From positions 1,314 to 65,313 of the forward strand of contig JAFGQU010000004.1 of assembly GCA_016935525.1 (NCBI GenBank): 64,000 nucleotides of DNA. The letters run 5' to 3'. A program made the translations under genes and the position numbers. The DNA comes from Candidatus Omnitrophota bacterium. Lineage in GTDB: Bacteria > Omnitrophota > Gorgyraeia > Duberdicusellales > 4484-171. Shown piece after piece: positions 1 to 64,000 of the stretch. The number at the start of each line of letters is the position of its first letter. The stretch's first letter is position 1. The notes beneath the pieces are model-generated. The model had not been told where the DNA came from, did not search any database, and was given only the letters and a program-made list of their open reading frames with translations.

Positions 1-353
1 TTGGCATAGATAATAGGGCAATCAGGCGTCTTGATATCAACAATAAAGATCCCATCCGAGGTTGATTCTACAGCTTGGGTAAGAATATGTATTTGTCCTT
101 CGGCGAGTTTCTGATGCTCTCCCTCCAACTTTAGCTGTTCATCTCTTAATTTCAGTTTACCATTGCGGTACTGGACCTCTTTTTTCAGACCATTACGGGT
201 TTCCCTTAGACGATTAACTGTTTTTTTTAATCGAGCACGTTCCTCATTACGGGATTCATGTTTCTTGGGTTTACCTATTTTTGATTTAACAATCTTCTTG
301 GAAGTCGGGCGGTTTCGTTTACCATGGATGATTTTATGTTTACTTCGTTTCAT
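1..353 (-). CDS. N-terminal fragment of a PAS-domain sensor protein, truncated by the window edge. A basic coiled-coil region is followed by a PAS-like stretch. This ORF is not in the supplied ORF track.
   Basis: Reverse-strand ATG at 353..351 opens a frame that runs to the window start. Translation begins MKRSKHKIIHGKRNRP..ERARLKKTVNRLRETRNGLKKEVQYRNGKLKLRDEQLKLEGEHQKLAEGQIHILTQAVESTSDGIFIVDIKTPDCPIIYA. The leucine-zipper-like heptads and the TSDGIFIVD segment are typical of a PAS core. No obvious Shine-Dalgarno sequence. Confidence 0.35.
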   Translation of the reverse strand, partial: MKRSKHKIIHGKRNRPTSKKIVKSKIGKPKKHESRNEERARLKKTVNRLRETRNGLKKEVQYRNGKLKLRDEQLKLEGEHQKLAEGQIHILTQAVESTSDGIFIVDIKTPDCPIIYA

Positions 354-477
354 TATAATGCTTTATATCTTCTGGTATCGGGGCTTCTTACGGTTTTTTC
401 CTAATTATATCGCTCTGTTCCGACATGTCAATATTACTTTAAAGGGGGAAAAATCCGGCTTCCGCCAGACTTGTGCG

Positions 478-700
478 CCCTCTGGCGTAGGCGGATAAAC
501 TCCGTGTCCCGTGGAAATCCGCTCGCTCCGTTGCTGGAAGCTCACGGAAGCACTGAGACGAAATTACAGGTAGGTGAGGGTAGCCGATGAGGACGCAGGG
601 ATGCCGCGCCTTCCATCTATGCAGGCAAGGCAGACCGACGCCGCAAGTCAGATTGTATCAAGGGGCTTTCCTTGCTGATATCCACGGGCGACGCCAGAGG
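478..700 (+). ncRNA. Candidate structured RNA or riboswitch-like 5' leader upstream of the radical SAM/SPASM gene. Its class could not be identified.
   Basis: GC-rich segment inside an otherwise AT-rich intergenic region. A long-range closing helix pairs 478..488 (ccctctggcgt) with 691..700 (acgccagagg), and 508..514 (cccgtgg) with 683..689 (ccacggg). There is an internal hairpin at 653..668. Segment 567..580 (caggtaggtgaggg) is complementary to 793..808 (ccctcaccgctacctg), giving possible alternative pairing. No ORF longer than 45 aa lies in the region. Confidence 0.3.
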
Positions 701-885
701 TGGAAAATAGTGAATCGGCGGATATTATCTTAAAGAAGAAAAACAATGTTCTAATATATATTTTCATAATCGTAACGCGTATTAAGCTTAAACCCTCACC
801 GCTACCTGCCCGCCCTTCCTGAGTACAATCAGGAAGCAAGCGGTCCGCTATTCGCTAAACGCTCCCTTTAGTGTATAATACGTCC

Positions 886-1875
886 ATGAAAGAAAATACG
901 TTTACACCCCAGGAGATCATGTTTTCGCCGACCACTCAGTGCAATCTCCATTGCGCGCATTGTGATACTGAACAAACCGGGAAGGTTCTTCCCAAAAAGG
1001 CCGCCCTTAAATTCCTGGACGCATGCAATAGATCCGGGATTAAACGGGTAGGGTTTACCGGTGGTGAACCGTTTTACGCGCTCGACTTTCTCTGTCTTAT
1101 CTCGAAAGAAGCGGTCCGGAGGGAAATGTTTTTTGATCATATAATAACCAACGCCAGTTGGTTTAAGACCGAAAAAGAATTACGTTCGGCACTGAACCGG
1201 CTGTTTAAATCCGGATACGACGGGAAATTTTTTGTAAGCGTTGACGCGTTCCACCGTCAGGATTTACGAAAAGTCGCCTCGTTCATAAAAACCGCAAGCC
1301 GGATCTGGACGCGGCCAGATATCGTTTCGATTGCCAGCGTAAAAGGGACAAGAGAAAACGAAACCAGAAAAAAACTTAAAAAACTTGCCGTCATCCTTAA
1401 CGCCCGGTTTACCGGGCTGACGTCTCAAGCCCCCCGTATAAAGAACCAAAACCTTATCATCAATATCTTTTCGTTTAATCTTAGTCCGGTAGGCAGGGCG
1501 GCCGGATTAAAAGATCCCTGGGACGGAAAATGGTTTAAAGACGATTTCTGTAAAGGTCCCGGCCATATTTTTTTCGTACTTTCCGACCAAACCGTAAAAC
1601 CGTGCTGCGGATACGCGCATAAAGCGGATATTCTTACTCTCGGTTCGATACGCCGGGATAGCCCGCGGCAACTTTTATTACACGCGCGGAAAAACCGGTT
1701 TATCTCTACTGTGTTCGAATCCGGACTGCACGTGATCAGAAAACAACTCGAATCGTCCGGCGTACGGTTCCCGGGTAAAACCACAAACCATTGTTTCTTC
1801 TGTTATTACCTTACGCACCATATATCACGGCTGACCCTCAACCGTTGTCTTAACGCGCTCCGTAAAAAGCCTTAA
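886..1875 (+). CDS. Radical SAM protein with a C-terminal SPASM/twitch-like domain.
   Basis: CNLHCAHC (CxxxCxxC) lies about 20 aa from the N-terminus. The C-terminal motif VKPCCGYAHKADILTLGS is SPASM-like. The track ORF begins at GTG 871, but ATG 886 (MKENTF..) is preferred. Confidence 0.7.
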   Translation: MKENTFTPQEIMFSPTTQCNLHCAHCDTEQTGKVLPKKAALKFLDACNRSGIKRVGFTGGEPFYALDFLCLISKEAVRREMFFDHIITNASWFKTEKELRSALNRLFKSGYDGKFFVSVDAFHRQDLRKVASFIKTASRIWTRPDIVSIASVKGTRENETRKKLKKLAVILNARFTGLTSQAPRIKNQNLIINIFSFNLSPVGRAAGLKDPWDGKWFKDDFCKGPGHIFFVLSDQTVKPCCGYAHKADILTLGSIRRDSPRQLLLHARKNRFISTVFESGLHVIRKQLESSGVRFPGKTTNHCFFCYYLTHHISRLTLNRCLNALRKKP

Positions 1876-1934
1876 ATACTTCAAAAAATAGAGAAGTTAT
1901 TCAATAAAAAGGAGAGAGTTAACCTTTGCTCTAC

Positions 1935-4217
1935 TCAACCGGACAACTTCACCGTACGTAATCGAAGAGCGTTACCGATCACCGAAACCGAACTGAAACT
2001 CATCGCGGCACCGGCAATCATCGGATTCAACAATAATCCTAAAAAAGGATAGAGTATACCGGCCGCGACCGGGATACCCAGCGCGTTATAGATAAACGCA
2101 AAAAACAGGTTCTGACGGATATTACGCATCACCGCCCGGCTTAAAGTTAACGCGTTCACGATACCGGTTAAATCGCCTTTTACCAAAGTAATCCCGGCGC
2201 TTTCGATAGCGACATCCGTTCCGGTCCCCATCGCCACGCCGACTTCAGCTTCGGCTAACGCCGGCGCGTCGTTGATCCCGTCGCCGGCGGCCATAACGAA
2301 CGCGCCTTCTCGTTTCAACTTTTTCACGATATCCTGTTTATCTTTCGGTTCAAGACCCGCATAGACTTCAGTGATACCTAATTCTTCAGCGATCGCCCGG
2401 GCAGTTTTTTGATTATCACCGGTCACCATGACGATCTTGAGTCCCATCTTATGTAACGCATCAATCGCACCCGGTGTCGTTTCTTTTATAGGGTCAGCGA
2501 CACTAAGTATCCCGGCTATCCGCTCTGCGACCGCGACCCAGATAACCGTTTCGGCTTTCTCCTGAAGCTGGACGGCTTTCTTTTTCAGTTCTTCGGGCAG
2601 ACCTATTCCGGAGCTTTCAATGAATTTTTGTTTCCCCAGAAAGACAGCCTTGCCGTTCAGCGCACCTTTCACTCCACCGCCGGTTACGGACTGAAAATCA
2701 TCAATCGGGTCTAATTCGGCCCCTTTCTCTTTCGCATGTGCAACAACGGCGCGCGCGAGGGGATGTTCACTGCTTTGTTCAAGAGAAGCCGCAACATTCA
2801 ACAATGCCGGTTCAATCCACCCGTCGGCGGTAATCACCGTCTTTACGTGCGGTTTCCCGGCAGTCAACGTGCCGGTCTTATCGGTAAGGAGATGGGTAAC
2901 TTTTTCGCACTTCTCGATCGCTTCGGCATTTTTGATCAATATTCCCGATTGCGCGCCGCGGCCGACACCGACCATGACCGATATCGGTGTTGCCAATCCT
3001 AACGCGCAGGGACAGGCAATGATCAGGACCGAAATCGCGCTGACCAACGCGTACGCTAAAGCCGGCCGGGGACCAAATACAAACCATACGATAAAGGCGA
3101 CAACAGCACAGGCCAGTACCGCGGGAACAAAATAACCGGAAACCTTATCGGCAAGGGTTTGAATCGGAGCGCGGCTGCGTTGCGCCTGGGCTACCATATC
3201 CACGATCTGGGAAAGTAATGTTTCCGACCCGACCTTTTCGGTACGCATGACGAACGTGCCGGTCTGGTTCACGGTCGCGCCGATGACCCGGTCACCTTCC
3301 TTTTTAGTCACCGGAAGAGGTTCGCCGGAGATCATCGATTCATCGACCGTGCTTTTTCCTTCAATAATGATACCATCTAAAGGAACTTTTTCGCCGGGAC
3401 GTACCCGCAACATATCGCCTTTTTGTACCTCTTCGATAGCGACCTCTTCTTCTTTACCGTCACTAATACGATGCGCACCTTTGGCGGCAAGGCCGAGTAA
3501 CGCTTTGATCGCTTGTCCCGTCCGCGTACGGGCCCGCGCCTCCAGAAGCTGGCCGAGAAGTACCAATACGGTAATAACTGTCGCAGCTTCAAAATAGAGG
3601 CCGATCTCGCCGGCCTGCTTCAATGACGCAGGGAAAATACCGGGAAACAATACCGCCAGAGCGCTGAACCCGTATGCCGCGCCCACACCCATCGCGATCA
3701 AAGTGAACATATTCGGGCTTTTATGTAAGATCGAACGCCAAGCTTTTACAAAAAAAATGCTGCCGGACCAGAACACGACCGGAGTCGCCAGAATAAACTG
3801 GACCCAACGGGAAAATCCGGAAGGGATAACTGTTCGTAGATCAAAGCCCGGGATCATCTCGCCCAGAGCAAGGATGAAAACAGGTAATGTTAAGGTCAGT
3901 CCGATCCAGAATCTATGAAATAATGACCGTGTTTCCCGGTTATCGTTTTCGTCTGCGCCGGCGACGTTTTTTAGTTCAAGATGCATACCGCATTTCGGAC
4001 AATCGCCGGGAGTATCCTGTTCGATCTCAGGATGCATCGGACAGGTATAAATACCGGTATCGACCCTATCGCCGGACGGACGGCTCTTATGTAAGAACTT
4101 GTCCTGACATTTTTGACTGCAGAAAAAATAGGTTTTACCGTCTTTTTCTGATCTCAACGAATTCTGCTCATTTACCGCCATACCACAAATAGGGTCTTTA
4201 GTCATATTTTTCACCAC
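1935..4217 (-). CDS. copA: Copper(I)-translocating P1B-type ATPase with N-terminal TRASH/YHS-like and CPMHPE metal-binding motifs.
   Basis: Motifs found: [24 protein letters not shown], the transmembrane CPC motif ([13 protein letters not shown]), DKTGTLT, TGDN and GDGINDAP. Confidence 0.9.
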
Positions 4218-4259
4218 CTATTTTATATTATTTACTGATCGACAAGCAGGATCTCTCGG

Positions 4260-4742
4260 TCACTGGACAATATCCCGAGTGATATCGCCGCTGGGTTTTA
4301 TCTGGCTGACTTCTTTTATCCTGATCTTTAAAATACTCACGGTTTTAAGCGAAATAAGTTCATCCACAAGACTGCGCGTGCTTTTCCTCACTCCCTGGAT
4401 GACTCGTTCGGTAGCTAATCTGACCTGTTTACTGTTCATCTCACCAGAAAGCTGCCGGAACACGTCGCCTTTATCGATCACCTCGGCCCTACCGTACAAT
4501 TGATAGCCGATGACTTTATTCATATCGACCGCCGATAAAGAGATCTTCGGGTTACGTTTTATGTTTTTATAGGTCCGGCCCACGACGAAATCGACCAGAT
4601 AAATATAGTTGTCCTCTATCTTTAACAAGGGTTTGGCGGACGTATGCGGCCGGCCGCGTTTATCGGAAGTACCGATAAACAGAAATACCTGGCGCCGCAA
4701 AAAATCCATGATCTCTTTTGTAAATAATTTTCTGTCTATCAC
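4260..4742 (-). CDS. Pyridoxamine 5'-phosphate oxidase-like FMN-binding protein.
   Basis: FIGTSDKRGRPHTSAKP and YQLYGRAEV fit the PNPOx split-barrel pattern. The start overlaps the stop of the upstream radical SAM gene (ATGA), indicating translational coupling. Confidence 0.5.
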   Translation of the reverse strand: MIDRKLFTKEIMDFLRRQVFLFIGTSDKRGRPHTSAKPLLKIEDNYIYLVDFVVGRTYKNIKRNPKISLSAVDMNKVIGYQLYGRAEVIDKGDVFRQLSGEMNSKQVRLATERVIQGVRKSTRSLVDELISLKTVSILKIRIKEVSQIKPSGDITRDIVQ

Positions 4743-6421
4743 GGCCTATTCTTCCTTACATGGGTTTGCGCTTCTTTCAGTTGATCAAGAAACGTGCTTT
4801 TCTTAAATTTCTGGGTCCACCCTTTCATCACTATCCAGCCTCCGAAACGGGCCAGACTGTTCCGCCACGGCCGGTACCATTGTCTCCATCCTGATTTGAT
4901 GTTATGCAGAAAAAAGATCATCGCGGGGAACGTGAACACGTGGATACCGATCATAAACATGTATTTTAACTGGTAAAACCGGCCCATGATCTTATGCATC
5001 GCGACCTGTAATTCCTGGGCCGAAAGCGGCGCGTCGGGTTCAAATATCGGAAAATTACCGTCATAATATTCCCATCCGATATCGGCAAGCGGATAGACCC
5101 GGTTCTGATGTTGAAGGCGGTCCCGTAATTGAGTACCCGGTAACGGGACCGGTAATAATACCTGTATCGTATCGATCTTCGCTTTTTTGATAAACGTCCT
5201 GTACCGTTTGATCCGTTCGTTAAGAGATATTTTTGGGGCCGACGCCTCTTTGAACGGGTAGCCGAAAATAAACATCCCGTGTACCAGAAACCCGAACCGG
5301 TGATAGACCCGCGCAAGTTCTATCATGTCTTCAGGCCGTAACCGTTTATTCATCGCTTTTAATTCTTCTTCGATCGGCGATTCAAAACCGATGGCTACCG
5401 TATTGATACCGGCGGAACGCATAGCTTTAAGTAATTCAGGATCTTTCGCGTTATCCAACCGTATTTGGACCGTCACATCTAACCGTTTACGTGTACGCAA
5501 CTGATAATCCCGTAACATATGACAAAACCGTATAGTCTCATCCCTGTACTGGCCGAATAAGTCGTCTATAATAAAAAAATGCCGGGCATCATAAGTTTCT
5601 AAAAGGACTTTGATCTGTTCAAGCAACCGTTCCGAAGAAGCGCATCGAGGTTTACCTTTGACGGCACAGAACTCGCAATCCATCCCGCACCCGCGGATTT
5701 TCCCGATCGGATACATTTTGATCCGGGCATACCGGACCAGTGAAAAATCAGGGATCGGTAACGCGTCGAAATCGGTGATCGGCTCGCGCGGGGCGGTGAC
5801 CATGACCTGATGCTCTTTCAAATACGCGATACCCGGGATCTGGCTGATCTCTTTCGTACCGGTAAAACTTTTAAGCAGTTCTTTTATCGTCTCCTCTCCT
5901 TCACCGATCACCACATAATCTATACCCGATTCTAACGCTTCCCGGATATTGTCGCCGGCAAAATGCTGTCCTCCGGCGATAGTAATGACCCCTCTTTCTT
6001 TATAAAACCGCGCTACATCATAAAGCCGGGGGATCGTACTGGTAAGCCCGCCGTAGAACCCGACTACATCCGCGGGACGCTCCTGCTGTAAATACTCGTG
6101 GTTTGCGCCGCGTGAACCTCTTGGCCCATACCCGCGAAGATTGTTTTCGTCAATTACCTCGACATCCCAATTTTCCATCTTGTTGACGGTAGTGGCGATA
6201 CATACCGGGCCGAGCGCGGTCGTCTTATCGGCAATATTCGAATAGATGTTAAACGCCGGATATACGGGATTTATGAGCCTGAATCGGTGTCTTTTTTTTG
6301 TTATATCAAACATAATTATAAAAGTGAATCTCCTCGGACTAAAAGCCCGAGGCTTCTTCACGTTCCGCCAAACTCCGTTCGGCGGGACATCCGCCTGAGG
6401 CGGATAATTTCTCGCATTCAT
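4739..6421 (-). CDS. B12-binding-domain radical SAM protein with a hydrophobic C-terminal extension.
   Basis: N-terminal Rossmann-like B12-binding region (VVGFYGGLTSTIPRLYDVARFYKERGVITIAGGQH). The radical SAM motif is CGMDCEFC (CxxxCxxC). Confidence 0.75.
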   Translation of the reverse strand: MNARNYPPQADVPPNGVWRNVKKPRAFSPRRFTFIIMFDITKKRHRFRLINPVYPAFNIYSNIADKTTALGPVCIATTVNKMENWDVEVIDENNLRGYGPRGSRGANHEYLQQERPADVVGFYGGLTSTIPRLYDVARFYKERGVITIAGGQHFAGDNIREALESGIDYVVIGEGEETIKELLKSFTGTKEISQIPGIAYLKEHQVMVTAPREPITDFDALPIPDFSLVRYARIKMYPIGKIRGCGMDCEFCAVKGKPRCASSERLLEQIKVLLETYDARHFFIIDDLFGQYRDETIRFCHMLRDYQLRTRKRLDVTVQIRLDNAKDPELLKAMRSAGINTVAIGFESPIEEELKAMNKRLRPEDMIELARVYHRFGFLVHGMFIFGYPFKEASAPKISLNERIKRYRTFIKKAKIDTIQVLLPVPLPGTQLRDRLQHQNRVYPLADIGWEYYDGNFPIFEPDAPLSAQELQVAMHKIMGRFYQLKYMFMIGIHVFTFPAMIFFLHNIKSGWRQWYRPWRNSLARFGGWIVMKGWTQKFKKSTFLDQLKEAQTHVRKNRP

Positions 6422-6503
6422 TCCCGGTGTGAAGCCCGGGGATTTCTGCGTAGAAATTAAAGAAATTTAGCCCATCCTTATTTTATACTTCTGCCGGAAA
6501 GAT

Positions 6504-7577
6504 TCAAGGGGACAATTGAGAAGGATGAGCAGGAATGATTTCTTTCATGGTATCCATCCAGGAAGGATCGTCATGGCGGACCTTCCGGTAATACCAATAT
6601 TCCACCCCCCAGAGAAAAACGGTGTCGAACCCCACCGACGCCATTTCTTTAAACACCGAAGTATAGCTCTGAAGGGGGCACATCAATTCTTCTTCATCCG
6701 CGTGGACAAGCTTGCCGGGTTCCCAGGGTTCCGCCTGGAGTTCGGTGACCCAGGCCTCTTTCTGCTGTCCGTGCACTTTTTGTACAAGAGAACGTATATA
6801 GAAAACCAGCTGTTCCATCCGTGTCTTAAAACAGAATCTCATACCGCCCCATTTATGCCCTATCACCGGATAGATATTAAAAGCGGGTATATCCGCTATT
6901 CCTACCGTTTCCCGTATCGGGTCGCGCCGGTAGATCAACCGGAAAAGAAGACGTAAGAATGTATTAGAGGTAGCCAGCACATTCACCACGACCGGCCGGT
7001 TTTCAGGATCGAGTCGTCTCACCAGCGCGATCTCTTCTTGAAGGAAATCTCTTCCGATCCGCCAGCCGAAAGGGCCGGAATGATTGAAGGGTTCGTTCTC
7101 TATCTGCCAGGCGTATACCGCTTCATGTTCACGATAACGGCCGACTACTTTACGGATAAACTTCAGCACTGCCGCGCGCACTTCTTCATGTTGAGTTATA
7201 TCGGCGCCGCGGCGCATCCTGATCTTTACTTTCAGCCAGTCCGGCAGATAATACTCGGGCCAACGCGGCGACTTCATCCCTACCGTCAGGAGCACTTTTA
7301 TTTTCTTTTGGGCCGCGATATCCAATTGCCAATCAAGTTCGGAAAAATCGTATTCCCCTTCTTCTCTTTCTATCCGCGACCAGTAGGCACCGAGGCGTAA
7401 GAACTCGAAATCCATGCCGGTGATCTCTTCATACGTCTCTTTCCAATCGATACCGAGATAATCGCATTGCTGCTGACTGAATGTAGTTCCCAGGCGCGGT
7501 TCGGCGGCAGGACATAAACCGATGGCCACACTGTGCAATAGGATAACTGCGGACAAAATGAAGAGTCTCATAGGCAT
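6504..7577 (-). CDS. Secreted glycoside hydrolase, GH5-like (beta-glycanase).
   Basis: Signal peptide MPMRLFILSAVILLHSVAIG. WQIENEP matches the GH5 acid/base NEP motif. WVTELQ is a candidate nucleophile-Glu strand. Confidence 0.6.
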   Translation of the reverse strand: MPMRLFILSAVILLHSVAIGLCPAAEPRLGTTFSQQQCDYLGIDWKETYEEITGMDFEFLRLGAYWSRIEREEGEYDFSELDWQLDIAAQKKIKVLLTVGMKSPRWPEYYLPDWLKVKIRMRRGADITQHEEVRAAVLKFIRKVVGRYREHEAVYAWQIENEPFNHSGPFGWRIGRDFLQEEIALVRRLDPENRPVVVNVLATSNTFLRLLFRLIYRRDPIRETVGIADIPAFNIYPVIGHKWGGMRFCFKTRMEQLVFYIRSLVQKVHGQQKEAWVTELQAEPWEPGKLVHADEEELMCPLQSYTSVFKEMASVGFDTVFLWGVEYWYYRKVRHDDPSWMDTMKEIIPAHPSQLSP

Positions 7578-9221
7578 CTAATTTTTCCGGTATTTTTCCG
7601 TTACCCAGAATTCCATGTATTTACCTAACATCAGGCGGGTTTGCGCGTCCAGGGCGGGAACAGCGCTTAATACGATAACGGCCACCGGAATAAAGAACCA
7701 CTCGAAAACGTGTCGTACCTTTTTGAATATTCCGTATCGCACTCTGCTTTTAGGTAAAAGCAGCGAACTGATGATCATACATATGAATATTCCCATTGAT
7801 CCCAAACTATAAATCGTTCCTTTAATACGGGGAGCGGTATAATAAATCATACTCGAAGAAAACGCCTGGGAAGCGAAAAGGCCGGGCATCCATAATCCAA
7901 AAGATAAGAGAAACGACCAGGTCGCCCAGGAAATAAACCCTTCCAGCATTTTATAGGTATGAGATATTTTCTTACGAAACGGTATAGACCGGGATTTTAA
8001 AAAGGCCCGGATGACGATCGGTAAGTTCTCCACGCCCCAGGCCCAGCGGCGTTTCTGTTTATAAATATTTAAAAACGTCTTTTTCATAGACGGGCCGGTC
8101 GCGATATCCATGGAAACGATCGTATATATCGGAACAGCCTGATAATTCCCGTCATAATGGATGAACGCTTTCCAGAATATCGCCGAATCATCGGAAATCA
8201 TATCTACCGGCCAGCAGCCTACCTCCATCAACGCTTTGAACGTCATACTGTGGCTTGAAAAGGTAACCAGCTTTTGAGGATTGGTCGCTTCGATCAATTG
8301 GAAGAACGAGGTCCCGATATCGATGATCCGGGCAAAAGCCGGCGCTTCCCAGACATTATTGTGATATACGGGAATAGGTTGATAACTTGATTTTAACCGG
8401 TCGGGAGAGATCATAAAATAATACGTCAAACAACCGAAATAACGGGAGTTAGGAACGGTATCGGCATCAAAACAGGAAACCAGAACGTTTTCAAACGGAA
8501 TATTGCGTTTCGTAAGATATCCCGCGGCCCATTTGGCGGCATGAGTGGTATTTGCTCCTTTTACTTTCGCTTCACCCGGCTGACCGGCCGGATGGATGAT
8601 GACTACAAAATCGAGAAACACGCCTTTATATTTTTCTTTTATCCGATACATGTCTTGTTTGACCTCATCGGTCGCGCTTTCTTCCAGAGCGATTATGACC
8701 AAGAACCTTTTGCAAGGGTAATTGCCTTCTTTAATCGCTTTCACCCCCGGTTCTACGATATCGATAGTTTCCCGGATGACCGGGATGATCACCAGATGAT
8801 GGATATCCCGGGACAATGGCGGTAAGTCATCCCTTCGGATAAGCCCCCTCAATTGTCGACAATAGAGGTATGCCGATATCTTATTTTTGAGGCTATTGAT
8901 CTTATCCGGTTCACAAAAATCCGGTGCCCGCGATCGCAATTGATCTATGGCTGATATCCGTTCCATCCAGTCGGTATTTTTTTCGATCTCAAGACGCATG
9001 TAAGAAAGAATAAGAAAAATATTCATGTACACCAGCCTGAGCAGCCAGTAAAGGATAAACGCGATCATAAATACGGCCGCGGCGAGAGGCTGCACTATCG
9101 AAAATACAAATATTCCGATGATAATCGTCCAGCTTAACGCGCCGGGAACGATCTCCAGGAACCGTTCGAGCCTTTTTTCTTTCTCCGAGAGTACATATCG
9201 AGAATATTTGAAATCCATCAC
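7578..9221 (-). CDS. Processive family-2 glycosyltransferase (cellulose-synthase-like exopolysaccharide synthase). No PilZ domain.
   Basis: Multi-pass membrane protein. CFDADT is a DxD motif. QKRRWAWG is the Q(Q/R)xRW motif of processive GT2 synthases. The start overlaps the upstream gene stop (ATGA). Confidence 0.75.
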   Translation of the reverse strand: MMDFKYSRYVLSEKEKRLERFLEIVPGALSWTIIIGIFVFSIVQPLAAAVFMIAFILYWLLRLVYMNIFLILSYMRLEIEKNTDWMERISAIDQLRSRAPDFCEPDKINSLKNKISAYLYCRQLRGLIRRDDLPPLSRDIHHLVIIPVIRETIDIVEPGVKAIKEGNYPCKRFLVIIALEESATDEVKQDMYRIKEKYKGVFLDFVVIIHPAGQPGEAKVKGANTTHAAKWAAGYLTKRNIPFENVLVSCFDADTVPNSRYFGCLTYYFMISPDRLKSSYQPIPVYHNNVWEAPAFARIIDIGTSFFQLIEATNPQKLVTFSSHSMTFKALMEVGCWPVDMISDDSAIFWKAFIHYDGNYQAVPIYTIVSMDIATGPSMKKTFLNIYKQKRRWAWGVENLPIVIRAFLKSRSIPFRKKISHTYKMLEGFISWATWSFLLSFGLWMPGLFASQAFSSSMIYYTAPRIKGTIYSLGSMGIFICMIISSLLLPKSRVRYGIFKKVRHVFEWFFIPVAVIVLSAVPALDAQTRLMLGKYMEFWVTEKYRKN

Positions 9222-10663
9222 CGATTCTCCTGTCTCTCTTTTTCACCAAACGCGAAAGGTATCATCGTTTCTTTAAGGAGGATCTTCAGTTTCTTTAGAC
9301 CTCCGTTTTGATCCAAATAATATATATATCCGTCCTCATCGGAATAAAAGATATCGGAATTATTCTGAGCTCTGACGATATATTCGAGGTGGTGCTTTTC
9401 GTCCGACATCAATTCCAGTAAAAACAACCGGTCTCTCTCCCGGTAAAGTATATGAGTCCCGTTATGCACCCAAAAACATTGAGCGATGTTCCGGCCGCCG
9501 CTATAGACTAACCGCACCGAAACCGGATACTGGAATAACGATTCGCTGTCATCTTCACCGGTGAAATCGGCGACCCAGATCGTATCGTTCGTCCAATAGA
9601 GAAGACGTTTTCGCTGTTTATTATAATCCACTCCTTTCACCCCTTCCTCAGCGAGGATATGCGGCGGAATCGTTACGATCAAATCTCCTTTATCGCCCCA
9701 AAACAGAAACACATCGTTATCAAGAAACCGTACCCGGTAAGACCGTGATGTATCGAATATTCTTTCTCCGAAATATTTACCTTCAAACAGTACCGTAGAC
9801 AGCTCAAGGTCTACTGTCGTTCGTAAAAAAGAGTTGTTTTTCTCCAAGACATACAGCCATCTTCCCGAAGCGCCGAACCCTTTCATCTCATTGATAAAAC
9901 GGGGAGACAACGACATTTCCCGGAAATTCACGCGGTTCACATACCCGTTATACACCGCGAAACAATCTTCCTCATCCAAAACCCTCCACAGAAATCTATC
10001 GGGTTTCTCGGAGATAAGTTTCGTAATATCTACGGGTTCTTTTTCCCCTTCGGTGAGATCGATCAAATAAAACTTTTTATCCCACAACGACCCGCCGTAC
10101 ACGATGGCACTTTTTCCGCCTCTTAGCAAGTATAGTGAAGATACCGCAAAATCCCGAGTCGGTGCGTATTCATTCGTAAAAGAAACAACTTTCTCTTTTT
10201 TCCGGTCGAAACCATAGAAATCTTTAAGCTGGGCTCCTTTTTTCAGTATAACTCCTCCGCTTTCCGGAAAAAACATCAGGCTTGCGTATTTCGATTCCGA
10301 AGAAAGTTCCTGCGGTTCCCATACCGCGGGAACAAGAAGGATATTATTAAATGCCGATGCTTTGCCTTCTTCAATCGTCACCCGATGCCGCCAGGGACGA
10401 AACCCTTTCAACCGGACCGTTACTTTATATTTTCCGGGAAGCAGTTCGGTAATTGAGGTAGGGGTTTTATATCTAAACCGGCTGTTTTCCAGATATACAT
10501 CGGCTCCGGAAGGGATTGTCGCCAGATGAATCAGGCCGGTATGGGAGATCTCTTTCTTTATAGGGTGGAGAATATATCCGAACGAATAAAAAATGATGAG
10601 AGGGCAAAGTATGCAATATGCCGCTAAGAAAACATAAAAAGTGATTTTTCGCGCGATAAACAT
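9218..10663 (-). CDS. Membrane-anchored periplasmic protein with a PEGA domain and a large beta-rich domain. Putative co-polymerase partner of the GT2 synthase (BcsB-like role).
   Basis: N-terminal TM helix. The PEGA-like segment is IPSGADVYLENSRFRYKTPTSITELLPGKYKVTVRLKGFRPW. About 380 aa of W/Y/F-rich repeats follow. First gene of the three-gene operon. Confidence 0.5.
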   Translation of the reverse strand: MFIARKITFYVFLAAYCILCPLIIFYSFGYILHPIKKEISHTGLIHLATIPSGADVYLENSRFRYKTPTSITELLPGKYKVTVRLKGFRPWRHRVTIEEGKASAFNNILLVPAVWEPQELSSESKYASLMFFPESGGVILKKGAQLKDFYGFDRKKEKVVSFTNEYAPTRDFAVSSLYLLRGGKSAIVYGGSLWDKKFYLIDLTEGEKEPVDITKLISEKPDRFLWRVLDEEDCFAVYNGYVNRVNFREMSLSPRFINEMKGFGASGRWLYVLEKNNSFLRTTVDLELSTVLFEGKYFGERIFDTSRSYRVRFLDNDVFLFWGDKGDLIVTIPPHILAEEGVKGVDYNKQRKRLLYWTNDTIWVADFTGEDDSESLFQYPVSVRLVYSGGRNIAQCFWVHNGTHILYRERDRLFLLELMSDEKHHLEYIVRAQNNSDIFYSDEDGYIYYLDQNGGLKKLKILLKETMIPFAFGEKERQENR

Positions 10664-10765
10664 TTATTCCCGTTCTCCTAAATGACCTCCCGCCCTAAAC
10701 GTTATGCCATTATACCAGAACGGGAAAATTTGATAAGAAAAACAGGGGGGCAAATTGCCCCCTGT

Positions 10766-11074
10766 TCAATGGACAGATATTTTTCGGGCATGCAGGAAGC
10801 TTTTTTCCACGGGTGCGGTTATTCTAAGCATGCCGTCCCGAAAATCGGCATCTATCCTTTTGGTATCTACCTCTTCGCAAAACCGGTAGCAGGAATCAAA
10901 AACCAAGTCCTCCTTTTTCGCTTTCAGGCAGAACCCGGCTTTTCCGGCATCCAACACGATATCTCTTTTTCTCACTCCGGCCAGATCTATCTCGGTAGTA
11001 ATGGTGCTTCCTTCATCGCTGTAATACATGTCTACCGGCGGACACATATGAAATTCTATCTTTTCTCTTTTCAT
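10766..11074 (-). CDS. Hsp20/alpha-crystallin family small heat-shock protein.
   Basis: IDLAGVRKRDIVLD and FRDGMLRITAP are the alpha-crystallin domain hallmarks. Confidence 0.55.
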   Translation of the reverse strand: MKREKIEFHMCPPVDMYYSDEGSTITTEIDLAGVRKRDIVLDAGKAGFCLKAKKEDLVFDSCYRFCEEVDTKRIDADFRDGMLRITAPVEKSFLHARKISVH

Positions 11075-11358
11075 ACCCCCCTCCTTTTACGCCTTGCATC
11101 TTCTTAAATAGCCTCTCCCCCTTTTTTATTTAGATAAGGGAAATCGAAGAAAGTTTCAAATAAAGACGGTATTTCCAGGGAAATCAGGAAGGGAAAAAGA
11201 ACGGGCATACTGCGGTCAACAGGTAAGACGGAATGCGCCGGCTATTTTTCTGCCGGTTTTCACGCGTTCATTAAAAAGAGAAACTGCCGTGGCGTGTCTG
11301 TTTTTTTTCACTATAAACTCACGGCCGACGATTATCGACTATTCGGGCGGGATCAGGG

Positions 11359-11787
11359 TTAAACCGTTTTAATCCATCCCTCGATTGTTTCCTTGATTTT
11401 ATCTCTTACGATCCTGGTTTTCGCTAATTTTTCCTGGGGTGAACCCTGAAAACTCGAGGGATCGGCGAATCCCCAGTGAAGCATCCGGAGCGTATTAGGA
11501 AAAATCGGGCATTTCTGCGACTGCGATTCATCACATACGGTGATGACGTAATGGTACCGTTTACCCTGTTTGTAGAAATCGAACGCGCTTTTGGTCTTAT
11601 TCCCGGAAATATCGATGCCGATCTCTTTCATGACCTCGACCGCTACCGGGTTCAACCTACCCGGTTCAAGGCCGGCGCTTTCGACTTCAAACCGGTCGCC
11701 GGCAAGCTGTTTTAAAAAAGCCTCCGCCATCTGGCTGCGGGCCGAATTATGCACACAGACAAATAAAACCTTCAATTTATCACTCAT
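11359..11787 (-). CDS. arsC: Arsenate reductase of the LMW-PTP/thioredoxin-coupled family.
   Basis: [15 protein letters not shown] contains the CX5R P-loop. Downstream cysteines are in the expected context. Confidence 0.85.
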
Positions 11788-11805
11788 AAGATCTCCTCCT
11801 TCTTT

Positions 11806-12015
11806 TTATTTAATGTACAATTCGGTAAGGATAAACATTAATAACGCTATAATAGATAATATTCCAACAACCAGATATCCTTGAACCAGATTATCTTTAA
11901 TTGGACACTCGCATTCTTTATTGTCACATTTTCTGGATTTCCACATAAAATACCTGTAAATGCCCAAGAAAAAAAGAACAGATACGACGGATTGAATCAA
12001 TATTTTAATATTCAT
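11806..12015 (-). CDS. Small two-TM membrane protein with an inter-helix Cys cluster (CDNKECECP), sitting in the ars operon.
   Basis: Internal start MNIKIL is preceded by GGAGG 8 nt upstream. The longer track start at 12036 is less likely. The Cys-rich loop lies between two hydrophobic helices. Confidence 0.35.
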
Positions 12016-12157
12016 GGTTCTGACCTCCGCTAACATGGTTACCTGTACTCGAGATAAAAAGACAACAAGGTCCCGACTTGCCTCGTTCAGGAGAAGACAG
12101 CAATGCAGACACTAACAACCCCGCCACAACAAGGATGTATTTAAACCACATTTTCAT
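12005..12157 (-). CDS. Small (50 aa) secreted or membrane peptide with a signal-peptide-like N-terminus and a CC motif. Below the ORF-track size cut-off.
   Basis: Translation is [50 protein letters not shown]. It lies between ACR3 and the small membrane protein and overlaps the latter out of frame. RBS is weak. Confidence 0.2.
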   Translation of the reverse strand: MKMWFKYILVVAGLLVSALLSSPERGKSGPCCLFISSTGNHVSGGQNHEY

Positions 12158-12179
12158 GTTTAAACCCCGTTAGAGAATT

Positions 12180-13364
12180 TCATCTTCGAGCGTTGGTCTT
12201 CTCTAACGGGGTAAACCAATATTGTGTATTAAGACAGAATTTAACAAGCATCAACATTACCGGAACCTCAATGAGAACCCCAACTACGGTCGCCAGAGCC
12301 GCTCCGGATGACAGGCCGAATAACATTGTCGCGGTAGCGATAGCAACTTCAAAATGGTTGCTTGCCCCGATCATGGCCGACGGCGCCGCGTCTTCATAAC
12401 TCAATTTTATTTTTTTCGCCAGCCAGTACGTAATCGCGAATATTAAACAAGTCTGTATAAAAAGCGGTATCGCGATCCACAATATCGTCAACGGTTGAGA
12501 AAGGATAATCTCACCTTTAAACGAAAATAAAAGGACAAGCGTTACCAATAACGCTGTTATTGAGACCGGCGCGAGAACGTGCAGGAACTTCTCGTTAAAC
12601 CATTCAATCCCTTTAGAACCGATGATCCATTTTCTTGAAAAATAACCGGCGATAAGCGGCAGCGCGACATAAATCGCGATAGACAGCAACAACGCCTGCC
12701 AGGGAACCGGCATACGCCCGATTCCAAGAAGAAAGCCTCCCAGGACACCGTACAGCAAAAGCATTGTCAAAGAATTGATCGCGACCATGACCAGAGTATG
12801 TCCGTCATTTCCTTTGGATAAATATCCCCACACCAGCACCATCGCCGTGCACGGCGCGATACCAAGCAAAATACACCCGGCAAAATAACTTCGCCATAAC
12901 GGGACCTGTAGCATTTTCATCCCTTCATGAAAAACTACTCTTCCTGAGCCGTGAATAGAGCCCAGGACCCAATCCGCGCCGGGAGGAAGTTTCACGAAAT
13001 CTACCGCTTCCGGTCCGATCAGGCCTTTAAACAATACCCCCAAAAACAAAAACGCGATACCGTACATGGTAAACGGCTTTATCGCCCAGTTCACAAATAA
13101 AGTCAACCCGACCGGCTTCGGGGATTTTCCCGCTTTGATGACTTCCGCGAAATCAATTTTTACCATAATGGGATACATCATAAAAAACAGACATACTGCG
13201 ATCGGAATGGAAACCACCGGAGCGCCGCTCACATTTATGGCAAAGCTATCAAGCGCCTTAGCAACACCGGGTGCCATTTTCCCCAGCAGTATTCCGGCAC
13301 CGATGCAGGCAATCACCCATACGGTCAGATATTTCTCAAAAAACCCTAAACTTCTTTCAGCCAT
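12180..13364 (-). CDS. acr3: Arsenite efflux permease of the ACR3 family.
   Basis: [10 protein letters not shown]-terminal signature. Ten-TM profile and the correct length. Confidence 0.85.
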
Positions 13365-13661
13365 TTACTTCTCCTTAAATTTACAACAACCGCCTTCAAT
13401 CTTTATTGCCTTAATATTCACTAACGCGTCGGCTATTTTTTTATGCGCTGATTCTAATATACGGGATATGGTTGAACGATGAACTTTCATCTTCTTTGCC
13501 ACTTGCATTTGAGTTAAACCTTCAAGATGAGAAAGCCGTATCGCTTCAAATTCGTCTATTGTCATATACACACCATCTAATTTATTCAAAGGTTTACACT
13601 GGGGACGAAAACACCTCTCTCCCGGCTCGCATTTCACCCATCGTGTTTTTTTCGGCCTCAT
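13365..13661 (-). CDS. DUF134/UPF0251 predicted DNA-binding protein with an N-terminal Cys motif. It occupies the regulator position of the ars operon.
   Basis: MRPKKTRWVKCEPGERCFRPQCKP..LTQMQVAKKMKVHRSTISRIL shows the sigma-70 region-4-like HTH typical of DUF134. Its stop abuts the ACR3 start. Confidence 0.6.
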   Translation of the reverse strand: MRPKKTRWVKCEPGERCFRPQCKPLNKLDGVYMTIDEFEAIRLSHLEGLTQMQVAKKMKVHRSTISRILESAHKKIADALVNIKAIKIEGGCCKFKEK

Positions 13662-13787
13662 CGGTCACCTCCTATAATGCACATATGTGCATTATAGTTT
13701 AATACCCGCGCCCGGGACCGTCAATAGAAAATCCTCATTATTTTTTTCGGCCAAAGAAAGATCAATGAATAAATTTTGGGCAGGATT

Positions 13788-14423
13788 TTAATAGGTACGC
13801 TTAAACTGAATCATGTAGCTGTGCCCCAGATCAGTGATGCCGGTCTTTTCAAAGCCATACTCTTTCATAGCTTTTTCGACTTCTTGAGGCGGCACGCGTA
13901 TCTCAAGGGGCGGGCCGAACCCGGTTTCTTCTTTTTTAAACTCGATAATCGCAAGCTTACCCCCGGGTTTAATGATCCGGACGAGCTCATTTAACAGGGT
14001 ACCTGTATCTCCGGATAAATCTAATCCGTGAAGGACCTGGGCGATAAAACATACATCGATACTTTTATCCTCAAACGGCAAGGAAGAAGATATATCCGAC
14101 GTTATCCCTTTTACATTATGCAATTTCGCAGTGTGAGCCTTGCCGGTTACGATCGCAATCACTTCTTCCCACTGATCGAGAGCATATACCGTGCCGGAAG
14201 GGCCGACGATCTTTGCCGCTTCCAGTGAATAATCGCCCGCGCCACACCCCAGATCAAGAAAAGAACATCCTTCTTTAAGAGCAAGCGCAGCAAAAACACG
14301 TTCAGTATCGTACCGATTGAAACTGCTTATCCCCTGTTTCTGCCGTTCGATACCGCCGTGGTCGTGTTCGTGGCGAAGCCTGTTTTTATCTTTCATAGCA
14401 TCATCCCCCTCAGGTAACCGCAC
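13788..14423 (-). CDS. Class I SAM-dependent methyltransferase (type 11) with a His-rich N-terminus. First gene of the ars operon.
   Basis: Motif I is LDLGCGAGDY. The N-terminus carries HEHDHGG. Not a canonical ArsM in length or Cys pattern. Confidence 0.6.
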   Translation of the reverse strand: MRLPEGDDAMKDKNRLRHEHDHGGIERQKQGISSFNRYDTERVFAALALKEGCSFLDLGCGAGDYSLEAAKIVGPSGTVYALDQWEEVIAIVTGKAHTAKLHNVKGITSDISSSLPFEDKSIDVCFIAQVLHGLDLSGDTGTLLNELVRIIKPGGKLAIIEFKKEETGFGPPLEIRVPPQEVEKAMKEYGFEKTGITDLGHSYMIQFKRTY

Positions 14424-15177
14424 CTGGCAACCTACGCGGTTGCCAGGTAATTACTCATCATCAACATCAAAAATAAGACTTTTTATTTTTGCTAACTCCC
14501 GCTGATAAGAAATCCTGTCTGCAACGAAATCCCGATATATTTTGGGACACATCTGAAATAAATCGCTGTATTCACAAATTTTTTCCGTATCCTTATCAAA
14601 AGCGATATATTCCCTATACGAAGATGGTTCCCATTCACAAAGATTCTCTACAAGACAAGCTGTCGTCGGATTGAGATGGATATACCGGGTTAAATGCAAC
14701 AATTGTTCATCGTTTTCTACTAAAACTTTTTTGAAACGACTTTCCCATAGTGGCCCTTTTCTATTATGTTTTGTATTAAAATAACGCGTATAGCTGTTAA
14801 GAATATTATTCATAAAATTTGATATTCCGTTATCTGCCACTTGTTTCAGTATTAAATGGATATGAGTAGGCATAAAACAATAAGCAATAATCTTTACTAT
14901 TTTTTTGTGAGCATCAAGTATCTCTTTGTTTCTTTCCGTATCATTTGCCGCGCGATTGAACTTGCTAAAACTAATAGCTCTATGCTGATATCTATAATAT
15001 CCTATCATTCTCCTCATACGCAGGTAATCACACTCATTATGGAATATTTCGAATTTTGCAATAGTGCGTGAATATACATGATATATTTGCCCTGTCGTTA
15101 ACATTTCAACTTTGTTCGTACGCATTGATTGTGTCCTCTACTCACCTCTGGCAACCGCGTAGGTTGCCAGAGGTGAG
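14422..15177 (-). mobile_element. IS200-like/REP-associated tyrosine transposase (RAYT) element bounded by inverted REP-like hairpins.
   Basis: Hairpin 14422..14448 is acctggcaacc-tacgc-ggttgccaggt. Hairpin 15141..15177 is ctcacctctggcaacc-gcgta-ggttgccagaggtgag. They are mutual reverse complements and immediately flank the Y1 transposase gene. Confidence 0.65.
14451..15125 (-). CDS. HUH-Y1 transposase of the IS200-like family (RAYT-like, 224 aa).
   Basis: The HuH motif is HIHLIL. The catalytic Tyr region is RYIHLNP. YHVYSR and GPLWESRF are typical of PF01797. Confidence 0.7.
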   Translation of the reverse strand: MRTNKVEMLTTGQIYHVYSRTIAKFEIFHNECDYLRMRRMIGYYRYQHRAISFSKFNRAANDTERNKEILDAHKKIVKIIAYCFMPTHIHLILKQVADNGISNFMNNILNSYTRYFNTKHNRKGPLWESRFKKVLVENDEQLLHLTRYIHLNPTTACLVENLCEWEPSSYREYIAFDKDTEKICEYSDLFQMCPKIYRDFVADRISYQRELAKIKSLIFDVDDE

Positions 15178-15212
15178 TCAAAATATTTTCTCTCGTCTTT
15201 CTTTCTTTTGCA

Positions 15213-15255
15213 ATTAAAAAACCCCGGTTATGTTATATATAACCGGGGTTTATGA
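15213..15255 (-). terminator. Rho-independent terminator downstream of nikM/cbiM.
   Basis: 12-bp stem aaaccccggtta / taaccggggttt with a 9-nt loop, followed on the minus strand by TTTTAATT. Confidence 0.5.
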
Positions 15256-15271
15256 TATATTCCCGTTGTTT

Positions 15272-16171
15272 TTAGTAAGTCTTTACGGTCTCCAAACCGG
15301 TCAGCCCCTTCGCTACGAGCCAGGCAACGAGAAAGGTCAGAGCTACACCGATGAGTCCGGCAAGACCGGTCGCCAGCATCTCATTACTGATTGCCGAAAC
15401 AGTATAATCCGGCAGAGGGCTGACGAATGCCGGAGCAGATTCGTGGAGAAAACTGTATTTTTCCGCGACCCATTCCAGCCCGTCCGGCAGGCCGCTGGCA
15501 AACGGGCTTAACAGAGTTGCAATGATTCCCGATGCAATAAGCGGGACTGTAACCGACCGTCTTTGCGAAACCGCCGTTACTTCGAAACGTAACGCCGCGC
15601 ATACGGCGACAGTGATCAACGCTTCCCCTATACCGATAAAGGCGTGCGTCGAAAGCATCGCGCCGGCAACCTGGAAGAACCCGATCGTTCCGGAAAGAGC
15701 AAGTTCGATACTGCAGACCAGAGCGGCAAGCATCACCGCACACCACGCCGCTATACCTACGCGCGCAACACTGTCTCGATTTCTGTTCAATGCCGCGTAG
15801 ATCAATCCGCCTAACCCGGCGCCGATAATCGCCATGTTAAGGATATTCGCTCCCAGCACCGTAAATCCGCCGTCGGCAAATACCAGGCATTGAATAGTTA
15901 CCACAAGCGCCATCGAGAGTACCCCGAACGGGATTCCCAACAAACTTGAAGCCAGTACTCCTCCCAGCAGATGGCCGCTCGTTCCGCCGTTGATCGGAAA
16001 ATTCATCATCTGACCGGCAAAGATCAACGCGGTAATCGCGGCAAACTTAGCGGACTGCGGTTTCGTTTTTGACCGAAACGCGAAGAACGCGGCCAGACCG
16101 ACTCCCAGAGCGCTGACTACGGCCGTCACCGGACAGATCGTTCCGTTTAACATTTCATTCGGTATATGCAT
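15272..16171 (-). CDS. cbiM: ECF-type Ni/Co transporter substrate component CbiM/NikM, possibly an M-N fusion.
   Basis: The N-terminus MHIPNEML matches the MHIxDG-type CbiM start. About eight TM helices. NikR lies nearby. Confidence 0.7.
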   Translation of the reverse strand: MHIPNEMLNGTICPVTAVVSALGVGLAAFFAFRSKTKPQSAKFAAITALIFAGQMMNFPINGGTSGHLLGGVLASSLLGIPFGVLSMALVVTIQCLVFADGGFTVLGANILNMAIIGAGLGGLIYAALNRNRDSVARVGIAAWCAVMLAALVCSIELALSGTIGFFQVAGAMLSTHAFIGIGEALITVAVCAALRFEVTAVSQRRSVTVPLIASGIIATLLSPFASGLPDGLEWVAEKYSFLHESAPAFVSPLPDYTVSAISNEMLATGLAGLIGVALTFLVAWLVAKGLTGLETVKTY

Positions 16172-16198
16172 ACCCCACCTCCTTTAATTCCACATGGT

Positions 16199-16939
16199 TC
16201 ATAATGCAATAGTTATCCCGTAGGTAACTTGTAAATCGAAATCGGCACGGGACATTCCGGTACCCACGCCAAGGTCCAAAGTTATCGTGTCGGCAATCGC
16301 ATAATTGAATCCGAACAATATCGCGCACACATTATCATTAAACTCTCTTTTTAATACGGTTTCTCCGACAACTTCACCGACAAGATTGAATTTCTCGTTT
16401 AACGCATATTCGAACGCCAATCCATACGTAAAGCCGTCTTCATTATCCTCTTCCTCGAAATCCTTGCGAAACGCGTATCCGATATTGAGATGCGCGGTGA
16501 ACGGTTCAAATGTTTTTGAAAAAACGCACGCGAGCGAATATTCCGGCCTCCCGGCCCCCACTCCTCTTTCATCGTTTCCCGATTCCGACATATACCCAAA
16601 CACCAAAGCACTATCGGGAAAGGACCCTTTCTCTTTTACCAGGTTCCATTTCAGAGACCCGCCCACGTCCGCAAACCCGTCGGAGTCACTCTCTTCTTTC
16701 GCATCGATAAAGATGTAAGGAACCTCCACCGCCGCGTCCAGGGTATCCCCCACGCCGAAGGTCAAAACAAGACCCATCTCGGTTTCATTATCAAATCCCT
16801 TGACATGTTCGATACCATATTCGATCTCAATATTTCCTCTGCCTACCGTCCCGGCATCGTTGACCGATAACGGCCGGGCCGCAAAGACCGTAACAGGAAA
16901 TATAACCGTCCCCACGATTATACTTACCATCTTTTTCAT
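16199..16939 (-). CDS. Small outer-membrane beta-barrel protein with a signal peptide, sitting between nikR and nikM.
   Basis: Signal peptide MKKMVSIIVGTVIFPVTVFA. Alternating amphipathic beta-strand pattern rich in G, Y, F and D. Confidence 0.4.
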   Translation of the reverse strand: MKKMVSIIVGTVIFPVTVFAARPLSVNDAGTVGRGNIEIEYGIEHVKGFDNETEMGLVLTFGVGDTLDAAVEVPYIFIDAKEESDSDGFADVGGSLKWNLVKEKGSFPDSALVFGYMSESGNDERGVGAGRPEYSLACVFSKTFEPFTAHLNIGYAFRKDFEEEDNEDGFTYGLAFEYALNEKFNLVGEVVGETVLKREFNDNVCAILFGFNYAIADTITLDLGVGTGMSRADFDLQVTYGITIAL

Positions 16940-17098
16940 CCTTCCCCTCCTTGTTGTTACCTTTTAATAAATCGTAACACCTAAAATCAAAAAAAATTAG
17001 CTTCCCCTCTGTGCATACAAACACGGCTCTCTCAGTCGAGGAAGCTTCGTTGCAATCAAGTTATTTCGGCCATGCGATAGATGAGAAAGAACTCACAA

Positions 17099-17512
17099 TT
17101 ATTTGCCCGAATATACGCCACTCGCCACCAACTGTCCATGCTTCATCCCTTTTATCCCGATCAGTTTATCGGCCAGTTCTTTTAACTTCCTCGCTTTACC
17201 TTTTAACGCGATGATCTCCAGACAATTATGATGGTCAAGATGGACATGCTGGACCGACAATACCAGTTCCTGATACTGGTGCTGGATATCGATCGATCTG
17301 TTCAGAAGGTCTCGTTTATGATGATCATAGACCAGGACTGCACATCCGGCAACTTCCCGGTTATGTTCCCAGGCTAAAGATACGAGGTTGTTATTGATAA
17401 GAAAACGTATCGCCTGGGACCGGTTGGGGAATTTATGCCCGGAGACGAACGCGTCAAGTTTTTTTAACAGGCCCTCTTCCAGCGATACTCCGAATCTTTT
17501 TACTTTTTTCAT
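17099..17512 (-). CDS. nikR: Nickel-responsive regulator NikR (ribbon-helix-helix plus metal-binding domain).
   Basis: MKKVKRFGVSLEEGLLKKLDAFV..RSQAIRFLI is the RHH signature. The C-domain carries His/Cys residues HHxR..H..H..C. Confidence 0.8.
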   Translation of the reverse strand: MKKVKRFGVSLEEGLLKKLDAFVSGHKFPNRSQAIRFLINNNLVSLAWEHNREVAGCAVLVYDHHKRDLLNRSIDIQHQYQELVLSVQHVHLDHHNCLEIIALKGKARKLKELADKLIGIKGMKHGQLVASGVYSGK

Positions 17513-17611
17513 AGTAATATCTTTTTTAAAATAGTAACACTATAAAGATTTGTGTCAAGGAGAATCTCTCCCGTCATACGTACTGCGCCGTGAGTATCGC
17601 ATATGTGATGC

Positions 17612-17704
17612 GGTCTTTGGTTTATCGTCTCTGGTCTTTAGTCTTTGGTATATAGTTTTTCTCTTGTTTTTCCACTAAATACTGTCGACCATAGACTAAC
17701 GACT
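17612..17704. repeat. Cluster of TAGTCTNTGGT-family short repeats: three tandem direct copies plus one inverted copy. Includes a 20-mer identical to 51093..51112.
   Basis: Direct copies gtctttggt (17613..17621), gtctctggt (17628..17636) and tagtctttggt (17640..17650). Inverted copy accatagacta (17690..17700). The segment tcgaccatagactaacgact (17685..17704) is the exact reverse complement of 51093..51112. Confidence 0.6.
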
Positions 17705-17706
17705 TT

Positions 17707-19674
17707 TTATTCGTACCGTAACGCTTCGATAGGGTTCAGTTCCGAAGCTTTCTTCGCCGGCCAAAGTCCAAACCCGATACCTACCGTGATAGAAAACGTC
17801 GTCGCGAGCACGATACTGAACGGCGTGACCCGTGTCGCCCAGCCGGCAGAAATCGCCAGGACCACCGCCATCGCCGACCCTAACGCGATCCCCATCAGCC
17901 CCCCGCTGAACGTCATCACTACCGCTTCGATCAAAAACTGGGTCATAATGTCGCCTTTACGGGCGCCGAGCGCTTTACGCAGGCCGATCTCTCGCGTACG
18001 TTCGGTCACCGATACCAGCATGATATTCATTATTCCGACGCCGCCGACCAGAAGCGAGATCGCCGCGATGCAACCTAACAGCATACTCATAGTCTGGGTA
18101 GTACTGGAAAGCATATCCTGGATCTCACTCATGTCCCTGATATGAAAAGAATCCGTATCGTCTTTGTTTAGCCGGTGCCGTTTGATGATCAGGTTCTCTA
18201 TTGCCTGGGTCGCCTGTTCCATAAGATTCTCGTTACTTACTTCTATAAAGATCGTATCAAGATAATCTTTTCCCAACACGCGGTACATCGCGGTCGTAAC
18301 CGGTATATACGCCACGTCATCCTGATCACGGAACCCGCCCGAACCCTTAGGCGGGGCGATACCGATGACTTTGAAATTAATACGGTTTATCTTTATGGTC
18401 TCACCGACCGGGTTTTTATCGCCGAACAGGTTCTTTACTACCGTCATCCCCAATACCGTGACTTTCGCGCGTTCTTCGATCTCATCGGGAGTGAACCACT
18501 GGCCGACGGCAGGAACGGTCGCCCGCATCTGGCCGTAATCATATCCTACGCCCTCAAGGCTTGTGTTCCAATTCGCGTTCTCATATACGGTCTGCGCGGA
18601 CCCGCCAACCCGGCCGCTTGCTTTTGCAACCAGCGGGCTGAGCGCGCGGATCGCGGACACATCGTTAAACGTAAACCGCTCGACCGAACCGACACCCATC
18701 GCTACTCCGCGTATCCTGGCCGAACCGCCGCGGACCATAAGCAGGTTGGAACCCAGGCTTTTTAACTGTTCCCGGAGCGATTCTTTTGCGCCTTCGCCTA
18801 ACGCAAGCATGGCGATGACCGCCCCGACTCCGAACAGTATTCCCATCATCGAAAGGATCGAACGGGTCTTATTGGAAAGGATCGCGTGAAATGACTGGCG
18901 AAGATGTTCGAAAAATTCGATAGTACCCCAGGCCGAATGGGTCTGCCCGGTGACTTCATCAAGAGATATTCCTTTATCTTTTTGAGAAATACTCCCCGGA
19001 GAAGATTTCTTTTCGTCGGAAAGGACCTTCCCGTCACGCATCGTGATGACCCGGGATGCGTATTGGGCGATCTCGCGGTCATGAGTGACTACGATTATGG
19101 TCTTACCCTGGCCATTCAGTTGTTTGAGAATACCCATGATCTCTTTACCGCTTTTACTGTCAAGGTTCCCGGTAGGTTCGTCGGCAAAAATGATCGTCGG
19201 ATCGTTTACTAAAGCGCGGGCAATCGCGACCCGCTGCTGCTGGCCGCCGGAAAGTTCGTTGGGCCGGTGCAGAGCCCGGTCGTTAAGCCCGACTTCTGCC
19301 AACCGTTTATCCGCCTCATGAAAAATATTCTTTTTCCCGGCATAGATAAGCGGTAACGCGACATTTTCCCGCGCGGTCACCCGGCGCAGGAGATGAAACT
19401 GCTGGAACACAAATCCCGCCAGATGGTTTCTTAACGCGGCAAGGTCACCGTCGGAAAACCGGGTAAGATCTTTACCGAATATTTTATAGATACCACCTGC
19501 ATCCGGACGGTCCAGGAACCCCAGGATATGCATAAGCGTGGATTTACCTGAACCTGAAGGCCCCATGATCACGATAAATTCGCCCGGCGAAATGGCAAGC
19601 GAAACATCGTGTAACGCTTTAAGCGCGACTTTACCGGTATAGTATGTTTTGGATATATTCTGTAATTCAATCAT
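17707..19674 (-). CDS. macB: MacB-type ABC transporter (fused ATPase plus FtsX-like permease).
   Basis: Walker [10 protein letters not shown], the ABC signature [15 protein letters not shown] and Walker [13 protein letters not shown]. The C-terminal region has four TM helices with a large periplasmic loop. Confidence 0.85.
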
Positions 19675-19676
19675 AG

Positions 19677-20630
19677 TTATCGCCGGCGCGGCATAAACGG
19701 ATTTATCCCGCCGTTCTCTTTTTGCGGTATATACATCTGGCTCTGTATCACTACCGTATCGTTCACGTGTAATCCCGAGACGATCTCGACGTTGGTATCA
19801 TCACTTAACCCGGTCTCGACCGGCCGGGTCTCTATCGTTTTATCGGATGAGTCCTCTATGAATACGACCTTACGGCCGTCCCGGGTCTGTAACGCCATAA
19901 CCGGGATCATAAGTACGTTATCTTTTTCTTTTTCGATGACAGTCACGTTGGCGCTCATCCCCGAACGCAGGAATTCCGGTATTTCGACCGGTACGATATC
20001 CACATCATAGATAATCACGTTATTCACTATTTGCGATTCATACGCGATATGGTCGACTATACCTTCGATCTTTACCTGAGGATAGGCGTCAAGCGTAATG
20101 AACGCTTTCTGCCCGACTTTTACCCGGGCAATATCGGTTTCATCGAACTGCGCTTTCATGATCAGCCGGTCGGATAATACCAATACCGTATCGGCCGTCG
20201 TCACGGTCTGGCCCGGTTCGACGTCCCGTACGATCACCTCACCGTCGATCGGCGAGACTAACATGCTTTCCTTATATACGTTTTCCCAGTATTCGGTCGC
20301 CTGATCTCCTTGAGCGCGAGCGACGTCGATAAGCGCCGCGCGTTCGGTAGAACTCATCTTCGCCAGGACTTCCCCTCTTTTTACCCGGTCGCCCTCTTTC
20401 ACGAGGATATCGTCGATACGGCCGCTGATCGAAGGTTTTATCTGAAGACGGTTTTGCGGTTCGACCTCACCGGTCGTAGAAAGAGTGACCATGATGTGTC
20501 CGTATACCGGCCGGACCATCCTCATGGTCGTTGTTTCCTGCGAGGTACCGTTCTTATACCTGTACGCAAAAAACAGGACGATACCGAGCACGATAATCAT
20601 CACCACGATAATTCTCTTAATTCCGGTCAT
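19677..20630 (-). CDS. macA: Periplasmic adaptor (HlyD/MacA family membrane fusion protein).
   Basis: N-terminal TM anchor, coiled-coil, then beta-barrel layout. Adjacent to macB. Confidence 0.8.
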   Translation of the reverse strand: MTGIKRIIVVMIIVLGIVLFFAYRYKNGTSQETTTMRMVRPVYGHIMVTLSTTGEVEPQNRLQIKPSISGRIDDILVKEGDRVKRGEVLAKMSSTERAALIDVARAQGDQATEYWENVYKESMLVSPIDGEVIVRDVEPGQTVTTADTVLVLSDRLIMKAQFDETDIARVKVGQKAFITLDAYPQVKIEGIVDHIAYESQIVNNVIIYDVDIVPVEIPEFLRSGMSANVTVIEKEKDNVLMIPVMALQTRDGRKVVFIEDSSDKTIETRPVETGLSDDTNVEIVSGLHVNDTVVIQSQMYIPQKENGGINPFMPRRR

Positions 20631-21885
20631 ATTCTAACGTACCTCCTTTTGCCTGAATCCAACGGGCTTCGCTCACCAGCATGTTCGCCCGGGCATTTAA
20701 AAAATCTTTTTTCGCGTTTACCAGATTATTTTCGATAATGATCCAATCGTCGAACGAAATCAGGCCGGTCGAATACTGGGCCGAAGCGATCTTGGCCCGT
20801 TCTTGAGCCGCGGCAAGAAATTTCTCTTTTACGCCGACCGTACCGATAGAATCTGCAAGGTCCGTCCAGGTCTCTTCCAGCGTCACCAGTACCGTATCCC
20901 GACCGCTGCGCTCATCCGCGCGAGCTTGAGTCAATGCCGACTGGCGTTTCGCGACCTGAGCGATACGGCTACCGCCTTCAAACAACGGAAATGATACGCT
21001 CACGCCTACTCCCCACTGGTCGTCCTCCGGCGGCCATTTTGAAGAAGACCTTGCCGCGGAGGTATTGACATATACCTGCGGAAAAAAATCGGCCTGTGCC
21101 GATTGAACATTAAAACGGGCGGCATCTTTTTTCGCGATAAGCTGCTGTAATAAAGGAGTATTGTCAGCAAGATAGGTAAAATCCGGAGTCGGGCCGTTTC
21201 CTTCCGATACGGTAAAATCTCCGGTGACGCTCATATCGATCGTACGCTGAGTACGGCCGAGCTCTTTTATCAGCTGACTTTGGGCTAAAGAAACGTCGCG
21301 CCGGGCCTGATCGACTTCGAATTCGGCTTGGGCCAGATCGGCCTGGGCGGTATATAACGCGCCTTTATGTTCTCTCCCGGCGTCGTACCGTAACTGGACG
21401 AGATCGAGGTTTTCTTTACGGCGTTTGGCGATCGCCTCGGTAAGCGGGACAAGTTCCTGCGCCCGCAAGAGCGCGATAAACGCGTCACGTAAGGCAAGTC
21501 TGACGTTCGATGAGGTCACCGCGTAACCATACGTCTGGGCGGTCACGGTTTGATCGGCGACTTTTATGTCGGACGAGATTTTGTTCCCGTCGAAAAGGAG
21601 CTGTTCGCCGGTCACCCCGTAAGAATACGAGTCCTGGGTTTCACCGTTCGATTTGGATGTCCGCGCGGACATCTGGCTGGCAAACTGGGTAAGCATCCGG
21701 CTGCGGACAATATCCCGGTCCGAACGGGCTTGCCGGATAGTTTCCTGGGCCGAAATCAGATCGGGATGGGTTTTAAGCGATTCGCTGATACAATCGTCCC
21801 AGGTAAGCACCTCTTGAGTATATCCCGGTAATACCAGATAAACAGCTATCGCACCAATAAAAATGAAGATGCGAAAATACCTCAT
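20617..21885 (-). CDS. TolC-like outer membrane efflux protein.
   Basis: Signal peptide. Tandem repeat of alpha-helical and beta-barrel halves (about 420 aa). Sits in an operon with macAB. Confidence 0.75.
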   Translation of the reverse strand: MRYFRIFIFIGAIAVYLVLPGYTQEVLTWDDCISESLKTHPDLISAQETIRQARSDRDIVRSRMLTQFASQMSARTSKSNGETQDSYSYGVTGEQLLFDGNKISSDIKVADQTVTAQTYGYAVTSSNVRLALRDAFIALLRAQELVPLTEAIAKRRKENLDLVQLRYDAGREHKGALYTAQADLAQAEFEVDQARRDVSLAQSQLIKELGRTQRTIDMSVTGDFTVSEGNGPTPDFTYLADNTPLLQQLIAKKDAARFNVQSAQADFFPQVYVNTSAARSSSKWPPEDDQWGVGVSVSFPLFEGGSRIAQVAKRQSALTQARADERSGRDTVLVTLEETWTDLADSIGTVGVKEKFLAAAQERAKIASAQYSTGLISFDDWIIIENNLVNAKKDFLNARANMLVSEARWIQAKGGTLEYDRN

Positions 21886-21944
21886 CTTATGTTTTTACGC
21901 CCTCTCATTTTAGACATAGGTTGCTCCCTAAAAGTTCCCCCATT

Positions 21945-22193
21945 TTATTGACGGCCCCCTTTTTCCCGCTCTTTTTTCAACCCGGAAACAGGTTCTTGCG
22001 GATACTGTAATACCTGCGATATACGTTGTGCCGGGATAAAACTGATCATATCTTTACGGCCCGGCGGTCCCGACATGACAATGAGTTGATCTCCGGCGCT
22101 GATTTTCAGGGCTTTTCTCACTTTCATCGGGATCACCACCTGCCCGCGCTGGCCTATAGTCACCGTACCGTATACCTGGGAAGGCTCCTTCAT
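21945..22193 (-). CDS. AbrB/MazE/SpoVT-family DNA-binding protein.
   Basis: GTVTIGQRGQVVIPMKVRKALKISAGDQL is a swapped-hairpin barrel signature. Confidence 0.5.
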   Translation of the reverse strand: MKEPSQVYGTVTIGQRGQVVIPMKVRKALKISAGDQLIVMSGPPGRKDMISFIPAQRISQVLQYPQEPVSGLKKEREKGGRQ

Positions 22194-22431
22194 CTTTTAC
22201 CTCCTCGTTTAAAAATAGCGTACATCCGATAAATATGAAAAGTATGATTTATCATATAAAACATACTCCTGTTTTCTCTTTTTGTCAACGAAACAGATTT
22301 ACATCTCGACAGAGACTCGCCGCTTTCGGCCTTCCCAATTCCTAAAAAAACCCTATAATGAGATAATCACGTAACGCGAAACGCGTCACGCGTAACGCGC
22401 CGAAAAGAAAATCAGAACGAAATAAATTATT

Positions 22432-22449
22432 GAAATACAATTGTATTTC
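22432..22449. promoter_or_regulatory. Perfect 18-bp palindrome GAAATACAATTGTATTTC, a putative operator in the abrB-like/ygiQ divergent intergenic region.
   Basis: Exact dyad symmetry lying 76 bp upstream of the ygiQ start. Confidence 0.4.
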
Positions 22450-22463
22450 ACGAAGCAGAGCTG

Positions 22464-22496
22464 AGTATATTTCGCGAAACGAAGTTGAGCATATTT
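22464..22496 (+). promoter_or_regulatory. 33-nt motif M (gtatatttcgcgaaacgaagttgagcatatttc) with an internal TTTCGCGAAA palindrome. Copies also at 52908..52940 (minus) and 53019..53051 (plus).
   Basis: Near-identical copies (1 to 3 mismatches) are found upstream, in the same orientation, of ygiQ (28 bp from its start) and of the CxxCxxCC gene at 52476..52853 (54 bp from its start). Confidence 0.45.
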
Positions 22497-22524
22497 CTAT
22501 TGCATTTCAATTCGTATTGAGAAT

Positions 22525-24300
22525 ATGAATAATGATTTTTTGCCCGTATCGCAGAAAGACCTCAAAAAAAGAGGATGGGATCAACTTGATATCATCCTGA
22601 TCACCGGAGACGCCTACGTTGACCATCCTTCTTATGGTACTGCGGTCATCTCAAGGGTCCTCGAACAGGCCGGGTTTAAAGTCGGTATCATCGCCCAACC
22701 CGACTGGCGTCATACAAAAGACTTTACCGCGTTAGGCGCACCCCGGTTGTTTTTCGGGATCACCTCCGGCAATACCGATTCGATGATCGCCAACTATACC
22801 GCTAACAAAAAACTTCGTAAAACCGACGATTACTCACCCGGTTCAAAACCCGGCCTGCGGCCGGACCGGGCGTTGATCGTGTACGCTAATAAAGTACGCG
22901 AGATCTACGACCGTGTTCCGATCATAATCGGCGGAATGGAAGCAAGTCTCCGACGGCTGGCTCATTATGATTATTGGGACAACAAAGTGCGCCGGTCGAT
23001 CCTGCTCGATGCCCGCGCCAACATCTTGGTCTACGGTATGGGTGAACGGCAGGTCGTAGAGATCGCCCAACGCATGGATAAAGGAGAAAAGATCGGTACG
23101 CTTATCAATATCCGCGGTACAGTAGTCGTAAAAAAGAATATCGACGACATAAGCAGGTATCTCGTCATCCCCTCTTACGAAGAAATAAAAGACGATAAAG
23201 AAAAATTCAACGAAGCGTTCCGAAACGTGTATAGTCAGATGAATCCTTATACCGCAAAACCGCTTCTACAGAAACACCATGTCCAGAACGTCATCCAGCT
23301 TCCGCCGGCCGAACCATTCTCAAGCCAAGAACTCGACCGTATCTACGAGCTTCCCTATCAGAGGAACTGGCATCCCCGCTATACCGCGCAAAGCGGGATC
23401 AAAGGATTTAAGACTGTAGAGTTTTCTCTTATCTCGCATCGCGGCTGCTGCGGAGAATGTAGTTTCTGCAGTCTTCATCTTCATCAGGGACGTATTATCC
23501 AAAGCCGCAGCGCCCGATCGCTTATCGACGAAGCCAAATCGCTTAGTGAACGAAAAGGATTTTATGGAGTCATCACCGATATCGGCGGCCCGACGGCGAA
23601 TTTCTGGCAGGTAGACTGTTCGTTATGGCACAAAAAAGGGTTCTGCGATGATACGCATTGCCTGTTACCGGTAAAATGTAAAAATTTAAAGCTGGGATAT
23701 AAAGAAAGCCTGTCCCTTTATAAAGATATCCGCGCGTTACCGAAAGTGAAACATGTTTTTATAGCCAGCGGGTTCCGTTACGACCTTCTTACCGAAAAGT
23801 ATGCCGACGAATATCTAAAAGAAGTCTGTACCCATCATATCAGCGGGCAGATGAAAGTCGCCCCCGAACATGTCTGTGCCCATGTACTGGCGGTCATGAA
23901 CAAACCGGAACTGCCGGTTTTCGAAAAATTTCTTGATAGATTCAGGACAATAAACACCCGTTTAAAGAAAAATCAGTTTCTGGTGAACTATTTCATCTCG
24001 AGCCATCCCGGCTCCACTCTCCCGGATGCACTTACGGTATCAAAATATCTTGCGAAGACGAAACTCGCTTCCGAACAGATCCAGGATTTTATCCCTTCCC
24101 CGCTGACGCTTTCGACCTGCATCTACTATACGGGAACACACCCCTTTACCGGAGAGAAGGTCTATGTACCGCGGACGTTTCACGAACGGAAGATGCAGCG
24201 GGCGCTCATCCAGCATAAAAACCCCAGGACGAGAAAATTACTGAACGAAGCACTGAGACAACTTAAAGGTTCCCATCAGATTAAAAATCTGCTTTATTAA
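22525..24300 (+). CDS. ygiQ: YgiQ-family (UPF0313) radical SAM protein.
   Basis: N-terminal GWDQLDIILITGDAYVDHPSYG signature. Radical SAM Cys cluster CGECSFC. Length 591 aa. Confidence 0.85.
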   Translation: MNNDFLPVSQKDLKKRGWDQLDIILITGDAYVDHPSYGTAVISRVLEQAGFKVGIIAQPDWRHTKDFTALGAPRLFFGITSGNTDSMIANYTANKKLRKTDDYSPGSKPGLRPDRALIVYANKVREIYDRVPIIIGGMEASLRRLAHYDYWDNKVRRSILLDARANILVYGMGERQVVEIAQRMDKGEKIGTLINIRGTVVVKKNIDDISRYLVIPSYEEIKDDKEKFNEAFRNVYSQMNPYTAKPLLQKHHVQNVIQLPPAEPFSSQELDRIYELPYQRNWHPRYTAQSGIKGFKTVEFSLISHRGCCGECSFCSLHLHQGRIIQSRSARSLIDEAKSLSERKGFYGVITDIGGPTANFWQVDCSLWHKKGFCDDTHCLLPVKCKNLKLGYKESLSLYKDIRALPKVKHVFIASGFRYDLLTEKYADEYLKEVCTHHISGQMKVAPEHVCAHVLAVMNKPELPVFEKFLDRFRTINTRLKKNQFLVNYFISSHPGSTLPDALTVSKYLAKTKLASEQIQDFIPSPLTLSTCIYYTGTHPFTGEKVYVPRTFHERKMQRALIQHKNPRTRKLLNEALRQLKGSHQIKNLLY

Positions 24301-24355
24301 AATTACTATTTTATATCGGCCTTGCCGCTCATCGCTTACCGCTATACACTACCCT

Positions 24356-25357
24356 TTATACTTTCATCCGCCAGAGATGATGGATCGTGCGGTTACGGTA
24401 ATCTTCGGGGATGGTTTTAGGGGTAAGTTTTACGATCTCTTTTACTTCGATACCGTCGAAGCGCGGGACGAACCGTTGGTGGTTGGTCGAGAAAAAAATG
24501 TCTCCTCCCGGCGCCATAACTTTCAAGACCCGTTTTATCAGGTCGGGATGGTCCCGGTTGATATCAAACGATACCTGACCTTTAAGGTCTTTGAAAAAAG
24601 ACGGGGGATCGACAAACGCCAGGGTAAACCGCTCATTCGTACGCGCGGCCTGTGATAGATATTTCATTACGTCGGATTGGGTAAGCCTATGCCGTACGCC
24701 CCATAATCCGTTTAACATCAGGTTATCTTTTGTCCAGTCAATATAGGTCTTCGACCGGTCAACGGTAACGGTAGCCTTTGCTTTTCCAAGTGCGGCGGCG
24801 CAGGTACACGTCCCGGTATAAGCAAACAAATTCAAAAAATCTTTTCCTTTTGCCAAGTCACGGATAATGACCCGGGTATCGCGATGGTCCGAGTAGAGCC
24901 CGGTATCAAGAAAATCGGTCAGGTTCACCAGAAACCGCAGATCTCTTTCGGATACCTCTATCCGTTTACCTTGTGAACCCATCTTTTTGTACCGGGGCCC
25001 TCCGGCGACGTTGGTATGCCGCCGTTTGATATGGACACGTTCAAACGGAACGTTCAGCGCGTTCGCCACGGCATCAGCCATCTGCGGTAAATAATCCGAA
25101 CCGGTCTGCAGGCGTTCATATTCAGCGACCACGATATGCCCCCCATACCAGTCGACGACGATACGGATATCGGGAGAATCCCAATCATACAGCCGGAAAC
25201 ATTCGATATCCTGCCGTTTGAACCGGCGGGACAGATGACGGAACTTCTTTATTACGCTACGGGTAAGGACCTCGGCATGGATACGGGCTTTTTGCGGAGT
25301 CACAAACCCTTTGGGAACGGGTTTGGTAAATCTTTTTTTACTATACTGTCCTTTCAT
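24356..25357 (-). CDS. Class I SAM-dependent RNA methyltransferase (RlmI/RlmK-like).
   Basis: The SAM motif is LNLFAYTGTCTCAAA and motif IV is FVDPPSF, giving a Methyltrans_SAM-type C-terminus. Confidence 0.55.
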   Translation of the reverse strand: MKGQYSKKRFTKPVPKGFVTPQKARIHAEVLTRSVIKKFRHLSRRFKRQDIECFRLYDWDSPDIRIVVDWYGGHIVVAEYERLQTGSDYLPQMADAVANALNVPFERVHIKRRHTNVAGGPRYKKMGSQGKRIEVSERDLRFLVNLTDFLDTGLYSDHRDTRVIIRDLAKGKDFLNLFAYTGTCTCAAALGKAKATVTVDRSKTYIDWTKDNLMLNGLWGVRHRLTQSDVMKYLSQAARTNERFTLAFVDPPSFFKDLKGQVSFDINRDHPDLIKRVLKVMAPGGDIFFSTNHQRFVPRFDGIEVKEIVKLTPKTIPEDYRNRTIHHLWRMKV

Positions 25358-25375
25358 TGTTCGGTGTAAGTCTCC

Positions 25376-25675
25376 TTAAAAAAGCATCCGGTAATATTCG
25401 TTAAAAGAATTTACGAGCCTTATGAACGATTGAAACAGGAAATACGTCAAAAGGATCACGATAAAACTGACCGTCATCTTTTTCTCCCTGCTGTACCGGG
25501 GATGGAACCAGACCAACGGCAGAGCCAGCGGCCCGGCGCTCAAAAGCGCGATCACGACGATAGAGGTTTTGAAATACCATTGTTCTTTCGGCAAAACATT
25601 CAGGAATTCTCCGCAATACCGGCATTTGACCGCTTCATCCTGTATTTCTTCGGCGCAAAAAGGGCATTTTTTCAT
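25376..25675 (-). CDS. Zinc-ribbon membrane protein.
   Basis: CPFC..(12)..CRYC N-terminal zinc ribbon, followed by two TM helices. Confidence 0.4.
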
Positions 25676-25736
25676 AATTATCCTTTCTCAAAAGATATAT
25701 ATCGAACCAAAAGATCATCGGCTAACCTTACCTCAA

Positions 25737-27608
25737 TCATGGTTTTTTGAGAAGATAGGCCGGATAAACCTCATTTAAAAATTCGACCTTACCCTGAGCT
25801 ACCAACCTATACTCTTTGGAAACCGCGACAAAATCAGCTAATTTTGCGATTTCATCTTTAAGCGGCGTATACGCAATCCTACTGAGGAAATCATTGACTC
25901 CTTGCCGATCGATCCATATATCAAATCCTTTCCCATACGACATAAATCCCCCTCTCCCTTCTCGCCGATATATATGCTGCCACATATAGACAGTACTTAA
26001 CGGTGGGTCAAAAGGGATGTTTTTAAAATTGGAATAGTCTTTTTTCAGCCAACACTCTCTTGATCGGGGAACATCGACTACTATAATATAGTCGAATGTA
26101 TCATAATATTTAAAAAATTGCCGGTAAGGATTATACGCCGCTTCAATAGCGGAAAAAATAAATTTCTTCCTCAACAGATACTTTAAAAAGGTTAATTCGT
26201 TCCCGCCGAGAACCCCTTCCCGGCGTACGATCCCTACCCGTAAACGGTCCTGAGGGACCGTTTCCAGCTCATCTTCAAACGCGGCCAGGGTCTGTTCGGT
26301 AAAACGAAGCGGTGCGGGTTTACGCACCCAATAGTATTTTTCGTTGGTATAGAACCAGGAAAAATATATATAGTGGATAACACATAATCCGATAATGGCC
26401 ATACATACTGTCTTTTTGTATTTTAGCCAAAGCGTTTTATACCGGAAGCTATTGATATGAATATACGAAAGGCCGTGTACCGACAGCAATCCTATCGCGG
26501 GCAAAAGAGGAAATACATATTTTGGACATCTATTCGCTAAGCAGGAAAACAACCCTAACGGGACAGCTATCCACATAAACAGAATAGATTCTTTTACATT
26601 AACTCTCTTTTTGAAAAACAATAAAGAGAATAGGCCGATTAAAAAGAGGATAAGAAAAGGCCAGGAAACAAATGGGATAATCCCATGTTTCAAATAATAT
26701 CTTATAGGAACCGGGTTGTATTCCCCTTTGACAGAGATAGAGATTACGTCTTCTAAGCTGAAAGTGGATGCGCCGCCCGGATATATCGCTATGTTGGAAA
26801 ACTGTTGTACAATAGCAGCTATATTCCCTTTCCACCAGAACGAAGATATGGCCAAGAAAAAAACCAAAGCCCCAACTAATCCTAAGATTGTCGATATCCC
26901 GACATTTTCCTGGCGTCTATACCATCTTTTCAGAAAGACTAAAAATACAATAAGGATCGGAAAAGAAACAAAAAAAATGATCTGCGGTTTCATTAAAATT
27001 CCCAACCCCAAAATTATTCCTAAAGATAGAGTCGGAATGATCCTGGTAAAATAACGAGAATACATAAGCAGACAGATAGCCGCACTGGTAAAGGCGACTA
27101 ACGGGAACTCGTGAGAATACCCCCGGCTGGCGCCCAATATACCCGGATAGAGTGACACCAGAAAAGCCGCCCACAGACCGGTTTTTTCGTCTTTTATTAT
27201 TTTCCCGATGAAATATACCGAACACATCAGGATCACAAAATAAAAAATGTTGATACATTTCACGAGAAATACCGAAAAGCCCAGGATATATATGAACGGT
27301 ACGGCCGCAAGGAAGATCAACCGGGATTTATCGACCCCGGTAATCGAGTCGCATTTGTAAGTATTTTCAAGAAGTGTCCCGGCGTGACGGACAAGATCTA
27401 AAGGAGAAGATGCGGACCGGGTAAGATCCAAAAATTCTTCATAGAAACTGATTAAATTATTGAAATGGATGTCCTCATTCAAAGCGACGATGTTAGACCC
27501 GTCCCGATAAAGCCAAAGAGCATTTCCGATACAGTGAAAAAGGATTATTAACCCCAGGAAAACATATTCCCGTTTTAATCCTAAAAATATTTCGTTGTGT
27601 TTCGTCAT
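25737..27608 (-). CDS. GT-C fold integral membrane glycosyltransferase (ArnT/PMT-like) with a C-terminal soluble domain.
   Basis: About 12 TM helices in the first 430 aa. The hydrophilic C-terminal domain of about 190 aa matches GT39/GT83 topology. Confidence 0.4.
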   Translation of the reverse strand: MTKHNEIFLGLKREYVFLGLIILFHCIGNALWLYRDGSNIVALNEDIHFNNLISFYEEFLDLTRSASSPLDLVRHAGTLLENTYKCDSITGVDKSRLIFLAAVPFIYILGFSVFLVKCINIFYFVILMCSVYFIGKIIKDEKTGLWAAFLVSLYPGILGASRGYSHEFPLVAFTSAAICLLMYSRYFTRIIPTLSLGIILGLGILMKPQIIFFVSFPILIVFLVFLKRWYRRQENVGISTILGLVGALVFFLAISSFWWKGNIAAIVQQFSNIAIYPGGASTFSLEDVISISVKGEYNPVPIRYYLKHGIIPFVSWPFLILFLIGLFSLLFFKKRVNVKESILFMWIAVPLGLFSCLANRCPKYVFPLLPAIGLLSVHGLSYIHINSFRYKTLWLKYKKTVCMAIIGLCVIHYIYFSWFYTNEKYYWVRKPAPLRFTEQTLAAFEDELETVPQDRLRVGIVRREGVLGGNELTFLKYLLRKKFIFSAIEAAYNPYRQFFKYYDTFDYIIVVDVPRSRECWLKKDYSNFKNIPFDPPLSTVYMWQHIYRREGRGGFMSYGKGFDIWIDRQGVNDFLSRIAYTPLKDEIAKLADFVAVSKEYRLVAQGKVEFLNEVYPAYLLKKP

Positions 27609-27621
27609 AACAGGATGATCG

Positions 27622-29055
27622 CTACCCTTTCACCGGAAAACACACATCACTTTTGACAGTCATCAGCCCTATCGCTGACCGCGCATATCGTGCGAATTCA
27701 TCAAAAGATTTTATATTGCATAACGTATCGATAAGATACCCGGGCCTAAAATAAAAAGACCGGTAGGCACGTATCGTAAAATCTTCTATTTGCTTTTCGG
27801 TCAGGCCGGTCCAGGGCGAAGGTAACCGTTCTTCACCGGCAACGCCTAATACGAATTCCCGCCAATAATCTCTTTTCATGATGACTTTCACCTGTTCATA
27901 CAGTTCGGTACACGGTTTTGCCATGACTTTATGAAACTGGGCATAATCGACTTTTAATTGTTCGGCGAAACGTATCGTTTTTTTCACGCTCTCTACCGTA
28001 TCTTCCGGCGCCCCGATCAGGAAAAATCCCAACGCTTTCATCCCCTTGGCTTTGGTCATAACGATTGCGCGTTGTATCTGGGCAATAGTGATCCCTTTTT
28101 TTATCGTATCGAGAATACGCTGGTCGCCCGATTCTATACCGTACAGAATTTTTTTAAAGCCGGTCCGGGCCATAATCGCTAACAACTCTTCATCTACCTG
28201 GTCAATCCGGGCCCGGCAGGAAAAGTGGATATCAAGTTTCCGGTTTTGTATCTCCCGACAGATCTCGATAATGCGTTGTCTATCGATGGTAAAACTGGGA
28301 TCGAATATATCGATCTCACGGATATTATATTTCCGGTAACATTGTTCGATCTCATCGGCCACGCCCACCGGCGAGCGGCAACTGTAAGGGGTATTCTGGA
28401 TATGACAGAACGAGCATTTACCGGGACAACCTTTACTGGTCATCAATATCGTGAAGTTTTTTCTTTTGGACATGACTTCCCGATAACACTGGTTAGGAAG
28501 CAGATGCCGGGCCGGAAAAGGCAACGTATTAAAATCTTCATAAAAACTTCCGGGATAATGGATAACGACTTTCCCGTTTTTTCGAAACACTATCCCTTCT
28601 ATATCTTCCAGAGAACCGTTTTTTTCTAAAGCCGAAAGCAGTTTAGGAAGAGAGTGTTGGGCCGAGCCGATAATCCCGTAATCGATCTCTTTATGGCTAA
28701 ACGTCTCCTCCGGGTAAAGCTGTAATTGGATATTCCCTACCAGTATCGGGGCGTTAAGATGTCTTTTGATATACTTTATCCAGGATAAGGTGAGTTGAAA
28801 AGTCCATACCGTAAGCATGAACCCGATCAGGTCGGGATTAAACTCCCGTAATATCTTCACTGTTTTTTCCTCACTGAACCTTAACGCATTCGCGTCTATA
28901 ATGATCACGGTATGGCCGGATTGTTCCATAATCGCCGCCGCATAGGCGAGCCCTAAAGGCGGCATAAGTCCGAATTCACGGCCGACCACATCGATATCTT
29001 CTTCGAACCGTCTATGCCGGTGGCTATAATGAGGAAATACAAGCGCGATGTTCAT
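27622..29055 (-). CDS. B12-binding radical SAM protein (HpnJ-like architecture).
   Basis: N-terminal B12-binding Rossmann region. The radical SAM motif is CPGKCSFC. 477 aa. Its stop overlaps the start of the YdjC-family gene. Confidence 0.7.
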   Translation of the reverse strand: MNIALVFPHYSHRHRRFEEDIDVVGREFGLMPPLGLAYAAAIMEQSGHTVIIIDANALRFSEEKTVKILREFNPDLIGFMLTVWTFQLTLSWIKYIKRHLNAPILVGNIQLQLYPEETFSHKEIDYGIIGSAQHSLPKLLSALEKNGSLEDIEGIVFRKNGKVVIHYPGSFYEDFNTLPFPARHLLPNQCYREVMSKRKNFTILMTSKGCPGKCSFCHIQNTPYSCRSPVGVADEIEQCYRKYNIREIDIFDPSFTIDRQRIIEICREIQNRKLDIHFSCRARIDQVDEELLAIMARTGFKKILYGIESGDQRILDTIKKGITIAQIQRAIVMTKAKGMKALGFFLIGAPEDTVESVKKTIRFAEQLKVDYAQFHKVMAKPCTELYEQVKVIMKRDYWREFVLGVAGEERLPSPWTGLTEKQIEDFTIRAYRSFYFRPGYLIDTLCNIKSFDEFARYARSAIGLMTVKSDVCFPVKG

Positions 29056-29876
29056 GCCGCTCTCTCTTCGGTCGATCCTATCTCATATTCAGCAATCATT
29101 TCCCGGACATCATCGGATAATAACGCATGCGTTTCCTGATCCCGGCTTTTACCCGGCGCGGTCCGATCAACGCGATGGCCGGGATGGACCATCAATTCAG
29201 TAACCCCTGGGGGTAATGAATGTAACATAGCAATTAAATCTTTTTTTTGCACACGACAGCTCCGGTCAAACCCTTTAAACCAGTTACTGGTCTGTAACCC
29301 CTTATTTTGAATTTTTTTTCTTAACTGGGCTGCGCAATATCGCACCGCCGCCCCTAACAGAGTCCGCCGTTCGGAATAAGGGCATCGTACGTAAGGGATC
29401 CCGTATTCTTGAGCGCACTCCAGCAGAAAATCGGTAAAAAAAGGGAAAAGATGAGTATGCTGATGACTGTCAAGATGGGTAAGGATAAACCCTTCCCTTT
29501 TTATCCGTTCGATCTGGGCTTCGACTTCTTGTTTCACCCTTACCATATCTATTTTGCCTAAAAAGAAATTTTTTATTATCTCCGGATACCGCGGGAAGAA
29601 AAAACCTTCGGGAGACGTGAGCCCTTTGATGGGTCCGGACAACGGTCTCCCTTCACCGACCAAGACAATATGTATCCCGATGGCACGGATCCCTTCTTCT
29701 TTTAAGAGAGCGAACGATTCGGGTATTCCCGCAATATCATGCGCGCACAGTGAAACGCGATGCACACTTCCGGCTTTATAACAGGCGATGATGTTTTTAT
29801 TGATTTCTTCAGCGAAACCATAATCATCGGCATTGATTATGATCCGTTTTGAACTATGAGGAGGTTCGACCGACAT
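29052..29876 (-). CDS. YdjC/ChbG/HpnK-family carbohydrate deacetylase.
   Basis: IINADDYGFAEEINKNI is the YdjC N-terminal metal-binding motif. The HLDSHQH motif follows. Confidence 0.75.
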   Translation of the reverse strand: MSVEPPHSSKRIIINADDYGFAEEINKNIIACYKAGSVHRVSLCAHDIAGIPESFALLKEEGIRAIGIHIVLVGEGRPLSGPIKGLTSPEGFFFPRYPEIIKNFFLGKIDMVRVKQEVEAQIERIKREGFILTHLDSHQHTHLFPFFTDFLLECAQEYGIPYVRCPYSERRTLLGAAVRYCAAQLRKKIQNKGLQTSNWFKGFDRSCRVQKKDLIAMLHSLPPGVTELMVHPGHRVDRTAPGKSRDQETHALLSDDVREMIAEYEIGSTEERAA

Positions 29877-29918
29877 GGTATACGTATTATAACAAAAAAC
29901 ATATATCCGGCCCGGATA

Positions 29919-30401
29919 CTATTCCTGCCGGACCCGAAGAGGAATATTGCCGCTTTTAAAATGTTTTTCGATCCATCCGTTTTTTATATCATCACGGGAA
30001 TCGAAATGCACCACATACGGCTTGATATCCAGTAAGGGCGTCCTGTCCAGCATATCGACCTGGGAAAAAGCGATGACGTTTTCCTCGATTTTCTCCAGTT
30101 TCACGATAGAGATCCCGATATGGTTCGGACGCAGGGGGCTTCTGGTGGCAAATACACCGTGCGATTCGTCTTCTAAAAACGGTTTGGCCACGGTCTTCTC
30201 TTCCTGAGCCCGGTTGAAATAATAAATAAGGATAAGATGAGAAAATCCTTCGATATCTTTCAATCCTTGTCTATATTCGGGAAACACCTCGATCAGGCCG
30301 ATTGTGTCTTTTTCGAATGTGCCCTGGATAGGCATCCCTTTATCATATTTATAGGGAGTATGGATCACTCCTATCGGTTTAAGTATGATCTCTTCTTTCA
30401 T
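29919..30401 (-). CDS. trmO: TrmO/TsaA-family tRNA (m6t6A37) methyltransferase (UPF0066).
   Basis: IGVIHTPY..RPNHIGISIV..LLDIKPY are conserved TsaA-like motifs. Confidence 0.7.
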   Translation of the reverse strand: MKEEIILKPIGVIHTPYKYDKGMPIQGTFEKDTIGLIEVFPEYRQGLKDIEGFSHLILIYYFNRAQEEKTVAKPFLEDESHGVFATRSPLRPNHIGISIVKLEKIEENVIAFSQVDMLDRTPLLDIKPYVVHFDSRDDIKNGWIEKHFKSGNIPLRVRQE

Positions 30402-30431
30402 GTTTGACGCTTTCTGAGTACTCCAGGGGGA

Positions 30432-30890
30432 CTATTCCATCTTAAGAGATTCCACAAGCGCGCTTATCGCATCTTGAATATCTTTTTCAATAGAGAGTTT
30501 CGCCTGAAGATGGAAAAAAAATAAGAAAACGAAAAAGATGGTAACCGTTATCTTCCCGATTTTCTTACGGGGAAGCATCCAGCCGGCAATCGCGCCCATG
30601 ATGATCCAGTAGAGAAATACGATCAACGTAACAAAAGGTTCCGAAATAGGTTGCGGCATACGCAATACGAACAGTACCGGTACCGAAGCAAAAAACAGTA
30701 TGATACCGTCGAGGCCTAACTTTTCGGCAATACCGAAGACCCCCAGGATCATCAACAACCCACCCCCCCCTAATCCGCAGAGCGCGCCTTTTATCCACGA
30801 ATACGTAACTATTTTCATACCAAGGCCATCCTTTCCGGTCAAGCTAACTGTATCGTACGATGTACATCGAATTCTACGCCGGCCTCCCAC
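30432..30890 (-). CDS. Hypothetical membrane protein.
   Basis: Four predicted TM helices and no recognisable motif. Confidence 0.3.
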   Translation of the reverse strand: MGGRRRIRCTSYDTVSLTGKDGLGMKIVTYSWIKGALCGLGGGGLLMILGVFGIAEKLGLDGIILFFASVPVLFVLRMPQPISEPFVTLIVFLYWIIMGAIAGWMLPRKKIGKITVTIFFVFLFFFHLQAKLSIEKDIQDAISALVESLKME

Positions 30891-31189
30891 AGCCCTTTCT
30901 CTACTTCTCTACACCATCTCACCTTTACGTTTTTCTGTACCGGGTTACGGATATAAGAAGATCGTACGGCAATCGAGATCCTCTCACCCACAGAAAGAGG
31001 GAGATTAAGTACTATCTTCATCCCTCTTACCGAAACATCCTTCACTTCCGCGGGTTTTTCCACTACTCCGTCCCGGGAAACCTGCGCTGAAACTTCCATG
31101 CCTAACCGGGTATACGCGCGGCGATATTTACTGTATGTTCTGCGATATACCGGGAGAAAACTTTTATCGGTCTCTGAACGTGTATTCAT
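30839..31189 (-). CDS. PilZ-domain protein (c-di-GMP receptor).
   Basis: The RxxxR motif is YRRAYTR and the D/NxSxxG motif is DVSVRGMKI. Confidence 0.55.
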   Translation of the reverse strand: MNTRSETDKSFLPVYRRTYSKYRRAYTRLGMEVSAQVSRDGVVEKPAEVKDVSVRGMKIVLNLPLSVGERISIAVRSSYIRNPVQKNVKVRWCREVEKGLWEAGVEFDVHRTIQLA

Positions 31190-31261
31190 ACCCCTCCCTT
31201 TTTTCTCCCCTTGTATCGGTGGCGATTCCGGAATACTTTCTTTCCCCGAAAACAGAACGAC

Positions 31262-32950
31262 TTATCCCAGCGATGCGACTTTCTGCTCCAGCTCGATCAT
31301 TTTCGTCGAAACATACCGGTTTACCATGCCCCGTTCCAATACCCCTACTACGCGTTTTTCTTCAGTCACTACCGGAAGATAATCCAGATTACACTTATCC
31401 ATCATTTCCCGGGCTTCACTGATAGGGATATGAGAAGGAATGTCCGGAGGCGGGGGATCCATGATATCGTGAGCGACAAAAATGTGTCCCAAGTCGTGAT
31501 ACTGGAAGCTTCGGCGGATACTTTCTACGGTAATCACGCCGGCTAACCGCTCACCGGTCTCTACTACCGGGTAATACAGGCATTCGTGCTGGCTGAAAAT
31601 ATCAAGGATGTCGGTCAACGGAATATTCTTGTACATCAACGGATAATTCTTATCCATCACGTCTTCTACTCTGGCTTTACGTAATATGTCCTCTTCGGTA
31701 ATATTTAATCCCACTTCCTGCGCTTTTTCTACGGCATACTTGACCGAAGTCGGCCCGAGTAATTGGACCACAAACGTAGATGCGGTAATAATGATCACGA
31801 TAGAAAGGCCGATATCTCCGGGGAAAGCGTGATAGGCTACTATAGACAATCCGATAGCGACCCCGGCCTGGCTGAAAAGACAAAACGGTAAATATTTCTG
31901 GACTGTACTGGGAGCGCCGGAGAATCGCCCGCCTAACATCGCACCGACCATCTTTCCTATCGTCCGGCCGATAAGATAAATACTGGCAATGGCGATCACC
32001 GGTAAGGTCATGTTATGCATATTGAGTTTTGCCCCGATAAGGACAAAAAATAACACGTAAAGAGGCGAAGCGAATGAAGAGACTAACTTGAATACCTCTT
32101 TACTCATCCGCGGCACGCAATTGACCACGACCGTACCTAACGCCATCGCCGCAAGCAGCATATCCACTTTTATCGCCAAAGAAAAACCCAGCACAAACAG
32201 TACCGCGCCTAAGGAAAACGCAAGGACCCGTTCCCGTTCGGTATATTTACGGATCATCTTAGAAAGGCTCAGGCCGGCAAGCGTTCCCACCACGATTGCG
32301 CCGCCTATTTCATACAACGGATGCACGAGTGCCGGGATAAACCCTTCGGTACTTTGTCCCAAAAGTTTTGCCGCGATACTTGAGGCAATCGCAAAAAGCA
32401 TAAGCGCTAATCCGTCATCCATCGCGACGATCCCTAAGACCATCGTCGTAAGCGGCCCGCGGGTCTTATATTCCCATAACACGTCCGTCGTTGCCGCCGG
32501 CGCGGTCGCCGATGAAATCGCCCCTAAGAGCAATCCCAACGCCCAGTAATACGTCCCCTGGCCGAAGAACAAGGTACCCAGAAACCCCACCAGAAGAAAC
32601 ACAACGATAAAGGCGATAAGTCCTTCCGACAATAAAATAATGGCAAACTGTTTCCCGTAGCGTTTAAATACCTCTCTCTTCAATTCTCCGCCGATAGCGA
32701 ACCCAATCAATCCTAACGCGAAATAGTTGAACGGCTGCATGGTCTCGATAATCTCTTTATCGATAATGTTAAACCCGGTCTGTCCGACGACAATACCGAT
32801 GATAATATAACCGACCACCTGAGGGATCTTGAGTTTCTGGAATACCCGTCCGCCGATCGTTCCCCCGAAAAGGGCAAGACCTAAAAGCAGAAGTATATTC
32901 AGGTCGAAAAAGGATATCCGGGTAAATAGAGGGGAAACCTGTTCAAACAT
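31262..32950 (-). CDS. Monovalent cation:proton antiporter (CPA family) with a C-terminal CBS pair.
   Basis: Na_H_exchanger-type N-terminus (LLLGLALFGGTIGGRVFQKLKIPQVVGYIIIGIVVG). Two C-terminal CBS motifs. Confidence 0.75.
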   Translation of the reverse strand: MFEQVSPLFTRISFFDLNILLLLGLALFGGTIGGRVFQKLKIPQVVGYIIIGIVVGQTGFNIIDKEIIETMQPFNYFALGLIGFAIGGELKREVFKRYGKQFAIILLSEGLIAFIVVFLLVGFLGTLFFGQGTYYWALGLLLGAISSATAPAATTDVLWEYKTRGPLTTMVLGIVAMDDGLALMLFAIASSIAAKLLGQSTEGFIPALVHPLYEIGGAIVVGTLAGLSLSKMIRKYTERERVLAFSLGAVLFVLGFSLAIKVDMLLAAMALGTVVVNCVPRMSKEVFKLVSSFASPLYVLFFVLIGAKLNMHNMTLPVIAIASIYLIGRTIGKMVGAMLGGRFSGAPSTVQKYLPFCLFSQAGVAIGLSIVAYHAFPGDIGLSIVIIITASTFVVQLLGPTSVKYAVEKAQEVGLNITEEDILRKARVEDVMDKNYPLMYKNIPLTDILDIFSQHECLYYPVVETGERLAGVITVESIRRSFQYHDLGHIFVAHDIMDPPPPDIPSHIPISEAREMMDKCNLDYLPVVTEEKRVVGVLERGMVNRYVSTKMIELEQKVASLG

Positions 32951-33185
32951 GTTTCTTTAGTCGTTGTTATCGGGTGACGGGTATCGGGTTTCGGGTACCG
33001 GTGAAAATTCCAATTTTTTTCTACACCCTATACCCGGCCCCCTATGGCATGACCAGAGATTATAGACTCGTCCCCAAGTATCAGGCTATTATATCAAAAA
33101 GACACCGTTTGGTAAGGATTCTTCCGGAAACTATTTTTGCGGCATTCATAGGTATGAACAGTCAACGGTTCGGGGGCGGCCCTAT

Positions 33186-33815
33186 TTAGAAAATCCCGAA
33201 TAATAACGCGATCAACCGGTAGATGATGTTCTGTATGAAATCTATTATCGGATACAAAAAACCGGTAAACAACAGGATTATGATTACAAAAAACCCGTAA
33301 GGTTCGAACGCGGCAAAACTGCGTTGAATATCCGGGGGCAGGAATCCCATAAGCACTTTCGAACCGTCAAGCGGAGGTATCGGTATCAGATTGAACGCCC
33401 CTAAGATGATATTGATCCGGGCGACGACAGAAAGGATCGTCACGGCGGCCTGATTACCCAGTATTGACGGAAACTGCAGCAAAAAGAGCGCGACCGTCGC
33501 GATAAGGATATTGGTCAGGCATCCCGCGAGAGAAACGGCGACAAACGCGGCCCGGGAATTTTTTAACGCGTAATAGTTCACCGGGACCGGCTTGGCCCAA
33601 CCGAACCCGGCCACAAACAGCATCAAGGTCCCCATCGGATCAAGATGATTGAACGGATTAAGCGACAATCTTCCGGCATCTTTTGCCGTCGTATCGCCGA
33701 ACCATCCGGCGACAACCCCATGCGCTAATTCATGAGCGATCACCGAATAGAGTAACGGGAACGCCAGAATAATAAATGCCACCGGATTATGGAGTAATAG
33801 CGAAAGTAATCCCAT
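33186..33815 (-). CDS. Site-2 protease family M50 zinc metalloprotease.
   Basis: HELAHG is the HExxH motif within a TM helix. A downstream NxxPxxxxDG-type motif is LNPFNHLDPMG. Confidence 0.65.
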   Translation of the reverse strand: MGLLSLLLHNPVAFIILAFPLLYSVIAHELAHGVVAGWFGDTTAKDAGRLSLNPFNHLDPMGTLMLFVAGFGWAKPVPVNYYALKNSRAAFVAVSLAGCLTNILIATVALFLLQFPSILGNQAAVTILSVVARINIILGAFNLIPIPPLDGSKVLMGFLPPDIQRSFAAFEPYGFFVIIILLFTGFLYPIIDFIQNIIYRLIALLFGIF

Positions 33816-33854
33816 AAATAATATTGTTTCTCTTTAAATCTCTTCGGTCGGATT

Positions 33855-34979
33855 TTACTTTTTATTCCCGTTCCCGTTATCGTTTATCTTCAGTTTACTG
33901 TTATCCATAACTATCTTCTCGACTTCGGCGAGCAATTTCGGTTTAATGTAATGGCTGATGGTAACGGTAGAATTCTCTTTCCATACCTGGTTCTTCTTAT
34001 CGAACCGTTTATGCCCCAAGCGTTCGGCGATCTCGAGGTATAACTCACGGATATCCTCTTTGGTGGCTTCTTTTCTGGTCTTAAGGAAATATTTTACCCG
34101 GGCAGTCGCGAAATACGACCTCACGATATGCGGAAAAAATTCTTTACCGCAGTACCGTTTGAACGCTTCGCGGAAATGGATATCCTGCAGGGGCCGGCGC
34201 GTATGTCCGTTTATAAATACATATTCGTTTCTTTTCTTACTTTTAAGTATTTTCCGTAATCTCTCTATGTAGATGTCGGGAAACCGCCGTTTGATCTCGA
34301 TAGGGACGCCGTCTTTTCCGATATAATTAAAGGTCACCTGGTTTTTCCGGATCGTGATATCTTTTTTCTTAAGCGTAGTCAATCCTTTATGTCCGCTGGT
34401 CTTATAATAGATCTCGTTGCCGATACGCATATACGTCTTAAGCAGAGTATACATCGGCACGGCCATGGCATCTTCGGGATCGTGGAGCGCCCGGCGCAGG
34501 TTTTTTCGGAGTTTACGGAAATACCGTTCAAAATCTTTTACTACCTGATATTTCCTTTTTACAAGTTCTTTCTTTTTCTCAAGCGTATAGACATAAGAGT
34601 AGGTCCCGCCGGGATTCTTGTAAAGGACATTCCAATGGTAATTCGAGTTCTCGTTATGGATGGTCAGTTCCGGAGAGAACAGAGAAAAGGCTTTATCCAG
34701 CTTTTTGCCGTTCGGCAGCACGTTGATCCGGGCCCCTTGAGGCTGTCCGTCAGGAGACAACTGGCCCTTAAGAAATTCGGGATTTTTTTTATCGATAAGG
34801 GCGCTGAACCGTTTATGCGCTTTGAAAAGCTTAATGACCAGGAGTGCTTCGGGAAAAGTCCGGGATGATCTTTTCCACCCTTTTCTACTTCTCTCATATA
34901 CCTTAAGCCCCACAGCCTTTATGCGGACCGTCCCGGGGAGAGTTATCTTCACTTTCATCTTTTTCTTCCGTTTTTTCAT
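33855..34979 (-). CDS. Eukaryotic/poxvirus-type DNA topoisomerase IB.
   Basis: RIGNEIYYKTSGHKGLTTL matches the conserved TopIB (R/K)xGNE..G..L core. Further basic catalytic residues are present. A SHY tyrosine lies near the C-terminus. Lys-rich tails. Confidence 0.55.
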   Translation of the reverse strand: MKKRKKKMKVKITLPGTVRIKAVGLKVYERSRKGWKRSSRTFPEALLVIKLFKAHKRFSALIDKKNPEFLKGQLSPDGQPQGARINVLPNGKKLDKAFSLFSPELTIHNENSNYHWNVLYKNPGGTYSYVYTLEKKKELVKRKYQVVKDFERYFRKLRKNLRRALHDPEDAMAVPMYTLLKTYMRIGNEIYYKTSGHKGLTTLKKKDITIRKNQVTFNYIGKDGVPIEIKRRFPDIYIERLRKILKSKKRNEYVFINGHTRRPLQDIHFREAFKRYCGKEFFPHIVRSYFATARVKYFLKTRKEATKEDIRELYLEIAERLGHKRFDKKNQVWKENSTVTISHYIKPKLLAEVEKIVMDNSKLKINDNGNGNKK

Positions 34980-34987
34980 AGGAAAAG

Positions 34988-35257
34988 TTACCGACTTACC
35001 AGCTTTTCTTTCTGGGCGCGCGTCATCCTTTTGATCCGTGATTCCTCACGCATCGCGTTTTTAAGATAGGTATATTCTTTTCTCCACACAAGCTCGACCG
35101 GCAATCTCGCGCGGGTACAGCGCGAGGCTTTTGCGGCATTATGTTCCTCTACACGCCGGTTGAGATCATTCGTATATCCGGTATAGTAGGCGCCGTCGTT
35201 ACATTTTAAGATATATACATAAAATTTCCCCGATCGCACCACTTTCCGCTTTTTCAT
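34988..35257 (-). CDS. GIY-YIG nuclease-domain protein (UPF0213-like).
   Basis: KFYVYILKCNDGAYYTGYTNDLNRRVEEHN is a GIY..YIG..R..E..N core. Confidence 0.65.
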   Translation of the reverse strand: MKKRKVVRSGKFYVYILKCNDGAYYTGYTNDLNRRVEEHNAAKASRCTRARLPVELVWRKEYTYLKNAMREESRIKRMTRAQKEKLVSR

Positions 35258-35287
35258 TTTATCATAATTCCGATTTGATTGGGATTG

Positions 35288-35539
35288 TTATATCACTCTG
35301 GTCACTGCCGGATGAGCGCTTAACGCGGCATAAATCCGATTACGGACAGCTTCGGTCTCGACCGATACCGTCAATTCAAGCGAGATATATTTCCCTTTAC
35401 TGCTGATATTGGAAAACGAAAGATCATAGTCTCTTTGACCAAGGATATCTTCGACGGCGCATTTGATCGACTCCCCGTCGGTCCCGATGATCCGATACCC
35501 CCATTGGCAGGGATATTCTATTTTTGAGTTTTTCATCAT
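35288..35539 (-). CDS. DUF493/YbeD-family protein.
   Basis: YPCQWGYRIIG signature. 83 aa. Confidence 0.5.
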   Translation of the reverse strand: MMKNSKIEYPCQWGYRIIGTDGESIKCAVEDILGQRDYDLSFSNISSKGKYISLELTVSVETEAVRNRIYAALSAHPAVTRVI

Positions 35540-35598
35540 ATTTTTTTGCCGGCTGACGATGTAATGGGAAAAGACCCGGATTCGGGAAGAAAGATTTT

Positions 35599-37101
35599 TT
35601 AACGGGCCCGCTGAGTTTTTTTAGTCAATTCACTTAAATATTTTTTTACCGGAAGGCCGATCTCCTCGGCACGCAGGCGCCATTCCCAGTTGCCTTTAGC
35701 CACCGAGGGGACATTCATCCGGCAATCTTCTCCCAACCCCAGTATATCCTGAATGGGAAAAATAACGGTATTGGCCCGGGAATCCATGATCCGGCCGATA
35801 AATTCTTGCGCGACCCCCTCCGGCGTCGCCTCGGCTCCTAAAAATTCACCTACTCTACGCAGCTCTTCTTCACCGGCTTCATGTTCAAACCATCCCCGCG
35901 CGGTATTATTGTCATGCGTACCGGTATAAGCAATACAATTTTTCTCGTAATTCCGCGGCAAATAAGGATGCCGGGGATTATCTTCGCCAAAAGCGAACAA
36001 AAGGACTTTCATTCCGGGCAGTTTGAACTTTTTCATTATTTCTCTCACATCGTCAGTGATCAAGCCTAAGTCTTCGGCAATGATCGGTAACGGCGAGAAC
36101 TCACTCCTCAATGTGTTGAGGAAACTTTCAATCGGGGCCTTTACCCATTCTCCGTTGATAGCGGTCGTCTCCCCGGCAGGGACCTGCCAGTACGCGACTA
36201 ATCCCCGGAAATGATCGATCCTTACAATATCAAAAACACTCAAGTTATGTTCCATACGGGTCATCCACCAGGTAAACCTTTTTTGTTTCATCACGTTCCA
36301 TCTATACAGAGGATTACCCCAAAGCTGGCCGGTCGAGCTGAAATAATCCGGGGGAACTCCGGCAACATGCGTCGGTTTTTTCTGAGCGTCTAATTTGAAC
36401 ACACCCGTACTCTTCCATACCTCAGCGCTGTCGTAACTGACATAGATAGGCATATCGCCGATGATCTTTACCCCTTTCTTTTTACAATATTTCTTAAGCG
36501 CATACCACTGGCGGAAAAATATGAACTGCAGGAATTTTTCTTTTTCGATCTCACCGGAATGCTGTTTTTTGAATTCATTGAGGTCTTTTGTTTTGCGATC
36601 CCGCAAGCTTTCCGGCCACCCGTCCCAGGATTTTCCGCCCAATACCCGTTTGATCACTACAAATAAAGCGTAATCTTCGAGCCAGTAAGAATGCTGAGTA
36701 CAGAATTTTTCATATTCCGGCAGTCTCTTTTTTTGTGAGGAAAATTTCTCAAAAGCACGGCTATATAACCGCATTTTATACTCGGTGACCGCGGCATACT
36801 CGCATCGCCGGGCGGGAAAATCCGGCAGAGGCTCTATCTCATCCGGTGAGAGAAATTGTTCTTTGATAAGCAGGTCCGGACTGATAAAAAGAATATTACC
36901 GGCAAACGCGGAATTACTGCTGTAGGGAGAATTCCCGCAGGCTGCATCGGTAGGGTTTAACGGTAATATCTGCCAATAACTCTGCCGGGCCTCACTAAGG
37001 AAATCGACAAACGTATAGGCGTCAGGACCGAAATCACCGATACCGTATCTTGAAGGCAATGAAGAAATATGCAGGAGTATCCCGCTTGCCCTTTTTTTCA
37101 T
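35599..37101 (-). CDS. malQ: 4-alpha-glucanotransferase (amylomaltase, GH77).
   Basis: The MKKRASGILLHISSLPSRYGIGDFG N-terminus is typical. 500 aa. Confidence 0.85.
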   Translation of the reverse strand: MKKRASGILLHISSLPSRYGIGDFGPDAYTFVDFLSEARQSYWQILPLNPTDAACGNSPYSSNSAFAGNILFISPDLLIKEQFLSPDEIEPLPDFPARRCEYAAVTEYKMRLYSRAFEKFSSQKKRLPEYEKFCTQHSYWLEDYALFVVIKRVLGGKSWDGWPESLRDRKTKDLNEFKKQHSGEIEKEKFLQFIFFRQWYALKKYCKKKGVKIIGDMPIYVSYDSAEVWKSTGVFKLDAQKKPTHVAGVPPDYFSSTGQLWGNPLYRWNVMKQKRFTWWMTRMEHNLSVFDIVRIDHFRGLVAYWQVPAGETTAINGEWVKAPIESFLNTLRSEFSPLPIIAEDLGLITDDVREIMKKFKLPGMKVLLFAFGEDNPRHPYLPRNYEKNCIAYTGTHDNNTARGWFEHEAGEEELRRVGEFLGAEATPEGVAQEFIGRIMDSRANTVIFPIQDILGLGEDCRMNVPSVAKGNWEWRLRAEEIGLPVKKYLSELTKKTQRAR

Positions 37102-37150
37102 TTTTGTTCTCCTTACGCCGCAGACCGACCAAGTTTAAGAGATACCTAGA

Positions 37151-38383
37151 TCAACCTTGCAAGAAAAAAACCATAAGCGCGAGATAATCGCTAAGATGGC
37201 GGGTAATCAAAAAGTTGCGACGAGTATATTCTTTCGCGTTTTCTCCGATACGGGCAGCTGCTTCCTGATTGTTCAATAAATACCGTATACGGTAAGCGCA
37301 CCCTTCAACAGAATTCACCGTAAACCCGGTACGGCCGTACACGATCTGGACCGTGATCCCGCCTACGGCTCCGCCGATCACCGGTTTCCCTTTCCACATC
37401 GCCTCGGCCACGGTAAGCCCGAACCCTTCTTTGGTGGATTTCTGCAAAATAACCGTGGCCGCCCGTTGAAGAGCGTTGATCACGGAATTCGCGTCCGGCG
37501 GAAGGTCAAGAATAATGATATCTTCGTCCTGCCGAGCCGCTTCTTGTACGTCATGCAATACCTGTAACCCTTCCGGATCATCCGTCGCGCTCCCGCCGGC
37601 AAGAATAAGCCGGCAGGCGTTATATTTTTTAACGATCCGGTAGGCTTCGATCACCCCCAGCGGGTCTTTGAACCGGTCGAAACGGGATACCTGCAGAATG
37701 ATCGGTTTATCGCGGGGGATAGCGTATTGAGTCAACACCCCGTTTATTTCTTCCTCGGTCAATTCTCTATTTTTATCGCTTAACGGGTCAATGGAAGGAT
37801 ACATCAAAAACTGCGGAATCGAAAGTTTCTGGGCAAAATTCGGCAACGAGAATATCGCTCCGTCGTATCGGGATACGTATTCTTTTAAAAAGTTCCAGAC
37901 TTTACGCTGGGGACGGGAAATATCGATATGGCAGCGCCATAACCATTTTGCTTTTCTGGGTTTTTTATAAATAAATCCGGCCGGCTGGGGATCGTGAATC
38001 ACTGTGAAATCGGCGTCGAAAGAGATCTTACGCGCGTTCTTTTTATTCACTTTTATGTATTCTTCGTACATCTGAGAAGTTATCAACTGCGCCTGTCCCT
38101 GTAACGCGTTATGAAAACTTTTTGTGGTCTGATAAAACAAAGGAGTCCCCTCGATGATCTCCCAGCGGGTAGGGATCTCTAATTCATTGAAGAACGGCAC
38201 AAGACGAAGCAACATTTCCGCGACCCCGCCGCCCAGGCGCGTAGAATTTACATGCAGGAGCGTTCGATTTTTAAGCCGTTCGGCAAGATGGTAAATCAAA
38301 TCGACCGACCCGGGAGGAGTTACTTCGCGATAGGATTGAAGCGATACCATGTTATCCATGCAATTCTCCCTGGCATAAATCAA
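37151..38383 (-). CDS. GT4-family glycosyltransferase (TreT-like trehalose or glycosyl-glycerate synthase).
   Basis: HVNSTRLGGGVAEML N-terminal motif. Retaining GT-B C-terminus (E..KEGFGL). Confidence 0.55.
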   Translation of the reverse strand: MIYARENCMDNMVSLQSYREVTPPGSVDLIYHLAERLKNRTLLHVNSTRLGGGVAEMLLRLVPFFNELEIPTRWEIIEGTPLFYQTTKSFHNALQGQAQLITSQMYEEYIKVNKKNARKISFDADFTVIHDPQPAGFIYKKPRKAKWLWRCHIDISRPQRKVWNFLKEYVSRYDGAIFSLPNFAQKLSIPQFLMYPSIDPLSDKNRELTEEEINGVLTQYAIPRDKPIILQVSRFDRFKDPLGVIEAYRIVKKYNACRLILAGGSATDDPEGLQVLHDVQEAARQDEDIIILDLPPDANSVINALQRAATVILQKSTKEGFGLTVAEAMWKGKPVIGGAVGGITVQIVYGRTGFTVNSVEGCAYRIRYLLNNQEAAARIGENAKEYTRRNFLITRHLSDYLALMVFFLQG

Positions 38384-39050
38384 GCAATTTAATCCTTAAC
38401 GCTTCCAGACTGTACATATAGCTGTCGATCATTTCAAACTTATCAGCAAGTTCTTTACGTCCTAACACCTGTTCGATCCATAAAGCAAAATCGCTTCTTC
38501 CCAGCCTGTCGCGCAGACGGGCTTCAAATACGTGATTATAAATAGCGCTGGCATCGGTTGTTTTTAACGCTTCGACGAATTCCGCCAGGTTCGCTACCGA
38601 TACGCCGGTAGGGACCTCGATGATATGGGACTGCATAAAATAAAACGGCTGGCCGTAGACAACCGCCGGGACCGTCTTAAGTTGAGACAAATGGCTGTCG
38701 ATGATCTCGATAAATTCGCTGCGGATATCTTCGATCGTCTTGCCGCCGCTTGCGGTCACATCGGCAAGTCTTTCTCCTAATACCCGATCGCGCACCTGGA
38801 TCGCCGCCCAATTGGCGAAATCATTAGGGTATTCACCGGAAATATAGTAATGACGTAAAAAATAACTGTGGGTATGGTAATAGATCGAATCGACCGGGAC
38901 CTCTTCAATAAGTTCAAGAAGCTCCTGCTCATCATCGGCTCTTTTACCGAGAAGTTCTTTGATCTCGATGCATCCCATAAAATGGAATTCGTTCATCGTC
39001 CGCCTTCCTTGCGATCTAATAAAAAATACACAAACTCTCTCATCGGACAA
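38352..39050 (-). CDS. Hypothetical protein whose gene overlaps the GT4 gene by 32 nt. The start may be the internal Met at 38994.
   Basis: No recognisable motif. Operon context with the GT4 gene and malQ. Confidence 0.3.
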   Translation of the reverse strand: MSDERVCVFFIRSQGRRTMNEFHFMGCIEIKELLGKRADDEQELLELIEEVPVDSIYYHTHSYFLRHYYISGEYPNDFANWAAIQVRDRVLGERLADVTASGGKTIEDIRSEFIEIIDSHLSQLKTVPAVVYGQPFYFMQSHIIEVPTGVSVANLAEFVEALKTTDASAIYNHVFEARLRDRLGRSDFALWIEQVLGRKELADKFEMIDSYMYSLEALRIKLLDLCQGELHG

Positions 39051-39271
39051 CCTTTATCACTTTAACATATCATTTTTATTTTTCAAGAAGAACAAAGACG
39101 CGTTTTCTTCCGGGAAAATCCAAAGGTGGACTTTTAACCTTTCCGGACGGCGGACACAGTAAACTCCGGAGCCTTCACATAACAATCAGGCAATAGGGCC
39201 GGTCCCTCTAAGCCATGCGCATTGAGTACCGAGCGAAGAGACGATATTGGCGTTTTTTTCAGGCGGTCCTT

Positions 39272-40723
39272 TTATCCGGCCGCAACAGGATCTTCTTCCT
39301 CCGACACGGATAGGACATCTTCGTCCGGAGGGCACTTGCCGGTCCAACAGTACAGACAGAGTTTCTCGCGAGGCAAACCGATAGCTTCTACCATATCGTC
39401 GATTGTCTGATAACGCAACGTAGTAACTCCTAAATCACGGGCAATCCATTCGACCATTTCCCGATACTGCGGGGTAGTATGGTCAAGATATGCCGAGATA
39501 TCTTCGATATCTTTTCCTTCGAGTGCCCCGATAGCCCGACGGGCGACAAGCTCTTCCCTGCTGCGAGTAGAAAGACAGAACCGGCAGGGAAACATCAACG
39601 GCGGACAGGCCGGCCGGGCATGGACTTCTTTCGCTCCGCAATCCCACAGTTTACTTACCGTAAAATTCTTAAGCTGCGTCCCTCGGACGATCGAATCTTC
39701 ACATACCACGATCCGGTTCCCTTCAATGATCTCTTTGATCGGAATCAATTTCATCCGGGCAATAAGGTCACGAGTCTCCTGGGCCGGAGGGGTATAGCTG
39801 CGACCATATCCGGGAGTATATTTGATCAGCGGTCGGCGGTAAGGTTTTTTTGATTCCATCGCATACCCTATAGCGTGCGCTATTCCCGAATCCGGCACGC
39901 CGGAAACAACGTCTATTTCGATATCTTTATCCCGACGGGCAAGAGCTCTTCCGCAGCGTTCTCTGACCACTTCGACATTGACCCCTTCATAACTCGATGC
40001 GGGACATCCGGTATAGATCCATAAAAAAGCGCAAATTTGTTTTGTATTGTGTACGGAATTTTTCTCAATAACCCCTTCTTCATTTAAAAGGACTATCTGG
40101 CCGGGATTGAGATCTTTTATTACTTCAAACTCAAGATTCGTAAAAGCAGCCGTCTCAGCGGTTACGGCCCAGGCGTTTTCTTTTTTCCCAATCACCAGAG
40201 GAGTATATCCCAACCGATCACGAGCGGCATAGATACCGTCTTTATTGAGGATCAAAAGCGAACAGGAACCTTTAATCATCTCAAACATCCGTTCGATCCC
40301 ATCCACCAGATTCTCGCCCTGACTGATAAGTTTCGCAATCAATTCCGGCACGTTCACTCCGTCATGGCTCACCTCGCTGAATGACAAGCCTTTTCTTAAT
40401 ACTCCGGCAGCAAGTTCTTCTTTATTTTCAATAAGACCGGCGGTCACTATACAGAACGGCCCGAACTTGGAATTTAAATATATCGGCTGTTCATCGGAAT
40501 CGCTGATCACACCGATCCCTTTATTTCCCCGCATATGTTTATAGTTTTCATAAAACTTAGATTTAAACTGGCTCTGGCTGATATTATGGATATACCGGAT
40601 AAGCTCCTTATCTAACACCGCCAACCCTCCGTATTCGGTCCCCAGATGAGTATGGTAATCCGTACCATAAAATAAATCCTGAGTACAATCTTTCTTTGCT
40701 ATGATGCCAAATATCCCGCTCAT
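39272..40723 (-). CDS. PurF-like class-II glutamine amidotransferase/phosphoribosyltransferase with Ser replacing the N-terminal nucleophile Cys.
   Basis: The N-terminus is MSGIFGII, against canonical MCGIVG. The PRTase motif is VVSGVPDSGIAHAIGY. C-terminal Cys residues (CPPLMFPCRFC and LCLYCWTGKC) are consistent with a [4Fe-4S] site. A strong RBS AAGGAGG lies 7 nt upstream, immediately after the DUF190 stop. Confidence 0.65.
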   Translation of the reverse strand: MSGIFGIIAKKDCTQDLFYGTDYHTHLGTEYGGLAVLDKELIRYIHNISQSQFKSKFYENYKHMRGNKGIGVISDSDEQPIYLNSKFGPFCIVTAGLIENKEELAAGVLRKGLSFSEVSHDGVNVPELIAKLISQGENLVDGIERMFEMIKGSCSLLILNKDGIYAARDRLGYTPLVIGKKENAWAVTAETAAFTNLEFEVIKDLNPGQIVLLNEEGVIEKNSVHNTKQICAFLWIYTGCPASSYEGVNVEVVRERCGRALARRDKDIEIDVVSGVPDSGIAHAIGYAMESKKPYRRPLIKYTPGYGRSYTPPAQETRDLIARMKLIPIKEIIEGNRIVVCEDSIVRGTQLKNFTVSKLWDCGAKEVHARPACPPLMFPCRFCLSTRSREELVARRAIGALEGKDIEDISAYLDHTTPQYREMVEWIARDLGVTTLRYQTIDDMVEAIGLPREKLCLYCWTGKCPPDEDVLSVSEEEDPVAAG

Positions 40724-40741
40724 CGTTCAGCCTCCTTATGT

Positions 40742-41083
40742 TTACCGTATCTCGCTATGCCGGTATTTAATGACTTTCACCTTTTCTAAAGTTACCAACC
40801 CTTCGGTAACCGTTTCGTCTAAAAACGGTATTAATTTATTTAAGTTCTCTTCCGTATCGACCAATTCGATCACGATCGGCATGTCTTCGGAAAGCCGCAT
40901 GATCTTTGCCGAATGCATGTGGCTATCGGCGCCAAACCCCATAATGCCCCTGAGTACGGTCGCTCCGGCAAGCCCCAGCTCTCTCGCCTTCACGACGATC
41001 TGTTCATATAACGGCTTACCGTGATATTTATCGGACTCCCCGATAAAAATCCTTAACAGCGCCCCTTCTTGAGGTAATCTCAT
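40742..41083 (-). CDS. DUF190/UPF0166 (PII-like) protein, the usual partner of CrcB.
   Basis: GATVLRGIMGFG motif. 113 aa. Confidence 0.7.
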   Translation of the reverse strand: MRLPQEGALLRIFIGESDKYHGKPLYEQIVVKARELGLAGATVLRGIMGFGADSHMHSAKIMRLSEDMPIVIELVDTEENLNKLIPFLDETVTEGLVTLEKVKVIKYRHSEIR

Positions 41084-41093
41084 ATAAGACCTC

Positions 41094-41477
41094 CTATCTG
41101 ATGATATGTAACACCGACCGTGAAAGAAAAAATCCGCATACGGCCAGCGTAATCCCCAAAATCAGACTTGCCGCGATATTTATACCGGCAAGCATATATT
41201 CACCGTCCCGTAACAGGTGGAAATTTTCCAGAGAGAAAGTGGAAAATGTGGTAAACGACCCCAGGATACCGATGAACAGGAATAACCTTATATTCTGGGG
41301 GACCGTAGTCGTTTCAAACATCCCCCATAATAATCCGATGAGAAATGAACCGGAAAGGTTTACTACCAATGTCCCCCAGGGGAACGTTCCGCTGGTAAAC
41401 CGATAGACCAATCCCGATACCCAGTATCTGAGTAACGCTCCCAGAGCCCCACCAATAGCTATATATACTATCTTCAT
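41094..41477 (-). CDS. crcB: Fluoride channel CrcB/Fluc.
   Basis: GALGALLRY..GTFPWGTLVVNLSGSFLIG matches the Fluc pattern. Start taken at the internal MKIVYIAIGG, since the track's upstream extension is unlikely. Confidence 0.7.
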   Translation of the reverse strand: MKIVYIAIGGALGALLRYWVSGLVYRFTSGTFPWGTLVVNLSGSFLIGLLWGMFETTTVPQNIRLFLFIGILGSFTTFSTFSLENFHLLRDGEYMLAGINIAASLILGITLAVCGFFLSRSVLHIIR

Positions 41478-41566
41478 CATACCATGCGGAGTATAAAATA
41501 TTGTATAAGGCAGACAGGGTTCGTGCAAGCCGAATACTAAAAAGAGAAGATACACCTGAAAAGATA

Positions 41567-42163
41567 TCAACGCAAGGTAAACCAGACCTTCTCCAGAGCG
41601 ATCGATGCGGCGATATTTATCGGATGCATTTTACGGCCGAGATCAGAACCGATACATAACACCTGTACCGTAAAATCAGTCATATTCGAAGGATGGAACC
41701 CGTCTTTGAGCATTTGTTGAGTCTTCTGATAACTCTGCGGATATTTTGCCCTGATGATCTTACAGCTGCCGTACACATATTCATCGTGCTTATTTTTTAC
41801 CGTAAAGAAACCGAACAGGCGGCAAATGAGCGGCCGAAGAGCATATATCCGACAGCGCCCGTTACCGGAGGTGACCGGATCGGCTTCGAAAAAGACACAT
41901 AATCCGGGATACAAGGACCGTTCGATCTTTTCCAGCCAGTAGTCCGCAGTATTCTGTGCCCATAGCTCTACCGCAAGCGGCAGCATCTCCAGTGCCGTCG
42001 TCTCGACATCCGGCCTCATACAGCAAGCCCCGCAATTATCCGGACAACGGATGCCGGTCATTCTCTTGAACCGGATGGTCTCTTTATCCACCTGATGAAA
42101 CAACCTCAATAATTGCCGGATAGTCCGATGGTCCTGAATACTGAGTTTTTTTATTATATTCAT
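41567..42163 (-). CDS. YkgJ/UPF0153-family putative Fe-S/Zn-binding protein (CxxCxxCC).
   Basis: CPDNCGACC motif plus a downstream Cys cluster (CRIYALRPLICRLF). Confidence 0.55.
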   Translation of the reverse strand: MNIIKKLSIQDHRTIRQLLRLFHQVDKETIRFKRMTGIRCPDNCGACCMRPDVETTALEMLPLAVELWAQNTADYWLEKIERSLYPGLCVFFEADPVTSGNGRCRIYALRPLICRLFGFFTVKNKHDEYVYGSCKIIRAKYPQSYQKTQQMLKDGFHPSNMTDFTVQVLCIGSDLGRKMHPINIAASIALEKVWFTLR

Positions 42164-42258
42164 CTTATTTTTTCTTTTACCAGAACCGGCATATTATATC
42201 AGAAATTGGACAATTTGATATAAAATGGTAGTATATCTGTACATTATTAAGGAATAAT

Positions 42259-43446
42259 ATGGATTTCAACCGAAAAAATACGGTTCTTATTACCGCCAGC
42301 CGGGGGCTGGTCCCCTACCTTAGCCGGGAAGTCGAACAATTGGGATATGAGGTGGCCTCAACGCATGCGACCGGCCTGGAGATCACCGCTTCGCTTAATG
42401 ACACGATGCGGCTCAATCTCCGGTTACGTACGGCGTTTAACGTCCTGTATCTTTTAAAGACATTCGAATGTGACGGCCCCGATGAACTTTACCGCAACAT
42501 ATTTTCAATCGCCTGGGAAGAGATCGCCGGGCCGGATGAATATGTAAGTGTCGTATCCCGTATCGAACATAGTTCGATCAACAATACGATGTTTGCCAAT
42601 CAAAAAGCGAAAGACGCGATCGTAGATAAAATACACCAAGAAAAAGGAGCCCGCCCCGATTCGGGGCCTGAACGTACTAATATTGTAATCCATCTTTACT
42701 GGAAAAATGATCGAGCCTGGGTATACCTTAATACTTCCGGACAGAAACTCGCCGACCGCAGTTACCGGAAGATACCGTGCGCGGCTCCCCTGCAGGAGAC
42801 TCTTGCGGCCGGGATACTCTTTGCCTCAGGATACGACGGGAACACCCCGTTGGTCGTCCCCATGTGCGGATCAGGGACACTCGCGATCGAAGCGGCGTTA
42901 ATCGCGCTCGGACGCGCGCCGGGCCTCCTGCGCAGCAATTTCGGTATTATCCATGTGAAAGGATTTGATAAAAACTTCTGGCAGGAAATCCGGCGCGAAA
43001 CATTGAAAAGCGCATACAAAAATCTATCAGCTCCGATCATTGCTACCGATATCGACCGCAAAGCGATAGAAGCCGCAAAGAAAAACGCCCGCACCGCCGG
43101 ATGCGACCATTTAATCGAATTTAAGGTTTGTGATTTCACCGATACGCCTCTTCCCGAGAACCCTGGTATACTTATTTTTAATCCTCCCTACGGCGAACGG
43201 TTAGGCGAACTCAACTGGCTTGAGAAATTGTATAAAGCGATCGGAGATTTTCTCAAAACAAAATGCACAGGTTACACCGGATATATTTTTACCGGTAACC
43301 GCGAGCTTTCTAAAGCGGTAGGATTACGCACCAGCCGTAAAGTCCCGTTCTATAACGGTGATATCGAATGCCGTCTGCTGCAATATAAAATGTATAGCGG
43401 AAGCGTAAAGAAAAAATATAGAAGCGGGCCGGAAGATCTAACGTGA
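42259..43446 (+). CDS. THUMP-domain class I SAM-dependent RNA methyltransferase (RlmL-like m2G methyltransferase).
   Basis: N-terminal THUMP region, motif I VPMCGSGTLAIEA, and the catalytic motif NPPYGERLG. Confidence 0.7.
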   Translation: MDFNRKNTVLITASRGLVPYLSREVEQLGYEVASTHATGLEITASLNDTMRLNLRLRTAFNVLYLLKTFECDGPDELYRNIFSIAWEEIAGPDEYVSVVSRIEHSSINNTMFANQKAKDAIVDKIHQEKGARPDSGPERTNIVIHLYWKNDRAWVYLNTSGQKLADRSYRKIPCAAPLQETLAAGILFASGYDGNTPLVVPMCGSGTLAIEAALIALGRAPGLLRSNFGIIHVKGFDKNFWQEIRRETLKSAYKNLSAPIIATDIDRKAIEAAKKNARTAGCDHLIEFKVCDFTDTPLPENPGILIFNPPYGERLGELNWLEKLYKAIGDFLKTKCTGYTGYIFTGNRELSKAVGLRTSRKVPFYNGDIECRLLQYKMYSGSVKKKYRSGPEDLT

Positions 43447-45027
43447 TTTGGTCCTTTTATTCTCTTTCGCCCGTTCGACAATCGGCCGTTTACTGACCTT
43501 TTTCTGTTTAAAGGCGCGGATAATCACCTCGGCTTCGGCAAACGGTACGGTAATAAAAGAGAATTTATCGAACACCCGGACATCACGTATTTTATGAGGA
43601 TCGATCTCGGCGACAGCTTTCATCATCTCTATTACCTGGCGCGCGTCCATATTGTCTACTTTACCTCGGGCGACAAACAACCTGGTCGTCCCTTTCATAT
43701 CGACCGATACGTCACGGATCTTCCCGTAACTGCGCGCGTTTAATTCATCGCCGAACGTCTGTTTAAGAAAAGCGGCGAGCACCTCTTCCGGCTGATTTTG
43801 AGCAAGGATCTCTTTAGCAAAATCCACATATTCCTCACCCGGAGAAGATTTAAGGATATTCTGGATATCATTTTTGATCCGATTTTTTTTCGCTTTGATC
43901 ACATCTTCTACGGCGGGGATTTTTTCTTTACGGATATCGGTCTTCGCGACCCGTTTGATCACGACCAGTTTACGGTATTCATCGGGCGTCACAAAGGTGA
44001 TCGCGGTCCCCTCTTTTCCCGCCCTCCCCGTTCGGCCGATACGGTGGACATAACTTTCCGGGTCCTGGGGCAGAGCGAAATTGATCACGTGGGTAAGGTC
44101 ACTCACGTCTATGCCTCTGGCGGCGACATCGGTCGCGACCAGCACATTGATCCGTTGTTGACGGAACTTACCCAATATCCGTTCACGCTGATGTTGAGAA
44201 AGATCGCCATGCAGGCCTTCGGCATCATACCCGCGTTCACCCAGTTTTCTGGCTACGGTATCCACATCTACTTTCGTCCGGCAAAAGACTAAACCGTAAA
44301 ATTTCGGTTCTGAATCAATAATCCGGCATAACGCTTCCAGTTTATCGGAATGAGCTACTTCAAAATATATCTGGTCGGTCAGACTTACCGTCAACTGTTC
44401 TTTCGCGACACGGATGACTTTATATTTACCCATATACCGTTTTGCCAGTTGCAGGATCCGTTCAGGCATCGTTGCCGAAAAAAGCAGTGTCCTTCTCTGA
44501 GCATTGGTATACCCCAGGATCTCTTCGACGTCATCGATAAACCCCATGTTCAACATCTCGTCGGCTTCATCGAGTATCGCGTAAGAGACCGATTTAAGAT
44601 TAAGCGTTCCGCGGCCCAGATGATCTTTTATCCGGCCCGGAGTCCCCACGACAATATCAACCCCTCTTTCCAGACGGCGTAACTGCTGATCCATCGATTG
44701 GCCGCCGTAAATCGCGATGATCTTCAAAGAATGTTCCCCTTTTAAGGAATTGATCTCTTCGGACACCTGCAGGGCAAGTTCCCGGGTCGGTACAAGGATC
44801 AACGCTTGGACTCCTTTTTTCCCTTTTTCCAACATTTCGATCAACGGCAACCCGAATGCCGCGGTTTTTCCGGTCCCAGTCTGAGCCTGACCTACGATAT
44901 CGATATCGCCGGTAAGTAAAAGAGGAATCGTTTCTTCCTGTATTTGGGTCGGTTCTTCGAACCCTTTTTTCTTTAAGGCTTTGAGGGTCCGTTCCGATAA
45001 ACCTAACGCTTTAAATTTTTCTAACAT
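43438..45027 (-). CDS. DEAD-box ATP-dependent RNA helicase with a C-terminal DbpA-like RNA-binding extension.
   Basis: AQTGTGKTAAF, PTRELA, DEAD, SAT and HRIGRTGRAG motifs. Start placed at MLEKFK, which has AAGGAGA 5 nt upstream. The track's longer start overlaps pfkA. Confidence 0.85.
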   Translation of the reverse strand: MLEKFKALGLSERTLKALKKKGFEEPTQIQEETIPLLLTGDIDIVGQAQTGTGKTAAFGLPLIEMLEKGKKGVQALILVPTRELALQVSEEINSLKGEHSLKIIAIYGGQSMDQQLRRLERGVDIVVGTPGRIKDHLGRGTLNLKSVSYAILDEADEMLNMGFIDDVEEILGYTNAQRRTLLFSATMPERILQLAKRYMGKYKVIRVAKEQLTVSLTDQIYFEVAHSDKLEALCRIIDSEPKFYGLVFCRTKVDVDTVARKLGERGYDAEGLHGDLSQHQRERILGKFRQQRINVLVATDVAARGIDVSDLTHVINFALPQDPESYVHRIGRTGRAGKEGTAITFVTPDEYRKLVVIKRVAKTDIRKEKIPAVEDVIKAKKNRIKNDIQNILKSSPGEEYVDFAKEILAQNQPEEVLAAFLKQTFGDELNARSYGKIRDVSVDMKGTTRLFVARGKVDNMDARQVIEMMKAVAEIDPHKIRDVRVFDKFSFITVPFAEAEVIIRAFKQKKVSKRPIVERAKENKRTKSR

Positions 45028-45059
45028 GTATTCTCCTTGATCTTTACCCGATATGCTTA

Positions 45060-46178
45060 TTATAAAACGAGAGAATGACAATCACCAAAACAGGTCCCTA
45101 CTGACCGGGCCGCACGGATCAATTCGTGATCAAGCGGAACCAGCCGGCTCCCTTGAGCGACCACATCGAGCGGTATAGGCAGAAGTTGGTTTTTGACCAC
45201 ACCGACCATACATCCGAATTTCTTATCTATAATGAAATCTATCGTTTTCGCCCCTAACTCTGTTCCCAGGATACGGTCCGCCGGGATAGGAGACCCTCCC
45301 CGCTGCAGATGGCCCAGGACCACGGTCCGAGTCTCGATACCTGTCAAGTTTTCGATTTTATCTCCTAACGACACACCGACACCGCCTAAGCGTACCGGTT
45401 CGGACCCATCGGTAACGAGTTTACGCACGGTCACTTTCCCGCCTTTAGGTTTTGCTCCTTCAGAAATAGCGATAATACTGAACCTTTTTCCTTTTTTATG
45501 CCGCATCTTCACACATTGAGTGACGATATCCATATCGTAAGGTATTTCCGGTAAAAGGATCAGATCCGCGCCGCCGGCAACTCCGGAATAAAGCGCGATC
45601 CATCCGGCTTTACGTCCCATGACTTCAATGATCATCACCCGATGATGAGACTGAGCGGTATCATGAATACGGTCAATTGCTTCGGTCGCGATGTTCACCG
45701 CCGAATTAAACCCAAAAGTGATATCGGTCCCCTTAAGGTCGTTATCGATGGTCTTAGGTATACCGATCACCCGTACCCCCTGATTCATCAATCCGTGAGC
45801 GATAGCCATAGTCCCGTCTCCGCCGACACAGACCAGACACTCTATCTTGAGTTTTTCTATGTTTTTGATCACCGTGGCCGAAACATCCTGATATTTTATT
45901 TTCTTCCCTTTTTTTACGGGATATCTATAAGGATTGGCGATATTGGATGTACCGAGGATCGTCCCCCCGCGGGTCAAAATACCCGATACGTCGGTAAATT
46001 CGAGTTTTCTATGGCGGTTATGAATAAGGCCGTCATATCCGTCGGCAATACCGATCACTTCCATATCGTGATCAAGAATAGCTTTCTTCGATACCGCGCG
46101 GATCACGGCGTTCAAACCGGGACAATCTCCGCCGGCGGTAAGGATCGCGATACGTCTGATTTTCGCTTTTTTTGCCAT
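45060..46178 (-). CDS. pfkA: 6-phosphofructokinase with the ATP-type signature (GGDGT).
   Basis: IAILTAGGDCPGLNAVIR..CVGGDGTM and further PFK motifs. Confidence 0.8.
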   Translation of the reverse strand: MAKKAKIRRIAILTAGGDCPGLNAVIRAVSKKAILDHDMEVIGIADGYDGLIHNRHRKLEFTDVSGILTRGGTILGTSNIANPYRYPVKKGKKIKYQDVSATVIKNIEKLKIECLVCVGGDGTMAIAHGLMNQGVRVIGIPKTIDNDLKGTDITFGFNSAVNIATEAIDRIHDTAQSHHRVMIIEVMGRKAGWIALYSGVAGGADLILLPEIPYDMDIVTQCVKMRHKKGKRFSIIAISEGAKPKGGKVTVRKLVTDGSEPVRLGGVGVSLGDKIENLTGIETRTVVLGHLQRGGSPIPADRILGTELGAKTIDFIIDKKFGCMVGVVKNQLLPIPLDVVAQGSRLVPLDHELIRAARSVGTCFGDCHSLVL

Positions 46179-46249
46179 AATTCGTTTCCTTTATAAGAGA
46201 GTATTATAACAGATTGGCCGTTGTTTGGTAAGGAAATTTAAGAAGGGTT

Positions 46250-46345
46250 TGCCCGTTGACCCGTCCGCCCGTTCTACCCGTTCAAAAAACGGGGGAACGG
46301 GAAATCCCGCCACGGGCGGGATAACGGGTATACGGGAGAACGTAT
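46250..46345. promoter_or_regulatory. Dyad-rich divergent intergenic region between pfkA and pfp (CCCGTT/AACGGG repeats).
   Basis: The segment gtccgcccgtt..acccgttcaaaaaacggg..aacggg..cacgggcggga forms nested palindromes. It contains six or more ACGGG/CCCGT half-sites. Confidence 0.35.
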
Positions 46346-46431
46346 CTATCAAATTTGTATTTGATTTTTTGTGCTATTGTGCTAAATTAGTCTTTAAATC
46401 TATAAAGGTACCTTACAAAAAAGGAGTTTTT

Positions 46432-47637
46432 ATGAAAAATATCGGTATTATTACCTCGGGCGGGGATTGCGGCGGATTGAACGCGGTCATCAAAGGAGCC
46501 GCCCGAATGGCGCATACACAAGGGCTTTCCTGTTTTGTCATTCCCAACGGATATGCCGGATTATATAATCTTCTTGAATTTGACAAACTGGTCGAACTTA
46601 CTCCCGAACGGATAGATAGTGTCGGAGCGAACATGGCCGGTTCGGAAGCCGGACATTCCCGGGTAAAAGTAAAGAAGATTGAAGACCCGCAAAAATATGA
46701 ACGGATAAAACAGGGCCTTAAAAAATTCAATATCGACGCTTTGATCATCTCCGGCGGTGACGATACCGGTTCGGTAATCGTCGATCTCACTTCTCAAGGG
46801 ATCAAATGCATTCATGCTCCTAAAACCATGGATCTCGACCTTCAGACCTATTCGGTCGGCGGAGACTCCACGATCAACCGGATTGCCACGTTCGCCGAAG
46901 ACTTGAAGACTACCGGAAGGACGCATAACCGGATGATCGTGGTCGAAGTATTCGGAAGATACGCCGGACATACCGCGTTCCGCGGCGGGATCGCCGCCGA
47001 TGCCGACGCGATCCTTATTCCGGAAATACCGATCGATTTCGATATCCTCTACCACCATGCCAAAAAACGTTATTTCCGCCGGATCGAGCAATCCGACGTC
47101 CATGCCGGAACATATCTGATCGTCGTTGCCGAAGGATTAAAGAACGCCGACGGAACCGAACTGTACGATGAGTCGGCCGGGATCGACGCGTTTGGACATA
47201 AAAAGCTCGCCGGAGCCGGAAAATATGTATGCCAGGAACTTTCCAAAAGGTTTAAAGAAGATCCCGAAATAGAAGGGTTGATGAAAAAGACAAAAATGTT
47301 CGTTCCCGGGGTATATAAAATACCCGAGGTCCGTTCGGTCCAGCCGGGACATCTGGTCCGTTCCGGGCACGCTTCCGCCTATGACGTGAATTTCGGGATC
47401 CAGGCCGGCGCGGCAGCGGTACTTTTGCTACTCAACAATATCAACGGAGTGACCGTTTCCAACGTCGAAGGGAAAAAAATCAAATACGTCGCAACGGCTG
47501 AGGCGATCACCCAACGCCATGTGGACCTTGCCGACGTGGTCCTCTATGAAAATATGGGCGTCTGTTTCGGACGGAAAAAAACAAAACTCGATGTGTCTTT
47601 TGAAGAACTTAAAGGACATATTCAGAGATATATGTAA
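46432..47637 (+). CDS. pfp: Phosphofructokinase with the PPi-type signature (GGDDT).
   Basis: Start placed at MKNIGIITSGGDCGGLNAV, with AAGGAG upstream. The track's 46225 start runs through the intergenic palindromes. ISGGDDTGS has Asp at the Gly104-equivalent position, as in PPi-dependent PFKs. Confidence 0.75.
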   Translation: MKNIGIITSGGDCGGLNAVIKGAARMAHTQGLSCFVIPNGYAGLYNLLEFDKLVELTPERIDSVGANMAGSEAGHSRVKVKKIEDPQKYERIKQGLKKFNIDALIISGGDDTGSVIVDLTSQGIKCIHAPKTMDLDLQTYSVGGDSTINRIATFAEDLKTTGRTHNRMIVVEVFGRYAGHTAFRGGIAADADAILIPEIPIDFDILYHHAKKRYFRRIEQSDVHAGTYLIVVAEGLKNADGTELYDESAGIDAFGHKKLAGAGKYVCQELSKRFKEDPEIEGLMKKTKMFVPGVYKIPEVRSVQPGHLVRSGHASAYDVNFGIQAGAAAVLLLLNNINGVTVSNVEGKKIKYVATAEAITQRHVDLADVVLYENMGVCFGRKKTKLDVSFEELKGHIQRYM

Positions 47638-47688
47638 AACACGTCACACGTCACAGGTCACACGACACACGATTTTCAACTTTTATTC

Positions 47689-48033
47689 ATGAAAAAGAAA
47701 GCGAGCGATTATTTTCATCTGGGATGGCACCGGTTTAATTGCGCTCAATCGGTTGCCAAATATTTCCAGGAAAAATTCGGCCTTTCCGAAGACCTGATCG
47801 GATCATATAAAGATAAAGGAAAAGGCGCAGCTCCCGAAGGAATGTGCGGGTCGTTTTTTGCCGCATGCGCGCTTCTTAAGGACCCCGAAGATATCGCGTA
47901 TTTAGAAAAAAAGTTCACCGAAGCCGCCAGCTCGACAAAATGCAAAGAAATACGTACACTGAAAAAAGTCACCTGTAAAGAGACCGTCGATCTTGCCGCC
48001 GATACTCTCGATACGATCCAACACAAAAAATAA
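47689..48033 (+). CDS. C_GCAxxG_C_C-family putative redox-active protein.
   Basis: FNCAQSV..CGSFFAACALL..KC are the signature positions. Confidence 0.55.
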   Translation: MKKKASDYFHLGWHRFNCAQSVAKYFQEKFGLSEDLIGSYKDKGKGAAPEGMCGSFFAACALLKDPEDIAYLEKKFTEAASSTKCKEIRTLKKVTCKETVDLAADTLDTIQHKK

Positions 48034-48037
48034 AACC

Positions 48038-48709
48038 TTACCGGGCATATTCCTCTATTCTTACGATCAGCCGGCCGATATCTTGGGCAATCTCACCCGG
48101 CAGGATATCCAGCGTCTCCACGTCCCGTTTAAAAGAACGCAACACCGCGAGGAAACGGTTGACCGCGACCTTGCCTCTCTGAGTACGCAGATGCTCGCTG
48201 TCGACGTCTTTACGTCTTTTCAGAATGAGCGCGGTAAGATCTTTTTTTACTTCATTTACGTCTTTATTTTTCTCAAAAAGATCTTCTTTGACTTTCCTGT
48301 ATTCACTTTCCGGCAAGGCCCGTTTTGCCTTCTGGAGAATATCGACTGTCTCGAAACTAAAAGCGTCCTGCGGTTTTAAAGGACTTTCCGGACGGTTTTC
48401 CTGATCGGAATAAGCCCCCTGATAATCGAGATGTTCATTTTTCAGAAACATATAAGAACGGATAAGTTTCATCGCGGTATGTTTACGGACAAACACTTCT
48501 TTCGCGGTATAGTCATCGAATTTCTCATATCCCCAACGGGCATATAGCTTATTTTCCCAGACAATATGTAGAGCTTTAGCCAGAGCCCGCCAGGAATTTT
48601 TAAAGTCCCGAGTCGCCCGTAACACTTCCTCACGGGCACCTTCGGGGTCGACTATGCCGGAAGGGCCACCATTTCGTTTCACAAGGCTTAAAGAGCCAGA
48701 GGCGTTCAT
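48038..48709 (-). CDS. Hypothetical protein.
   Basis: 223 aa, charged and helical, with no recognisable motif. Confidence 0.3.
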   Translation of the reverse strand: MNASGSLSLVKRNGGPSGIVDPEGAREEVLRATRDFKNSWRALAKALHIVWENKLYARWGYEKFDDYTAKEVFVRKHTAMKLIRSYMFLKNEHLDYQGAYSDQENRPESPLKPQDAFSFETVDILQKAKRALPESEYRKVKEDLFEKNKDVNEVKKDLTALILKRRKDVDSEHLRTQRGKVAVNRFLAVLRSFKRDVETLDILPGEIAQDIGRLIVRIEEYAR

Positions 48710-49036
48710 ACTATATCCTTTCTTTAAAAATATACCTATCGTGTGAATTACTCTTACGGTCTATTGCGGAAGGATATATTATATAAGAAAGAAGCTCCGT
48801 TTATCAAGAACTCAAATTAAATATATTATTGTATGTGAATCATTCAAGATATCTGTTTACACTCAGAGATATTTCACCACGGAGGACACGGAGTTCACAG
48901 AGGGAAAAATGAGAGATTTCGATCTCGGCGTATTGAAGATATTGGATGTATCCCCATCGAATATCCTATGTATTATCTCTGTGGTGAGAACGTATCCATT
49001 CTGTCAACACATCCTCTGAATAACATATTTTATGCA

Positions 49037-49696
49037 CTAAAAATTAAGCTTTATTTTTGTGCCTAACACATGCAGGTCGTTCCACTTCTCGTTTTTTTCG
49101 CTGGTTTCCCAGAGATAAAAAATATCGCCGGATACCTGTTTTGTGATCTTAAAACTTATCCCGCTGAAAAAACGGTTCTTATTCAGGGTTTCGGCATCGA
49201 AATCATAGAATATCTCATCGGCGACAAACGGACGGATCTCAAACCGGGTGAACTTCCAAGGCAGTTTTACCGTAAAATTATTGCGGTAACGCCAATAATC
49301 CTCGGCATCTTCCCGTTCGCGGTACTCAAACCGGCTGCGATCGCTCAAAGAGAAACCGAACCGGCTCCACTTTACCGTCGCGTTCAGATGAGGCTGACTA
49401 TCATCTTTCCACCGGCTGTTTCTCTCTTCCCGTACATAACGGTAATTGACGCCGACATCCAGCCATGACGCTATCCCGGAATATACCACCCCCAAATCGG
49501 AATGCTGATAATAAATATTCCCGCCGTCATCGCCGAACCGGAGTTCTTCCTCCAGAGTAACCTTCCAGTTTTCATTTACTTTCCAGGATATACTTTCGTT
49601 ATTCCAATATTGGAAATCGCCGTCGTCAAAAGCGGCACAATCAGAGAGAAAAAACACCGAAAAGAAAAGTAATACGCCTATACCATAGAATCGCTT
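49037..49696 (-). CDS. DUF2490-like outer-membrane beta-barrel protein.
   Basis: Start placed at MKRFYGIGVLLFF (signal peptide). W/Y-rich beta-strands and a C-terminal F. Confidence 0.45.
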   Translation of the reverse strand, partial: KRFYGIGVLLFFSVFFLSDCAAFDDGDFQYWNNESISWKVNENWKVTLEEELRFGDDGGNIYYQHSDLGVVYSGIASWLDVGVNYRYVREERNSRWKDDSQPHLNATVKWSRFGFSLSDRSRFEYREREDAEDYWRYRNNFTVKLPWKFTRFEIRPFVADEIFYDFDAETLNKNRFFSGISFKITKQVSGDIFYLWETSEKNEKWNDLHVLGTKIKLNF

Positions 49697-49704
49697 CATA
49701 GCAA

Positions 49705-50571
49705 TTACCCCCGTACGGTTTGAATGATACTCCACGCTCCTAACACGATGGTAAGTGCCGCGATAGTCAATTTCAACTTTTTCTCGGTGATTTTTTTTAC
49801 GCTTTTTGCGGAAAAAGGCACCGAACATATCGCTCCGATAATAATAAACGGAGCTAATTGAAAGTCCAAAGGTTTCTTCGAAACCAGCACATACGTAAGG
49901 ATACCCACGGCGCAGGTGATCCCTTCGGCTAAAGACGTAATGCCTACGGCGCTTTTACCTTCCACTCCGGATAATATCTGGCCGCTGGTGACCACCGGTC
50001 CGTACCCGCCGCCGCTTATTCCCTTATTAAAAGAAGCCAGGACCCCTAACCCGATGATTTTACTCCAGGAAAATCTAAAGTCTTTATTGAAACAGATCAG
50101 GATCACTACGCCCATCATAAATACCAGGACGCCGATATAGAGTTTTATCCAGAATTTAGGAAGATTAAGCGCGATGAACACGGCAATGACCGTTCCGACG
50201 ACACTGCATAACGCTAACAGCAACGCCACCTTAAGATGCGGAGGGACTCCCCTCCGGAAACTCATCGCCGGGCCAAGTTCTCTCAGCCGCCGGGCAATGA
50301 TAAAGGGATCCAAAGTTTTTGGTTTAAGATTGACGTTACCTTCACGATGGTGTAATACTCCGGCCAATAGCCCGCTGAACAACTCCGAAATCAAAACTAC
50401 CGGGACGATCTGTAACGGATTATATCCCATGATCAAAAGCACCGGGGTCAACGTCGTACCATACCCCATTCCTAATGTAGAATCCATATATTCGCAGAAA
50501 AAAGCCAGTATAATCAATCCGAAAATAAAACCTAACGACAATCCTAACATGAAATCCTCCTTTGTGAGCAC
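49705..50571 (-). CDS. TauE/SafE-family sulfite/anion exporter.
   Basis: Two-repeat 4+4 TM architecture with G-rich motifs (GxGGG). Confidence 0.7.
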   Translation of the reverse strand: MLTKEDFMLGLSLGFIFGLIILAFFCEYMDSTLGMGYGTTLTPVLLIMGYNPLQIVPVVLISELFSGLLAGVLHHREGNVNLKPKTLDPFIIARRLRELGPAMSFRRGVPPHLKVALLLALCSVVGTVIAVFIALNLPKFWIKLYIGVLVFMMGVVILICFNKDFRFSWSKIIGLGVLASFNKGISGGGYGPVVTSGQILSGVEGKSAVGITSLAEGITCAVGILTYVLVSKKPLDFQLAPFIIIGAICSVPFSAKSVKKITEKKLKLTIAALTIVLGAWSIIQTVRG

Positions 50572-50613
50572 AGATGATCGCAGATATGCAGCACACAGAT
50601 GATCACAGATATG
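50568..50613. repeat. Direct repeat (2 x about 21 nt) CACAGATGATC[G/A]CAGATATG in the DUF1634-TauE intergenic spacer.
   Basis: Copy 1 is 50568..50588 and copy 2 is 50592..50613. Inverted GATCATC elements follow. Confidence 0.5.
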
Positions 50614-50653
50614 ATATCAGCGATCATCACTCGAACATCGGCGATAGCCTGTC

Positions 50654-50983
50654 TCATCTCATACCTTTAGCTACCAATAAAGCAATCATCGCCACCGGGA
50701 AAAACAGGTCGAAATTTACCACGAAATCAGTATAATAATCCGGTTTGTCGGCGAAATTTTTCATTGTATCTATATGGATAATCTCGTGACATCCCCGAAT
50801 AAAAGCGGCCGAAGCGAAAATGACTGCAGTTACACCGATAAAAATATCTCCCCGCCATAAAAATAACATTCCCACTACACCAAAAATGCCGTTCACATAT
50901 ACGATGGGATTCATTACCACCTCCGTGTATCGCGTCAGCGTAAAGAGCGCCAACATTTTTAAATCACTGTAACCTTTCCTCAA
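50654..50983 (-). CDS. Small membrane protein (DUF1634-like partner of TauE).
   Basis: Three TM helices. Sits immediately upstream of the TauE gene. Confidence 0.4.
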   Translation of the reverse strand: MRKGYSDLKMLALFTLTRYTEVVMNPIVYVNGIFGVVGMLFLWRGDIFIGVTAVIFASAAFIRGCHEIIHIDTMKNFADKPDYYTDFVVNFDLFFPVAMIALLVAKGMR

Positions 50984-51030
50984 TCGCCGTAATCAAGTGC
51001 TGTGGTATACGGCAACAGCACAAAAAAAAA

Positions 51031-51078
51031 GAGGCTAAAAAGCTCTGGAAATCAGAACTCTTTAGCCTCCGGTTGTCC
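51031..51078 (-). terminator. Rho-independent terminator on the minus strand.
   Basis: 9-bp stem gaggctaaa / tttagcctc with a 21-nt loop, followed on the minus strand by a run of nine T. Confidence 0.6.
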
Positions 51079-51314
51079 GGTCAGCCATTTTTAGTCGTTA
51101 GTCTATGGTCGATAGTCTCTAGTTCACGTGTTAGCCCGTGCTCGCGTTACTCCGCTGAAGTGAACGATGAAACGAGGGACGTTCGCTCATTTTATTCACT
51201 GAGACGACCGCTCACATCGTTCGCTAGGACGCATCATTCGTCCTTCGTCCGAATGACCAAAGGGAATGGTCGTCCTTCGTGTTTTCACCGTATAAGAACG
51301 GGTCTAACGGAAAA
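51079..51314 (-). ncRNA. Candidate structured RNA, 3'UTR or attenuator region between the DUF2292 gene and the terminator. It carries a 20-mer identical to one at 17685..17704.
   Basis: Multiple local helices (gttcac..gtgaac, gaacg..cgttc, ggacg..cgtcc, gacca..tggtc). A direct repeat tcgtccttcgt occurs twice. No credible ORF. Confidence 0.3.
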
Positions 51315-51503
51315 TTACCGTACTCTCAACTTGTTTATTTTATCGATCTGTACGATCTTCCCGTCCTGGATATGGATCTGGACCGATCCGTAACGTATCT
51401 CTTCCAATGCCCGGGCGATATCGCACAAGATACTGTTCTGCATATGGACCTCTTTTCCGGAACCATTTTTTTTATGCAATTCTTTCGACATCCGCATAGA
51501 CAC
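51315..51503 (-). CDS. DUF2292/YezD-family small protein.
   Basis: YGSVQIHIQDGKIVQIDK matches the YezD signature. Confidence 0.5.
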   Translation of the reverse strand: MSMRMSKELHKKNGSGKEVHMQNSILCDIARALEEIRYGSVQIHIQDGKIVQIDKINKLRVR

Positions 51504-51504
51504 G

Positions 51505-51906
51505 TTACACTAAATCGGAAAGTCTCAGTTTTTCGAGGCGGTCCGAGACATAATCCCGTATTTCTTTTAAGACCCGCAATATCTTTTTTTCCTTTTCCAA
51601 AGGCGTATGCGCGTAAAAATATTTACTTACCGACTCACTCGGGGCAAGCGCACCGTCCATCAACCTGGCGATCTCGGCCACACTTATCCTGCCGGCGGAT
51701 TTGGAAAGTCTATACCCGCCGTGAGCGCCGCGTTTAGTCTTTACATAGCGGGCCTGTTTAAGGATAAGGAACAGCTGTTCCAGGTATTTCTTGGAAATAT
51801 CGTACTCGGCGCAGATATCCTCGATCTTTATATACTCGTCTTTCTCGTGACGGGCGATATAGATCAACGCCAGCAATAAATATTCGCTTTTGGTGGTAAG
51901 CCTCAT
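51505..51906 (-). CDS. Rrf2-family transcriptional regulator.
   Basis: MRLTTKSEYLLLALIYIA N-terminal HTH. Start chosen at the Rrf2-typical Met, since the track extends 12 codons further. Confidence 0.65.
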   Translation of the reverse strand: MRLTTKSEYLLLALIYIARHEKDEYIKIEDICAEYDISKKYLEQLFLILKQARYVKTKRGAHGGYRLSKSAGRISVAEIARLMDGALAPSESVSKYFYAHTPLEKEKKILRVLKEIRDYVSDRLEKLRLSDLV

Positions 51907-52062
51907 TTGTCTACTTTGTTTATAGAGATTATAGACTAACATGTCCGGCTTGTCAAATTATTTTTCAGAACTCTCTGATTACGGTGATTTCTCTGGGCAA
52001 ATATTGCCCAATACCCCTTCCCTCTTTCGGGAGAAGGGATGGAAGATCCGGCGGGATTTTTA

Positions 52063-52365
52063 TTATTTCACTAATACCAGGAGCATTTTGAATCTTTCGG
52101 GCGCGTGGAGACTGTGGGGCTTATGGGCCGGCATAACGATCATCTGGCCCTCTACCGCCTTATGCACTTCTTTGTCAATGGTGATCTCGGCGCACCCGTC
52201 TAAAATATACACTAACGCGTCAAACGGCGCGGTATGTTCGCTTAATCCCTGGCCTTTATCGAACGCGAATACCGTGACGGTGCCGGTCGTTTTTTTGATG
52301 ATCTCTTTACTCACGACCGCGCCGGCCTGATAACTTACCAGATCTTTTAGATTCTCCGCATTCAT
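52063..52365 (-). CDS. Cupin-domain protein.
   Basis: Two-motif cupin layout (G(X)5H..E and H..H) in a small beta-barrel. Confidence 0.55.
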   Translation of the reverse strand: MNAENLKDLVSYQAGAVVSKEIIKKTTGTVTVFAFDKGQGLSEHTAPFDALVYILDGCAEITIDKEVHKAVEGQMIVMPAHKPHSLHAPERFKMLLVLVK

Positions 52366-52475
52366 ATTATTCCTTTCTTTTTTCGTCTGTGAAATGTGCT
52401 GCGCTTTTCTTACGAAAAAGCCATAGTCACACGTTTATTAAATCCTATCAGCCTTACAGGTTACCGAAGACGGAT

Positions 52476-52853
52476 TCATTTTTTCCGGCGGCGCGGCTTT
52501 TTAGCTTTACGTTTTTTTCTGATTTCCTCTAAATAAGCGTCCAGCGCCTGAGGAGTAGAAAGAAGAATTTCATAAAACGGGCCGTGGTGTTCGCACTCAG
52601 CCTGAGTATACCGGCGGCACCGGCTGGGCCGTTGTTCATAGATCGCGCAACGATTGTCTTTGGTCAGATACATACAGTCACTTTCGATAAGCTGGTACCA
52701 TCGCCGGTGGCGGATGAACACTTTTACTTTCTCAAACTGAAGCTGCCATTTTAGATCTTCGATCTCGGTTTTGGTGACCGGACGGTATATCTGAATCGCG
52801 AGGTTACGGCAGCAAAGCGCGGCGCATGTTCGGCATAAACTATGTACAGACAT
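52476..52853 (-). CDS. YkgJ/UPF0153-family CxxCxxCC protein, the second copy in the window.
   Basis: CRTCAALCC motif. Lys/Arg-rich C-terminus. Confidence 0.55.
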   Translation of the reverse strand: MSVHSLCRTCAALCCRNLAIQIYRPVTKTEIEDLKWQLQFEKVKVFIRHRRWYQLIESDCMYLTKDNRCAIYEQRPSRCRRYTQAECEHHGPFYEILLSTPQALDAYLEEIRKKRKAKKPRRRKK

Positions 52854-52907
52854 GGCGGTTACTTTATGTACCTGCTATCTGAGGCGGGTCGAGCCGGAAA
52901 TACAGTG

Positions 52908-53051
52908 GAAATATGCTCAACTCCGTTTCGCGAAATATACCCCTACGGGGTGAAAGAAGTTCGCTTCGTTCACGAAATTGCGGGAAATAGATTGTAACAA
53001 TGTATTCCCATATATTTCTATATCTTTCGCGAGCGTAAGCGAGCATATTTC
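52908..53051. repeat. Inverted pair of motif-M copies (52908..52940 on the minus strand, 53019..53051 on the plus strand) separated by about 78 bp.
   Basis: Each copy is 30/33 or more identical to 22464..22496. The internal palindrome TTTCGCGAAA is conserved in the minus-strand copy. Confidence 0.45.
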
Positions 53052-53064
53052 AATTCGTTAAGTT

Positions 53065-53571
53065 TTATTGGACCGAAACGATCTTTACGTCAAACTCCAA
53101 AGTCTTACCGGCTAACGGATGGTTCAGATCAAGTATTACCGCATCTTCTTTTACGTCGGTTACGCGAATAGGCACTTGCTGGCCGGTATTGGTCTTCATC
53201 TGCAGATACATTCCCGGTTTCACATTGACATCCGGCGGTAAAGACGTTTTAGGGATCTCTTTCACCGCTTCGGGATTAAATACGCCGTATCCTTCTTCGG
53301 GAGATACGGTGATCTTCTTTTCGTCTCCGGCTTTCATCCCGGCTAACTGTTTGGCAAGACCGGGGATGATCTGTCCGGTTCCTTGAGTATACTCAAAAGG
53401 ACCGCGTCCTTTCGAGGTATCGACTACTTCACCGTCAACCGTGAGGGTATACTCAAAGCTGACCTTACTTCCGTCTTTAATACTCATCTTCTTTGCCCCT
53501 TTCACTTGCTGCGCACCCATCAATACCATAATAACCAGTCCTAACCATAGAATACGTCTTGCCATTTTCAT
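53065..53571 (-). CDS. FKBP-type peptidyl-prolyl cis-trans isomerase with a signal peptide.
   Basis: GQIIPGLAKQLAGMKAGDEKKITVSPEEGYG FKBP core. Signal peptide MKMARRILWLGLVIMVLMGA. Confidence 0.8.
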   Translation of the reverse strand: MKMARRILWLGLVIMVLMGAQQVKGAKKMSIKDGSKVSFEYTLTVDGEVVDTSKGRGPFEYTQGTGQIIPGLAKQLAGMKAGDEKKITVSPEEGYGVFNPEAVKEIPKTSLPPDVNVKPGMYLQMKTNTGQQVPIRVTDVKEDAVILDLNHPLAGKTLEFDVKIVSVQ

Positions 53572-53717
53572 AACTTTATCCTTTCTGTTAGAGTGCGATT
53601 TTAAAGAAAACAGTACAAAGCGCAGTTATCTCAAAGCTCTGCGGCATCGAGGTAGCCAAGCTTTTTACTATTCTACCGGATTACGTCTTTTTGTCAACTC
53701 GACCGGCCGGCTAAAAT

Positions 53718-54611
53718 TTACGCGGCTTCTTTCTTTTTATCAAATATCCCCGCCGGAGTATATCCGCCGGAGTCCACTCTCAGACGAGGTAACGGCAGTC
53801 CTGCTTCTTTAAACTTTTTGATCAATTTTTCTCTGATCTCACAACGCAGATCCCAGGTCACGGGGGCATTGGCGCCTTTCCCCAGGATCCTTATTACCAT
53901 ACTCTTTTCGGTAAAGTCCACGACCTGTACGGCCGCGACCTTCTCTGCGGTCGAAAAAGCGCTTTCGTGTACGATCTCTTTTACCCATTTTCTTATCATA
54001 TCCACATCACAGGTATAATCGACATACAGCATTACGACCCCTAAGAGCGAAGGATCTTTTATCGTCCAGTTCTGAATCACTTTTTTTGAAAGGACATCAT
54101 TGGGTACGATGATACGGCGGTTATCCCAGGTACGGATAATGGTATTCATAAGCGAAATCTCTTCGATCCACCCAAAATCGTCCTCAAAGATCACCGCGTC
54201 GTTCAGCCTTACCGGCTGGGCGAATGAGATGGAAATGCCGGCGATGATATTGGAAAGCGAGTTCTGAGCCGCCATGCCGATCACGACACCGGCGATACCG
54301 GCGGACGCCAACAGTCCGGTCCCGATATTACGCATCGCCTCGAATTGAAGCAGGAAAAGAATAAACGCAAAAAAGTAGATACCTACCGACAGGATCCTCC
54401 GGGTGATCAGAAATTTTGTTTCTATCGAAGAGATATCCGCGGACCTCTTTTTTTCCAATTCGCCGATAAGCTGCGTATACCAGCGGGATAAGAAAACGCG
54501 TAATATCCGCGTGATGATTACCGCGGCGATAAAAATAAGAAGCGTAGTCAACACTTTAGGTATCACCTGTTCGTTCATCGATAAAACGTATTCCTGTAAT
54601 CTTTGCCACAT
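53718..54611 (-). CDS. MscS-family mechanosensitive channel.
   Basis: Three TM helices followed by a beta-domain, with the conserved pore helix G..A..G pattern. Confidence 0.75.
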   Translation of the reverse strand: MWQRLQEYVLSMNEQVIPKVLTTLLIFIAAVIITRILRVFLSRWYTQLIGELEKKRSADISSIETKFLITRRILSVGIYFFAFILFLLQFEAMRNIGTGLLASAGIAGVVIGMAAQNSLSNIIAGISISFAQPVRLNDAVIFEDDFGWIEEISLMNTIIRTWDNRRIIVPNDVLSKKVIQNWTIKDPSLLGVVMLYVDYTCDVDMIRKWVKEIVHESAFSTAEKVAAVQVVDFTEKSMVIRILGKGANAPVTWDLRCEIREKLIKKFKEAGLPLPRLRVDSGGYTPAGIFDKKKEAA

Positions 54612-54650
54612 AGGTTCTCCCCCTCTTTGTCACACGTTCGGTGTTACGAT

Positions 54651-55541
54651 CTATTTATTGCCCGCTAAACGATCTATCGCCGGAGTGAGCTGCACATGGA
54701 CGTCCTGTTGCGGAAAAGGTACAGTGATCTTTTCACGACGGAACGATTCATCGATCGCGTAATTGATCTGGCTGCGCAGGAGATATTGTTTTTCCGGTTT
54801 CTCGGTCCAGATTAAAAGGTCAAAATCAAGCGATGAGTTTCCGAACCGCAAGAACCATACGTCCGGCGCCGGAGTATCCAGCACATCGGGATGGTTACGG
54901 GCAACCGCCAGTAATGTTTCTTTTACTTTCGGGATATCTGAACCGTAAGCTACCCCGACCGGACAATGTATCCGTACCCGCGTATCGCCGTAGGCCCAAT
55001 TGGTCACCTGATTTTCGATGAATTTAGCGTTAGGGACGATGATCGAAACGTTATCGAGCGTATTAATCACGGTCGCCCGCATGTTCACATTCGATACGAT
55101 ACCCACCTTATCCTCAATACTGATAAAATCACCTACTCCGACCGGCCGTTCGATAAGCAGAATCAATCCGGAAATAAAATTAGAAGTGAGATTTTGAAGC
55201 CCGAATCCGATACCTACCCCTAAAAACCCGAACATCACGGTAAGGCTGCCCAGGTTTATACCGATAAACTGGGTCGCCAGGATCAATCCCAGTACGATAA
55301 CCGTATAATGGGCAATACGTTGAAACGCATACGTCATCGCATCGGAAAAATGGAGACTCTTTTTGAGCCGTATCGCGATAAGCCGACGCACGACGCCGGA
55401 GATGACCAGTGAAAAAAGAAACACGAACAGGCCGCTGGTGATACCGCCTAAGGTCACCGGCCCGCCGCCGATATAGATGATCGGCGTATTTATCCATTGA
55501 AGAAGTGTTCCAAAAAACTCGTTCATAATTTCCCCCAGCAC
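54651..55541 (-). CDS. MscS-family mechanosensitive channel, a tandem paralogue.
   Basis: Same architecture as the preceding MscS. GFGLQNLTSNFISG pore region. Confidence 0.75.
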   Translation of the reverse strand: MLGEIMNEFFGTLLQWINTPIIYIGGGPVTLGGITSGLFVFLFSLVISGVVRRLIAIRLKKSLHFSDAMTYAFQRIAHYTVIVLGLILATQFIGINLGSLTVMFGFLGVGIGFGLQNLTSNFISGLILLIERPVGVGDFISIEDKVGIVSNVNMRATVINTLDNVSIIVPNAKFIENQVTNWAYGDTRVRIHCPVGVAYGSDIPKVKETLLAVARNHPDVLDTPAPDVWFLRFGNSSLDFDLLIWTEKPEKQYLLRSQINYAIDESFRREKITVPFPQQDVHVQLTPAIDRLAGNK

Positions 55542-55795
55542 ATTAAAATACCTATTAAGATAAAAAGGGTCCCGCCGCCATAACGGATGAGCTCAGGTCT
55601 TAGGGCTTTGCCTAATAATACGCCGATAATCACCGAAAGGCCGGTCACGACTATATATGCCGAAACCGAAGCGAGAAAGACCGTTAAGGGTTTCCCGGAT
55701 TTCGCCGTCATGCTTATCCCGATCATTTGAGTCTTATCGGCAAGTTCCGCCAGAAAAATTGCACCGAACGTCGCAGTAAAGATTGGCCAATTCAT
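55523..55795 (-). CDS. UPF0016/GDT1-like half-size membrane protein.
   Basis: The ELADKTQ motif is E-x-G/A-D-K-T. Confidence 0.5.
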   Translation of the reverse strand: MNWPIFTATFGAIFLAELADKTQMIGISMTAKSGKPLTVFLASVSAYIVVTGLSVIIGVLLGKALRPELIRYGGGTLFILIGILMCWGKL

Positions 55796-55810
55796 TATAT
55801 ATCTCCTCTA

Positions 55811-56425
55811 TTATTGTTTGTTCCAGATCTTATTTAAATATCGGTCCCGGCCGGAATGATAACGGTAAAACTTATACTTTATCGGATGGGTTTTATAATA
55901 ATCCTGATGGTAACCTTCGGCCGGATAAAAATCGCCGGCTTTGATGATTTCGGTCACAATCGGGGCATCATACCGCCCGGATTTTCCGATATCCTTTTTT
56001 GATTGTTCGGCGTGTTGTCTTTGCTCTTCGTTATGATAAAAGATCGCGCTGCGGTACTGGGAACCGCGGTCAACAAACTGGCCGCCGGAATCGGTAGGAT
56101 TTATCTGCCGCCAGAATACGTCCAAAAGTTGCCGGTAGGTTATTCGCGAAGGATCATAAGGCACTTCTATCGCTTCGATGTATCCTTTTTCGGCGTAATC
56201 ACCGTAGGTAGGATTTTTTCCCTGCCCACCGATATATCCGGAGATCACATTTCCTACTCCGTCGATTTTTTCAAACGCCGATTCCATACACCAGAAACAT
56301 CCGCCGGCGAACGTAGCTTTTTCCATCGTGCCCGCTCCTTTATTTTTTTCGTAACTCTGCGCCGCACCGTATCCTAACACAAAAAGAACACACACCAGGC
56401 TTATTTTAAAAATAATACCTCTCAT
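55811..56425 (-). CDS. msrA: Peptide methionine sulfoxide reductase MsrA, secreted.
   Basis: GCFWCME active site. N-terminal signal peptide. Confidence 0.85.
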   Translation of the reverse strand: MRGIIFKISLVCVLFVLGYGAAQSYEKNKGAGTMEKATFAGGCFWCMESAFEKIDGVGNVISGYIGGQGKNPTYGDYAEKGYIEAIEVPYDPSRITYRQLLDVFWRQINPTDSGGQFVDRGSQYRSAIFYHNEEQRQHAEQSKKDIGKSGRYDAPIVTEIIKAGDFYPAEGYHQDYYKTHPIKYKFYRYHSGRDRYLNKIWNKQ

Positions 56426-56451
56426 CGTTCTCCCTCTTTTTCCGTTTTTCT

Positions 56452-57444
56452 TTATACACTATTTTTCAATATTCTCTGGGCGGCGGCGTACCCTTCTTCA
56501 ATCGCTTCTTTACCGCGATGAAAGTCCAGGATACCGATATGCATATTATCGGGAATGATCACGATATCGCCCTTCTCGGCTTTATACCGGGCGATCTCAT
56601 ACTCCATGGAAAACATGGTCTGACTGAGCACATAAAAAATGTCGGGGGTATCGGAATCTATTTTTCCCCATACCCGGGGAAGTTTGTTCCATAACGTATC
56701 GACAAAACCCTGGACCTTATTTATTTTCTCACTTCCTTCTTTTGAAAACATATCCAGTTGAGCTTCTACCGCAGTATTTTCTTTCGATGGGATGTTCTCT
56801 TCGGTATGTTCAGAAAATGCTTTCGCTCCGGCTCTTTTACGGTGGATCGGAGGCAAGATCACGTTACTTACGATAATCCGGTCGGCACCCATTTTCCGCG
56901 CGATATCTACAGGCACCGGATCGACAATCCCTCCGTCGATAAGGAACCGGTCACCGTATTTTACCGGGATAAATATCACCGGCATCGAAATACTGGCCCG
57001 GACCGCTTCAATCACCGACCCTCTATCGAGGATCACCGCTTCCCCAGTATGGGCGTCGGTCGCAACGACGGAAAGGGGTATTTTCAAATCACCGAAATGT
57101 ACATCTCCGATCACTGTTTTCAGGAGCTCGTTCACTTTCTTCCCGTGAATGAACCCTTTGAACATCACGGCCAGATCTATATCGGCAAGATTCAGAAGGC
57201 GGGTAAAATTCGTCTTTAATACTACCCGTTCAAATTCTTCGATACTGCCGGATTTCGCATAACATGCCCCCACTAATGCCCCGATACTGGTACCGGCGAT
57301 CATATCGATCGATATGTTCCGTTCTTCCAACGCTTTGATCACGCCGATATGGGATAACCCACGTGCCGCGCCGCTGCTTAAGACAAGCGCGGTCTTTTCT
57401 GTTTTCCGTAAAGATCGAAACCACTTCACTATATTCTTCATCAT
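56452..57444 (-). CDS. Patatin-like phospholipase.
   Basis: GGAARGLSHIG oxyanion motif, GTSIG (GxSxG) and a DGG catalytic Asp motif. Confidence 0.8.
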   Translation of the reverse strand: MMKNIVKWFRSLRKTEKTALVLSSGAARGLSHIGVIKALEERNISIDMIAGTSIGALVGACYAKSGSIEEFERVVLKTNFTRLLNLADIDLAVMFKGFIHGKKVNELLKTVIGDVHFGDLKIPLSVVATDAHTGEAVILDRGSVIEAVRASISMPVIFIPVKYGDRFLIDGGIVDPVPVDIARKMGADRIIVSNVILPPIHRKRAGAKAFSEHTEENIPSKENTAVEAQLDMFSKEGSEKINKVQGFVDTLWNKLPRVWGKIDSDTPDIFYVLSQTMFSMEYEIARYKAEKGDIVIIPDNMHIGILDFHRGKEAIEEGYAAAQRILKNSV

Positions 57445-57627
57445 GATTATTCAGTTTTTCTCAAGGCACGGACGATAAAGGGAATTTACCCCATAACTTC
57501 GTTATTTTACCACTTTATCGGAACTATGGGAATGCATTAACCGGGAAGAAAAATAATGGGGGAATGGCAGGTAGCGCAAGGTGCCGCCTTCCCGCTGGCA
57601 ACAGGAATAATCATATTAACACACTAC

Positions 57628-58236
57628 TCATCTACTCTCGATAACAAACACTTCCTGAATATCGTTAGAATACATTTTCGTCATATAATCCCGTGGCGGA
57701 CAATATTCCTGTAATTGCGACAAAGAGGAGTAATGAGAAGAATGAGACTTTCCTTTCATCTGATGGATATCGTGGATCAATTGCATCCCTTTTTTGGTGA
57801 AATCGCTCAATATACACTTACCCTCTCGTCGCAACACCCGCAGCGCTTCAGTAAGGACTTTCCCGGGAGAATCGAAATGATGGATGGAATTTACGCAAAA
57901 TATAGTCTTAAAAGTGGCATCGGGAAAAGGCATGCTCTCGGCATTGTAAATACGGAAATCGACTTTACCCCTTAAAGGTAATGACCGTATCAACCTTTGA
58001 GCGAAATCTTGTTCCGCGCGCGAGATATCGATACTGATCAACGAGTAACCTTGTTGGGCAAGTTCAAGAGTCATATACCCTTTTCCCGTACCGATCTCCA
58101 ATATCGGTTCATAAAACGGAAATGCCGATTCAAAGATAAATTTACGCTGGGATTCGATATCGTAACCGTGCTCCTTATAAAATTCTATTCGTTCCACATA
58201 TCGTTGATACTGCTGACTGGTCACCTCAATTTTCAT
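57628..58236 (-). CDS. Class I SAM-dependent methyltransferase.
   Basis: ILEIGTGKGYMT is motif I. Confidence 0.6.
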   Translation of the reverse strand: MKIEVTSQQYQRYVERIEFYKEHGYDIESQRKFIFESAFPFYEPILEIGTGKGYMTLELAQQGYSLISIDISRAEQDFAQRLIRSLPLRGKVDFRIYNAESMPFPDATFKTIFCVNSIHHFDSPGKVLTEALRVLRREGKCILSDFTKKGMQLIHDIHQMKGKSHSSHYSSLSQLQEYCPPRDYMTKMYSNDIQEVFVIESR

Positions 58237-58299
58237 CGTTTCTCCTCCTGTAGAAAATAATTTCCACCAGAAAAATCAACCCAATAAACCTCGCTGGAT

Positions 58300-58617
58300 T
58301 CAGCATTTTTGCTTATATTGTTCTATTACTGATTTGACCGTGCCGGAGACTCCGGTAATCATCTTCACTCCGGCAGCTCCAAGGGTATTAGAGGCATTCG
58401 GCCCTACATTACCGGTAAATACTATGAGCACTCCTTTTTGCGCGACCAGTTGAGCCGGCTGGATGCCGGCTCCGCCGGCGATATTCACATCGGGGTTAGC
58501 CACACCTTCAAAAGAATCGCTTTCGGTATCGGCAAAGATAAAGTAGGCACATCGGCCGAATCGAGGATCAACCTGACTCTCAAGATCATCACCCTGAGCG
58601 GTTACACATATTTTCAT
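58300..58617 (-). CDS. NifX/NifB-like dinitrogenase FeMo-cofactor-domain protein.
   Basis: MKICVTAQG..DPRFGRCAYFIFAD matches PF02579. Confidence 0.65.
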   Translation of the reverse strand: MKICVTAQGDDLESQVDPRFGRCAYFIFADTESDSFEGVANPDVNIAGGAGIQPAQLVAQKGVLIVFTGNVGPNASNTLGAAGVKMITGVSGTVKSVIEQYKQKC

Positions 58618-58726
58618 AATTTCTTCTCTACTGAATGTGAGGGATATTTATTTTTTCGAAAAGGAATGGGCGAGTCATCGCAGGAGACAATGCTCCCCAG
58701 AGACTTCTCAGCGCCGTTGATCCTTT

Positions 58727-59122
58727 TCACTCCTCATGCGAATGATCACATTCGTCTTTTTCCACGCCATATCCTTTTCCTGCCCCGGGTTTACAGAGAC
58801 TTTCTCCGCCTTTTAAAGTGCCGGCAGCAGCTTCCTTCATTATCTCGTCGATCTTACCACGTATCCCCACGACGGTCCGAATACCCGCCTGAACAAACAG
58901 ATCCTGTGCCCGCTGCCCCATCCCTCCGGCGACAATCGCATTGACCCCCTGTTGTTGTAAAAACCGAGGTAAAAATCCGGGATGGTGTCCGGGATTATCA
59001 ATTGTCATCTTATTTACCAGCCGACCATTGTCTATCTCAACAATGGTAAAAGAAGGACAACGGCCAAAATGAGCTGATACATATTCTCCATCTGTAGATA
59101 TCGCAAACTTCAAAATATCCAC
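58727..59122 (-). CDS. NifX/NifB-like domain protein with a C-terminal Cys/His tail.
   Basis: FAISTDGEYVSAHFGRCPSFTIVE. C-terminal CKPGAGKGYGVEKDECDHSHEE. Confidence 0.65.
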   Translation of the reverse strand: MDILKFAISTDGEYVSAHFGRCPSFTIVEIDNGRLVNKMTIDNPGHHPGFLPRFLQQQGVNAIVAGGMGQRAQDLFVQAGIRTVVGIRGKIDEIMKEAAAGTLKGGESLCKPGAGKGYGVEKDECDHSHEE

Positions 59123-59186
59123 CTCCTTACAAATCCCTCCGTTTCGCTCTTAAGAGCGAAACGGAGGGATTGATTATTCTCTTTTT

Positions 59187-59534
59187 TTATTCCTCTTTGG
59201 TCGATTCTAACTCTTTGATACGCTGGTTGATCACATTGATTTCATCCTGCATCGTATGGGCCTCTTCTCTAAGCATTTGACTCTCTTCCTGCCGGCTCAT
59301 ATTTGTAGCGGGGCCATGACCACCATAAGCGTAAGGGGCCGGATACCAACGCCAGCCAAAACCACGCCCCATACCGCGGCCAAAGCCTCTTCCCCTCCCG
59401 CGCCCAGGACCAAACCTTCCCCTCCCAGAGCCAGAGGGCATATGTCCCGGAACGGCATAGCCGGCACAAAAACCTCTTCCTCCTCCAGTCATCGCGCCTT
59501 GGCCAGAAGGACCTGTACCATCAAATCTTGGCAT
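59187..59534 (-). CDS. DUF5320-like Gly/Arg-rich protein.
   Basis: MPRFDGTGPSGQGAMTGGGRGFCAGY N-terminus, RGRG repeats and a C-terminal coiled-coil. Confidence 0.5.
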   Translation of the reverse strand: MPRFDGTGPSGQGAMTGGGRGFCAGYAVPGHMPSGSGRGRFGPGRGRGRGFGRGMGRGFGWRWYPAPYAYGGHGPATNMSRQEESQMLREEAHTMQDEINVINQRIKELESTKEE

Positions 59535-59588
59535 ATTACACCTCCTTTTAATTATTGAAAATCATTTTCAATAATATTTTAAAAAAAA

Positions 59589-60002
59589 TTATACTGTTTT
59601 TTTACGACATTTACCGCACGTTCCGTAAAACTGGATAAGATGTTTTTCTATAGAAAAATCGTACTTTTCCATTAACCCTCTTTCGGTCTTCTCCAGGAGT
59701 TCTTTTTCCTGATCGATAAATTCGGTATAATCGATAACCCGTTTACAACGAGTACAAACCAGATGATGATGATGGCCTTTTTTTACCTGGAATTCTTCGG
59801 CCAACTCATAACGGGCCCGCCGATCGCCGAAATCGAACTTAAACAATACCCCCATATCGGCAAGCAGTTCTAACGTACGGTATACCGTGGTTAACCCGAC
59901 ATGAGGATAACTCTTTTGGACAGCCAGATATATATCTTCGGCACTGAGATGTTTTTCGGTCCCGCTTAATACCTCAAGAATAACCTGCCGGGGCACGGTC
60001 AT
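59589..60002 (-). CDS. Fur-family metalloregulator.
   Basis: Winged HTH, a HHHLVCTRCKRV..CGKC structural Zn site and a regulatory His cluster. Start chosen at MTVPRQ, since the track extends 22 codons further. Confidence 0.75.
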   Translation of the reverse strand: MTVPRQVILEVLSGTEKHLSAEDIYLAVQKSYPHVGLTTVYRTLELLADMGVLFKFDFGDRRARYELAEEFQVKKGHHHHLVCTRCKRVIDYTEFIDQEKELLEKTERGLMEKYDFSIEKHLIQFYGTCGKCRKKTV

Positions 60003-60165
60003 ACGGTACCCGCGCCCTTGAAACTTCGGCTGCCACCAGGATTGTCCTTGTCTACATCTTTTCTGCATATTTACTATTATTGAAAATGGTTTTCATTATC
60101 AATTAAAGTATACCTCCCCTTCCGGGTAGTTGTCAAGATATACTTCTTTTGTTCTCAAGAGAAGA

Positions 60166-61191
60166 TTACGAAGGGAGAAAAGAATCGATCCGTGCAGGAT
60201 CCTTTGCGTAAAAGCGCGAAGGGCCGTCTAATATCTTCCATTCGGCTTCTTCGAAGACTTTCCGGCAATCAAGAACACTCATCCCCCGCGCTCCTTTGGT
60301 CTCTTCTTTTGTGTCACGAGGGTTCGCCCCCACTTCAGCCCATAAAAGGTTCGCACCGGCAGCTACACCGATCACGTTCGGCTCATGAGTACAGTTACCG
60401 GGTATGGTCGACGGCAACGCCAACCGTACCACCGCGATAATATGAGCCATTCTCGCTTCACTGACCATGCCGTATTGAGCGAGATGAGTATCGGGAATCA
60501 AGATACGCCGGGCCGCACCGCTGTAACAGGGTTCGGCATCACGGGTAATAATTGTTTTTTCGACCAGTTCTTCAATAGAATGTTCGTTCCCTACCGGCTC
60601 AAGACAGGTACCCAGGGTAAGCCCGGCTTCTTTGGCGTGACGAAATGTATCAAGCCTTTTTTGTGATGAAATCGTCGTATCCCTTCCTTCTCCTAGACGG
60701 ACGGCGTGATATATTCCGGAAAACCCAGTCGCTTTTAACTGTTTTGCCTCTTCATAAGTAAAATCACCGACATTGGCGATAAGCACCGTATCGGATTTAA
60801 GTGCCCGGCGGATCTCCCTGCCTATTTCGATAAACTTCCCGAAGGGATAATCGGCAGTCGCCATGACAAAAATAGCGTTGGCTCCATCCGCTTCAAATTG
60901 AAGAGTACGACAGACCGCTTCTTGGGGAGCAATCTCACTTTTTCCCTTGAATACCTTATTCACTGCGGCAAACGCACAAAATTTACAGTTGCGAGGGCAG
61001 GGGGCGATGTTTAAACCTACCTGAGCATGGACTTCCGCTAACCCGCCTGAAGACTGTTCGCTTTTTTCCCGTGCGGCAGCAATAATACACGCCGATTCTT
61101 CGGAAAATAACGGCACTCTAAACAGTCGCGCTATTTCCTGTTCATTCAATATTTCATCAGCCATAGATTTTTTGATAATTTCTCTAATCAT
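60166..61191 (-). CDS. Radical SAM protein of the BioB/HydE/PylB clade.
   Basis: CPRNCKFC close to the N-terminus, in a BioB-like context. 341 aa. Confidence 0.65.
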   Translation of the reverse strand: MIREIIKKSMADEILNEQEIARLFRVPLFSEESACIIAAAREKSEQSSGGLAEVHAQVGLNIAPCPRNCKFCAFAAVNKVFKGKSEIAPQEAVCRTLQFEADGANAIFVMATADYPFGKFIEIGREIRRALKSDTVLIANVGDFTYEEAKQLKATGFSGIYHAVRLGEGRDTTISSQKRLDTFRHAKEAGLTLGTCLEPVGNEHSIEELVEKTIITRDAEPCYSGAARRILIPDTHLAQYGMVSEARMAHIIAVVRLALPSTIPGNCTHEPNVIGVAAGANLLWAEVGANPRDTKEETKGARGMSVLDCRKVFEEAEWKILDGPSRFYAKDPARIDSFLPS

Positions 61192-61208
61192 ATAAACTCC
61201 TTATCTTA

Positions 61209-61772
61209 TCAGGGAACTAATTTTTTATAAAAAAGATCTATTTTCTTATTCAATACTTTCTCGTTAAGATCGCGACTCTGTAAAGGCAGAGTAGGATATT
61301 CTATAGTCTGCTTATCGGATATCAATTCAGCCAGCTGGACGAGAGCATTTTCAACCCCTGTTTTATTGGTAGTGCCGAAAAGACCGATTTTTTTAGAAGA
61401 CACATCATCATATTGAGTGACAAACGTCCTTACCGCCGGAGTGACGTTACCGAACCAACTAGGGGTGCCAATCAAAATAATGTCATAATTTTGCGGATCA
61501 AGAACAAGGGGCTCAATTTCAGTGAGATTGCCAGCAAGAGCATCTTTTCCCGCCCGGGAAAAACCGACCGGACCGGTACGTTTTCTCCTATCAATCAGGC
61601 GCTCAGTATCGGCATTAAACTTTTTAGCCAGCTTTTCAGCTACCATATGCGTCGTCCCCGTACGGGAATAGTATACTACCAGTACTTGAGGGGTATTTTG
61701 AGAAAATATCTCAGATGGGAAGAACAAAACGCATAATAAAAATAATTTGACGAAAATCAACCTCATCATCAT
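61209..61772 (-). CDS. Flavodoxin-like protein with a hydrophobic N-terminal leader.
   Basis: VLVVYYSRTGTTHMVAEKL is the flavodoxin FMN-phosphate loop. N-terminal MMMRLIFVKLFLLCVLFF. Confidence 0.5.
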   Translation of the reverse strand: MMMRLIFVKLFLLCVLFFPSEIFSQNTPQVLVVYYSRTGTTHMVAEKLAKKFNADTERLIDRRKRTGPVGFSRAGKDALAGNLTEIEPLVLDPQNYDIILIGTPSWFGNVTPAVRTFVTQYDDVSSKKIGLFGTTNKTGVENALVQLAELISDKQTIEYPTLPLQSRDLNEKVLNKKIDLFYKKLVP

Positions 61773-61785
61773 AGGACTGTTCTTT

Positions 61786-62730
61786 CTATGATACTCCAGA
61801 TACAGATAAAAATCTATCCTTGTTTTCTGCCATAGACGTCTTCCACCGATCATGTATCCAACCCCACTGAGCAGGATATTTCCTTATCCACGTTTCAATC
61901 ACTCCCGTATAGCGGGTAACGTTTTTTTGGATAACAAGACTTTTATCGCCATCATTTTCCAACTGCTGAAAAGGCATAATTTCTATGGTATACGTATGGT
62001 CGGGATGAGACCGTATATACATCGGTACAATCGGAGCCCCGGTGCGCAAGGCAAAAATAACCGGGCCCGGAGGAGTTGATGCCGGTCTATTGAAAAAATC
62101 CACCCATATTCCCCGCGATCCGTTATCCTGATCCATCTGGATACATACAATCCGATTAGACCGTAACGCTTCTAGCGTTTCGGACACCGCCTGTCTACGC
62201 GGCAAAGAATAAATCGTTCTCACATCAAAACGATCACGTAGTTTCTTAAAAAACAAACCAACTTCTTCGTCTTTCATCGGCCGGGTAAACACAGAAAATG
62301 GCAAACCGGCCCGGGCAAGCGCCAGATGCAGTAAGGGAAAATTACCAAAGTGGGCAGTAAGCGCAATCACTCCTCGCTTTTTTTCTAATGCTGAAATAAG
62401 ATGCTCTTTTCCATAAATCGTAATCGGCAAAGAACTCTGGGGATGTTGCAGGAAATAAAGAGTGTCAAACGCATTGTGAACCATATGACAACACATATCT
62501 TTTATGATCTGAACTCTTTGCGTTTGAGAAAGATCAGGGAAAGCGGTTTTAAGATTGTTTTCTGCTTTACTGAGCGTCTGCGAAGCACTACGATAAAACA
62601 ACCCACCTACTCTTGTTGAAATAAAGAAGCCACAACAACGAGGGATCATACCAATTCCGCGAAAGAGTAATTCCAAAGCAAAGATTAAAAAAATCTTTCT
62701 GAATGTCCTTTTTATCTTTTTTTTACTCAT
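61786..62730 (-). CDS. Lipid A biosynthesis (LpxL/HtrB-family) lysophospholipid acyltransferase.
   Basis: N-terminal TM helix. TAHFGNFP is the HX4D-equivalent region. Length matches PF03279. Confidence 0.65.
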   Translation of the reverse strand: MSKKKIKRTFRKIFLIFALELLFRGIGMIPRCCGFFISTRVGGLFYRSASQTLSKAENNLKTAFPDLSQTQRVQIIKDMCCHMVHNAFDTLYFLQHPQSSLPITIYGKEHLISALEKKRGVIALTAHFGNFPLLHLALARAGLPFSVFTRPMKDEEVGLFFKKLRDRFDVRTIYSLPRRQAVSETLEALRSNRIVCIQMDQDNGSRGIWVDFFNRPASTPPGPVIFALRTGAPIVPMYIRSHPDHTYTIEIMPFQQLENDGDKSLVIQKNVTRYTGVIETWIRKYPAQWGWIHDRWKTSMAENKDRFLSVSGVS

Positions 62731-62741
62731 AGATTGGGAAA

Positions 62742-63449
62742 TTATAGTTTAATATGGTATTTTATTTTTTGGAACACTTCGGAATAATATGTCTTATATA
62801 TGTAGCGGCCTACCGAACGGGCCATATCGATCGCTTCCTGATTTTCCGTATAACTGGCGACATTCCCATTAAACAGCCTGTTGATCTTTTCCACGTCACA
62901 GGTTTTATACATTTCCTTGATAACCGGCTCCATCAGAGAAATCCCCGCGCAGATGACCGGGGCAGCACCCAGTCCCCGCAGATTATGTAATAATCCGGAT
63001 AAAGCACCTTCATTGCCGATCGTCGCCGAGATAGCAAGATTGCCGACCGGTTTTCCTGAGAACGGATTATCGCGCATCTTAAGACTTCTCAACCCCATCA
63101 ATCTTCCCCTCTCCCGCTCGTGGAATACACGGGAACGCTGGATAAAATTAATCACACAGGCCGGCTGTTGATAGGAATAGACCGGGGAGGAAAAAATGAG
63201 CCCGTCGGCCCCGGCTACTTTGTCGAAAAGCTCTTTTCCGTCATCCTCAGGATCGGAAAAAAGCGGACAGTCTTTGCCGCAAAAACACAGGTCACAGGAA
63301 GTACAGGGTTTAAGGTTGTATTGGATAAGGCGTATCGACTCCGTCGCCGCGCCGAGCGCCGCTGCCGCAGCAAGAGATTCATTTAGAAACCACTCGCTTG
63401 CCGCTTTCCCGTTTTTCTTATTCGTTCCGCAGATACCTAATATCTTCAT
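62742..63449 (-). CDS. Iron-sulfur flavoprotein (Isf/NADPH-dependent FMN reductase family).
   Basis: MKILGICGTNKKNGKA FMN loop. Compact Cys motif CTSCDLCFCGKDC. Start has GGAGC 6 nt upstream. The track's upstream extension was rejected. Confidence 0.6.
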   Translation of the reverse strand: MKILGICGTNKKNGKAASEWFLNESLAAAAALGAATESIRLIQYNLKPCTSCDLCFCGKDCPLFSDPEDDGKELFDKVAGADGLIFSSPVYSYQQPACVINFIQRSRVFHERERGRLMGLRSLKMRDNPFSGKPVGNLAISATIGNEGALSGLLHNLRGLGAAPVICAGISLMEPVIKEMYKTCDVEKINRLFNGNVASYTENQEAIDMARSVGRYIYKTYYSEVFQKIKYHIKL

Positions 63450-63699
63450 CGTTTTGCTCCTTCCGTATGAATGTTTTTTCATATCTATACTCTCCAAAAA
63501 AAATAAACCGTTCCCAGGTTTATAGATACACTGAGAACGGCTTTGTTCACAGGAGAAATATAGAATGATTATTACAAAATAATAATTCCTGTCAAGCATT
63601 TTTTAAAAAATATCCCGGCTCTCTGCTTGCATACACCCCGGCTGACCAAAAAGCCTTTATTTTCAAGGTAAAATAGACTGGAAACCCGGGAATTGTTTG

Positions 63700-63708
63700 T
63701 GGTATATT
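63700..63708 (+). promoter_or_regulatory. Candidate extended -10 promoter (TGgTATATT) for the yjfB-like gene.
   Basis: TG at 63700..63701 and TATATT at 63703..63708, 26 nt upstream of the ATG. RBS AGGAGG at 63723..63728. Confidence 0.3.
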
Positions 63709-63734
63709 TTAACCATAAGCCCAGGAGGTAAAAA

Positions 63735-63923
63735 ATGATAACCGTGGCTGATGTGTATGCGGTAAGCGCAGTCACATCTTCAAATGCAGTAAACAAAAGT
63801 ATTGCCGAAGCTCTGCTTACCGCAATGACCCAATTAAATACCCAGATCACCAAACCTTCGGCCTCAGCTAAAGTCGATTTCTCACAGGTACTGAATCCCG
63901 CACAAGTCGATATTTACGTATAA
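63735..63923 (+). CDS. YjfB-like putative motility protein (62 aa).
   Basis: Pattern similarity to PF14070, with an N-terminal Ala/Ser/Val-rich helix and a C-terminal P..Q.VDI..V. Strong RBS. Confidence 0.4.
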   Translation: MITVADVYAVSAVTSSNAVNKSIAEALLTAMTQLNTQITKPSASAKVDFSQVLNPAQVDIYV

Positions 63924-63986
63924 TTAGTCTCTGGTAGAAAACATAGCTACTATCGACTAGAGACCAGAGACTAGAGACTCTATTTT
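63924..63986 (+). terminator. Stem-loop built from an inverted pair of TAGTCTCTGGT repeats downstream of the yjfB-like gene. Possible terminator or REP-like element.
   Basis: tagtctctggt (63925..63935) pairs with accagagacta (63963..63973). A further copy is gactagagactc (63970..63981), followed by tattttat. Confidence 0.4.
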
Positions 63987-64000
63987 ATGGTACAATACCT

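Follow-up and report, generated by a model that had tools for sequence, protein, structure and literature searches.

The window analysed here, the whole stretch of 64,000 nucleotides (64 kb) of Omnitrophota DNA, carries short sequences resembling the 11-mer TAGTCTNTGGT in several intergenic spacers. These include the spacer between a MacB-type ABC transporter gene and nikR, the region ahead of a Na+/H+ exchanger-CBS gene, the DNA downstream and upstream of an Rrf2 regulator gene (51906-51505, 133 aa) and a spacer between two convergent genes. The features, with the evidence for each, are as follows.

17612-17653, + strand: array A, six units GGTCTTT GGTTTAT CGTCTCT GGTCTTT AGTCTTT GGTATAT (sequence, TRF, period-7 tract).
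17677-17704, - strand: array A', four units AGTCGTT AGTCTAT GGTCGAC AGTATTT (sequence, repeat comparison).
17633-17704, both strands: predicted hairpin A/A' (inverted repeats, RNA fold).
22366-22401, + strand: heptamer array CGTAACG, about 4.3 copies, an unrelated unit (TRF and tract scan).
32958-32999, + strand: mosaic array, one TAGTCGT unit in register with TGTTATC GGGTGAC GGGTATC GGGTTTC GGGTACC (sequence, TRF).
32965-32999, + strand: heptamer array GGGTNNC, an unrelated unit in register with the one TAGTCGT.
33048-33068, - strand: B2, three weak units AGTCTAT AATCTCT GGTCATG (sequence; AGAGATTATAGACT in common with 51924-51937).
47635-47674, + strand: heptamer array ACACGTC, about 4.7 copies, an unrelated unit that fills the 51-nt spacer between two + strand genes.
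51030-51070, - strand: strong predicted intrinsic terminator, 18-bp stem and U run, directly downstream of the 90-nt block.
51064-51153, - strand: 90-nt block holding array C, 100% identical to positions 6660-6749 of L511, a contig of a related species.
51093-51127, + strand: array C, five units AGTCGTT AGTCTAT GGTCGAT AGTCTCT AGTTCAC, no inverted partner (sequence, inverted-repeat scan).
51924-51940, - strand: D, overlapping the -10 box of the Rrf2 promoter (promoter scan, homology to relatives).
63925-63939, + strand: array E, the 5' arm, AGTCTCT GGTAGAA (sequence).
63945-63979, - strand: array E', five units AGTCTCT AGTCTCT GGTCTCT AGTCGAT AGTAGCT (TRF, inverted repeats).

The window scan returned five exact matches to TAGTCTNTGGT (17639+, 17688-, 51099+, 63925+ and 63963-) against 0.05 expected, and none of 100 shuffles reached five. 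All five are intergenic, with spacers making up about 13% of the window. The sequence-only reading of this DNA had proposed a recurrent short motif restricted to spacers, together with a check of its frequency and intergenic enrichment; run on the window, this check yields an excess over expectation that lies entirely in spacers. The three direct copies plus one inverted copy that had been described at 17613-17700 are likewise present, with GTCTNTGGT at 17613, 17627 and 17641 and inverted at 17688. With the looser two-unit pattern TRGTCNNTRGTC and at most one mismatch, we obtained 25 matches in the window versus 7 expected, of which 16 fall within five loci and the remaining nine correspond to the chance level; the pattern RGTCNNNRGTC gave 12 matches versus 4.7 expected, nine of them in the loci. 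A long exact repeat joins A' to C: the 20-mer at 17685-17704 recurs without mismatch, as its reverse complement, at 51093-51112. Only five repeat diagonals in the window, this one included, reach 17 nt or more, and overall 25 of 26 nt are identical between A' and C in inverted orientation. AGAGATTATAGACT, found at 33055 and 51924, is a weaker case: the window contains 49 repeat diagonals of this 14-nt class and the shuffles contain 8-19 such pairs, so that its sharing alone is not significant. Rfam scans (gathering threshold for the whole window, E-value mode for 50900-51600) and tRNA scans gave nothing relevant.

The repeat unit is the heptanucleotide RGTC(T/G)NT, arranged head-to-tail, or GTCTNTR in the other rotation. 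Since the loci resolve into such 7-nt arrays, the 11-mer amounts to one and a half units. TRF reports the loci as period 7 or 14 and finds four different 7-nt units in the window. In a sliding autocorrelation of the window, 7 and its multiple 14 were the sole periods to attain 0.7 identity, and under a fixed criterion the window has four tracts of period 7 and five of period 14 (about 0.05 in shuffles), all nine of them intergenic, with zero or one tract for each of the other periods from 4 to 13. Besides the RGTC(T/G)NT arrays, the tandem copies of CGTAACG, GGGTNNC and ACACGTC listed above show that this genome has a general tendency toward intergenic period-7 arrays. Because 7 is the only tandem period and other 7-nt units form arrays in other spacers, we regard the sites as a family of heptanucleotide simple-sequence repeats (SSRs), even though, with 2-6 units and 74-88% matches (TRF), they fall short of the "long SSR" definition of near-perfect copies longer than expected by chance. 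The most variable position of the window arrays is position 5 of GTCT(T/C)T(G/A). A general heptamer-array design of five conserved and two adjacent variable positions was considered and abandoned, as substitutions are not more concentrated (0.547) than under a uniform model (0.570); the apparent adjacency excess of variable positions is confounded by tract edges. The richness in period-7 repeats is lineage-specific, because about 85 kb of DNA from relatives (NikR or Rrf2 74-84% identical) contain essentially no period-7 tracts. NikR, the Rrf2 regulator and the MacB-type transporter encoded here are each identical to NCBI proteins assigned to a Candidatus Omnitrophica/Omnitrophota MAG. Two Logan contigs (SRR13394437) are identical to parts of the window, one extending it by 5 kb, and the second copies of the window loci (L001 and L518) are identical, with no length variants between them.

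Two of the loci contain facing arrays. At the first of these, array A shows its pyrimidine-rich orientation on the + strand (TRF period 14/7, 76% matches) and A' starts 2 nt past the stop codon (17707-17709) of the MacB-type gene. The predicted fold of the A/A' pair exceeds shuffled sequence in stability by a wide margin and reaches -20.0 kcal/mol (z -4.15) on the - strand and -23.8 kcal/mol (z -3.07) on the + strand, and the hairpin is situated between the MacB stop and the nikR promoter predicted by the promoter scan at 17558-17531. In relatives, nikR is surrounded by other genes and no arrays are present there, and for the MacB of the window there is no close ortholog on record. At the second locus, array E starts 2 nt past the stop (63921-63923) of a called 62-aa gene with an AGGAGG ribosome site, in the spacer between convergent genes. 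Here, the inverted pair that had been noted at 63925-63981 is indeed able to form a hairpin, with an 11-bp perfect stem of 63925-63935 and 63963-63973 (100% complementary). This hairpin does not exceed shuffled sequence in stability (z about -1.3). Between their arms, A and E have unrelated interiors that do not align. An intrinsic (Rho-independent) terminator was considered for both hairpins and rejected: the terminator scans made no call at either, and neither combines a G+C-rich stem with a direct U run, the UAUUUUAU at E being located 10 nt past the stem. Folding of C, B2 and D, the sites that lack an inverted partner, gave no stability beyond that of shuffles (z +0.7 to +0.9 and -0.8).

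The third clear member of the family had been placed at 51093-51125 and corresponds to the five-unit array C, including TAGTCTNTGGT at 51099+. It lies downstream of the Rrf2 operon and 25 nt upstream of the terminator at 51030-51070, is predicted to be unpaired on the transcribed strand, and is read there in its purine-rich version. The surrounding 90 nt are unchanged in L511, where coding DNA is 73-80% identical to the window and the next longest exact match is 48 nt in 12 kb; array C is thus invariant there, including its number of units. The adjacent terminator differs at nine of 41 nt, with its stem kept via compensatory changes. In more distant relatives the 66 nt bearing array C are absent, and the DUF2292 stop is followed directly by a conserved small hairpin and the terminator. 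Judged from this comparison, the 90-nt block would be strongly constrained and array C is probably under selection. Altogether, A' and C lie at gene 3' ends as array E does, A' and E 2 nt past stops and C ahead of a terminator.

The remaining loci of the sequence-only reading fared less well. Of the two sites proposed at 32955-32966 and 33043-33070, the first does hold one TAGTCGT unit, which belongs to the mosaic array, and the second does contain AGAGATTATAGACT, but B2 is weak and its membership in the RGTC(T/G)NT family is doubtful. The end of the mosaic array is 8 nt away from the ATG (32950, - strand) of the Na+/H+ exchanger-CBS gene, which has no obvious Shine-Dalgarno sequence. The site at 51926-51940 has to be withdrawn as a repeat locus, as it is the conserved promoter and 5'UTR of the Rrf2 gene and its sharing of AGAGATTATAGACT with B2 is within chance. 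A sigma-70-type promoter with 12 of 12 consensus positions (TTGACA at 51956-51951, 17 nt, TATAAT at 51933-51928) overlaps AGAGATTATAGACT at this site. In relatives whose Rrf2 proteins are 88-96% identical, TAGTCTAYAATYYCTATAAACAAAGTAGACAA-ATG has been kept, in contrast to the promoter spacer and the DNA upstream, which have diverged; in relatives with 78-84% identity, the homologous position is occupied by the perfect palindrome TTGTCTATAGACAA, whose half-site GTCTA resembles the RGTC(T/G)NT unit. This palindrome has decayed in the window, and among 518 loci none carried it outside Rrf2 upstream regions. Because TTGTCTATAGACAA is limited to these regions, D is ancestral promoter or operator DNA and not a repeat by descent.

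To place the unit in a broader context, we searched one-genome-per-species bacterial contigs for (RGTCTYT)x3 and obtained at least 119 stretches; the matches listed come from Acidobacteriota, Bacteroidota, Planctomycetota, Chloroflexota, Vibrionaceae, Desulfosarcina, Nostocaceae and an Omnitrophota MAG. Among the matches listed, 94 of 133 arrays at 119 genome loci lie in the 13% of non-coding DNA, and RGTCTYT arrays often adjoin arrays of other units. The 8-kb flanks of these listed loci hold 159 further period-7 arrays of 130 different units, compared with 38 arrays of period 6 and 57 of period 8. Long perfect arrays of up to 12 units exist in other genomes. With a 24-nt degenerate consensus of A', C and E', 25 metagenome stretches were found at G+C contents of 29-63% and with unrelated flanks. 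The identical 24-mer ACTATCGACTATAGACTAACGACT, which recurs in unrelated metagenome contigs, was dismissed as a conserved element, as the query pattern, combined with a preference for A/T where positions were free, accounts for it. Within the metagenome set, two pairs of stretches, from close strains and with conserved flanks, differ within the array by an indel, of 14 nt in one pair (L503 versus L506) and of 7 nt in the other (L495 versus L496), and since arrays of the same unit thus differ by 7 or 14 nt, slippage is indicated.

The unit itself is not specially favoured among heptamers, because composition-matched controls are as frequent or more so. In viral contigs it gave 35 stretches, against 59, 68, 80 and at least 120 for four such controls, of which the mirror heptamer partly overlaps the original unit (GGTCTCT); counting only intergenic arrays among the matches listed, the numbers are 21 against 43, 51, 34 and 26. 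Nor do single arrays at the 119 genome loci obey a strand rule relative to genes, again among the matches listed: the sense strand is purine-rich in 44 cases and pyrimidine-rich in 30 at gene 5' ends, with 55 versus 46 at 3' ends. Near start codons the purine-rich strand is transcribed more often (16 versus 8), and arrays between convergent genes outnumber those between divergent genes (23 versus 11, both among the matches listed).

In contrast to single arrays, inverted pairs show a clear order. For arrays paired in inverted orientation at a distance of up to 150 nt, the 5' arm is the pyrimidine-rich one in 11 of 12 genome loci under strict and 13 of 15 under relaxed matching (both among the matches listed), in five of five metagenome loci and in both window pairs, A and E. 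Together, with the genome loci taken from the matches listed, these sets amount to a polarity of about 18:1 (some 18 of 19 pairs) that spans phyla. Because the arrangement reads alike on either strand, it does not conflict with the absence of a gene-strand rule. In other genomes, the loops between the arms measure 4-147 nt, and about 80% of arrays have no inverted partner (both among the matches listed). In two metagenome contigs, groES/groEL genes lie behind inverted-array hairpins. In viral contigs, inverted pairs of the control units hardly ever occur, a comparison that confounds the unit with the type of host.

Based on these data, a dispersed, strictly intergenic repeat family is real and of a kind already known, namely heptanucleotide tandem repeats. 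Observed directly are the period of 7 nt, the confinement to spacers, the presence of several unrelated units in one genome and, in arrays of the same unit elsewhere, length changes of 7 or 14 nt. We consider it probable, on balance, that the TAGTCTNTGGT sites represent a lineage-specific heptanucleotide SSR family that was born by slippage and later co-opted at gene 3' ends. Slippage is the most likely origin: arrays would arise and change in length by slipped-strand mispairing and would decay by point mutation, and since 7 is not a multiple of 3, they would persist only between genes. Co-option in this Omnitrophota genome would have turned some of them into elements at gene 3' ends. For the paired copies, a role as REP-like hairpins at gene 3' ends is the most likely function to be predicted from their arrangement. 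A transcript of either strand of A or E would fold into a hairpin, pyrimidine arm first, 2 nt past a stop codon, and such a hairpin might protect the mRNA end, pause or terminate transcription, or stall the terminating ribosome. Array C would act differently, as an unpaired stretch just upstream of a conserved terminator and within a putatively constrained block. Some points speak against this explanation: the arrays are short and imperfect and not strict long SSRs, A and E are non-canonical as terminators, and the z-score of hairpin E is unremarkable. Moreover, the window loci themselves provided no length polymorphism, and neutral slippage would predict neither a block C free of any change nor 20-25 nt of identity between A' and C.

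The most serious alternative dispenses with function altogether. The arrays would then be purely neutral microsatellite debris, and the conservation of block C would stem from a recent transfer or gene conversion between co-occurring relatives. Several findings fit this view, since many unrelated heptamer units occupy the same spacers, the unit does not exceed its composition-matched controls, single arrays lack a strand preference at either gene end, and no arrays are present at the nikR loci of relatives. Against it stand the 90 unchanged nt beside a terminator that has changed at almost a quarter of its positions, in a genome pair whose genes are so much less alike, as well as the polarity of the inverted pairs and the start of two hairpins exactly 2 nt past stop codons. 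We judge debris alone to be unlikely, though deserving of serious weight.

A second alternative, akin to the binding-site family for an unknown factor raised in the sequence-only reading, takes the arrays as targets of a protein that covers 7 nt of single-stranded nucleic acid. Candidates are a cold-shock-domain (CSD) protein, another OB-fold protein like Rho or a HutP-like protein, any of which would load on the pyrimidine arm during transcription and control the choice between the hairpin and an adjacent terminator. In vitro, CspB from Bacillus subtilis binds best to 5'-GTCTTTG/T-3', favouring T at positions 2, 4 and 6 and C at position 3 (PMC1904285); the commonest unit GTCTTTG/A matches this optimum, position 5 being the loosest in both. 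Moreover, CspB was crystallised with GUCUUUA (PMC7825780), and HutP reads XAG-N4 repeats with a 7-nt period that flank a terminator (PMC2425495). The polarity of the inverted pairs is what an action on the single-stranded pyrimidine arm before hairpin closure needs, as co-transcriptional loading requires precisely that order, and array C would be left unpaired immediately ahead of a terminator. On the other side, the polarity could also originate from fold-back during replication, and the CspB match may be coincidental, at roughly 0.3% for a random heptamer class and judged after the fact. In addition, the unit is no commoner than scrambled controls, single arrays have no preference for sense or antisense and are even more often purine-rich near starts, array C is transcribed as the purine-rich strand, the other heptamer units of the genome are unlike the CspB site, the window contains no csp gene, and CSD proteins are of low sequence selectivity (PMC7825780). 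Taken together, the link to CspB or other OB-fold proteins appears weakly supported, the sequence match and the polarity speaking for it and the abundance and orientation tests weakening it. That such a protein reads the arrays seems rather improbable to us. The same doubt applies to the broader idea that inverted GTCTNTR-type arrays might constitute a widespread polar RNA switch, in which CSD or OB-fold loading on the first-transcribed pyrimidine arm would decide between hairpin and terminator. If such a switch were real, the expression of gene ends or of downstream genes (e.g., groES/groEL) would be coupled to temperature or to the level of Csp.

The proximity of D and C to the Rrf2 gene raises the idea that the repeats are operators of a double-strand DNA-binding regulator, for instance the neighbouring Rrf2 repressor with its promoter sequence TAGTCTA...TAGAC. 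D overlaps the -10 box of this promoter, the GTCTA half-site of the relatives' palindrome resembles the unit, and C lies downstream of the same operon. This interpretation is nevertheless very improbable: the palindrome occurs only upstream of Rrf2 genes and is decayed in the window, the arrays are direct repeats in a 7-bp phase with variable pair spacing (27 and 38 nt, and 4-147 nt elsewhere), and A, C and E are found downstream of genes and not in promoters. Miniature transposable elements (MITEs) bounded by TAGTCTNTGGT arms would account for inverted termini of fixed polarity at A and E, as terminal inverted repeats would show; with unrelated interiors, no target duplications seen, widely varying loops and a large majority of partnerless arrays elsewhere (among the matches listed), we give this possibility hardly any credence. 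The last alternative, REP/BIME-like palindromes mobilised by the RAYT at 14451-15125, is the most remote: a Y1 transposase (RAYT-like) gene is present in the window and the repeats are extragenic, dispersed and in part inverted near gene 3' ends, but they are direct 7-nt repeats, self-complementarity is lacking in C, B2 and D, the RAYT gene is flanked by inverted repeats of unrelated sequence that form a separate diagonal, and the unit occurs in many phyla as ordinary tandem arrays (among the matches listed). The comparison with REP or BIME elements made in the sequence-only reading thus holds for a genuine dispersed intergenic family with stem-loops at two loci, but not for the nature of the unit, which is a direct 7-nt array and not a palindrome. 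Its distinction from the RAYT-flanking hairpins was correct, the flanks at 14424-14446 and 15148-15170 being unrelated in sequence.

Returning to a slippage-born SSR family with co-opted members, our data extend the record of bacteria rich in intergenic heptanucleotide repeats by the unit RGTC(T/G)NT and the phylum Omnitrophota; in the literature searched, this unit was not found as a bacterial repeat. The polarity of the pairs and a 90-nt block with zero substitutions between genomes whose genes differ by 20-27% could make the function of heptamer repeats testable. Should both result from a single-strand binder that covers 7 nt, heptamer repeats would serve as a general device of post-transcriptional control and would not be slippage debris.

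In comparison with known systems, the arrays share with the XAG-N4 sites of HutP (PMC2425495) and the CspB site (PMC1904285) a 7-nt phase on a single strand, the CspB optimum being the commonest unit. However, HutP is a Bacillus protein, and the orientation data presented here lack support for a general strand-specific role. With enterobacterial REP/BIME elements they have in common the extragenic position near gene 3' ends and the hairpin pairs, and the proposed 3'-hairpin mode is REP-like, but their 7-nt tandem units are not palindromes and have no link to the RAYT hairpins. The (ATCTTTC)n repeat of hmw in Haemophilus influenzae is also transcribed as a pyrimidine-rich xTCTTTx, forms the 5' arm of an RNA hairpin and changes by slippage (PMC12721329). 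It differs in having at least 11 perfect copies in a 5'UTR, which pair with a G-rich non-repeat arm and bring about phase variation through RNase III (PMC12721329), whereas the window arrays are short and placed after stop codons. Closer in size are the heptamers GGACCGG (four copies) and MTYCTGA (five copies) of Geobacter metallireducens, that is, four to five tandem copies at tens of sites with some opposite-strand pairs; these are different units, annotated as putative regulatory sites (PMC2700814). The TAACTGA repeats of marine Beggiatoaceae, for which cold-shock, S1 and CsrA proteins were proposed as binders, resemble our arrays in their two to six direct heptamers per set and their high genome density (PMC4679880). 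They lie just upstream of starts, where they replace the Shine-Dalgarno sequence (PMC4679880), whereas A, C and E follow genes; a comparable placement is seen only for the mosaic array (32958-32999), which is 8 nt away from an ATG.

The heterogeneous arrays with a conserved core and variable positions find their counterparts in (GGGANTN)n of Xanthomonas and GGGGAYT of Nostoc, which are likewise intergenic and in some cases paired into stem-loops (PMC4692102). In Xanthomonas, the GGGAATC/(GGGANTN)n arrays have mostly about four units and include some inverted pairs, and three tandem heptanucleotides are described for Calothrix (PMC4692102). The Xanthomonas and Nostoc units are G-rich and were proposed to form G-quadruplexes (PMC4692102), which RGTC(T/G)NT cannot form. 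For the heptanucleotide long SSRs of prokaryotes, a scattered phylogenetic distribution was reported and polymerase slippage was proposed (Mrazek et al., 2007, as cited in PMC4679880 and PMC4692102). Going by these citing accounts, the window arrays differ from long SSRs and from the cyanobacterial STRR in being short (2-6 units) and degenerate, but agree with prokaryotic heptanucleotide SSRs and STRR in their 7-nt head-to-tail arrangement, their intergenic location, their sporadic, lineage-specific occurrence, the presence of several units per genome and, as seen in arrays of the same unit from other organisms, the change in length by slippage.

Inverted pairs of GTCTYTR-type heptamer arrays share a polarity: about 18 of 19 independent loci, from several phyla, have the pyrimidine-rich arm on the 5′ side and the purine-rich arm on the 3′ side, counted over the fetched loci L037-L155, the metagenome contigs L485-L509 and the facing arrays A and E of the window. 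To our knowledge, this rule has no published description. The features discussed here are as follows (window coordinates unless a fetched locus is named).

14451-15125, Y1-transposase (RAYT/IS200-like) gene with 23-nt inverted repeats on either side (14424-14446, 15148-15170)
15140-15178, extra hairpin beside this gene
17513-17545, nikR 5′ region (relatives: L156 690-717, L159 9960-10000)
17513-17706, 32951-33185 and 51940-52062, array-bearing breakpoint spacers, from comparison with L156 and L511
22366-22401, heptamer array, unit CGTAACG
32965-32999, heptamer array, unit GGGTNNC
47635-47674, heptamer array, unit ACACGTC
22444-22497 and 52900-53060, 24-nt repeat family, both copies in spacers
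51064-51153, 90-nt block with the DUF2292 gene on one side and a conserved terminator on the other; the TauE sulfite-exporter gene lies downstream
L514 2084-2097, L516 9960-9973 and L517 9968-9981, palindrome at Rrf2 loci of relatives
L485 580-660, L490 and L502 3250-3300, inverted TAGTC-type array pairs near groEL or groES on low-G+C metagenome contigs

The 90-nt non-coding block, which holds the unpaired array C, is identical without a single substitution in the related species (L511 6660-6749); genes of the two species are 73-80% identical. No Rfam match was found for this block, which could be a 3′UTR element, an attenuator or a small RNA. Beside it, about 150 nt rich in hairpins (51160-51300; e.g. 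GGACGACCATTCCCTTTGGTCATTCGGACGAAGGACGAATGATGCGTCC) are missing from the same spacer of L511 and look like an insertion.

Gene order in the window is unlike that of the closest sampled relative, with breakpoints in array-bearing spacers: for example, the LMWPc gene adjoins nikR in L156, and DUF2490 is followed by the Na+/H+ exchanger in L511. This could reflect coincidence or repeat-associated rearrangement. The nikR 5′ region, ACTATTTTAAAAAAGNTAWTACY-ATG, is kept in three species although upstream genes differ, and GTAACAC-like motifs, which may be NikR operators, lie upstream of nikR and also in front of the nickel-transport genes that follow it. The promoter of the Rrf2 (CymR-like) regulator gene (51906-51956) matches the consensus perfectly. 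In relatives, the stretch from the promoter to the start codon holds a perfect 14-bp palindrome, TTGTCTATAGACAA, which is probably the autoregulatory operator and has degenerated in the lineage of the window.

Both the inverted repeats and the hairpin around the Y1-transposase gene are unrelated to the heptamer family, as are the units of the three further arrays to RGTC(T/G)NT. A further small repeat family consists of a 24-nt tandem repeat (TATTTCACGAAACAAAGCTGAGCA, 2.2 copies), whose 17-mer GTATATTTCGCGAAACG reappears inverted at 52924.

The GGGTNNC and ACACGTC arrays end 8-15 nt from start codons of genes without an obvious Shine-Dalgarno sequence, which parallels the TAACTGA repeats of Beggiatoaceae. 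In metagenomes, inverted TAGTC-type pairs lie about 35 nt upstream of groEL (L485, L490) and groES (L502), where an A/T-rich leader is conserved, a placement like that of an RNA thermometer.

Follow-up and report, generated by a model that had tools for sequence, protein, structure and literature searches.

In Francisella (NaxD/FlmF2/FlmK) and Bordetella (LgmA/B/C), lipid A is modified with galactosamine/glucosamine via undecaprenyl-phosphate-HexNAc, the lipid-carried HexNAc being deacetylated and then transferred in the periplasm. NaxD, a YdjC-superfamily deacetylase, acts on undecaprenyl-phosphate-GalNAc before its transfer to lipid A (PMC11279074), and FlmK is an ArnT orthologue (PMC4402001). 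The undecaprenyl-phosphate-Ara4N pathway employs ArnC, ArnD, and ArnT, which in E. coli belong to the Pfam families PF00535, PF01522, and PMT(_2), respectively. GT-C enzymes such as ArnT and PMT take sugar from lipid-phosphate donors. Cooperation of a YdjC deacetylase (HpnK) with a B12-domain radical SAM enzyme (HpnJ) is described for the hopanoid pathway, where deacetylation precedes the radical step on glucosamine (PMC13459092).

The locus presented here is part of a 64-kb stretch of DNA (the window) from an uncultivated Omnitrophota bacterium and brings a B12-domain radical SAM enzyme together with a YdjC deacetylase and a GT-C glycosyltransferase. The window belongs to an Omnitrophota MAG contig, its proteins showing 100% matches to NCBI entries named Candidatus Omnitrophica. 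We consider the chances about even that the trio works as a compact operon whose products modify a lipid-linked amino sugar and transfer it, along the lines of the ArnC/D/T, NaxD-FlmK, and LgmABC pathways with an extra radical step.

The three-gene operon and its products

The three open reading frames described in an earlier, sequence-only reading were all recovered on the minus strand with the domains named there, as were the 4-nt overlap and the INADDYG motif (Table 1). The stop codon of YdjC and the start codon of the radical SAM gene share 4 nt (GCATGAAC, ATGA), and 13 nt separate the latter gene from the GT-C gene. A terminator-like hairpin plus T-run (29919..29903) is located directly past trmO, and a TATAAT box (29891..29886) precedes the YdjC ATG, which begins 9 nt downstream; the operon boundary so defined is putative and of consensus-level evidence, with 6 terminator-like sites versus 7.7 expected from shuffles, i.e. 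no enrichment. The neighbouring genes are of housekeeping type (trmO, a Na+/H+ exchanger, and an rRNA methyltransferase-like gene).

Table 1. Features of the operon and their positions in the window.
Feature	Coordinates	Strand	Length and basis
YdjC-superfamily deacetylase, operon gene 1	29052..29876	minus	274 aa; Pfam YdjC, INADDYG
B12-binding-domain radical SAM enzyme, operon gene 2	27622..29055	minus	477 aa; Pfam B12-binding + Radical_SAM
GT-C (PMT_2/ArnT-like) integral-membrane glycosyltransferase, operon gene 3	25737..27608	minus	623 aa; Pfam PMT_2
Putative operon boundary: hairpin + T-run, then TATAAT	29886..29919	minus	pattern scan and sequence reading

YdjC scores 180.7 bits against PF04794 (cut-off 29.7), and residues D17, D18, H69, H134, H138, and H140 are invariant in an alignment of 28 sequences. 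We predict that it N-deacetylates a membrane-anchored HexNAc. Its second-nearest set of relatives (30-34% identity, 138-150 bits) derives from overlapping GT2-YdjC-PMT_2 operons, one of which is embedded amid lpxK, lpxB, lpxI, lptFG, and msbA-like genes. Among 80 remoter YdjC loci, a GT2 gene is adjacent in ~22 and a PMT_2 gene in 9, and the radical SAM family of the window occurs in none.

The radical SAM enzyme matches PF02310 (B12-binding; 68 bits, cut-off 32.1) and PF04055 (Radical_SAM; 65.5 bits, cut-off 29.5), and its cluster motif C210/C214/C217 is invariant. It belongs to a family without a name (1,990 matches), hosted by Omnitrophota, Elusimicrobia, and Planctomycetes-labelled as well as Desulfobacterota MAGs. 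No NCBIfam cut-off is reached, and the enzyme does not group with any characterised protein, a placement that the sequence-only reading had singled out for checking. The best solved structural neighbours of its AF2 model (pLDDT 91.3) are AprD4, MgmA, TsrM, and OxsB.

The GT-C protein passes the Pfam PMT_2 model PF13231 with 32.8 bits (cut-off 26.1), and its 345 bits against an HMM of 17 PMT_2 proteins from radical SAM clusters are inflated because the HMM contains its own copy (L001). Comparison of its family with E. coli ArnT by hhalign gave 84.8% probability (E 6.5e-6, 258 columns), which amounts to moderate similarity with the first periplasmic loop outside the aligned part. About 10 hydrophobic segments are found within residues 15-421, followed by a C-terminal soluble domain of ~200 aa; the predicted model of the protein has a pLDDT of 34. 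A search of 1.84 billion representatives turned up just two full-length relatives, at 36-37% identity.

Elsewhere in the window, a Lip_A_acyltrans gene (61786..62730) indicates that the organism makes lipid A. Neither a polyprenyl-phosphate-type GT2 nor a flippase candidate is present in the 64 kb, and the GT2-loading step proposed below is therefore drawn entirely from relatives. A second B12-radical SAM gene (4739..6421) is coupled to a PNPOx-like partner (4260..4742), also by a 4-nt overlap, as had been pointed out previously; the link to the trio that had been suggested along with it found nothing in its favour.

Deacetylases and glycosyltransferases near related radical SAM genes

Orthologues of the radical SAM enzyme (67-73% identity) are encoded at four loci (L082, L084, L087, and L180). 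YdjC is located directly upstream in 4 of 5 relative lineages in which the radical SAM enzyme is at least 67% identical, and these upstream genes include the closest YdjC relatives (43-44% identity; L082/L083, L180/L181, and L087). The 4-nt overlap recurs in L082/L083 and L180/L181, while the gap is 36 nt in L087. In L084, one gene downstream of the radical SAM orthologue, there is a 623-aa GT-C relative with 35% identity.

When the radical SAM enzyme is 50-60% identical, the cluster holds a non-homologous CE4 deacetylase (Polysacc_deac_1) that replaces YdjC (L085, L182 with a 4-nt overlap, L183, L002, L003, L006, L007, and L010). Polysacc_deac_1 is found near the radical SAM gene at none of ~65 loci below 50% identity. 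Through the retention of either YdjC or CE4, deacetylation remains linked to this radical SAM clade, whichever family supplies the enzyme. The CE4 neighbours display no similarity to ArnD (BLASTP, E ≤ 1e-3).

Clusters of the wider family hold GT2, GT9, GT4, and GT-C glycosyltransferases, DegT aminotransferases, SPASM-radical SAM enzymes, AsnB, and GH5. PMT_2 genes share the cluster at ~10 of 14 adequately long loci with a radical SAM enzyme of at least 50% identity (13/73 overall). The radical SAM enzyme is fused to a C-terminal GT2 in 4 of 80 loci, and additionally in P0105. The best matches of one fused GT2 (L047, the single fused domain scanned) are PpgS, AglJ, and ArnC, all polyprenyl-phosphate glycosyltransferases, with all GT2 family assignments far under the curated cut-offs. 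Genes of the flippase-type family LPG_synthase_TM are present at 16 loci and, like the PMT_2 neighbours and the GT2 fusions, are in keeping with a lipid carrier. The window operon can be read as a pared-down form of these far larger multi-radical-SAM glycan clusters.

A candidate lipid-linked pathway and its alternatives

In the pathway we envisage, a small GT2 of the DPM1/ArnC type, encoded outside the window, would place HexNAc on polyprenyl phosphate at the cytoplasmic face of the membrane. YdjC, for which the family assignment is observed and the substrate presumed, would take off the N-acetyl group, and the radical SAM enzyme, for which translational coupling is observed and the reaction proposed, would alter the freed amino sugar; the candidate reactions are C-methylation, an HpnJ/Cds-type rearrangement, or an AprD4-type dehydration of the glucosamine ring. 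After flipping, the GT-C enzyme may move the modified sugar from its lipid carrier to a periplasmic acceptor, most likely lipid A, LPS core, or another envelope glycan.

We infer the substrate, the radical reaction, the acceptor, and the order of steps; a nucleotide sugar or a finished glycan would also be conceivable as the target of the deacetylase and the radical SAM enzyme. A possible, though rather doubtful, alternative is that both enzymes serve the same glycan pathway with another substrate or order, i.e. on a nucleotide-activated sugar or an assembled oligo- or polysaccharide, with GT-C as a separate transferase or polymerase for the same surface glycan. Large clusters with the partners listed above typify multi-step glycan assembly, and GT9 (heptosyltransferase-like) is the commonest glycosyltransferase gene adjoining the wider radical SAM family (14/73 loci), which counts against the lipid-linked pathway. 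GT9 enzymes take nucleotide sugars. Moreover, the CE4s of sister clusters best, if weakly, resemble the XrtA-system deacetylase, PdaB, and NodB, which act on polysaccharides, and the substrate of AprD4 is a soluble pseudo-disaccharide. However, the GT2 domains of the radical SAM fusions are DPM1/PpgS/AglJ/ArnC-like, the affinities of YdjC lie with GT2-YdjC-GT-C operons, and donor tailoring followed by transfer is the most economical reading of a stand-alone trio that ends in GT-C.

The sequence-only reading had regarded the YdjC-radical SAM pair as the HpnJ/HpnK signature of hopanoid synthesis. Deacetylation and ring contraction of the GlcNAc head group of a hopanoid or other membrane lipid, yielding a cyclitol-ether-type glycolipid, would follow the same deacetylate-then-radical logic, yet we judge it highly unlikely. 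Of the curated NCBIfam models, HpnJ and HpnK score best, but the matches stay far under cut-off (173.3 vs 577.6 and 140.3 vs 232.6 bits). Genuine hpnJ and hpnK, from an hpnI-hpnJ-hpnK-hpnL operon, likewise share a 4-nt overlap, and the gene after them belongs to LPG_synthase_TM, the flippase-type family recurring at 16 loci of the radical SAM family. SHC is carried by some Omnitrophota (PMC12324291). Against this, genuine HpnJ is 24.5% identical to the window enzyme, ranks it 124th of 209 B12-radical SAM proteins when used as query (BchE scores it higher), and falls into another paralogue group in a neighbour-joining tree, while genuine HpnK (26% identity, 90 bits) is less similar to the window YdjC than the GT2-YdjC-GT-C deacetylases are. 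HpnI is a GT21-type enzyme, in contrast to the PF00535 GT2s of the related clusters, and the hopanoid pathway has no known place for a GT-C. In agreement with the previous observations that squalene-hopene cyclase is lacking and that GT-C adjoins in place of HpnI, a Pfam scan of the window (all ORFs of at least 150 aa not nested inside a longer ORF) detected no squalene-hopene cyclase, HpnH, or HpnI-type glycosyltransferase; shc, hpnH, and hpnI are likewise missing from the 20 related loci for which Pfam tables had been precomputed. HpnJ-domain proteins have been reported solely from genomes with SHC and HpnH. The broader idea, that a glycosylated lipid or glycan undergoes B12-type radical chemistry, agrees with the conserved neighbourhoods; the HpnJ/HpnK reading itself failed in all tests that were run.

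Very little probability attaches to the view that the trio is a remnant of a decayed larger cluster whose products do no joint work, or that the radical SAM enzyme acts on an unrelated substrate. The housekeeping surroundings, the missing GT2, GT9, and SPASM partners known from relatives, the similar isolation of the YdjC-radical SAM pair in L180, and the varying kinds of GT-C across relatives, with detectable sequence similarity in L084 only, would suit such a history. However, overlapping start and stop codons, intact reading frames, and conserved catalytic residues point to function, the YdjC-radical SAM pair is retained in at least four divergent lineages, and sister clades swap the deacetylase rather than losing deacetylation. 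Finally, a ChbG-type chitooligosaccharide deacetylase for chitobiose catabolism shares the YdjC fold family and is among the PDB sequence matches (7vi8, 33.9 bits), but the ChbG model gives 97.1 bits against a cut-off of 227, so that the ChbG orthology considered in the sequence-only reading does not hold, and the gene context, with a radical SAM enzyme and GT-C as partners and no adjacent PTS, chb, or glycosidase genes, effectively refutes such a role.

Comparison with known systems

AprD4 (PDB 6fd2), the radical SAM 1,2-diol dehydratase of apramycin synthesis, is the best solved-structure match of the window enzyme (77.8 bits; Foldseek E 1.4e-25, TM 0.70). Its substrate is paromamine, a soluble aminoglycoside of which it targets the glucosamine ring, and the amino sugar left by deacetylation would be a comparable substrate. 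The window enzyme scores 95.6 bits with the NCBIfam AprD4 model (cut-off 500), and the two are 19-20% identical; the N-terminal domain of AprD4 is not known to use cobalamin, and no AprD3-like reductase partner was identified adjoining the operon.

The HpnI/HpnK/HpnJ(/HpnL) system of bacteriohopanetetrol cyclitol ether synthesis likewise combines a YdjC deacetylase and a B12-domain radical SAM enzyme from overlapping genes. In the window, by contrast, the gene order is reversed, the identities are 24-26%, a GT-C is present, and the shc/hpnH context is absent. With ArnC/ArnD/ArnT, the proposed pathway has in common GT2 loading, de-acylation on the carrier, and GT-C transfer; the sister clusters hold PF00535, PF01522, and PMT_2, and hhalign ties the GT-C family to ArnT. 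It differs by YdjC in place of CE4, by a radical SAM step that has no Arn counterpart, and by the lack of ArnA/B-type nucleotide-sugar genes.

A closer precedent for YdjC together with GT-C, passed over in the sequence-only reading, is in our analysis provided by NaxD/FlmK of Francisella and LgmABC of Bordetella, likened here by family rather than by orthology. Like the window operon, these systems bring together a deacetylase of the YdjC superfamily and an ArnT-like GT-C. The window operon differs from them in having no GT2 and in the unusual C-terminal domain of its GT-C, and above all it places a B12-domain radical SAM enzyme between deacetylase and GT-C. The operon may represent a new form of the known pathways that decorate lipid A with sugars, to which a radical step has been added.

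A deacetylase, radical SAM and glycosyltransferase operon

The three reading frames of the trio were found exactly where a sequence-only reading had placed them, all on the minus strand, and all four of their Pfam domains exceed the gathering scores. The stop codon of the YdjC-family gene and the start codon of the radical SAM gene share an ATGA (4-nt overlap), and 13 nt separate the radical SAM stop from the start of the GT-C glycosyltransferase gene. Given that a terminator-like hairpin lies directly 3' of trmO, upstream of the trio, and a TATAAT box 9 nt 5' of the YdjC ATG, matches at consensus level suggest that the trio may form its own transcription unit. Counts in a promoter and terminator scan of the window were at or below the shuffled expectation, and the operon boundary is therefore only suggestive. 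The surroundings are of the housekeeping type and encode TrmO, a PilZ protein, a Na+/H+ exchanger, a zinc-ribbon protein, an rRNA-methyltransferase-like protein, and a YgiQ-type radical SAM protein; the contig is assigned to an Omnitrophota MAG.

Features of the window, in window coordinates
Feature	Position	Strand	Details
Neighbours of the second pair	1935..4217 / 6504..10663		CopA-type P-type ATPase on one side; GH (GH42/GH10-like), Glyco_trans_2_3 GT2 and PEGA-domain protein on the other
PNPOx/HutZ-like protein	4260..4742	-	second pair spans 4260..6421
Second B12-radical SAM protein	4739..6421	-	560 aa; 4-nt overlap (GTGA) with PNPOx/HutZ-like gene
Apparent arsenic-resistance set	10766..13364	-	Hsp20-like small ORF 10766..11074; ArsC/LMW-PTP-like ORF 11359..11787, judged by CVHNSARS motif only; ACR3/SBF-family transporter 12180..13364
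IS200/Y1-type transposase-like ORF	14451..15125	-	PF01797, 39.6 bits; between methyltransferase and cobalt transporter
CbiM-PDGLE fused cobalt-uptake component	15272..16171	-
GT-C membrane glycosyltransferase, PMT_2-type	25737..27608	-	623 aa; Pfam PMT_2
B12-binding and radical SAM protein	27622..29055	-	477 aa; PF02310 + PF04055
YdjC-family protein	29052..29876	-	274 aa; PF04794; INADDYG motif
Topoisomerase IB catalytic core, eukaryotic-type	33855..34979	-	PF01028, 61 bits
Glucan/trehalose block	35599..39050	-	GH77 4-alpha-glucanotransferase; TreT-type trehalose synthase (GT4); overlapping DUF5752 protein
Phosphofructokinase paralogues	45060..47637		372 aa and 470 aa; divergently transcribed
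Lipid A biosynthesis acyltransferase	61786..62730	-	within 60166..63599; flanked by radical SAM protein, flavodoxin-like protein and FMN reductase

The deacetylase is a clear member of the YdjC superfamily (180.7 vs 29.7 bits), and residues D17, D18, H69, H134, H138, and H140 are invariant in an alignment of 28 sequences. A role as ChbG chitin disaccharide deacetylase, which the sequence-only reading had named as an outcome that would overturn it, is ruled out by the score (NF002559, 97.1 vs 227 bits) and by the radical SAM and GT-C neighbours; a chb operon context was likewise not seen. Beyond the orthologues linked to radical SAM genes, the closest YdjC proteins are encoded in tightly overlapping GT2-YdjC-PMT_2 operons, one of which sits among lpxK, lpxB, lpxI, and lptF/G, together with genes for an MsbA-like ABC transporter and a lipid A acyltransferase. 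A wider survey took in 80 metagenomic loci with more distant YdjC genes. A GT2 adjoined YdjC in about 22 of them, nine contained a PMT_2 gene, and several showed a YdjC-LPG_synthase_TM-PMT_2 arrangement; the radical SAM family of the trio occurred in none of the 80.

The GT-C glycosyltransferase falls into the PMT_2/ArnT-like class as judged from its sequence (PMT_2, 32.8 vs 26.1 bits; its family against E. coli ArnT by hhalign, 84.8% probability, E 6.5e-6), with about ten hydrophobic segments predicted between residues 15 and 421, after which about 200 aa make up a soluble C-terminal domain. While a word-indexed homologue search returned one relative, an exhaustive HMMER search of 1.84 billion representatives was needed; it recovered 1,784 proteins related to the membrane domain, but only two relatives over the full length (36-37% identity). 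A sequence search of the PDB gave no match even at E <= 1, and the AF2 model, built from a two-sequence MSA, was unusable (pLDDT 34).

A radical SAM family and its deacetylase neighbours

The radical SAM protein carries the domains of a class B type enzyme (PF02310, 68 bits; PF04055, 65.5 bits) and an invariant CxxxCxxC cluster motif (C210, C214, and C217). Its AF2 model is of high confidence (pLDDT 91.3), and the solved structures nearest to this predicted fold are AprD4, MgmA, TsrM, OxsB, CysS, and TokK. AprD4, the best of these matches, is a radical dehydratase working on the glucosamine ring of paromamine, and it bears a B12-binding-type domain yet is reported not to use cobalamin. With its B12-binding-like domain, the enzyme of the trio may bind and use cobalamin.

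The protein belongs to an unnamed family with 1,990 matches, of which the best 120 listed show 45-73% identity. The MAGs that encode it carry the labels Omnitrophota, Elusimicrobia, Planctomycetes, and Desulfobacterota. ORF clustering together with Pfam annotation was applied to 80 genome loci; the central gene was retained in 73, and glycan-type clusters proved to be the setting of the family there.

Gene families accompanying the central radical SAM gene (number of 73 loci)
Family	Adjacent	Anywhere in locus
Further B12-radical SAM paralogues	20	38
SPASM-radical SAM proteins	9	34
GT9	14	23
PF00535 GT2	6	22
LPG_synthase_TM	4	16
PMT_2 GT-C	6	13
DegT aminotransferases	5	12

Large clusters in MAGs of the four labels (L002-L081, L082-L085, and L182-L183) hold up to about six B12-radical SAM paralogues, along with SPASM-radical SAM proteins, DegT, GT9, GT2, GT-C, AsnB, YfhO, and TPR proteins, and one of them (L082) encodes an 832-aa double-radical SAM fusion; no description of such multi-radical SAM clusters was found in the literature searched. 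A C-terminal GT2 is fused to the radical SAM protein in four loci (L031, L045, L047, and L056) and in P0105. For L047, the sole fused domain scanned, the best matches, all weak, were the polyprenyl-phosphate glycosyltransferases PpgS, AglJ, and ArnC. Plasmid pDCAR1 of Solidesulfovibrio carbinolicus also bears a surface-glycan cluster (56947..82311). Four of its genes encode radical SAM proteins, one of which shares 29.8% identity with the radical SAM protein of the trio over 95% of its length. This cluster, residing in a cultivated sulfate reducer, could serve as a culturable model for the family.

The association with a deacetylase changes with distance from the trio. In the closest relatives (radical SAM identity 67-73%), YdjC is encoded immediately upstream, with the 4-nt overlap kept in L082/L083 and L180/L181 and a 36-nt gap in L087, and these YdjC proteins share 43-44% identity with that of the trio. 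In L084, which also belongs to these closest relatives, the cluster contains a divergent YdjC and a 623-aa GT-C with 35% identity to the one studied here. YdjC is absent from the next shell (50-60% identity), where a non-homologous CE4 deacetylase (Polysacc_deac_1) is found in the cluster instead (L085, L182 with a 4-nt overlap, L183, L002, L003, L006, L007, and L010). None of the approximately 65 loci with radical SAM proteins below 50% identity encodes a CE4 deacetylase. PMT_2 genes are present in about ten of the 14 sufficiently long loci of the two inner shells. The replacement of YdjC by CE4 speaks for a single substrate shared by the deacetylase and the radical SAM enzyme. The genetic link to a deacetylase step persists through this swap, which suggests that uncultivated anaerobes modify an amino sugar of the envelope by a radical reaction not described so far.

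We propose a four-step scheme for a lipid-linked amino sugar, of the Arn/NaxD/Lgm type with an added radical step, and consider the chances of it being correct to be about even. A GT2 encoded elsewhere would place HexNAc onto polyprenyl phosphate, as judged from relatives; the YdjC protein, whose family is established and whose substrate is conjectural, would remove the acetyl group; the coupled radical SAM enzyme would methylate, rearrange, or dehydrate the resulting amino sugar; and the GT-C might finally pass the product to a periplasmic acceptor. No GT2 of the type forming polyprenyl-phosphate HexNAc was found in the 64-kb window, and such a GT2 adjoins the module in relatives. We hold the same pathway operating on other substrates, or with its steps in another order, to be unlikely though worth keeping in mind.

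The hopanoid reading and other genes of the window

The sequence-only reading took the deacetylase and radical SAM genes for the HpnJ/HpnK signature pair of hopanoid side-chain formation. HpnJ and HpnK are indeed the best curated NCBIfam models for the two proteins, and SHC is present in some Omnitrophota (PMC12324291). However, both scores lie far below the cut-offs (HpnJ equivalog TIGR03471, 173.3 vs 577.6 bits; HpnK TIGR03473, 140.3 vs 232.6 bits). Compared with the genuine hpnI-hpnJ-hpnK-hpnL operon of a Mycetohabitans megaplasmid, identity is 24.5% for HpnJ and 26% for HpnK (89.7 bits), while the deacetylases of GT2-YdjC-GT-C operons reach 30-34% (138-150 bits; best 34%, 150 bits). With HpnJ as phmmer query, the radical SAM protein of the trio scored 90 bits and ranked 124th among 209 B12-radical SAM proteins from related loci, and genuine BchE as query gave it a higher score (116.7 bits). 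HpnJ also attached to another paralogue group in a neighbour-joining distance tree, which was computed without bootstrap and used solely for non-membership, not for deep relationships. HpnJ/HpnK orthology is ruled out by these curated cut-offs, the comparison with the genuine operon, and the distance trees.

Genomic context agrees with this result. Genuine HpnI is of the GT21 type (PF13506), which the GT2s accompanying the radical SAM family are not. The window lacks shc, as the sequence-only reading had remarked, and also hpnH and hpnI (Pfam scan of all non-nested ORFs of at least 150 aa); shc, hpnH, and GT21-type hpnI were equally missing from the 20 related loci for which Pfam tables existed. 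A survey found HpnJ-domain proteins confined to genomes also carrying SHC and HpnH (PMC12324291). A hopanoid or lipid head-group role for the trio is therefore very improbable. HpnK is over-annotated in L093 (JGI 3300067034), where a protein that JGI labels 'hopanoid biosynthesis associated protein HpnK' is encoded in a PMT-GT2-YdjC operon and hopanoid genes are lacking, echoing a remark on 'spurious HpnK' (bioRxiv 2025.07.29.667474). Surveys of hopanoids should treat such names with caution, as best-hit HpnJ/HpnK labels do not signify hopanoid side-chain biosynthesis. About as improbable, set against the invariant residues of both enzymes and the coupling kept in relatives, is that the trio is a non-functional remnant.

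The sequence-only reading had also associated the trio with a second B12-radical SAM gene and its PNPOx-like partner. Genes and overlap are real, but we found no basis for the association. The best NCBIfam model of the second protein is BchE (101.6 vs 481 bits). It is at most about 27% identical to the radical SAM proteins of the related loci (L002-L179), and its PNPOx, GH, GT2, PEGA, and CopA neighbours have no homologues there; we treat the pair as separate from the trio.

Among the remaining genes of the window, the cobalt-uptake component is consistent with the cobalamin or cobalt demand of a genome with several B12-domain enzymes; the Rfam scan of the window revealed no cobalamin riboswitch, and Rfam and tRNA scans gave no matches at all. 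Topoisomerase IB of the eukaryotic type is uncommon in bacteria. A phosphofructokinase gene lies just upstream of the YdjC-radical SAM pair in L180, and the window itself has two paralogues. Given its lipid A acyltransferase gene, the organism makes lipid A.

Significance and relation to known envelope modifications

By adding amino sugars to lipid A or the cell envelope, the Arn, NaxD/FlmK, and Lgm pathways govern the charge of the cell surface, how well the cell resists antimicrobial peptides, and how the immune system recognises it. To our knowledge, these pathways employ conventional chemistry alone on the lipid-linked donor. We tentatively suggest, as a possibility we somewhat doubt, that the radical SAM enzyme acts directly on polyprenyl-phosphate-linked glucosamine or galactosamine and that its product is an amino sugar with an added C-methyl group, a lost oxygen, or a contracted (carbocyclic) ring. 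The GT-C would then attach this sugar to lipid A or to the core of the LPS. If true, the family, with about 2,000 members in multi-radical SAM clusters of Omnitrophota, Elusimicrobia, and Desulfobacterota, would supply anaerobes with a set of tools for making unusual envelope sugars. The literature searched contained no report of radical SAM tailoring of a polyprenyl-phosphate sugar donor and mentioned YdjC-radical SAM pairs in hpn alone. Searches combining B12-radical SAM enzymes with LPS clusters, or cobalamin radical SAM enzymes with undecaprenyl phosphate and glycosyltransferases, returned nothing relevant. The trio also offers a tractable three-gene way into an unnamed family of roughly 2,000 proteins from anaerobic, mostly uncultivated bacteria, which is otherwise found in confusing clusters of 10-20 genes.

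The closest parallels are the NaxD-FlmK and LgmABC systems of lipid A amino-sugar modification, in which a YdjC deacetylase is encoded with an ArnT-like GT-C; in the trio both genes share one operon. The gene arrangement of the GT2-YdjC-PMT_2 operons corresponds to these systems as well. NaxD belongs to the YdjC superfamily and deacetylates undecaprenyl-phosphate-GalNAc (PMC11279074), FlmK is an ArnT orthologue moving GalN onto lipid A (PMC4402001), and the GlcN modification of Bordetella requires lgmABC. The Pfam logic of ArnC, ArnD, and ArnT in E. coli is alike, except that the de-acylase of the Arn pathway is a CE4 enzyme.

Follow-up and report, generated by a model that had tools for sequence, protein, structure and literature searches.

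A conserved 21-nt hairpin at the terminator downstream of yezD, a candidate attenuator of sulfur-linked operons

The 64-kb stretch of Omnitrophota DNA analysed here (the window) contains a minus-strand gene series which runs from a sigma-70 promoter through an Rrf2-family regulator gene, yezD, a gap and an intrinsic terminator; genes for a small membrane protein, TauE/SafE and DUF2490 follow (Table 1). The first-pass annotation placed the end of a DUF2292 gene at 51315, with a non-coding stretch beyond it. Both statements hold: the gene has a clear Pfam match, and 244 nt without a conserved ORF separate it from the terminator. Two open reading frames, one of 106 aa on the plus strand (51073-51393) and one of 30 aa on the minus strand, were rejected as genes; neither has a Pfam match or shows conservation. 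The label 'DUF1634-like' for the first gene past the terminator is not supported; the 87-aa protein gives only a sub-threshold match to DUF6790.

Promoter-like sites are absent from the spacer between yezD and the hairpin (51086-51314), and also from the interval between the terminator and the first start codon. Transcription across the hairpin can therefore start only at the promoter upstream of the Rrf2 gene, and the membrane-protein, TauE and DUF2490 genes are presumed to be under the control of the terminator.

Table 1. Coordinates of the features discussed (window positions unless a locus is named).
Feature	Position	Strand	Description
Sigma-70 promoter	51928..51956	-	TTGACA-17-TATAAT, 12/12 consensus; upstream of Rrf2 gene
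Rrf2-family regulator, CymR-like	51505..51906	-	133 aa; first operon gene
yezD (DUF2292)	51315..51491	-	58 aa; Pfam PF10055, E=4e-14
Spacer	51086..51314	-	229 nt between yezD stop and hairpin; lineage-specific; gap alignments
Heptad repeat TAGTC..TAGTC..	51093..51123	+	with 20-mer at 51093-51112
Conserved 21-nt hairpin GCUGACCGGACAACCGGAGGC	51085..51065	-	candidate antiterminator or aptamer; exact pattern match
Intrinsic terminator	51070..51021	-	stem 51070..51030 (17-18 bp, 7 GC pairs), 5-nt loop, U9 51029..51021; folding
87-aa membrane protein	50654-50917	-	first gene past terminator
TauE/SafE	49705-50550/50571	-	past terminator
DUF2490	49037-49699	-	past terminator
Second locus of 20-mer repeat family	17605..17704	-	between macB-type ABC gene and nikR
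tRNA-Cys(GCA)	L134 2702-2772		metagenome locus
tRNA-Cys(GCA)	L145 1048-1118		metagenome locus
tRNA-Cys(GCA)	L164 2699-2768		metagenome locus
tRNA-Cys(GCA)	L165 523-592		metagenome locus
tRNA-Cys(GCA)	L193 2669-2738		metagenome locus
tRNA-Cys(GCA)	L199 1335-1405		metagenome locus

The terminator is a stem-loop followed directly by a U tract on the transcribed strand, and it is strong (-27.5 kcal/mol, z=-7.4). The first-pass annotation was right about its strength; the 9-bp stem that it described at 51031..51078 is about half the size of the one found by folding. Directly after the U9 comes a second hairpin, GUGCUGU...ACAGCAC (50997-51021, minus strand), which lacks a U tract. In the plus-strand reading this hairpin and the A-run gave weak spurious Rfam matches to Chlorobi-1 and SAM_alpha; these are artefacts of the antisense-read terminator and the A-run.

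The 5' foot of the terminator, GGAGGC (51070..51065), is also the 3' half of a 21-nt hairpin. In the window this hairpin consists of a 3-bp outer helix P0 (G1-C21, C2-G20, U3.G19), an asymmetric internal loop with G4A5 opposite A18, a 4-bp inner helix P1 (C6-G17, C7-G16, G8-C15, G9-C14) and an ACAA tetraloop. In isolation the 21-mer folds as (((..((((....)))).))) with -8.8 kcal/mol, which accounts for 95% of the ensemble. Folded in context, the terminator takes hairpin nucleotides 16-21 (-29.6 kcal/mol). Since G16-C21 form the terminator foot, the hairpin and the foot are mutually exclusive; a conserved alternative structure thus shares nucleotides with the terminator stem. A mini-ORF that overlaps the hairpin (MADRTTGG*) was rejected because its ATG is missing in two related loci, L002 and L004.

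Related loci were compared by the identity of their Rrf2 proteins to that of the window (L001, 88%; L002/L003, 84%; L004, 78%). Relatives at 95-96% identity lie on contigs too short to include the spacer and were left out of the spacer comparison. L001 keeps the full gene order, including membrane protein-TauE-DUF2490; L002/L003 and L004 keep Rrf2-YezD, followed by other genes or TauE. The sole block common to all of them is GCTGACC-R-GA-Y-AAC-Y-GGAGGC with the terminator. Its R and Y positions change together (CCGG/CCGG vs CCAG/CTGG), and the terminators after the block are unrelated in sequence between loci while their pairing is kept. In L005 (CP070807.1, a complete Omnitrophota genome and the only complete relative; 4419-4677) a yezD-like ORF begins after the Rrf2 gene and then runs into a masked stretch of Ns. 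Another Rrf2 relative, P0016, lies among other genes and does not carry the motif.

The remainder of the flagged region varies between these loci. The block begins 20 nt past the yezD stop in L002 and L004; the usual distance elsewhere is 2-60 nt. The insertion between stop and hairpin is 229 nt in the window and 132 nt in L001. These two insertions share their first ~22 nt and their last ~65 nt, which include the 20-mer discussed below, and a closing helix GUUAGACCCGU/ACGGGCUAAC is predicted in both; their interiors are unrelated. The ~130-nt interior specific to the window contains the 11-nt direct repeat TCGTCCTTCGT, which was found at 51238-51248 and 51270-51280 as the first-pass annotation stated. 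Most of the spacer, together with the 20-mer and the direct repeat, is absent from L002 and L004 and only partly present in L001. Judged by these alignments, most of the flagged region is a young, fast-evolving spacer, of which about 200 nt are lineage-specific.

The description of the region as rich in local helices stands only weakly. The spacer alone gives z=-2.25 and the 301 nt with the terminator z=-4.4, so that the apparent structure comes mostly from the terminator. Helix conservation in homologous loci likewise extends to the 21-nt hairpin and the terminator and leaves out most of the spacer, the direct repeat and the 20-mer.

The hairpin is found far beyond Omnitrophota. An exact-pattern scan with GCTGACCNGANAACNGGAGGC (18 fixed bases) of one genome per species returned at least 120 loci; about 17 chance matches are estimated for 18 fixed bases in the scanned collection. 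The matches come from at least eight phyla. Carriers in Bacillota include Sporomusa, Clostridia, Paenibacillus, Siminovitchia, Kurthia and Metabacillus; others are Geobacter and Desulfuromonadales, Chloroflexota, Actinomycetota, Planctomycetota (including Kuenenia), Armatimonadota, Methylomirabilia and methanotrophs. Intrinsic terminators with a 5' arm starting at motif positions 14-19 accompany 93 of the 127 matches listed, the window and the first loci included. Matches that clearly do not pair lie in high-GC coding DNA and are probably due to chance.

A covariance model (R1), built from the 66-sequence alignment described below, scores the window copy at 62.9 bits (E=2e-14) and finds no further credible copy elsewhere in the 64-kb window. 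In the fetched loci it detects additional, non-identical copies; several per locus are possible in Geobacter-type genomes. Many copies lie 10-30 nt past a recognisable promoter, and many have no ORF before them and are located in the 5' leaders of cysK, sulfate-assimilation, ssuA-like or Rrf2 genes.

Expression platforms vary. Planctomycetota copies without a terminator have a longer platform, with a GGAAGG Shine-Dalgarno sequence at its end and a Porin_O_P gene beyond it, an arrangement which suggests that here the hairpin controls translation. In Planctomycetota/Kuenenia loci L031, L051, L066, L068, L072, L088 and L096 this platform is conserved over ~80 nt up to GGAAGG, ahead of the Porin_O_P (anion porin) gene, and its folding gave no clear alternative-pairing model. 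Two weaker matches without a terminator, at L071 2293-2350 (a Thiobacillus denitrificans MAG) and L021 1611-1638, place the GGAGG of the motif 7-13 nt before an ATG. Such an arrangement would imply Shine-Dalgarno sequestration, a logic opposite to antitermination; these two copies may be chance matches. Actinobacterial loci (L144 2674-2800, L151, L156, L162, L167 and L190) carry two tandem hairpins ~90 nt apart, which follow a promoter-like GTTGACA...TACTCAT after the yezD stop codon. For the second of the two, a GAGACC...GGUCUC hairpin takes the place of the overlapping U-tract terminator.

Both hairpin helices covary across phyla. Since the pattern-selected set was forced to 18 fixed bases, invariance at those positions is there by construction; only the N positions of the pattern and the DUF2292-anchored set described below are unbiased for covariation. 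The P1 hairpin plus the terminator was examined in an alignment of 66 sequences (A3). Paired cells make up 97.2% (shuffles, 77.7%); the covariation score reaches 0.557, compared with 0.162 for shuffles, of which none in 500 scored as high. When the 3' partner is shifted by one to three columns, pairing falls to 22-56%. At the unconstrained P1 pair, 38 sequences have AU, 23 GC, four GU and one CG, and none is unpaired. The terminator stem covaries over the same 66 homologous instances: past the fixed GGAGGC, its pairs show four to six pair types each. Divergent copies change C6-G17 to U-A three times, C7-G16 to U-A and G1-C21 to A-U; their loops are 4-5 nt long and A-rich.

P0 was examined in 80 metagenome loci chosen only for a DUF2292 relative. 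From DUF2292-selected loci 40 hairpins were aligned (A6), with an extraction pattern that left the P0 positions free. Here 95% of cells are paired vs 80.6% in shuffles (0/500 as high). The outer P0 pair is GC (26), AU (11), CG (1) or GU (1), the second CG (32), UA (7) or UG (1), and the third UG (34) or CG (6). P0 often extends to 4-5 bp, as in AAACU/AGGUUU, CGGUU/GACCG and CGAUC/GAUCG. The GA-opposite-A internal loop, the flanking U.G pair, P1 and a loop starting with A are invariant.

The genes downstream of the hairpin point to sulfur metabolism: cysteine synthase, MetK, TauE, and the uptake and reduction of sulfate and sulfonates. The first downstream ORFs of the pattern-selected set number 85 among the matches listed. 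Among the same matches, the products include PALP/cysteine synthase (10), Porin_O_P (9), NifH-like proteins (4), TauE (4), NMT1/SsuA-like proteins (4+3), PAPS reductase (3), and ATP sulfurylase, Cys/Met PLP enzymes and MsrA (2 each); MetK, NlpA and SrpI encapsulin occur once each. The DUF2292-anchored set gives radical SAM proteins (7), MetK (4), NMT1 (4) and TauE (3), with single cases of PAPS reductase, sulfite reductase and a sulfate-binding protein. Variant copies also precede Rrf2 genes in Geobacter-type loci. A conserved candidate aptamer is thus found upstream of a coherent set of sulfur genes in at least eight phyla and in two independent samples, and the hairpin-linked genes are taken here as a putative sulfur-acquisition regulon.

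Six metagenome loci have a tRNA-Cys(GCA) gene right after yezD and its hairpin-terminator, with radical-SAM genes beyond it (Table 1). In L145 the tRNA starts 9 nt past the yezD stop. It is curious to find a tRNA for cysteine behind a sulfur-linked attenuator.

The hairpin is also linked to yezD. A DUF2292 gene ends 2-322 nt upstream of it on the same strand in 34 motif-selected loci among the matches listed, and lies 0.25-1.6 kb downstream of it in about nine more. Starting from the protein, a hairpin is present within 250 nt downstream of DUF2292 (E<0.01) in 36 of the 74 assessable loci. Some of the apparent negatives hold hairpin variants such as ACUGACUGGAAAGACCAGAGGU; other variants are the tandem actinobacterial copies, with GAUC/GAUC and GGUU/GACC P0 helices. 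Within the 8-kb loci covered, many copies are distant from any yezD. The DUF2292 family comprises 3,096 clusters at 50% identity (E<=1e-3).

Taken together, these data make it likely that the element is a cis-acting transcription attenuator in the Rrf2-yezD-(membrane protein)-tauE-DUF2490 operon, in which hairpin and terminator probably act as an on/off switch for the downstream TauE genes. By default the terminator would win and transcripts would stop at ~51021, still encoding Rrf2 and YezD. An effector that stabilises the hairpin would prevent the terminator foot from forming and allow readthrough into the membrane-protein, TauE and DUF2490 genes. This ON-switch logic is read from structure alone. 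P0, with 3-5 bp, cannot by itself outcompete the terminator. A terminator-type attenuator for the TauE genes was among three readings offered by the first-pass annotation. The features on which that annotation relied (spacer, repeat and 20-mer) are not conserved, so its attenuator is supported on other grounds: overlap of hairpin and terminator, conservation across phyla, covariation and linkage to sulfur genes. The structured 3'UTR that it also proposed is trivially true of the terminated Rrf2-YezD transcript.

A simpler explanation is a plain terminator, internal to the operon or at the 3' end of yezD, with the hairpin as a terminator accessory or an element of mRNA stability or processing. 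It would account for the near-constant company of a terminator, for the frequent position of the motif straight after the yezD stop codon, and for a terminator far more stable than the hairpin (-27.5 vs -8.8 kcal/mol). It sits poorly with the many copies just past promoters in leaders that have no upstream ORF, and with the several copies per locus possible in Geobacter-type genomes. Moreover, P0 covaries despite its competition with the terminator foot, and Planctomycetota keep the hairpin while the terminator is exchanged for another platform. A plain terminator is therefore improbable.

The 20-mer at 51093..51112 recurs exactly at 17685..17704, as first reported; two matches in the window compare with 0.02 expected by chance. 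The two copies are not in the same transcript orientation, since the first is on the plus strand and the second on the minus strand. As the flanking genes are all on the minus strand at both loci, the transcripts would be reverse complements of each other. Under the sRNA reading of the first-pass annotation, the ~280-nt region would yield an sRNA, either independent or derived from the 3'UTR; its 20-nt segment would then pair with RNA from the macB-nikR intergenic region at 17.7 kb. In favour are the perfect 20-nt complementarity that the two minus-strand transcripts would have, a strong terminator at the end of the region, and the prediction for the window as well as for L001 that the 20-mer region is unpaired.

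Other observations place the 20-mer in a family of repeats. On the minus strand, GAC occurs every 7 nt, four times, at 51094-51117, and the periodic pattern returns at 63955-63978; these two matches to the four-GAC, 7-nt-period pattern compare with 0.01 expected. The copy at 17704..17685 forms an imperfect inverted repeat with ACCAAAGACUAAAGAC (hairpin z=-4.0). With up to one mismatch, TAGTCTNTGGT has 10 matches where 2.0 are expected (0/100 shuffles), in clusters at 17.6, 51.1 and 63.9 kb. In the first and the last of these clusters the repeats are inverted pairs (hairpins) that begin 2-3 nt past a stop codon. Multiple intergenic copies in both orientations, above chance, are the mark of a dispersed repeat, and the 20-mer is best explained as two copies, one per orientation, of a REP/STRR-like element.

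Further intergenic heptad arrays are located at 17613-17660, 22370-22399, 32968-33001, 47639-47671 and 63925-63979, with units such as CGTAACG, TATCGGG, ACACGTC and GACTAGA; their start is often 2-3 nt past a stop codon, and inverted partners accompany some of them. These arrays have the look of an STRR/REP-like feature that extends over the entire genome of this Omnitrophota bacterium. REP elements and the STRR heptamers of cyanobacteria are likewise short, dispersed, intergenic and often just past stop codons, with a 7-nt period, both orientations and hairpin-forming ability. The family described here differs in its unit, (T/C)AGTCT or AGAC-type, and in having a handful of copies in 64 kb.

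Since the 20-mer belongs to a dispersed heptad/inverted repeat family, also present at 63.9 kb and 33 kb, its identity at the two loci is explained by repeat spread. A trans RNA-RNA interaction through it is possible but unsupported. The sRNA as a whole is improbable: the spacer lacks a promoter-like site and is not conserved beyond L001, the 20-nt segment is absent from L002 and L004, and the region has no Rfam match. Still less credible is a DNA operator for an Rrf2/CymR-type repressor, which the palindromic core (CCGG-N4-CCGG) and the adjacent Rrf2 gene might suggest; it is rejected because G.U is tolerated and A.C is not (CCGG/CUGG is seen 8 times, and at U3.G19 the G.U pair is what is conserved) and because the element keeps strictly to one strand with respect to genes and terminators, and it is also opposed by a location downstream of promoters rather than over them and by the non-palindromic asymmetric GA/A loop.

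In kind, the element resembles known attenuators. The HMP-PP (thiS motif), preQ1-I and guanidine-II riboswitches are also short hairpins with an internal loop whose 3' strand is the 5' strand of a terminator, and small riboswitches, like the hairpin described here, combine the same sensing hairpin with different expression platforms across phyla. The present hairpin differs from these three in sequence, in its internal loop and in its context, which is sulfur assimilation instead of thiamin, queuosine or guanidine. It also has its signature gene upstream of the element, which is unusual. A conserved hairpin over a terminator is found, as here, at the hut terminator bound by HutP and at the RAT hairpins of LicT, SacY and BglG. 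As with hutP, yezD is a small, regulator-sized gene directly upstream in the operon, and there are multiple target copies per genome. In contrast to LicT and HutP, YezD has no CAT/PRD or HutP homology, and its role as an RNA-binding regulator is putative.

The S-box (SAM-I) and sul1 (PMC5737381) are RNA elements upstream of sulfur, cysteine and methionine genes, as is the hairpin. The S-box also works through a terminator/antiterminator, as proposed here, but it is a ~100-nt four-way junction and an OFF switch; sul1 has a different structure. The first-pass annotation proposed an Rfam search, and no family matches the transcribed strand. Rfam 15 gives no match over the whole window at gathering thresholds, nothing on the minus strand of 50900-51600 even at E<=10 (SAM-I, sul1 and thiS/HMP-PP included), and nothing at the motif positions of ten other motif-bearing loci at E<=1. 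A limited literature search found no description of the hairpin or of a sulfur-linked attenuator like it, and nothing relevant on riboswitches for cysteine, sulfide, sulfate, thiosulfate or O-acetylserine, though the hairpin may have been described under a different name. The element thus appears to be a terminator/antiterminator attenuator of an undescribed family; it stands out by its very small size and by the signature gene upstream.

To our knowledge, no RNA sensor for inorganic sulfur or cysteine status is known besides SAM riboswitches and Cys/Met T-boxes. A compact hairpin-terminator switch common to Bacillota, Geobacter, Actinomycetota, Chloroflexota, Planctomycetota, methanotrophs and Omnitrophota would mark out a sulfur regulon that is both broad and ancient. 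The gain would be a new riboswitch class whose 21-nt aptamer is tractable, or else a function for YezD; annotators would also have a marker by which to recognise sulfur-responsive operons of uncultured lineages. Cultivable carriers (Geobacter, Paenibacillus, Sporomusa, Kurthia and Metabacillus) permit direct testing.

The genes that would be controlled are those induced by sulfur limitation, so the effector should report low sulfur or cysteine. One option is a small molecule such as O-acetylserine, which would make the element a riboswitch. This is favoured by the very small aptamer, its invariance across phyla and the interchangeable expression platforms. The other option is the YezD protein, encoded just upstream, acting in a HutP- or LicT-like manner; it is favoured by the position of this regulator-sized gene directly upstream of the target and by its CymR-controlled expression. 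In B. subtilis, yezD is repressed by CymR and Spx (PMC3479203), which fits the pairing of Rrf2 and yezD in the window.

YezD may be an RNA-binding antiterminator protein, new to science, that recognises the GA/A-loop hairpin, an idea put forward tentatively and judged rather unlikely. YezD would be made once CymR/Rrf2 repression lifts under sulfur limitation, and would bind the hairpin just downstream of its own gene as well as the other copies in the genome. Bound YezD would prevent the terminator foot from forming, and sulfur-acquisition operons would be switched on. If true, YezD and the hairpin would represent a new protein-RNA attenuation system across many phyla.

Limited full-text searches returned no description of YezD/DUF2292 function beyond repression by CymR and Spx. 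A sequence search of the PDB with YezD found no relative. The AlphaFold model (pLDDT 71) consists of a helix (13-31) and a beta-hairpin (35-53); Foldseek against the PDB gave no match better than E=1.2, and the model shows no RNA-binding signature. Tandem two-domain DUF2292 proteins of 104-131 aa also exist (P0148, P0154, P0156, P0160 and others), which hints that the functional unit may be a dimer.
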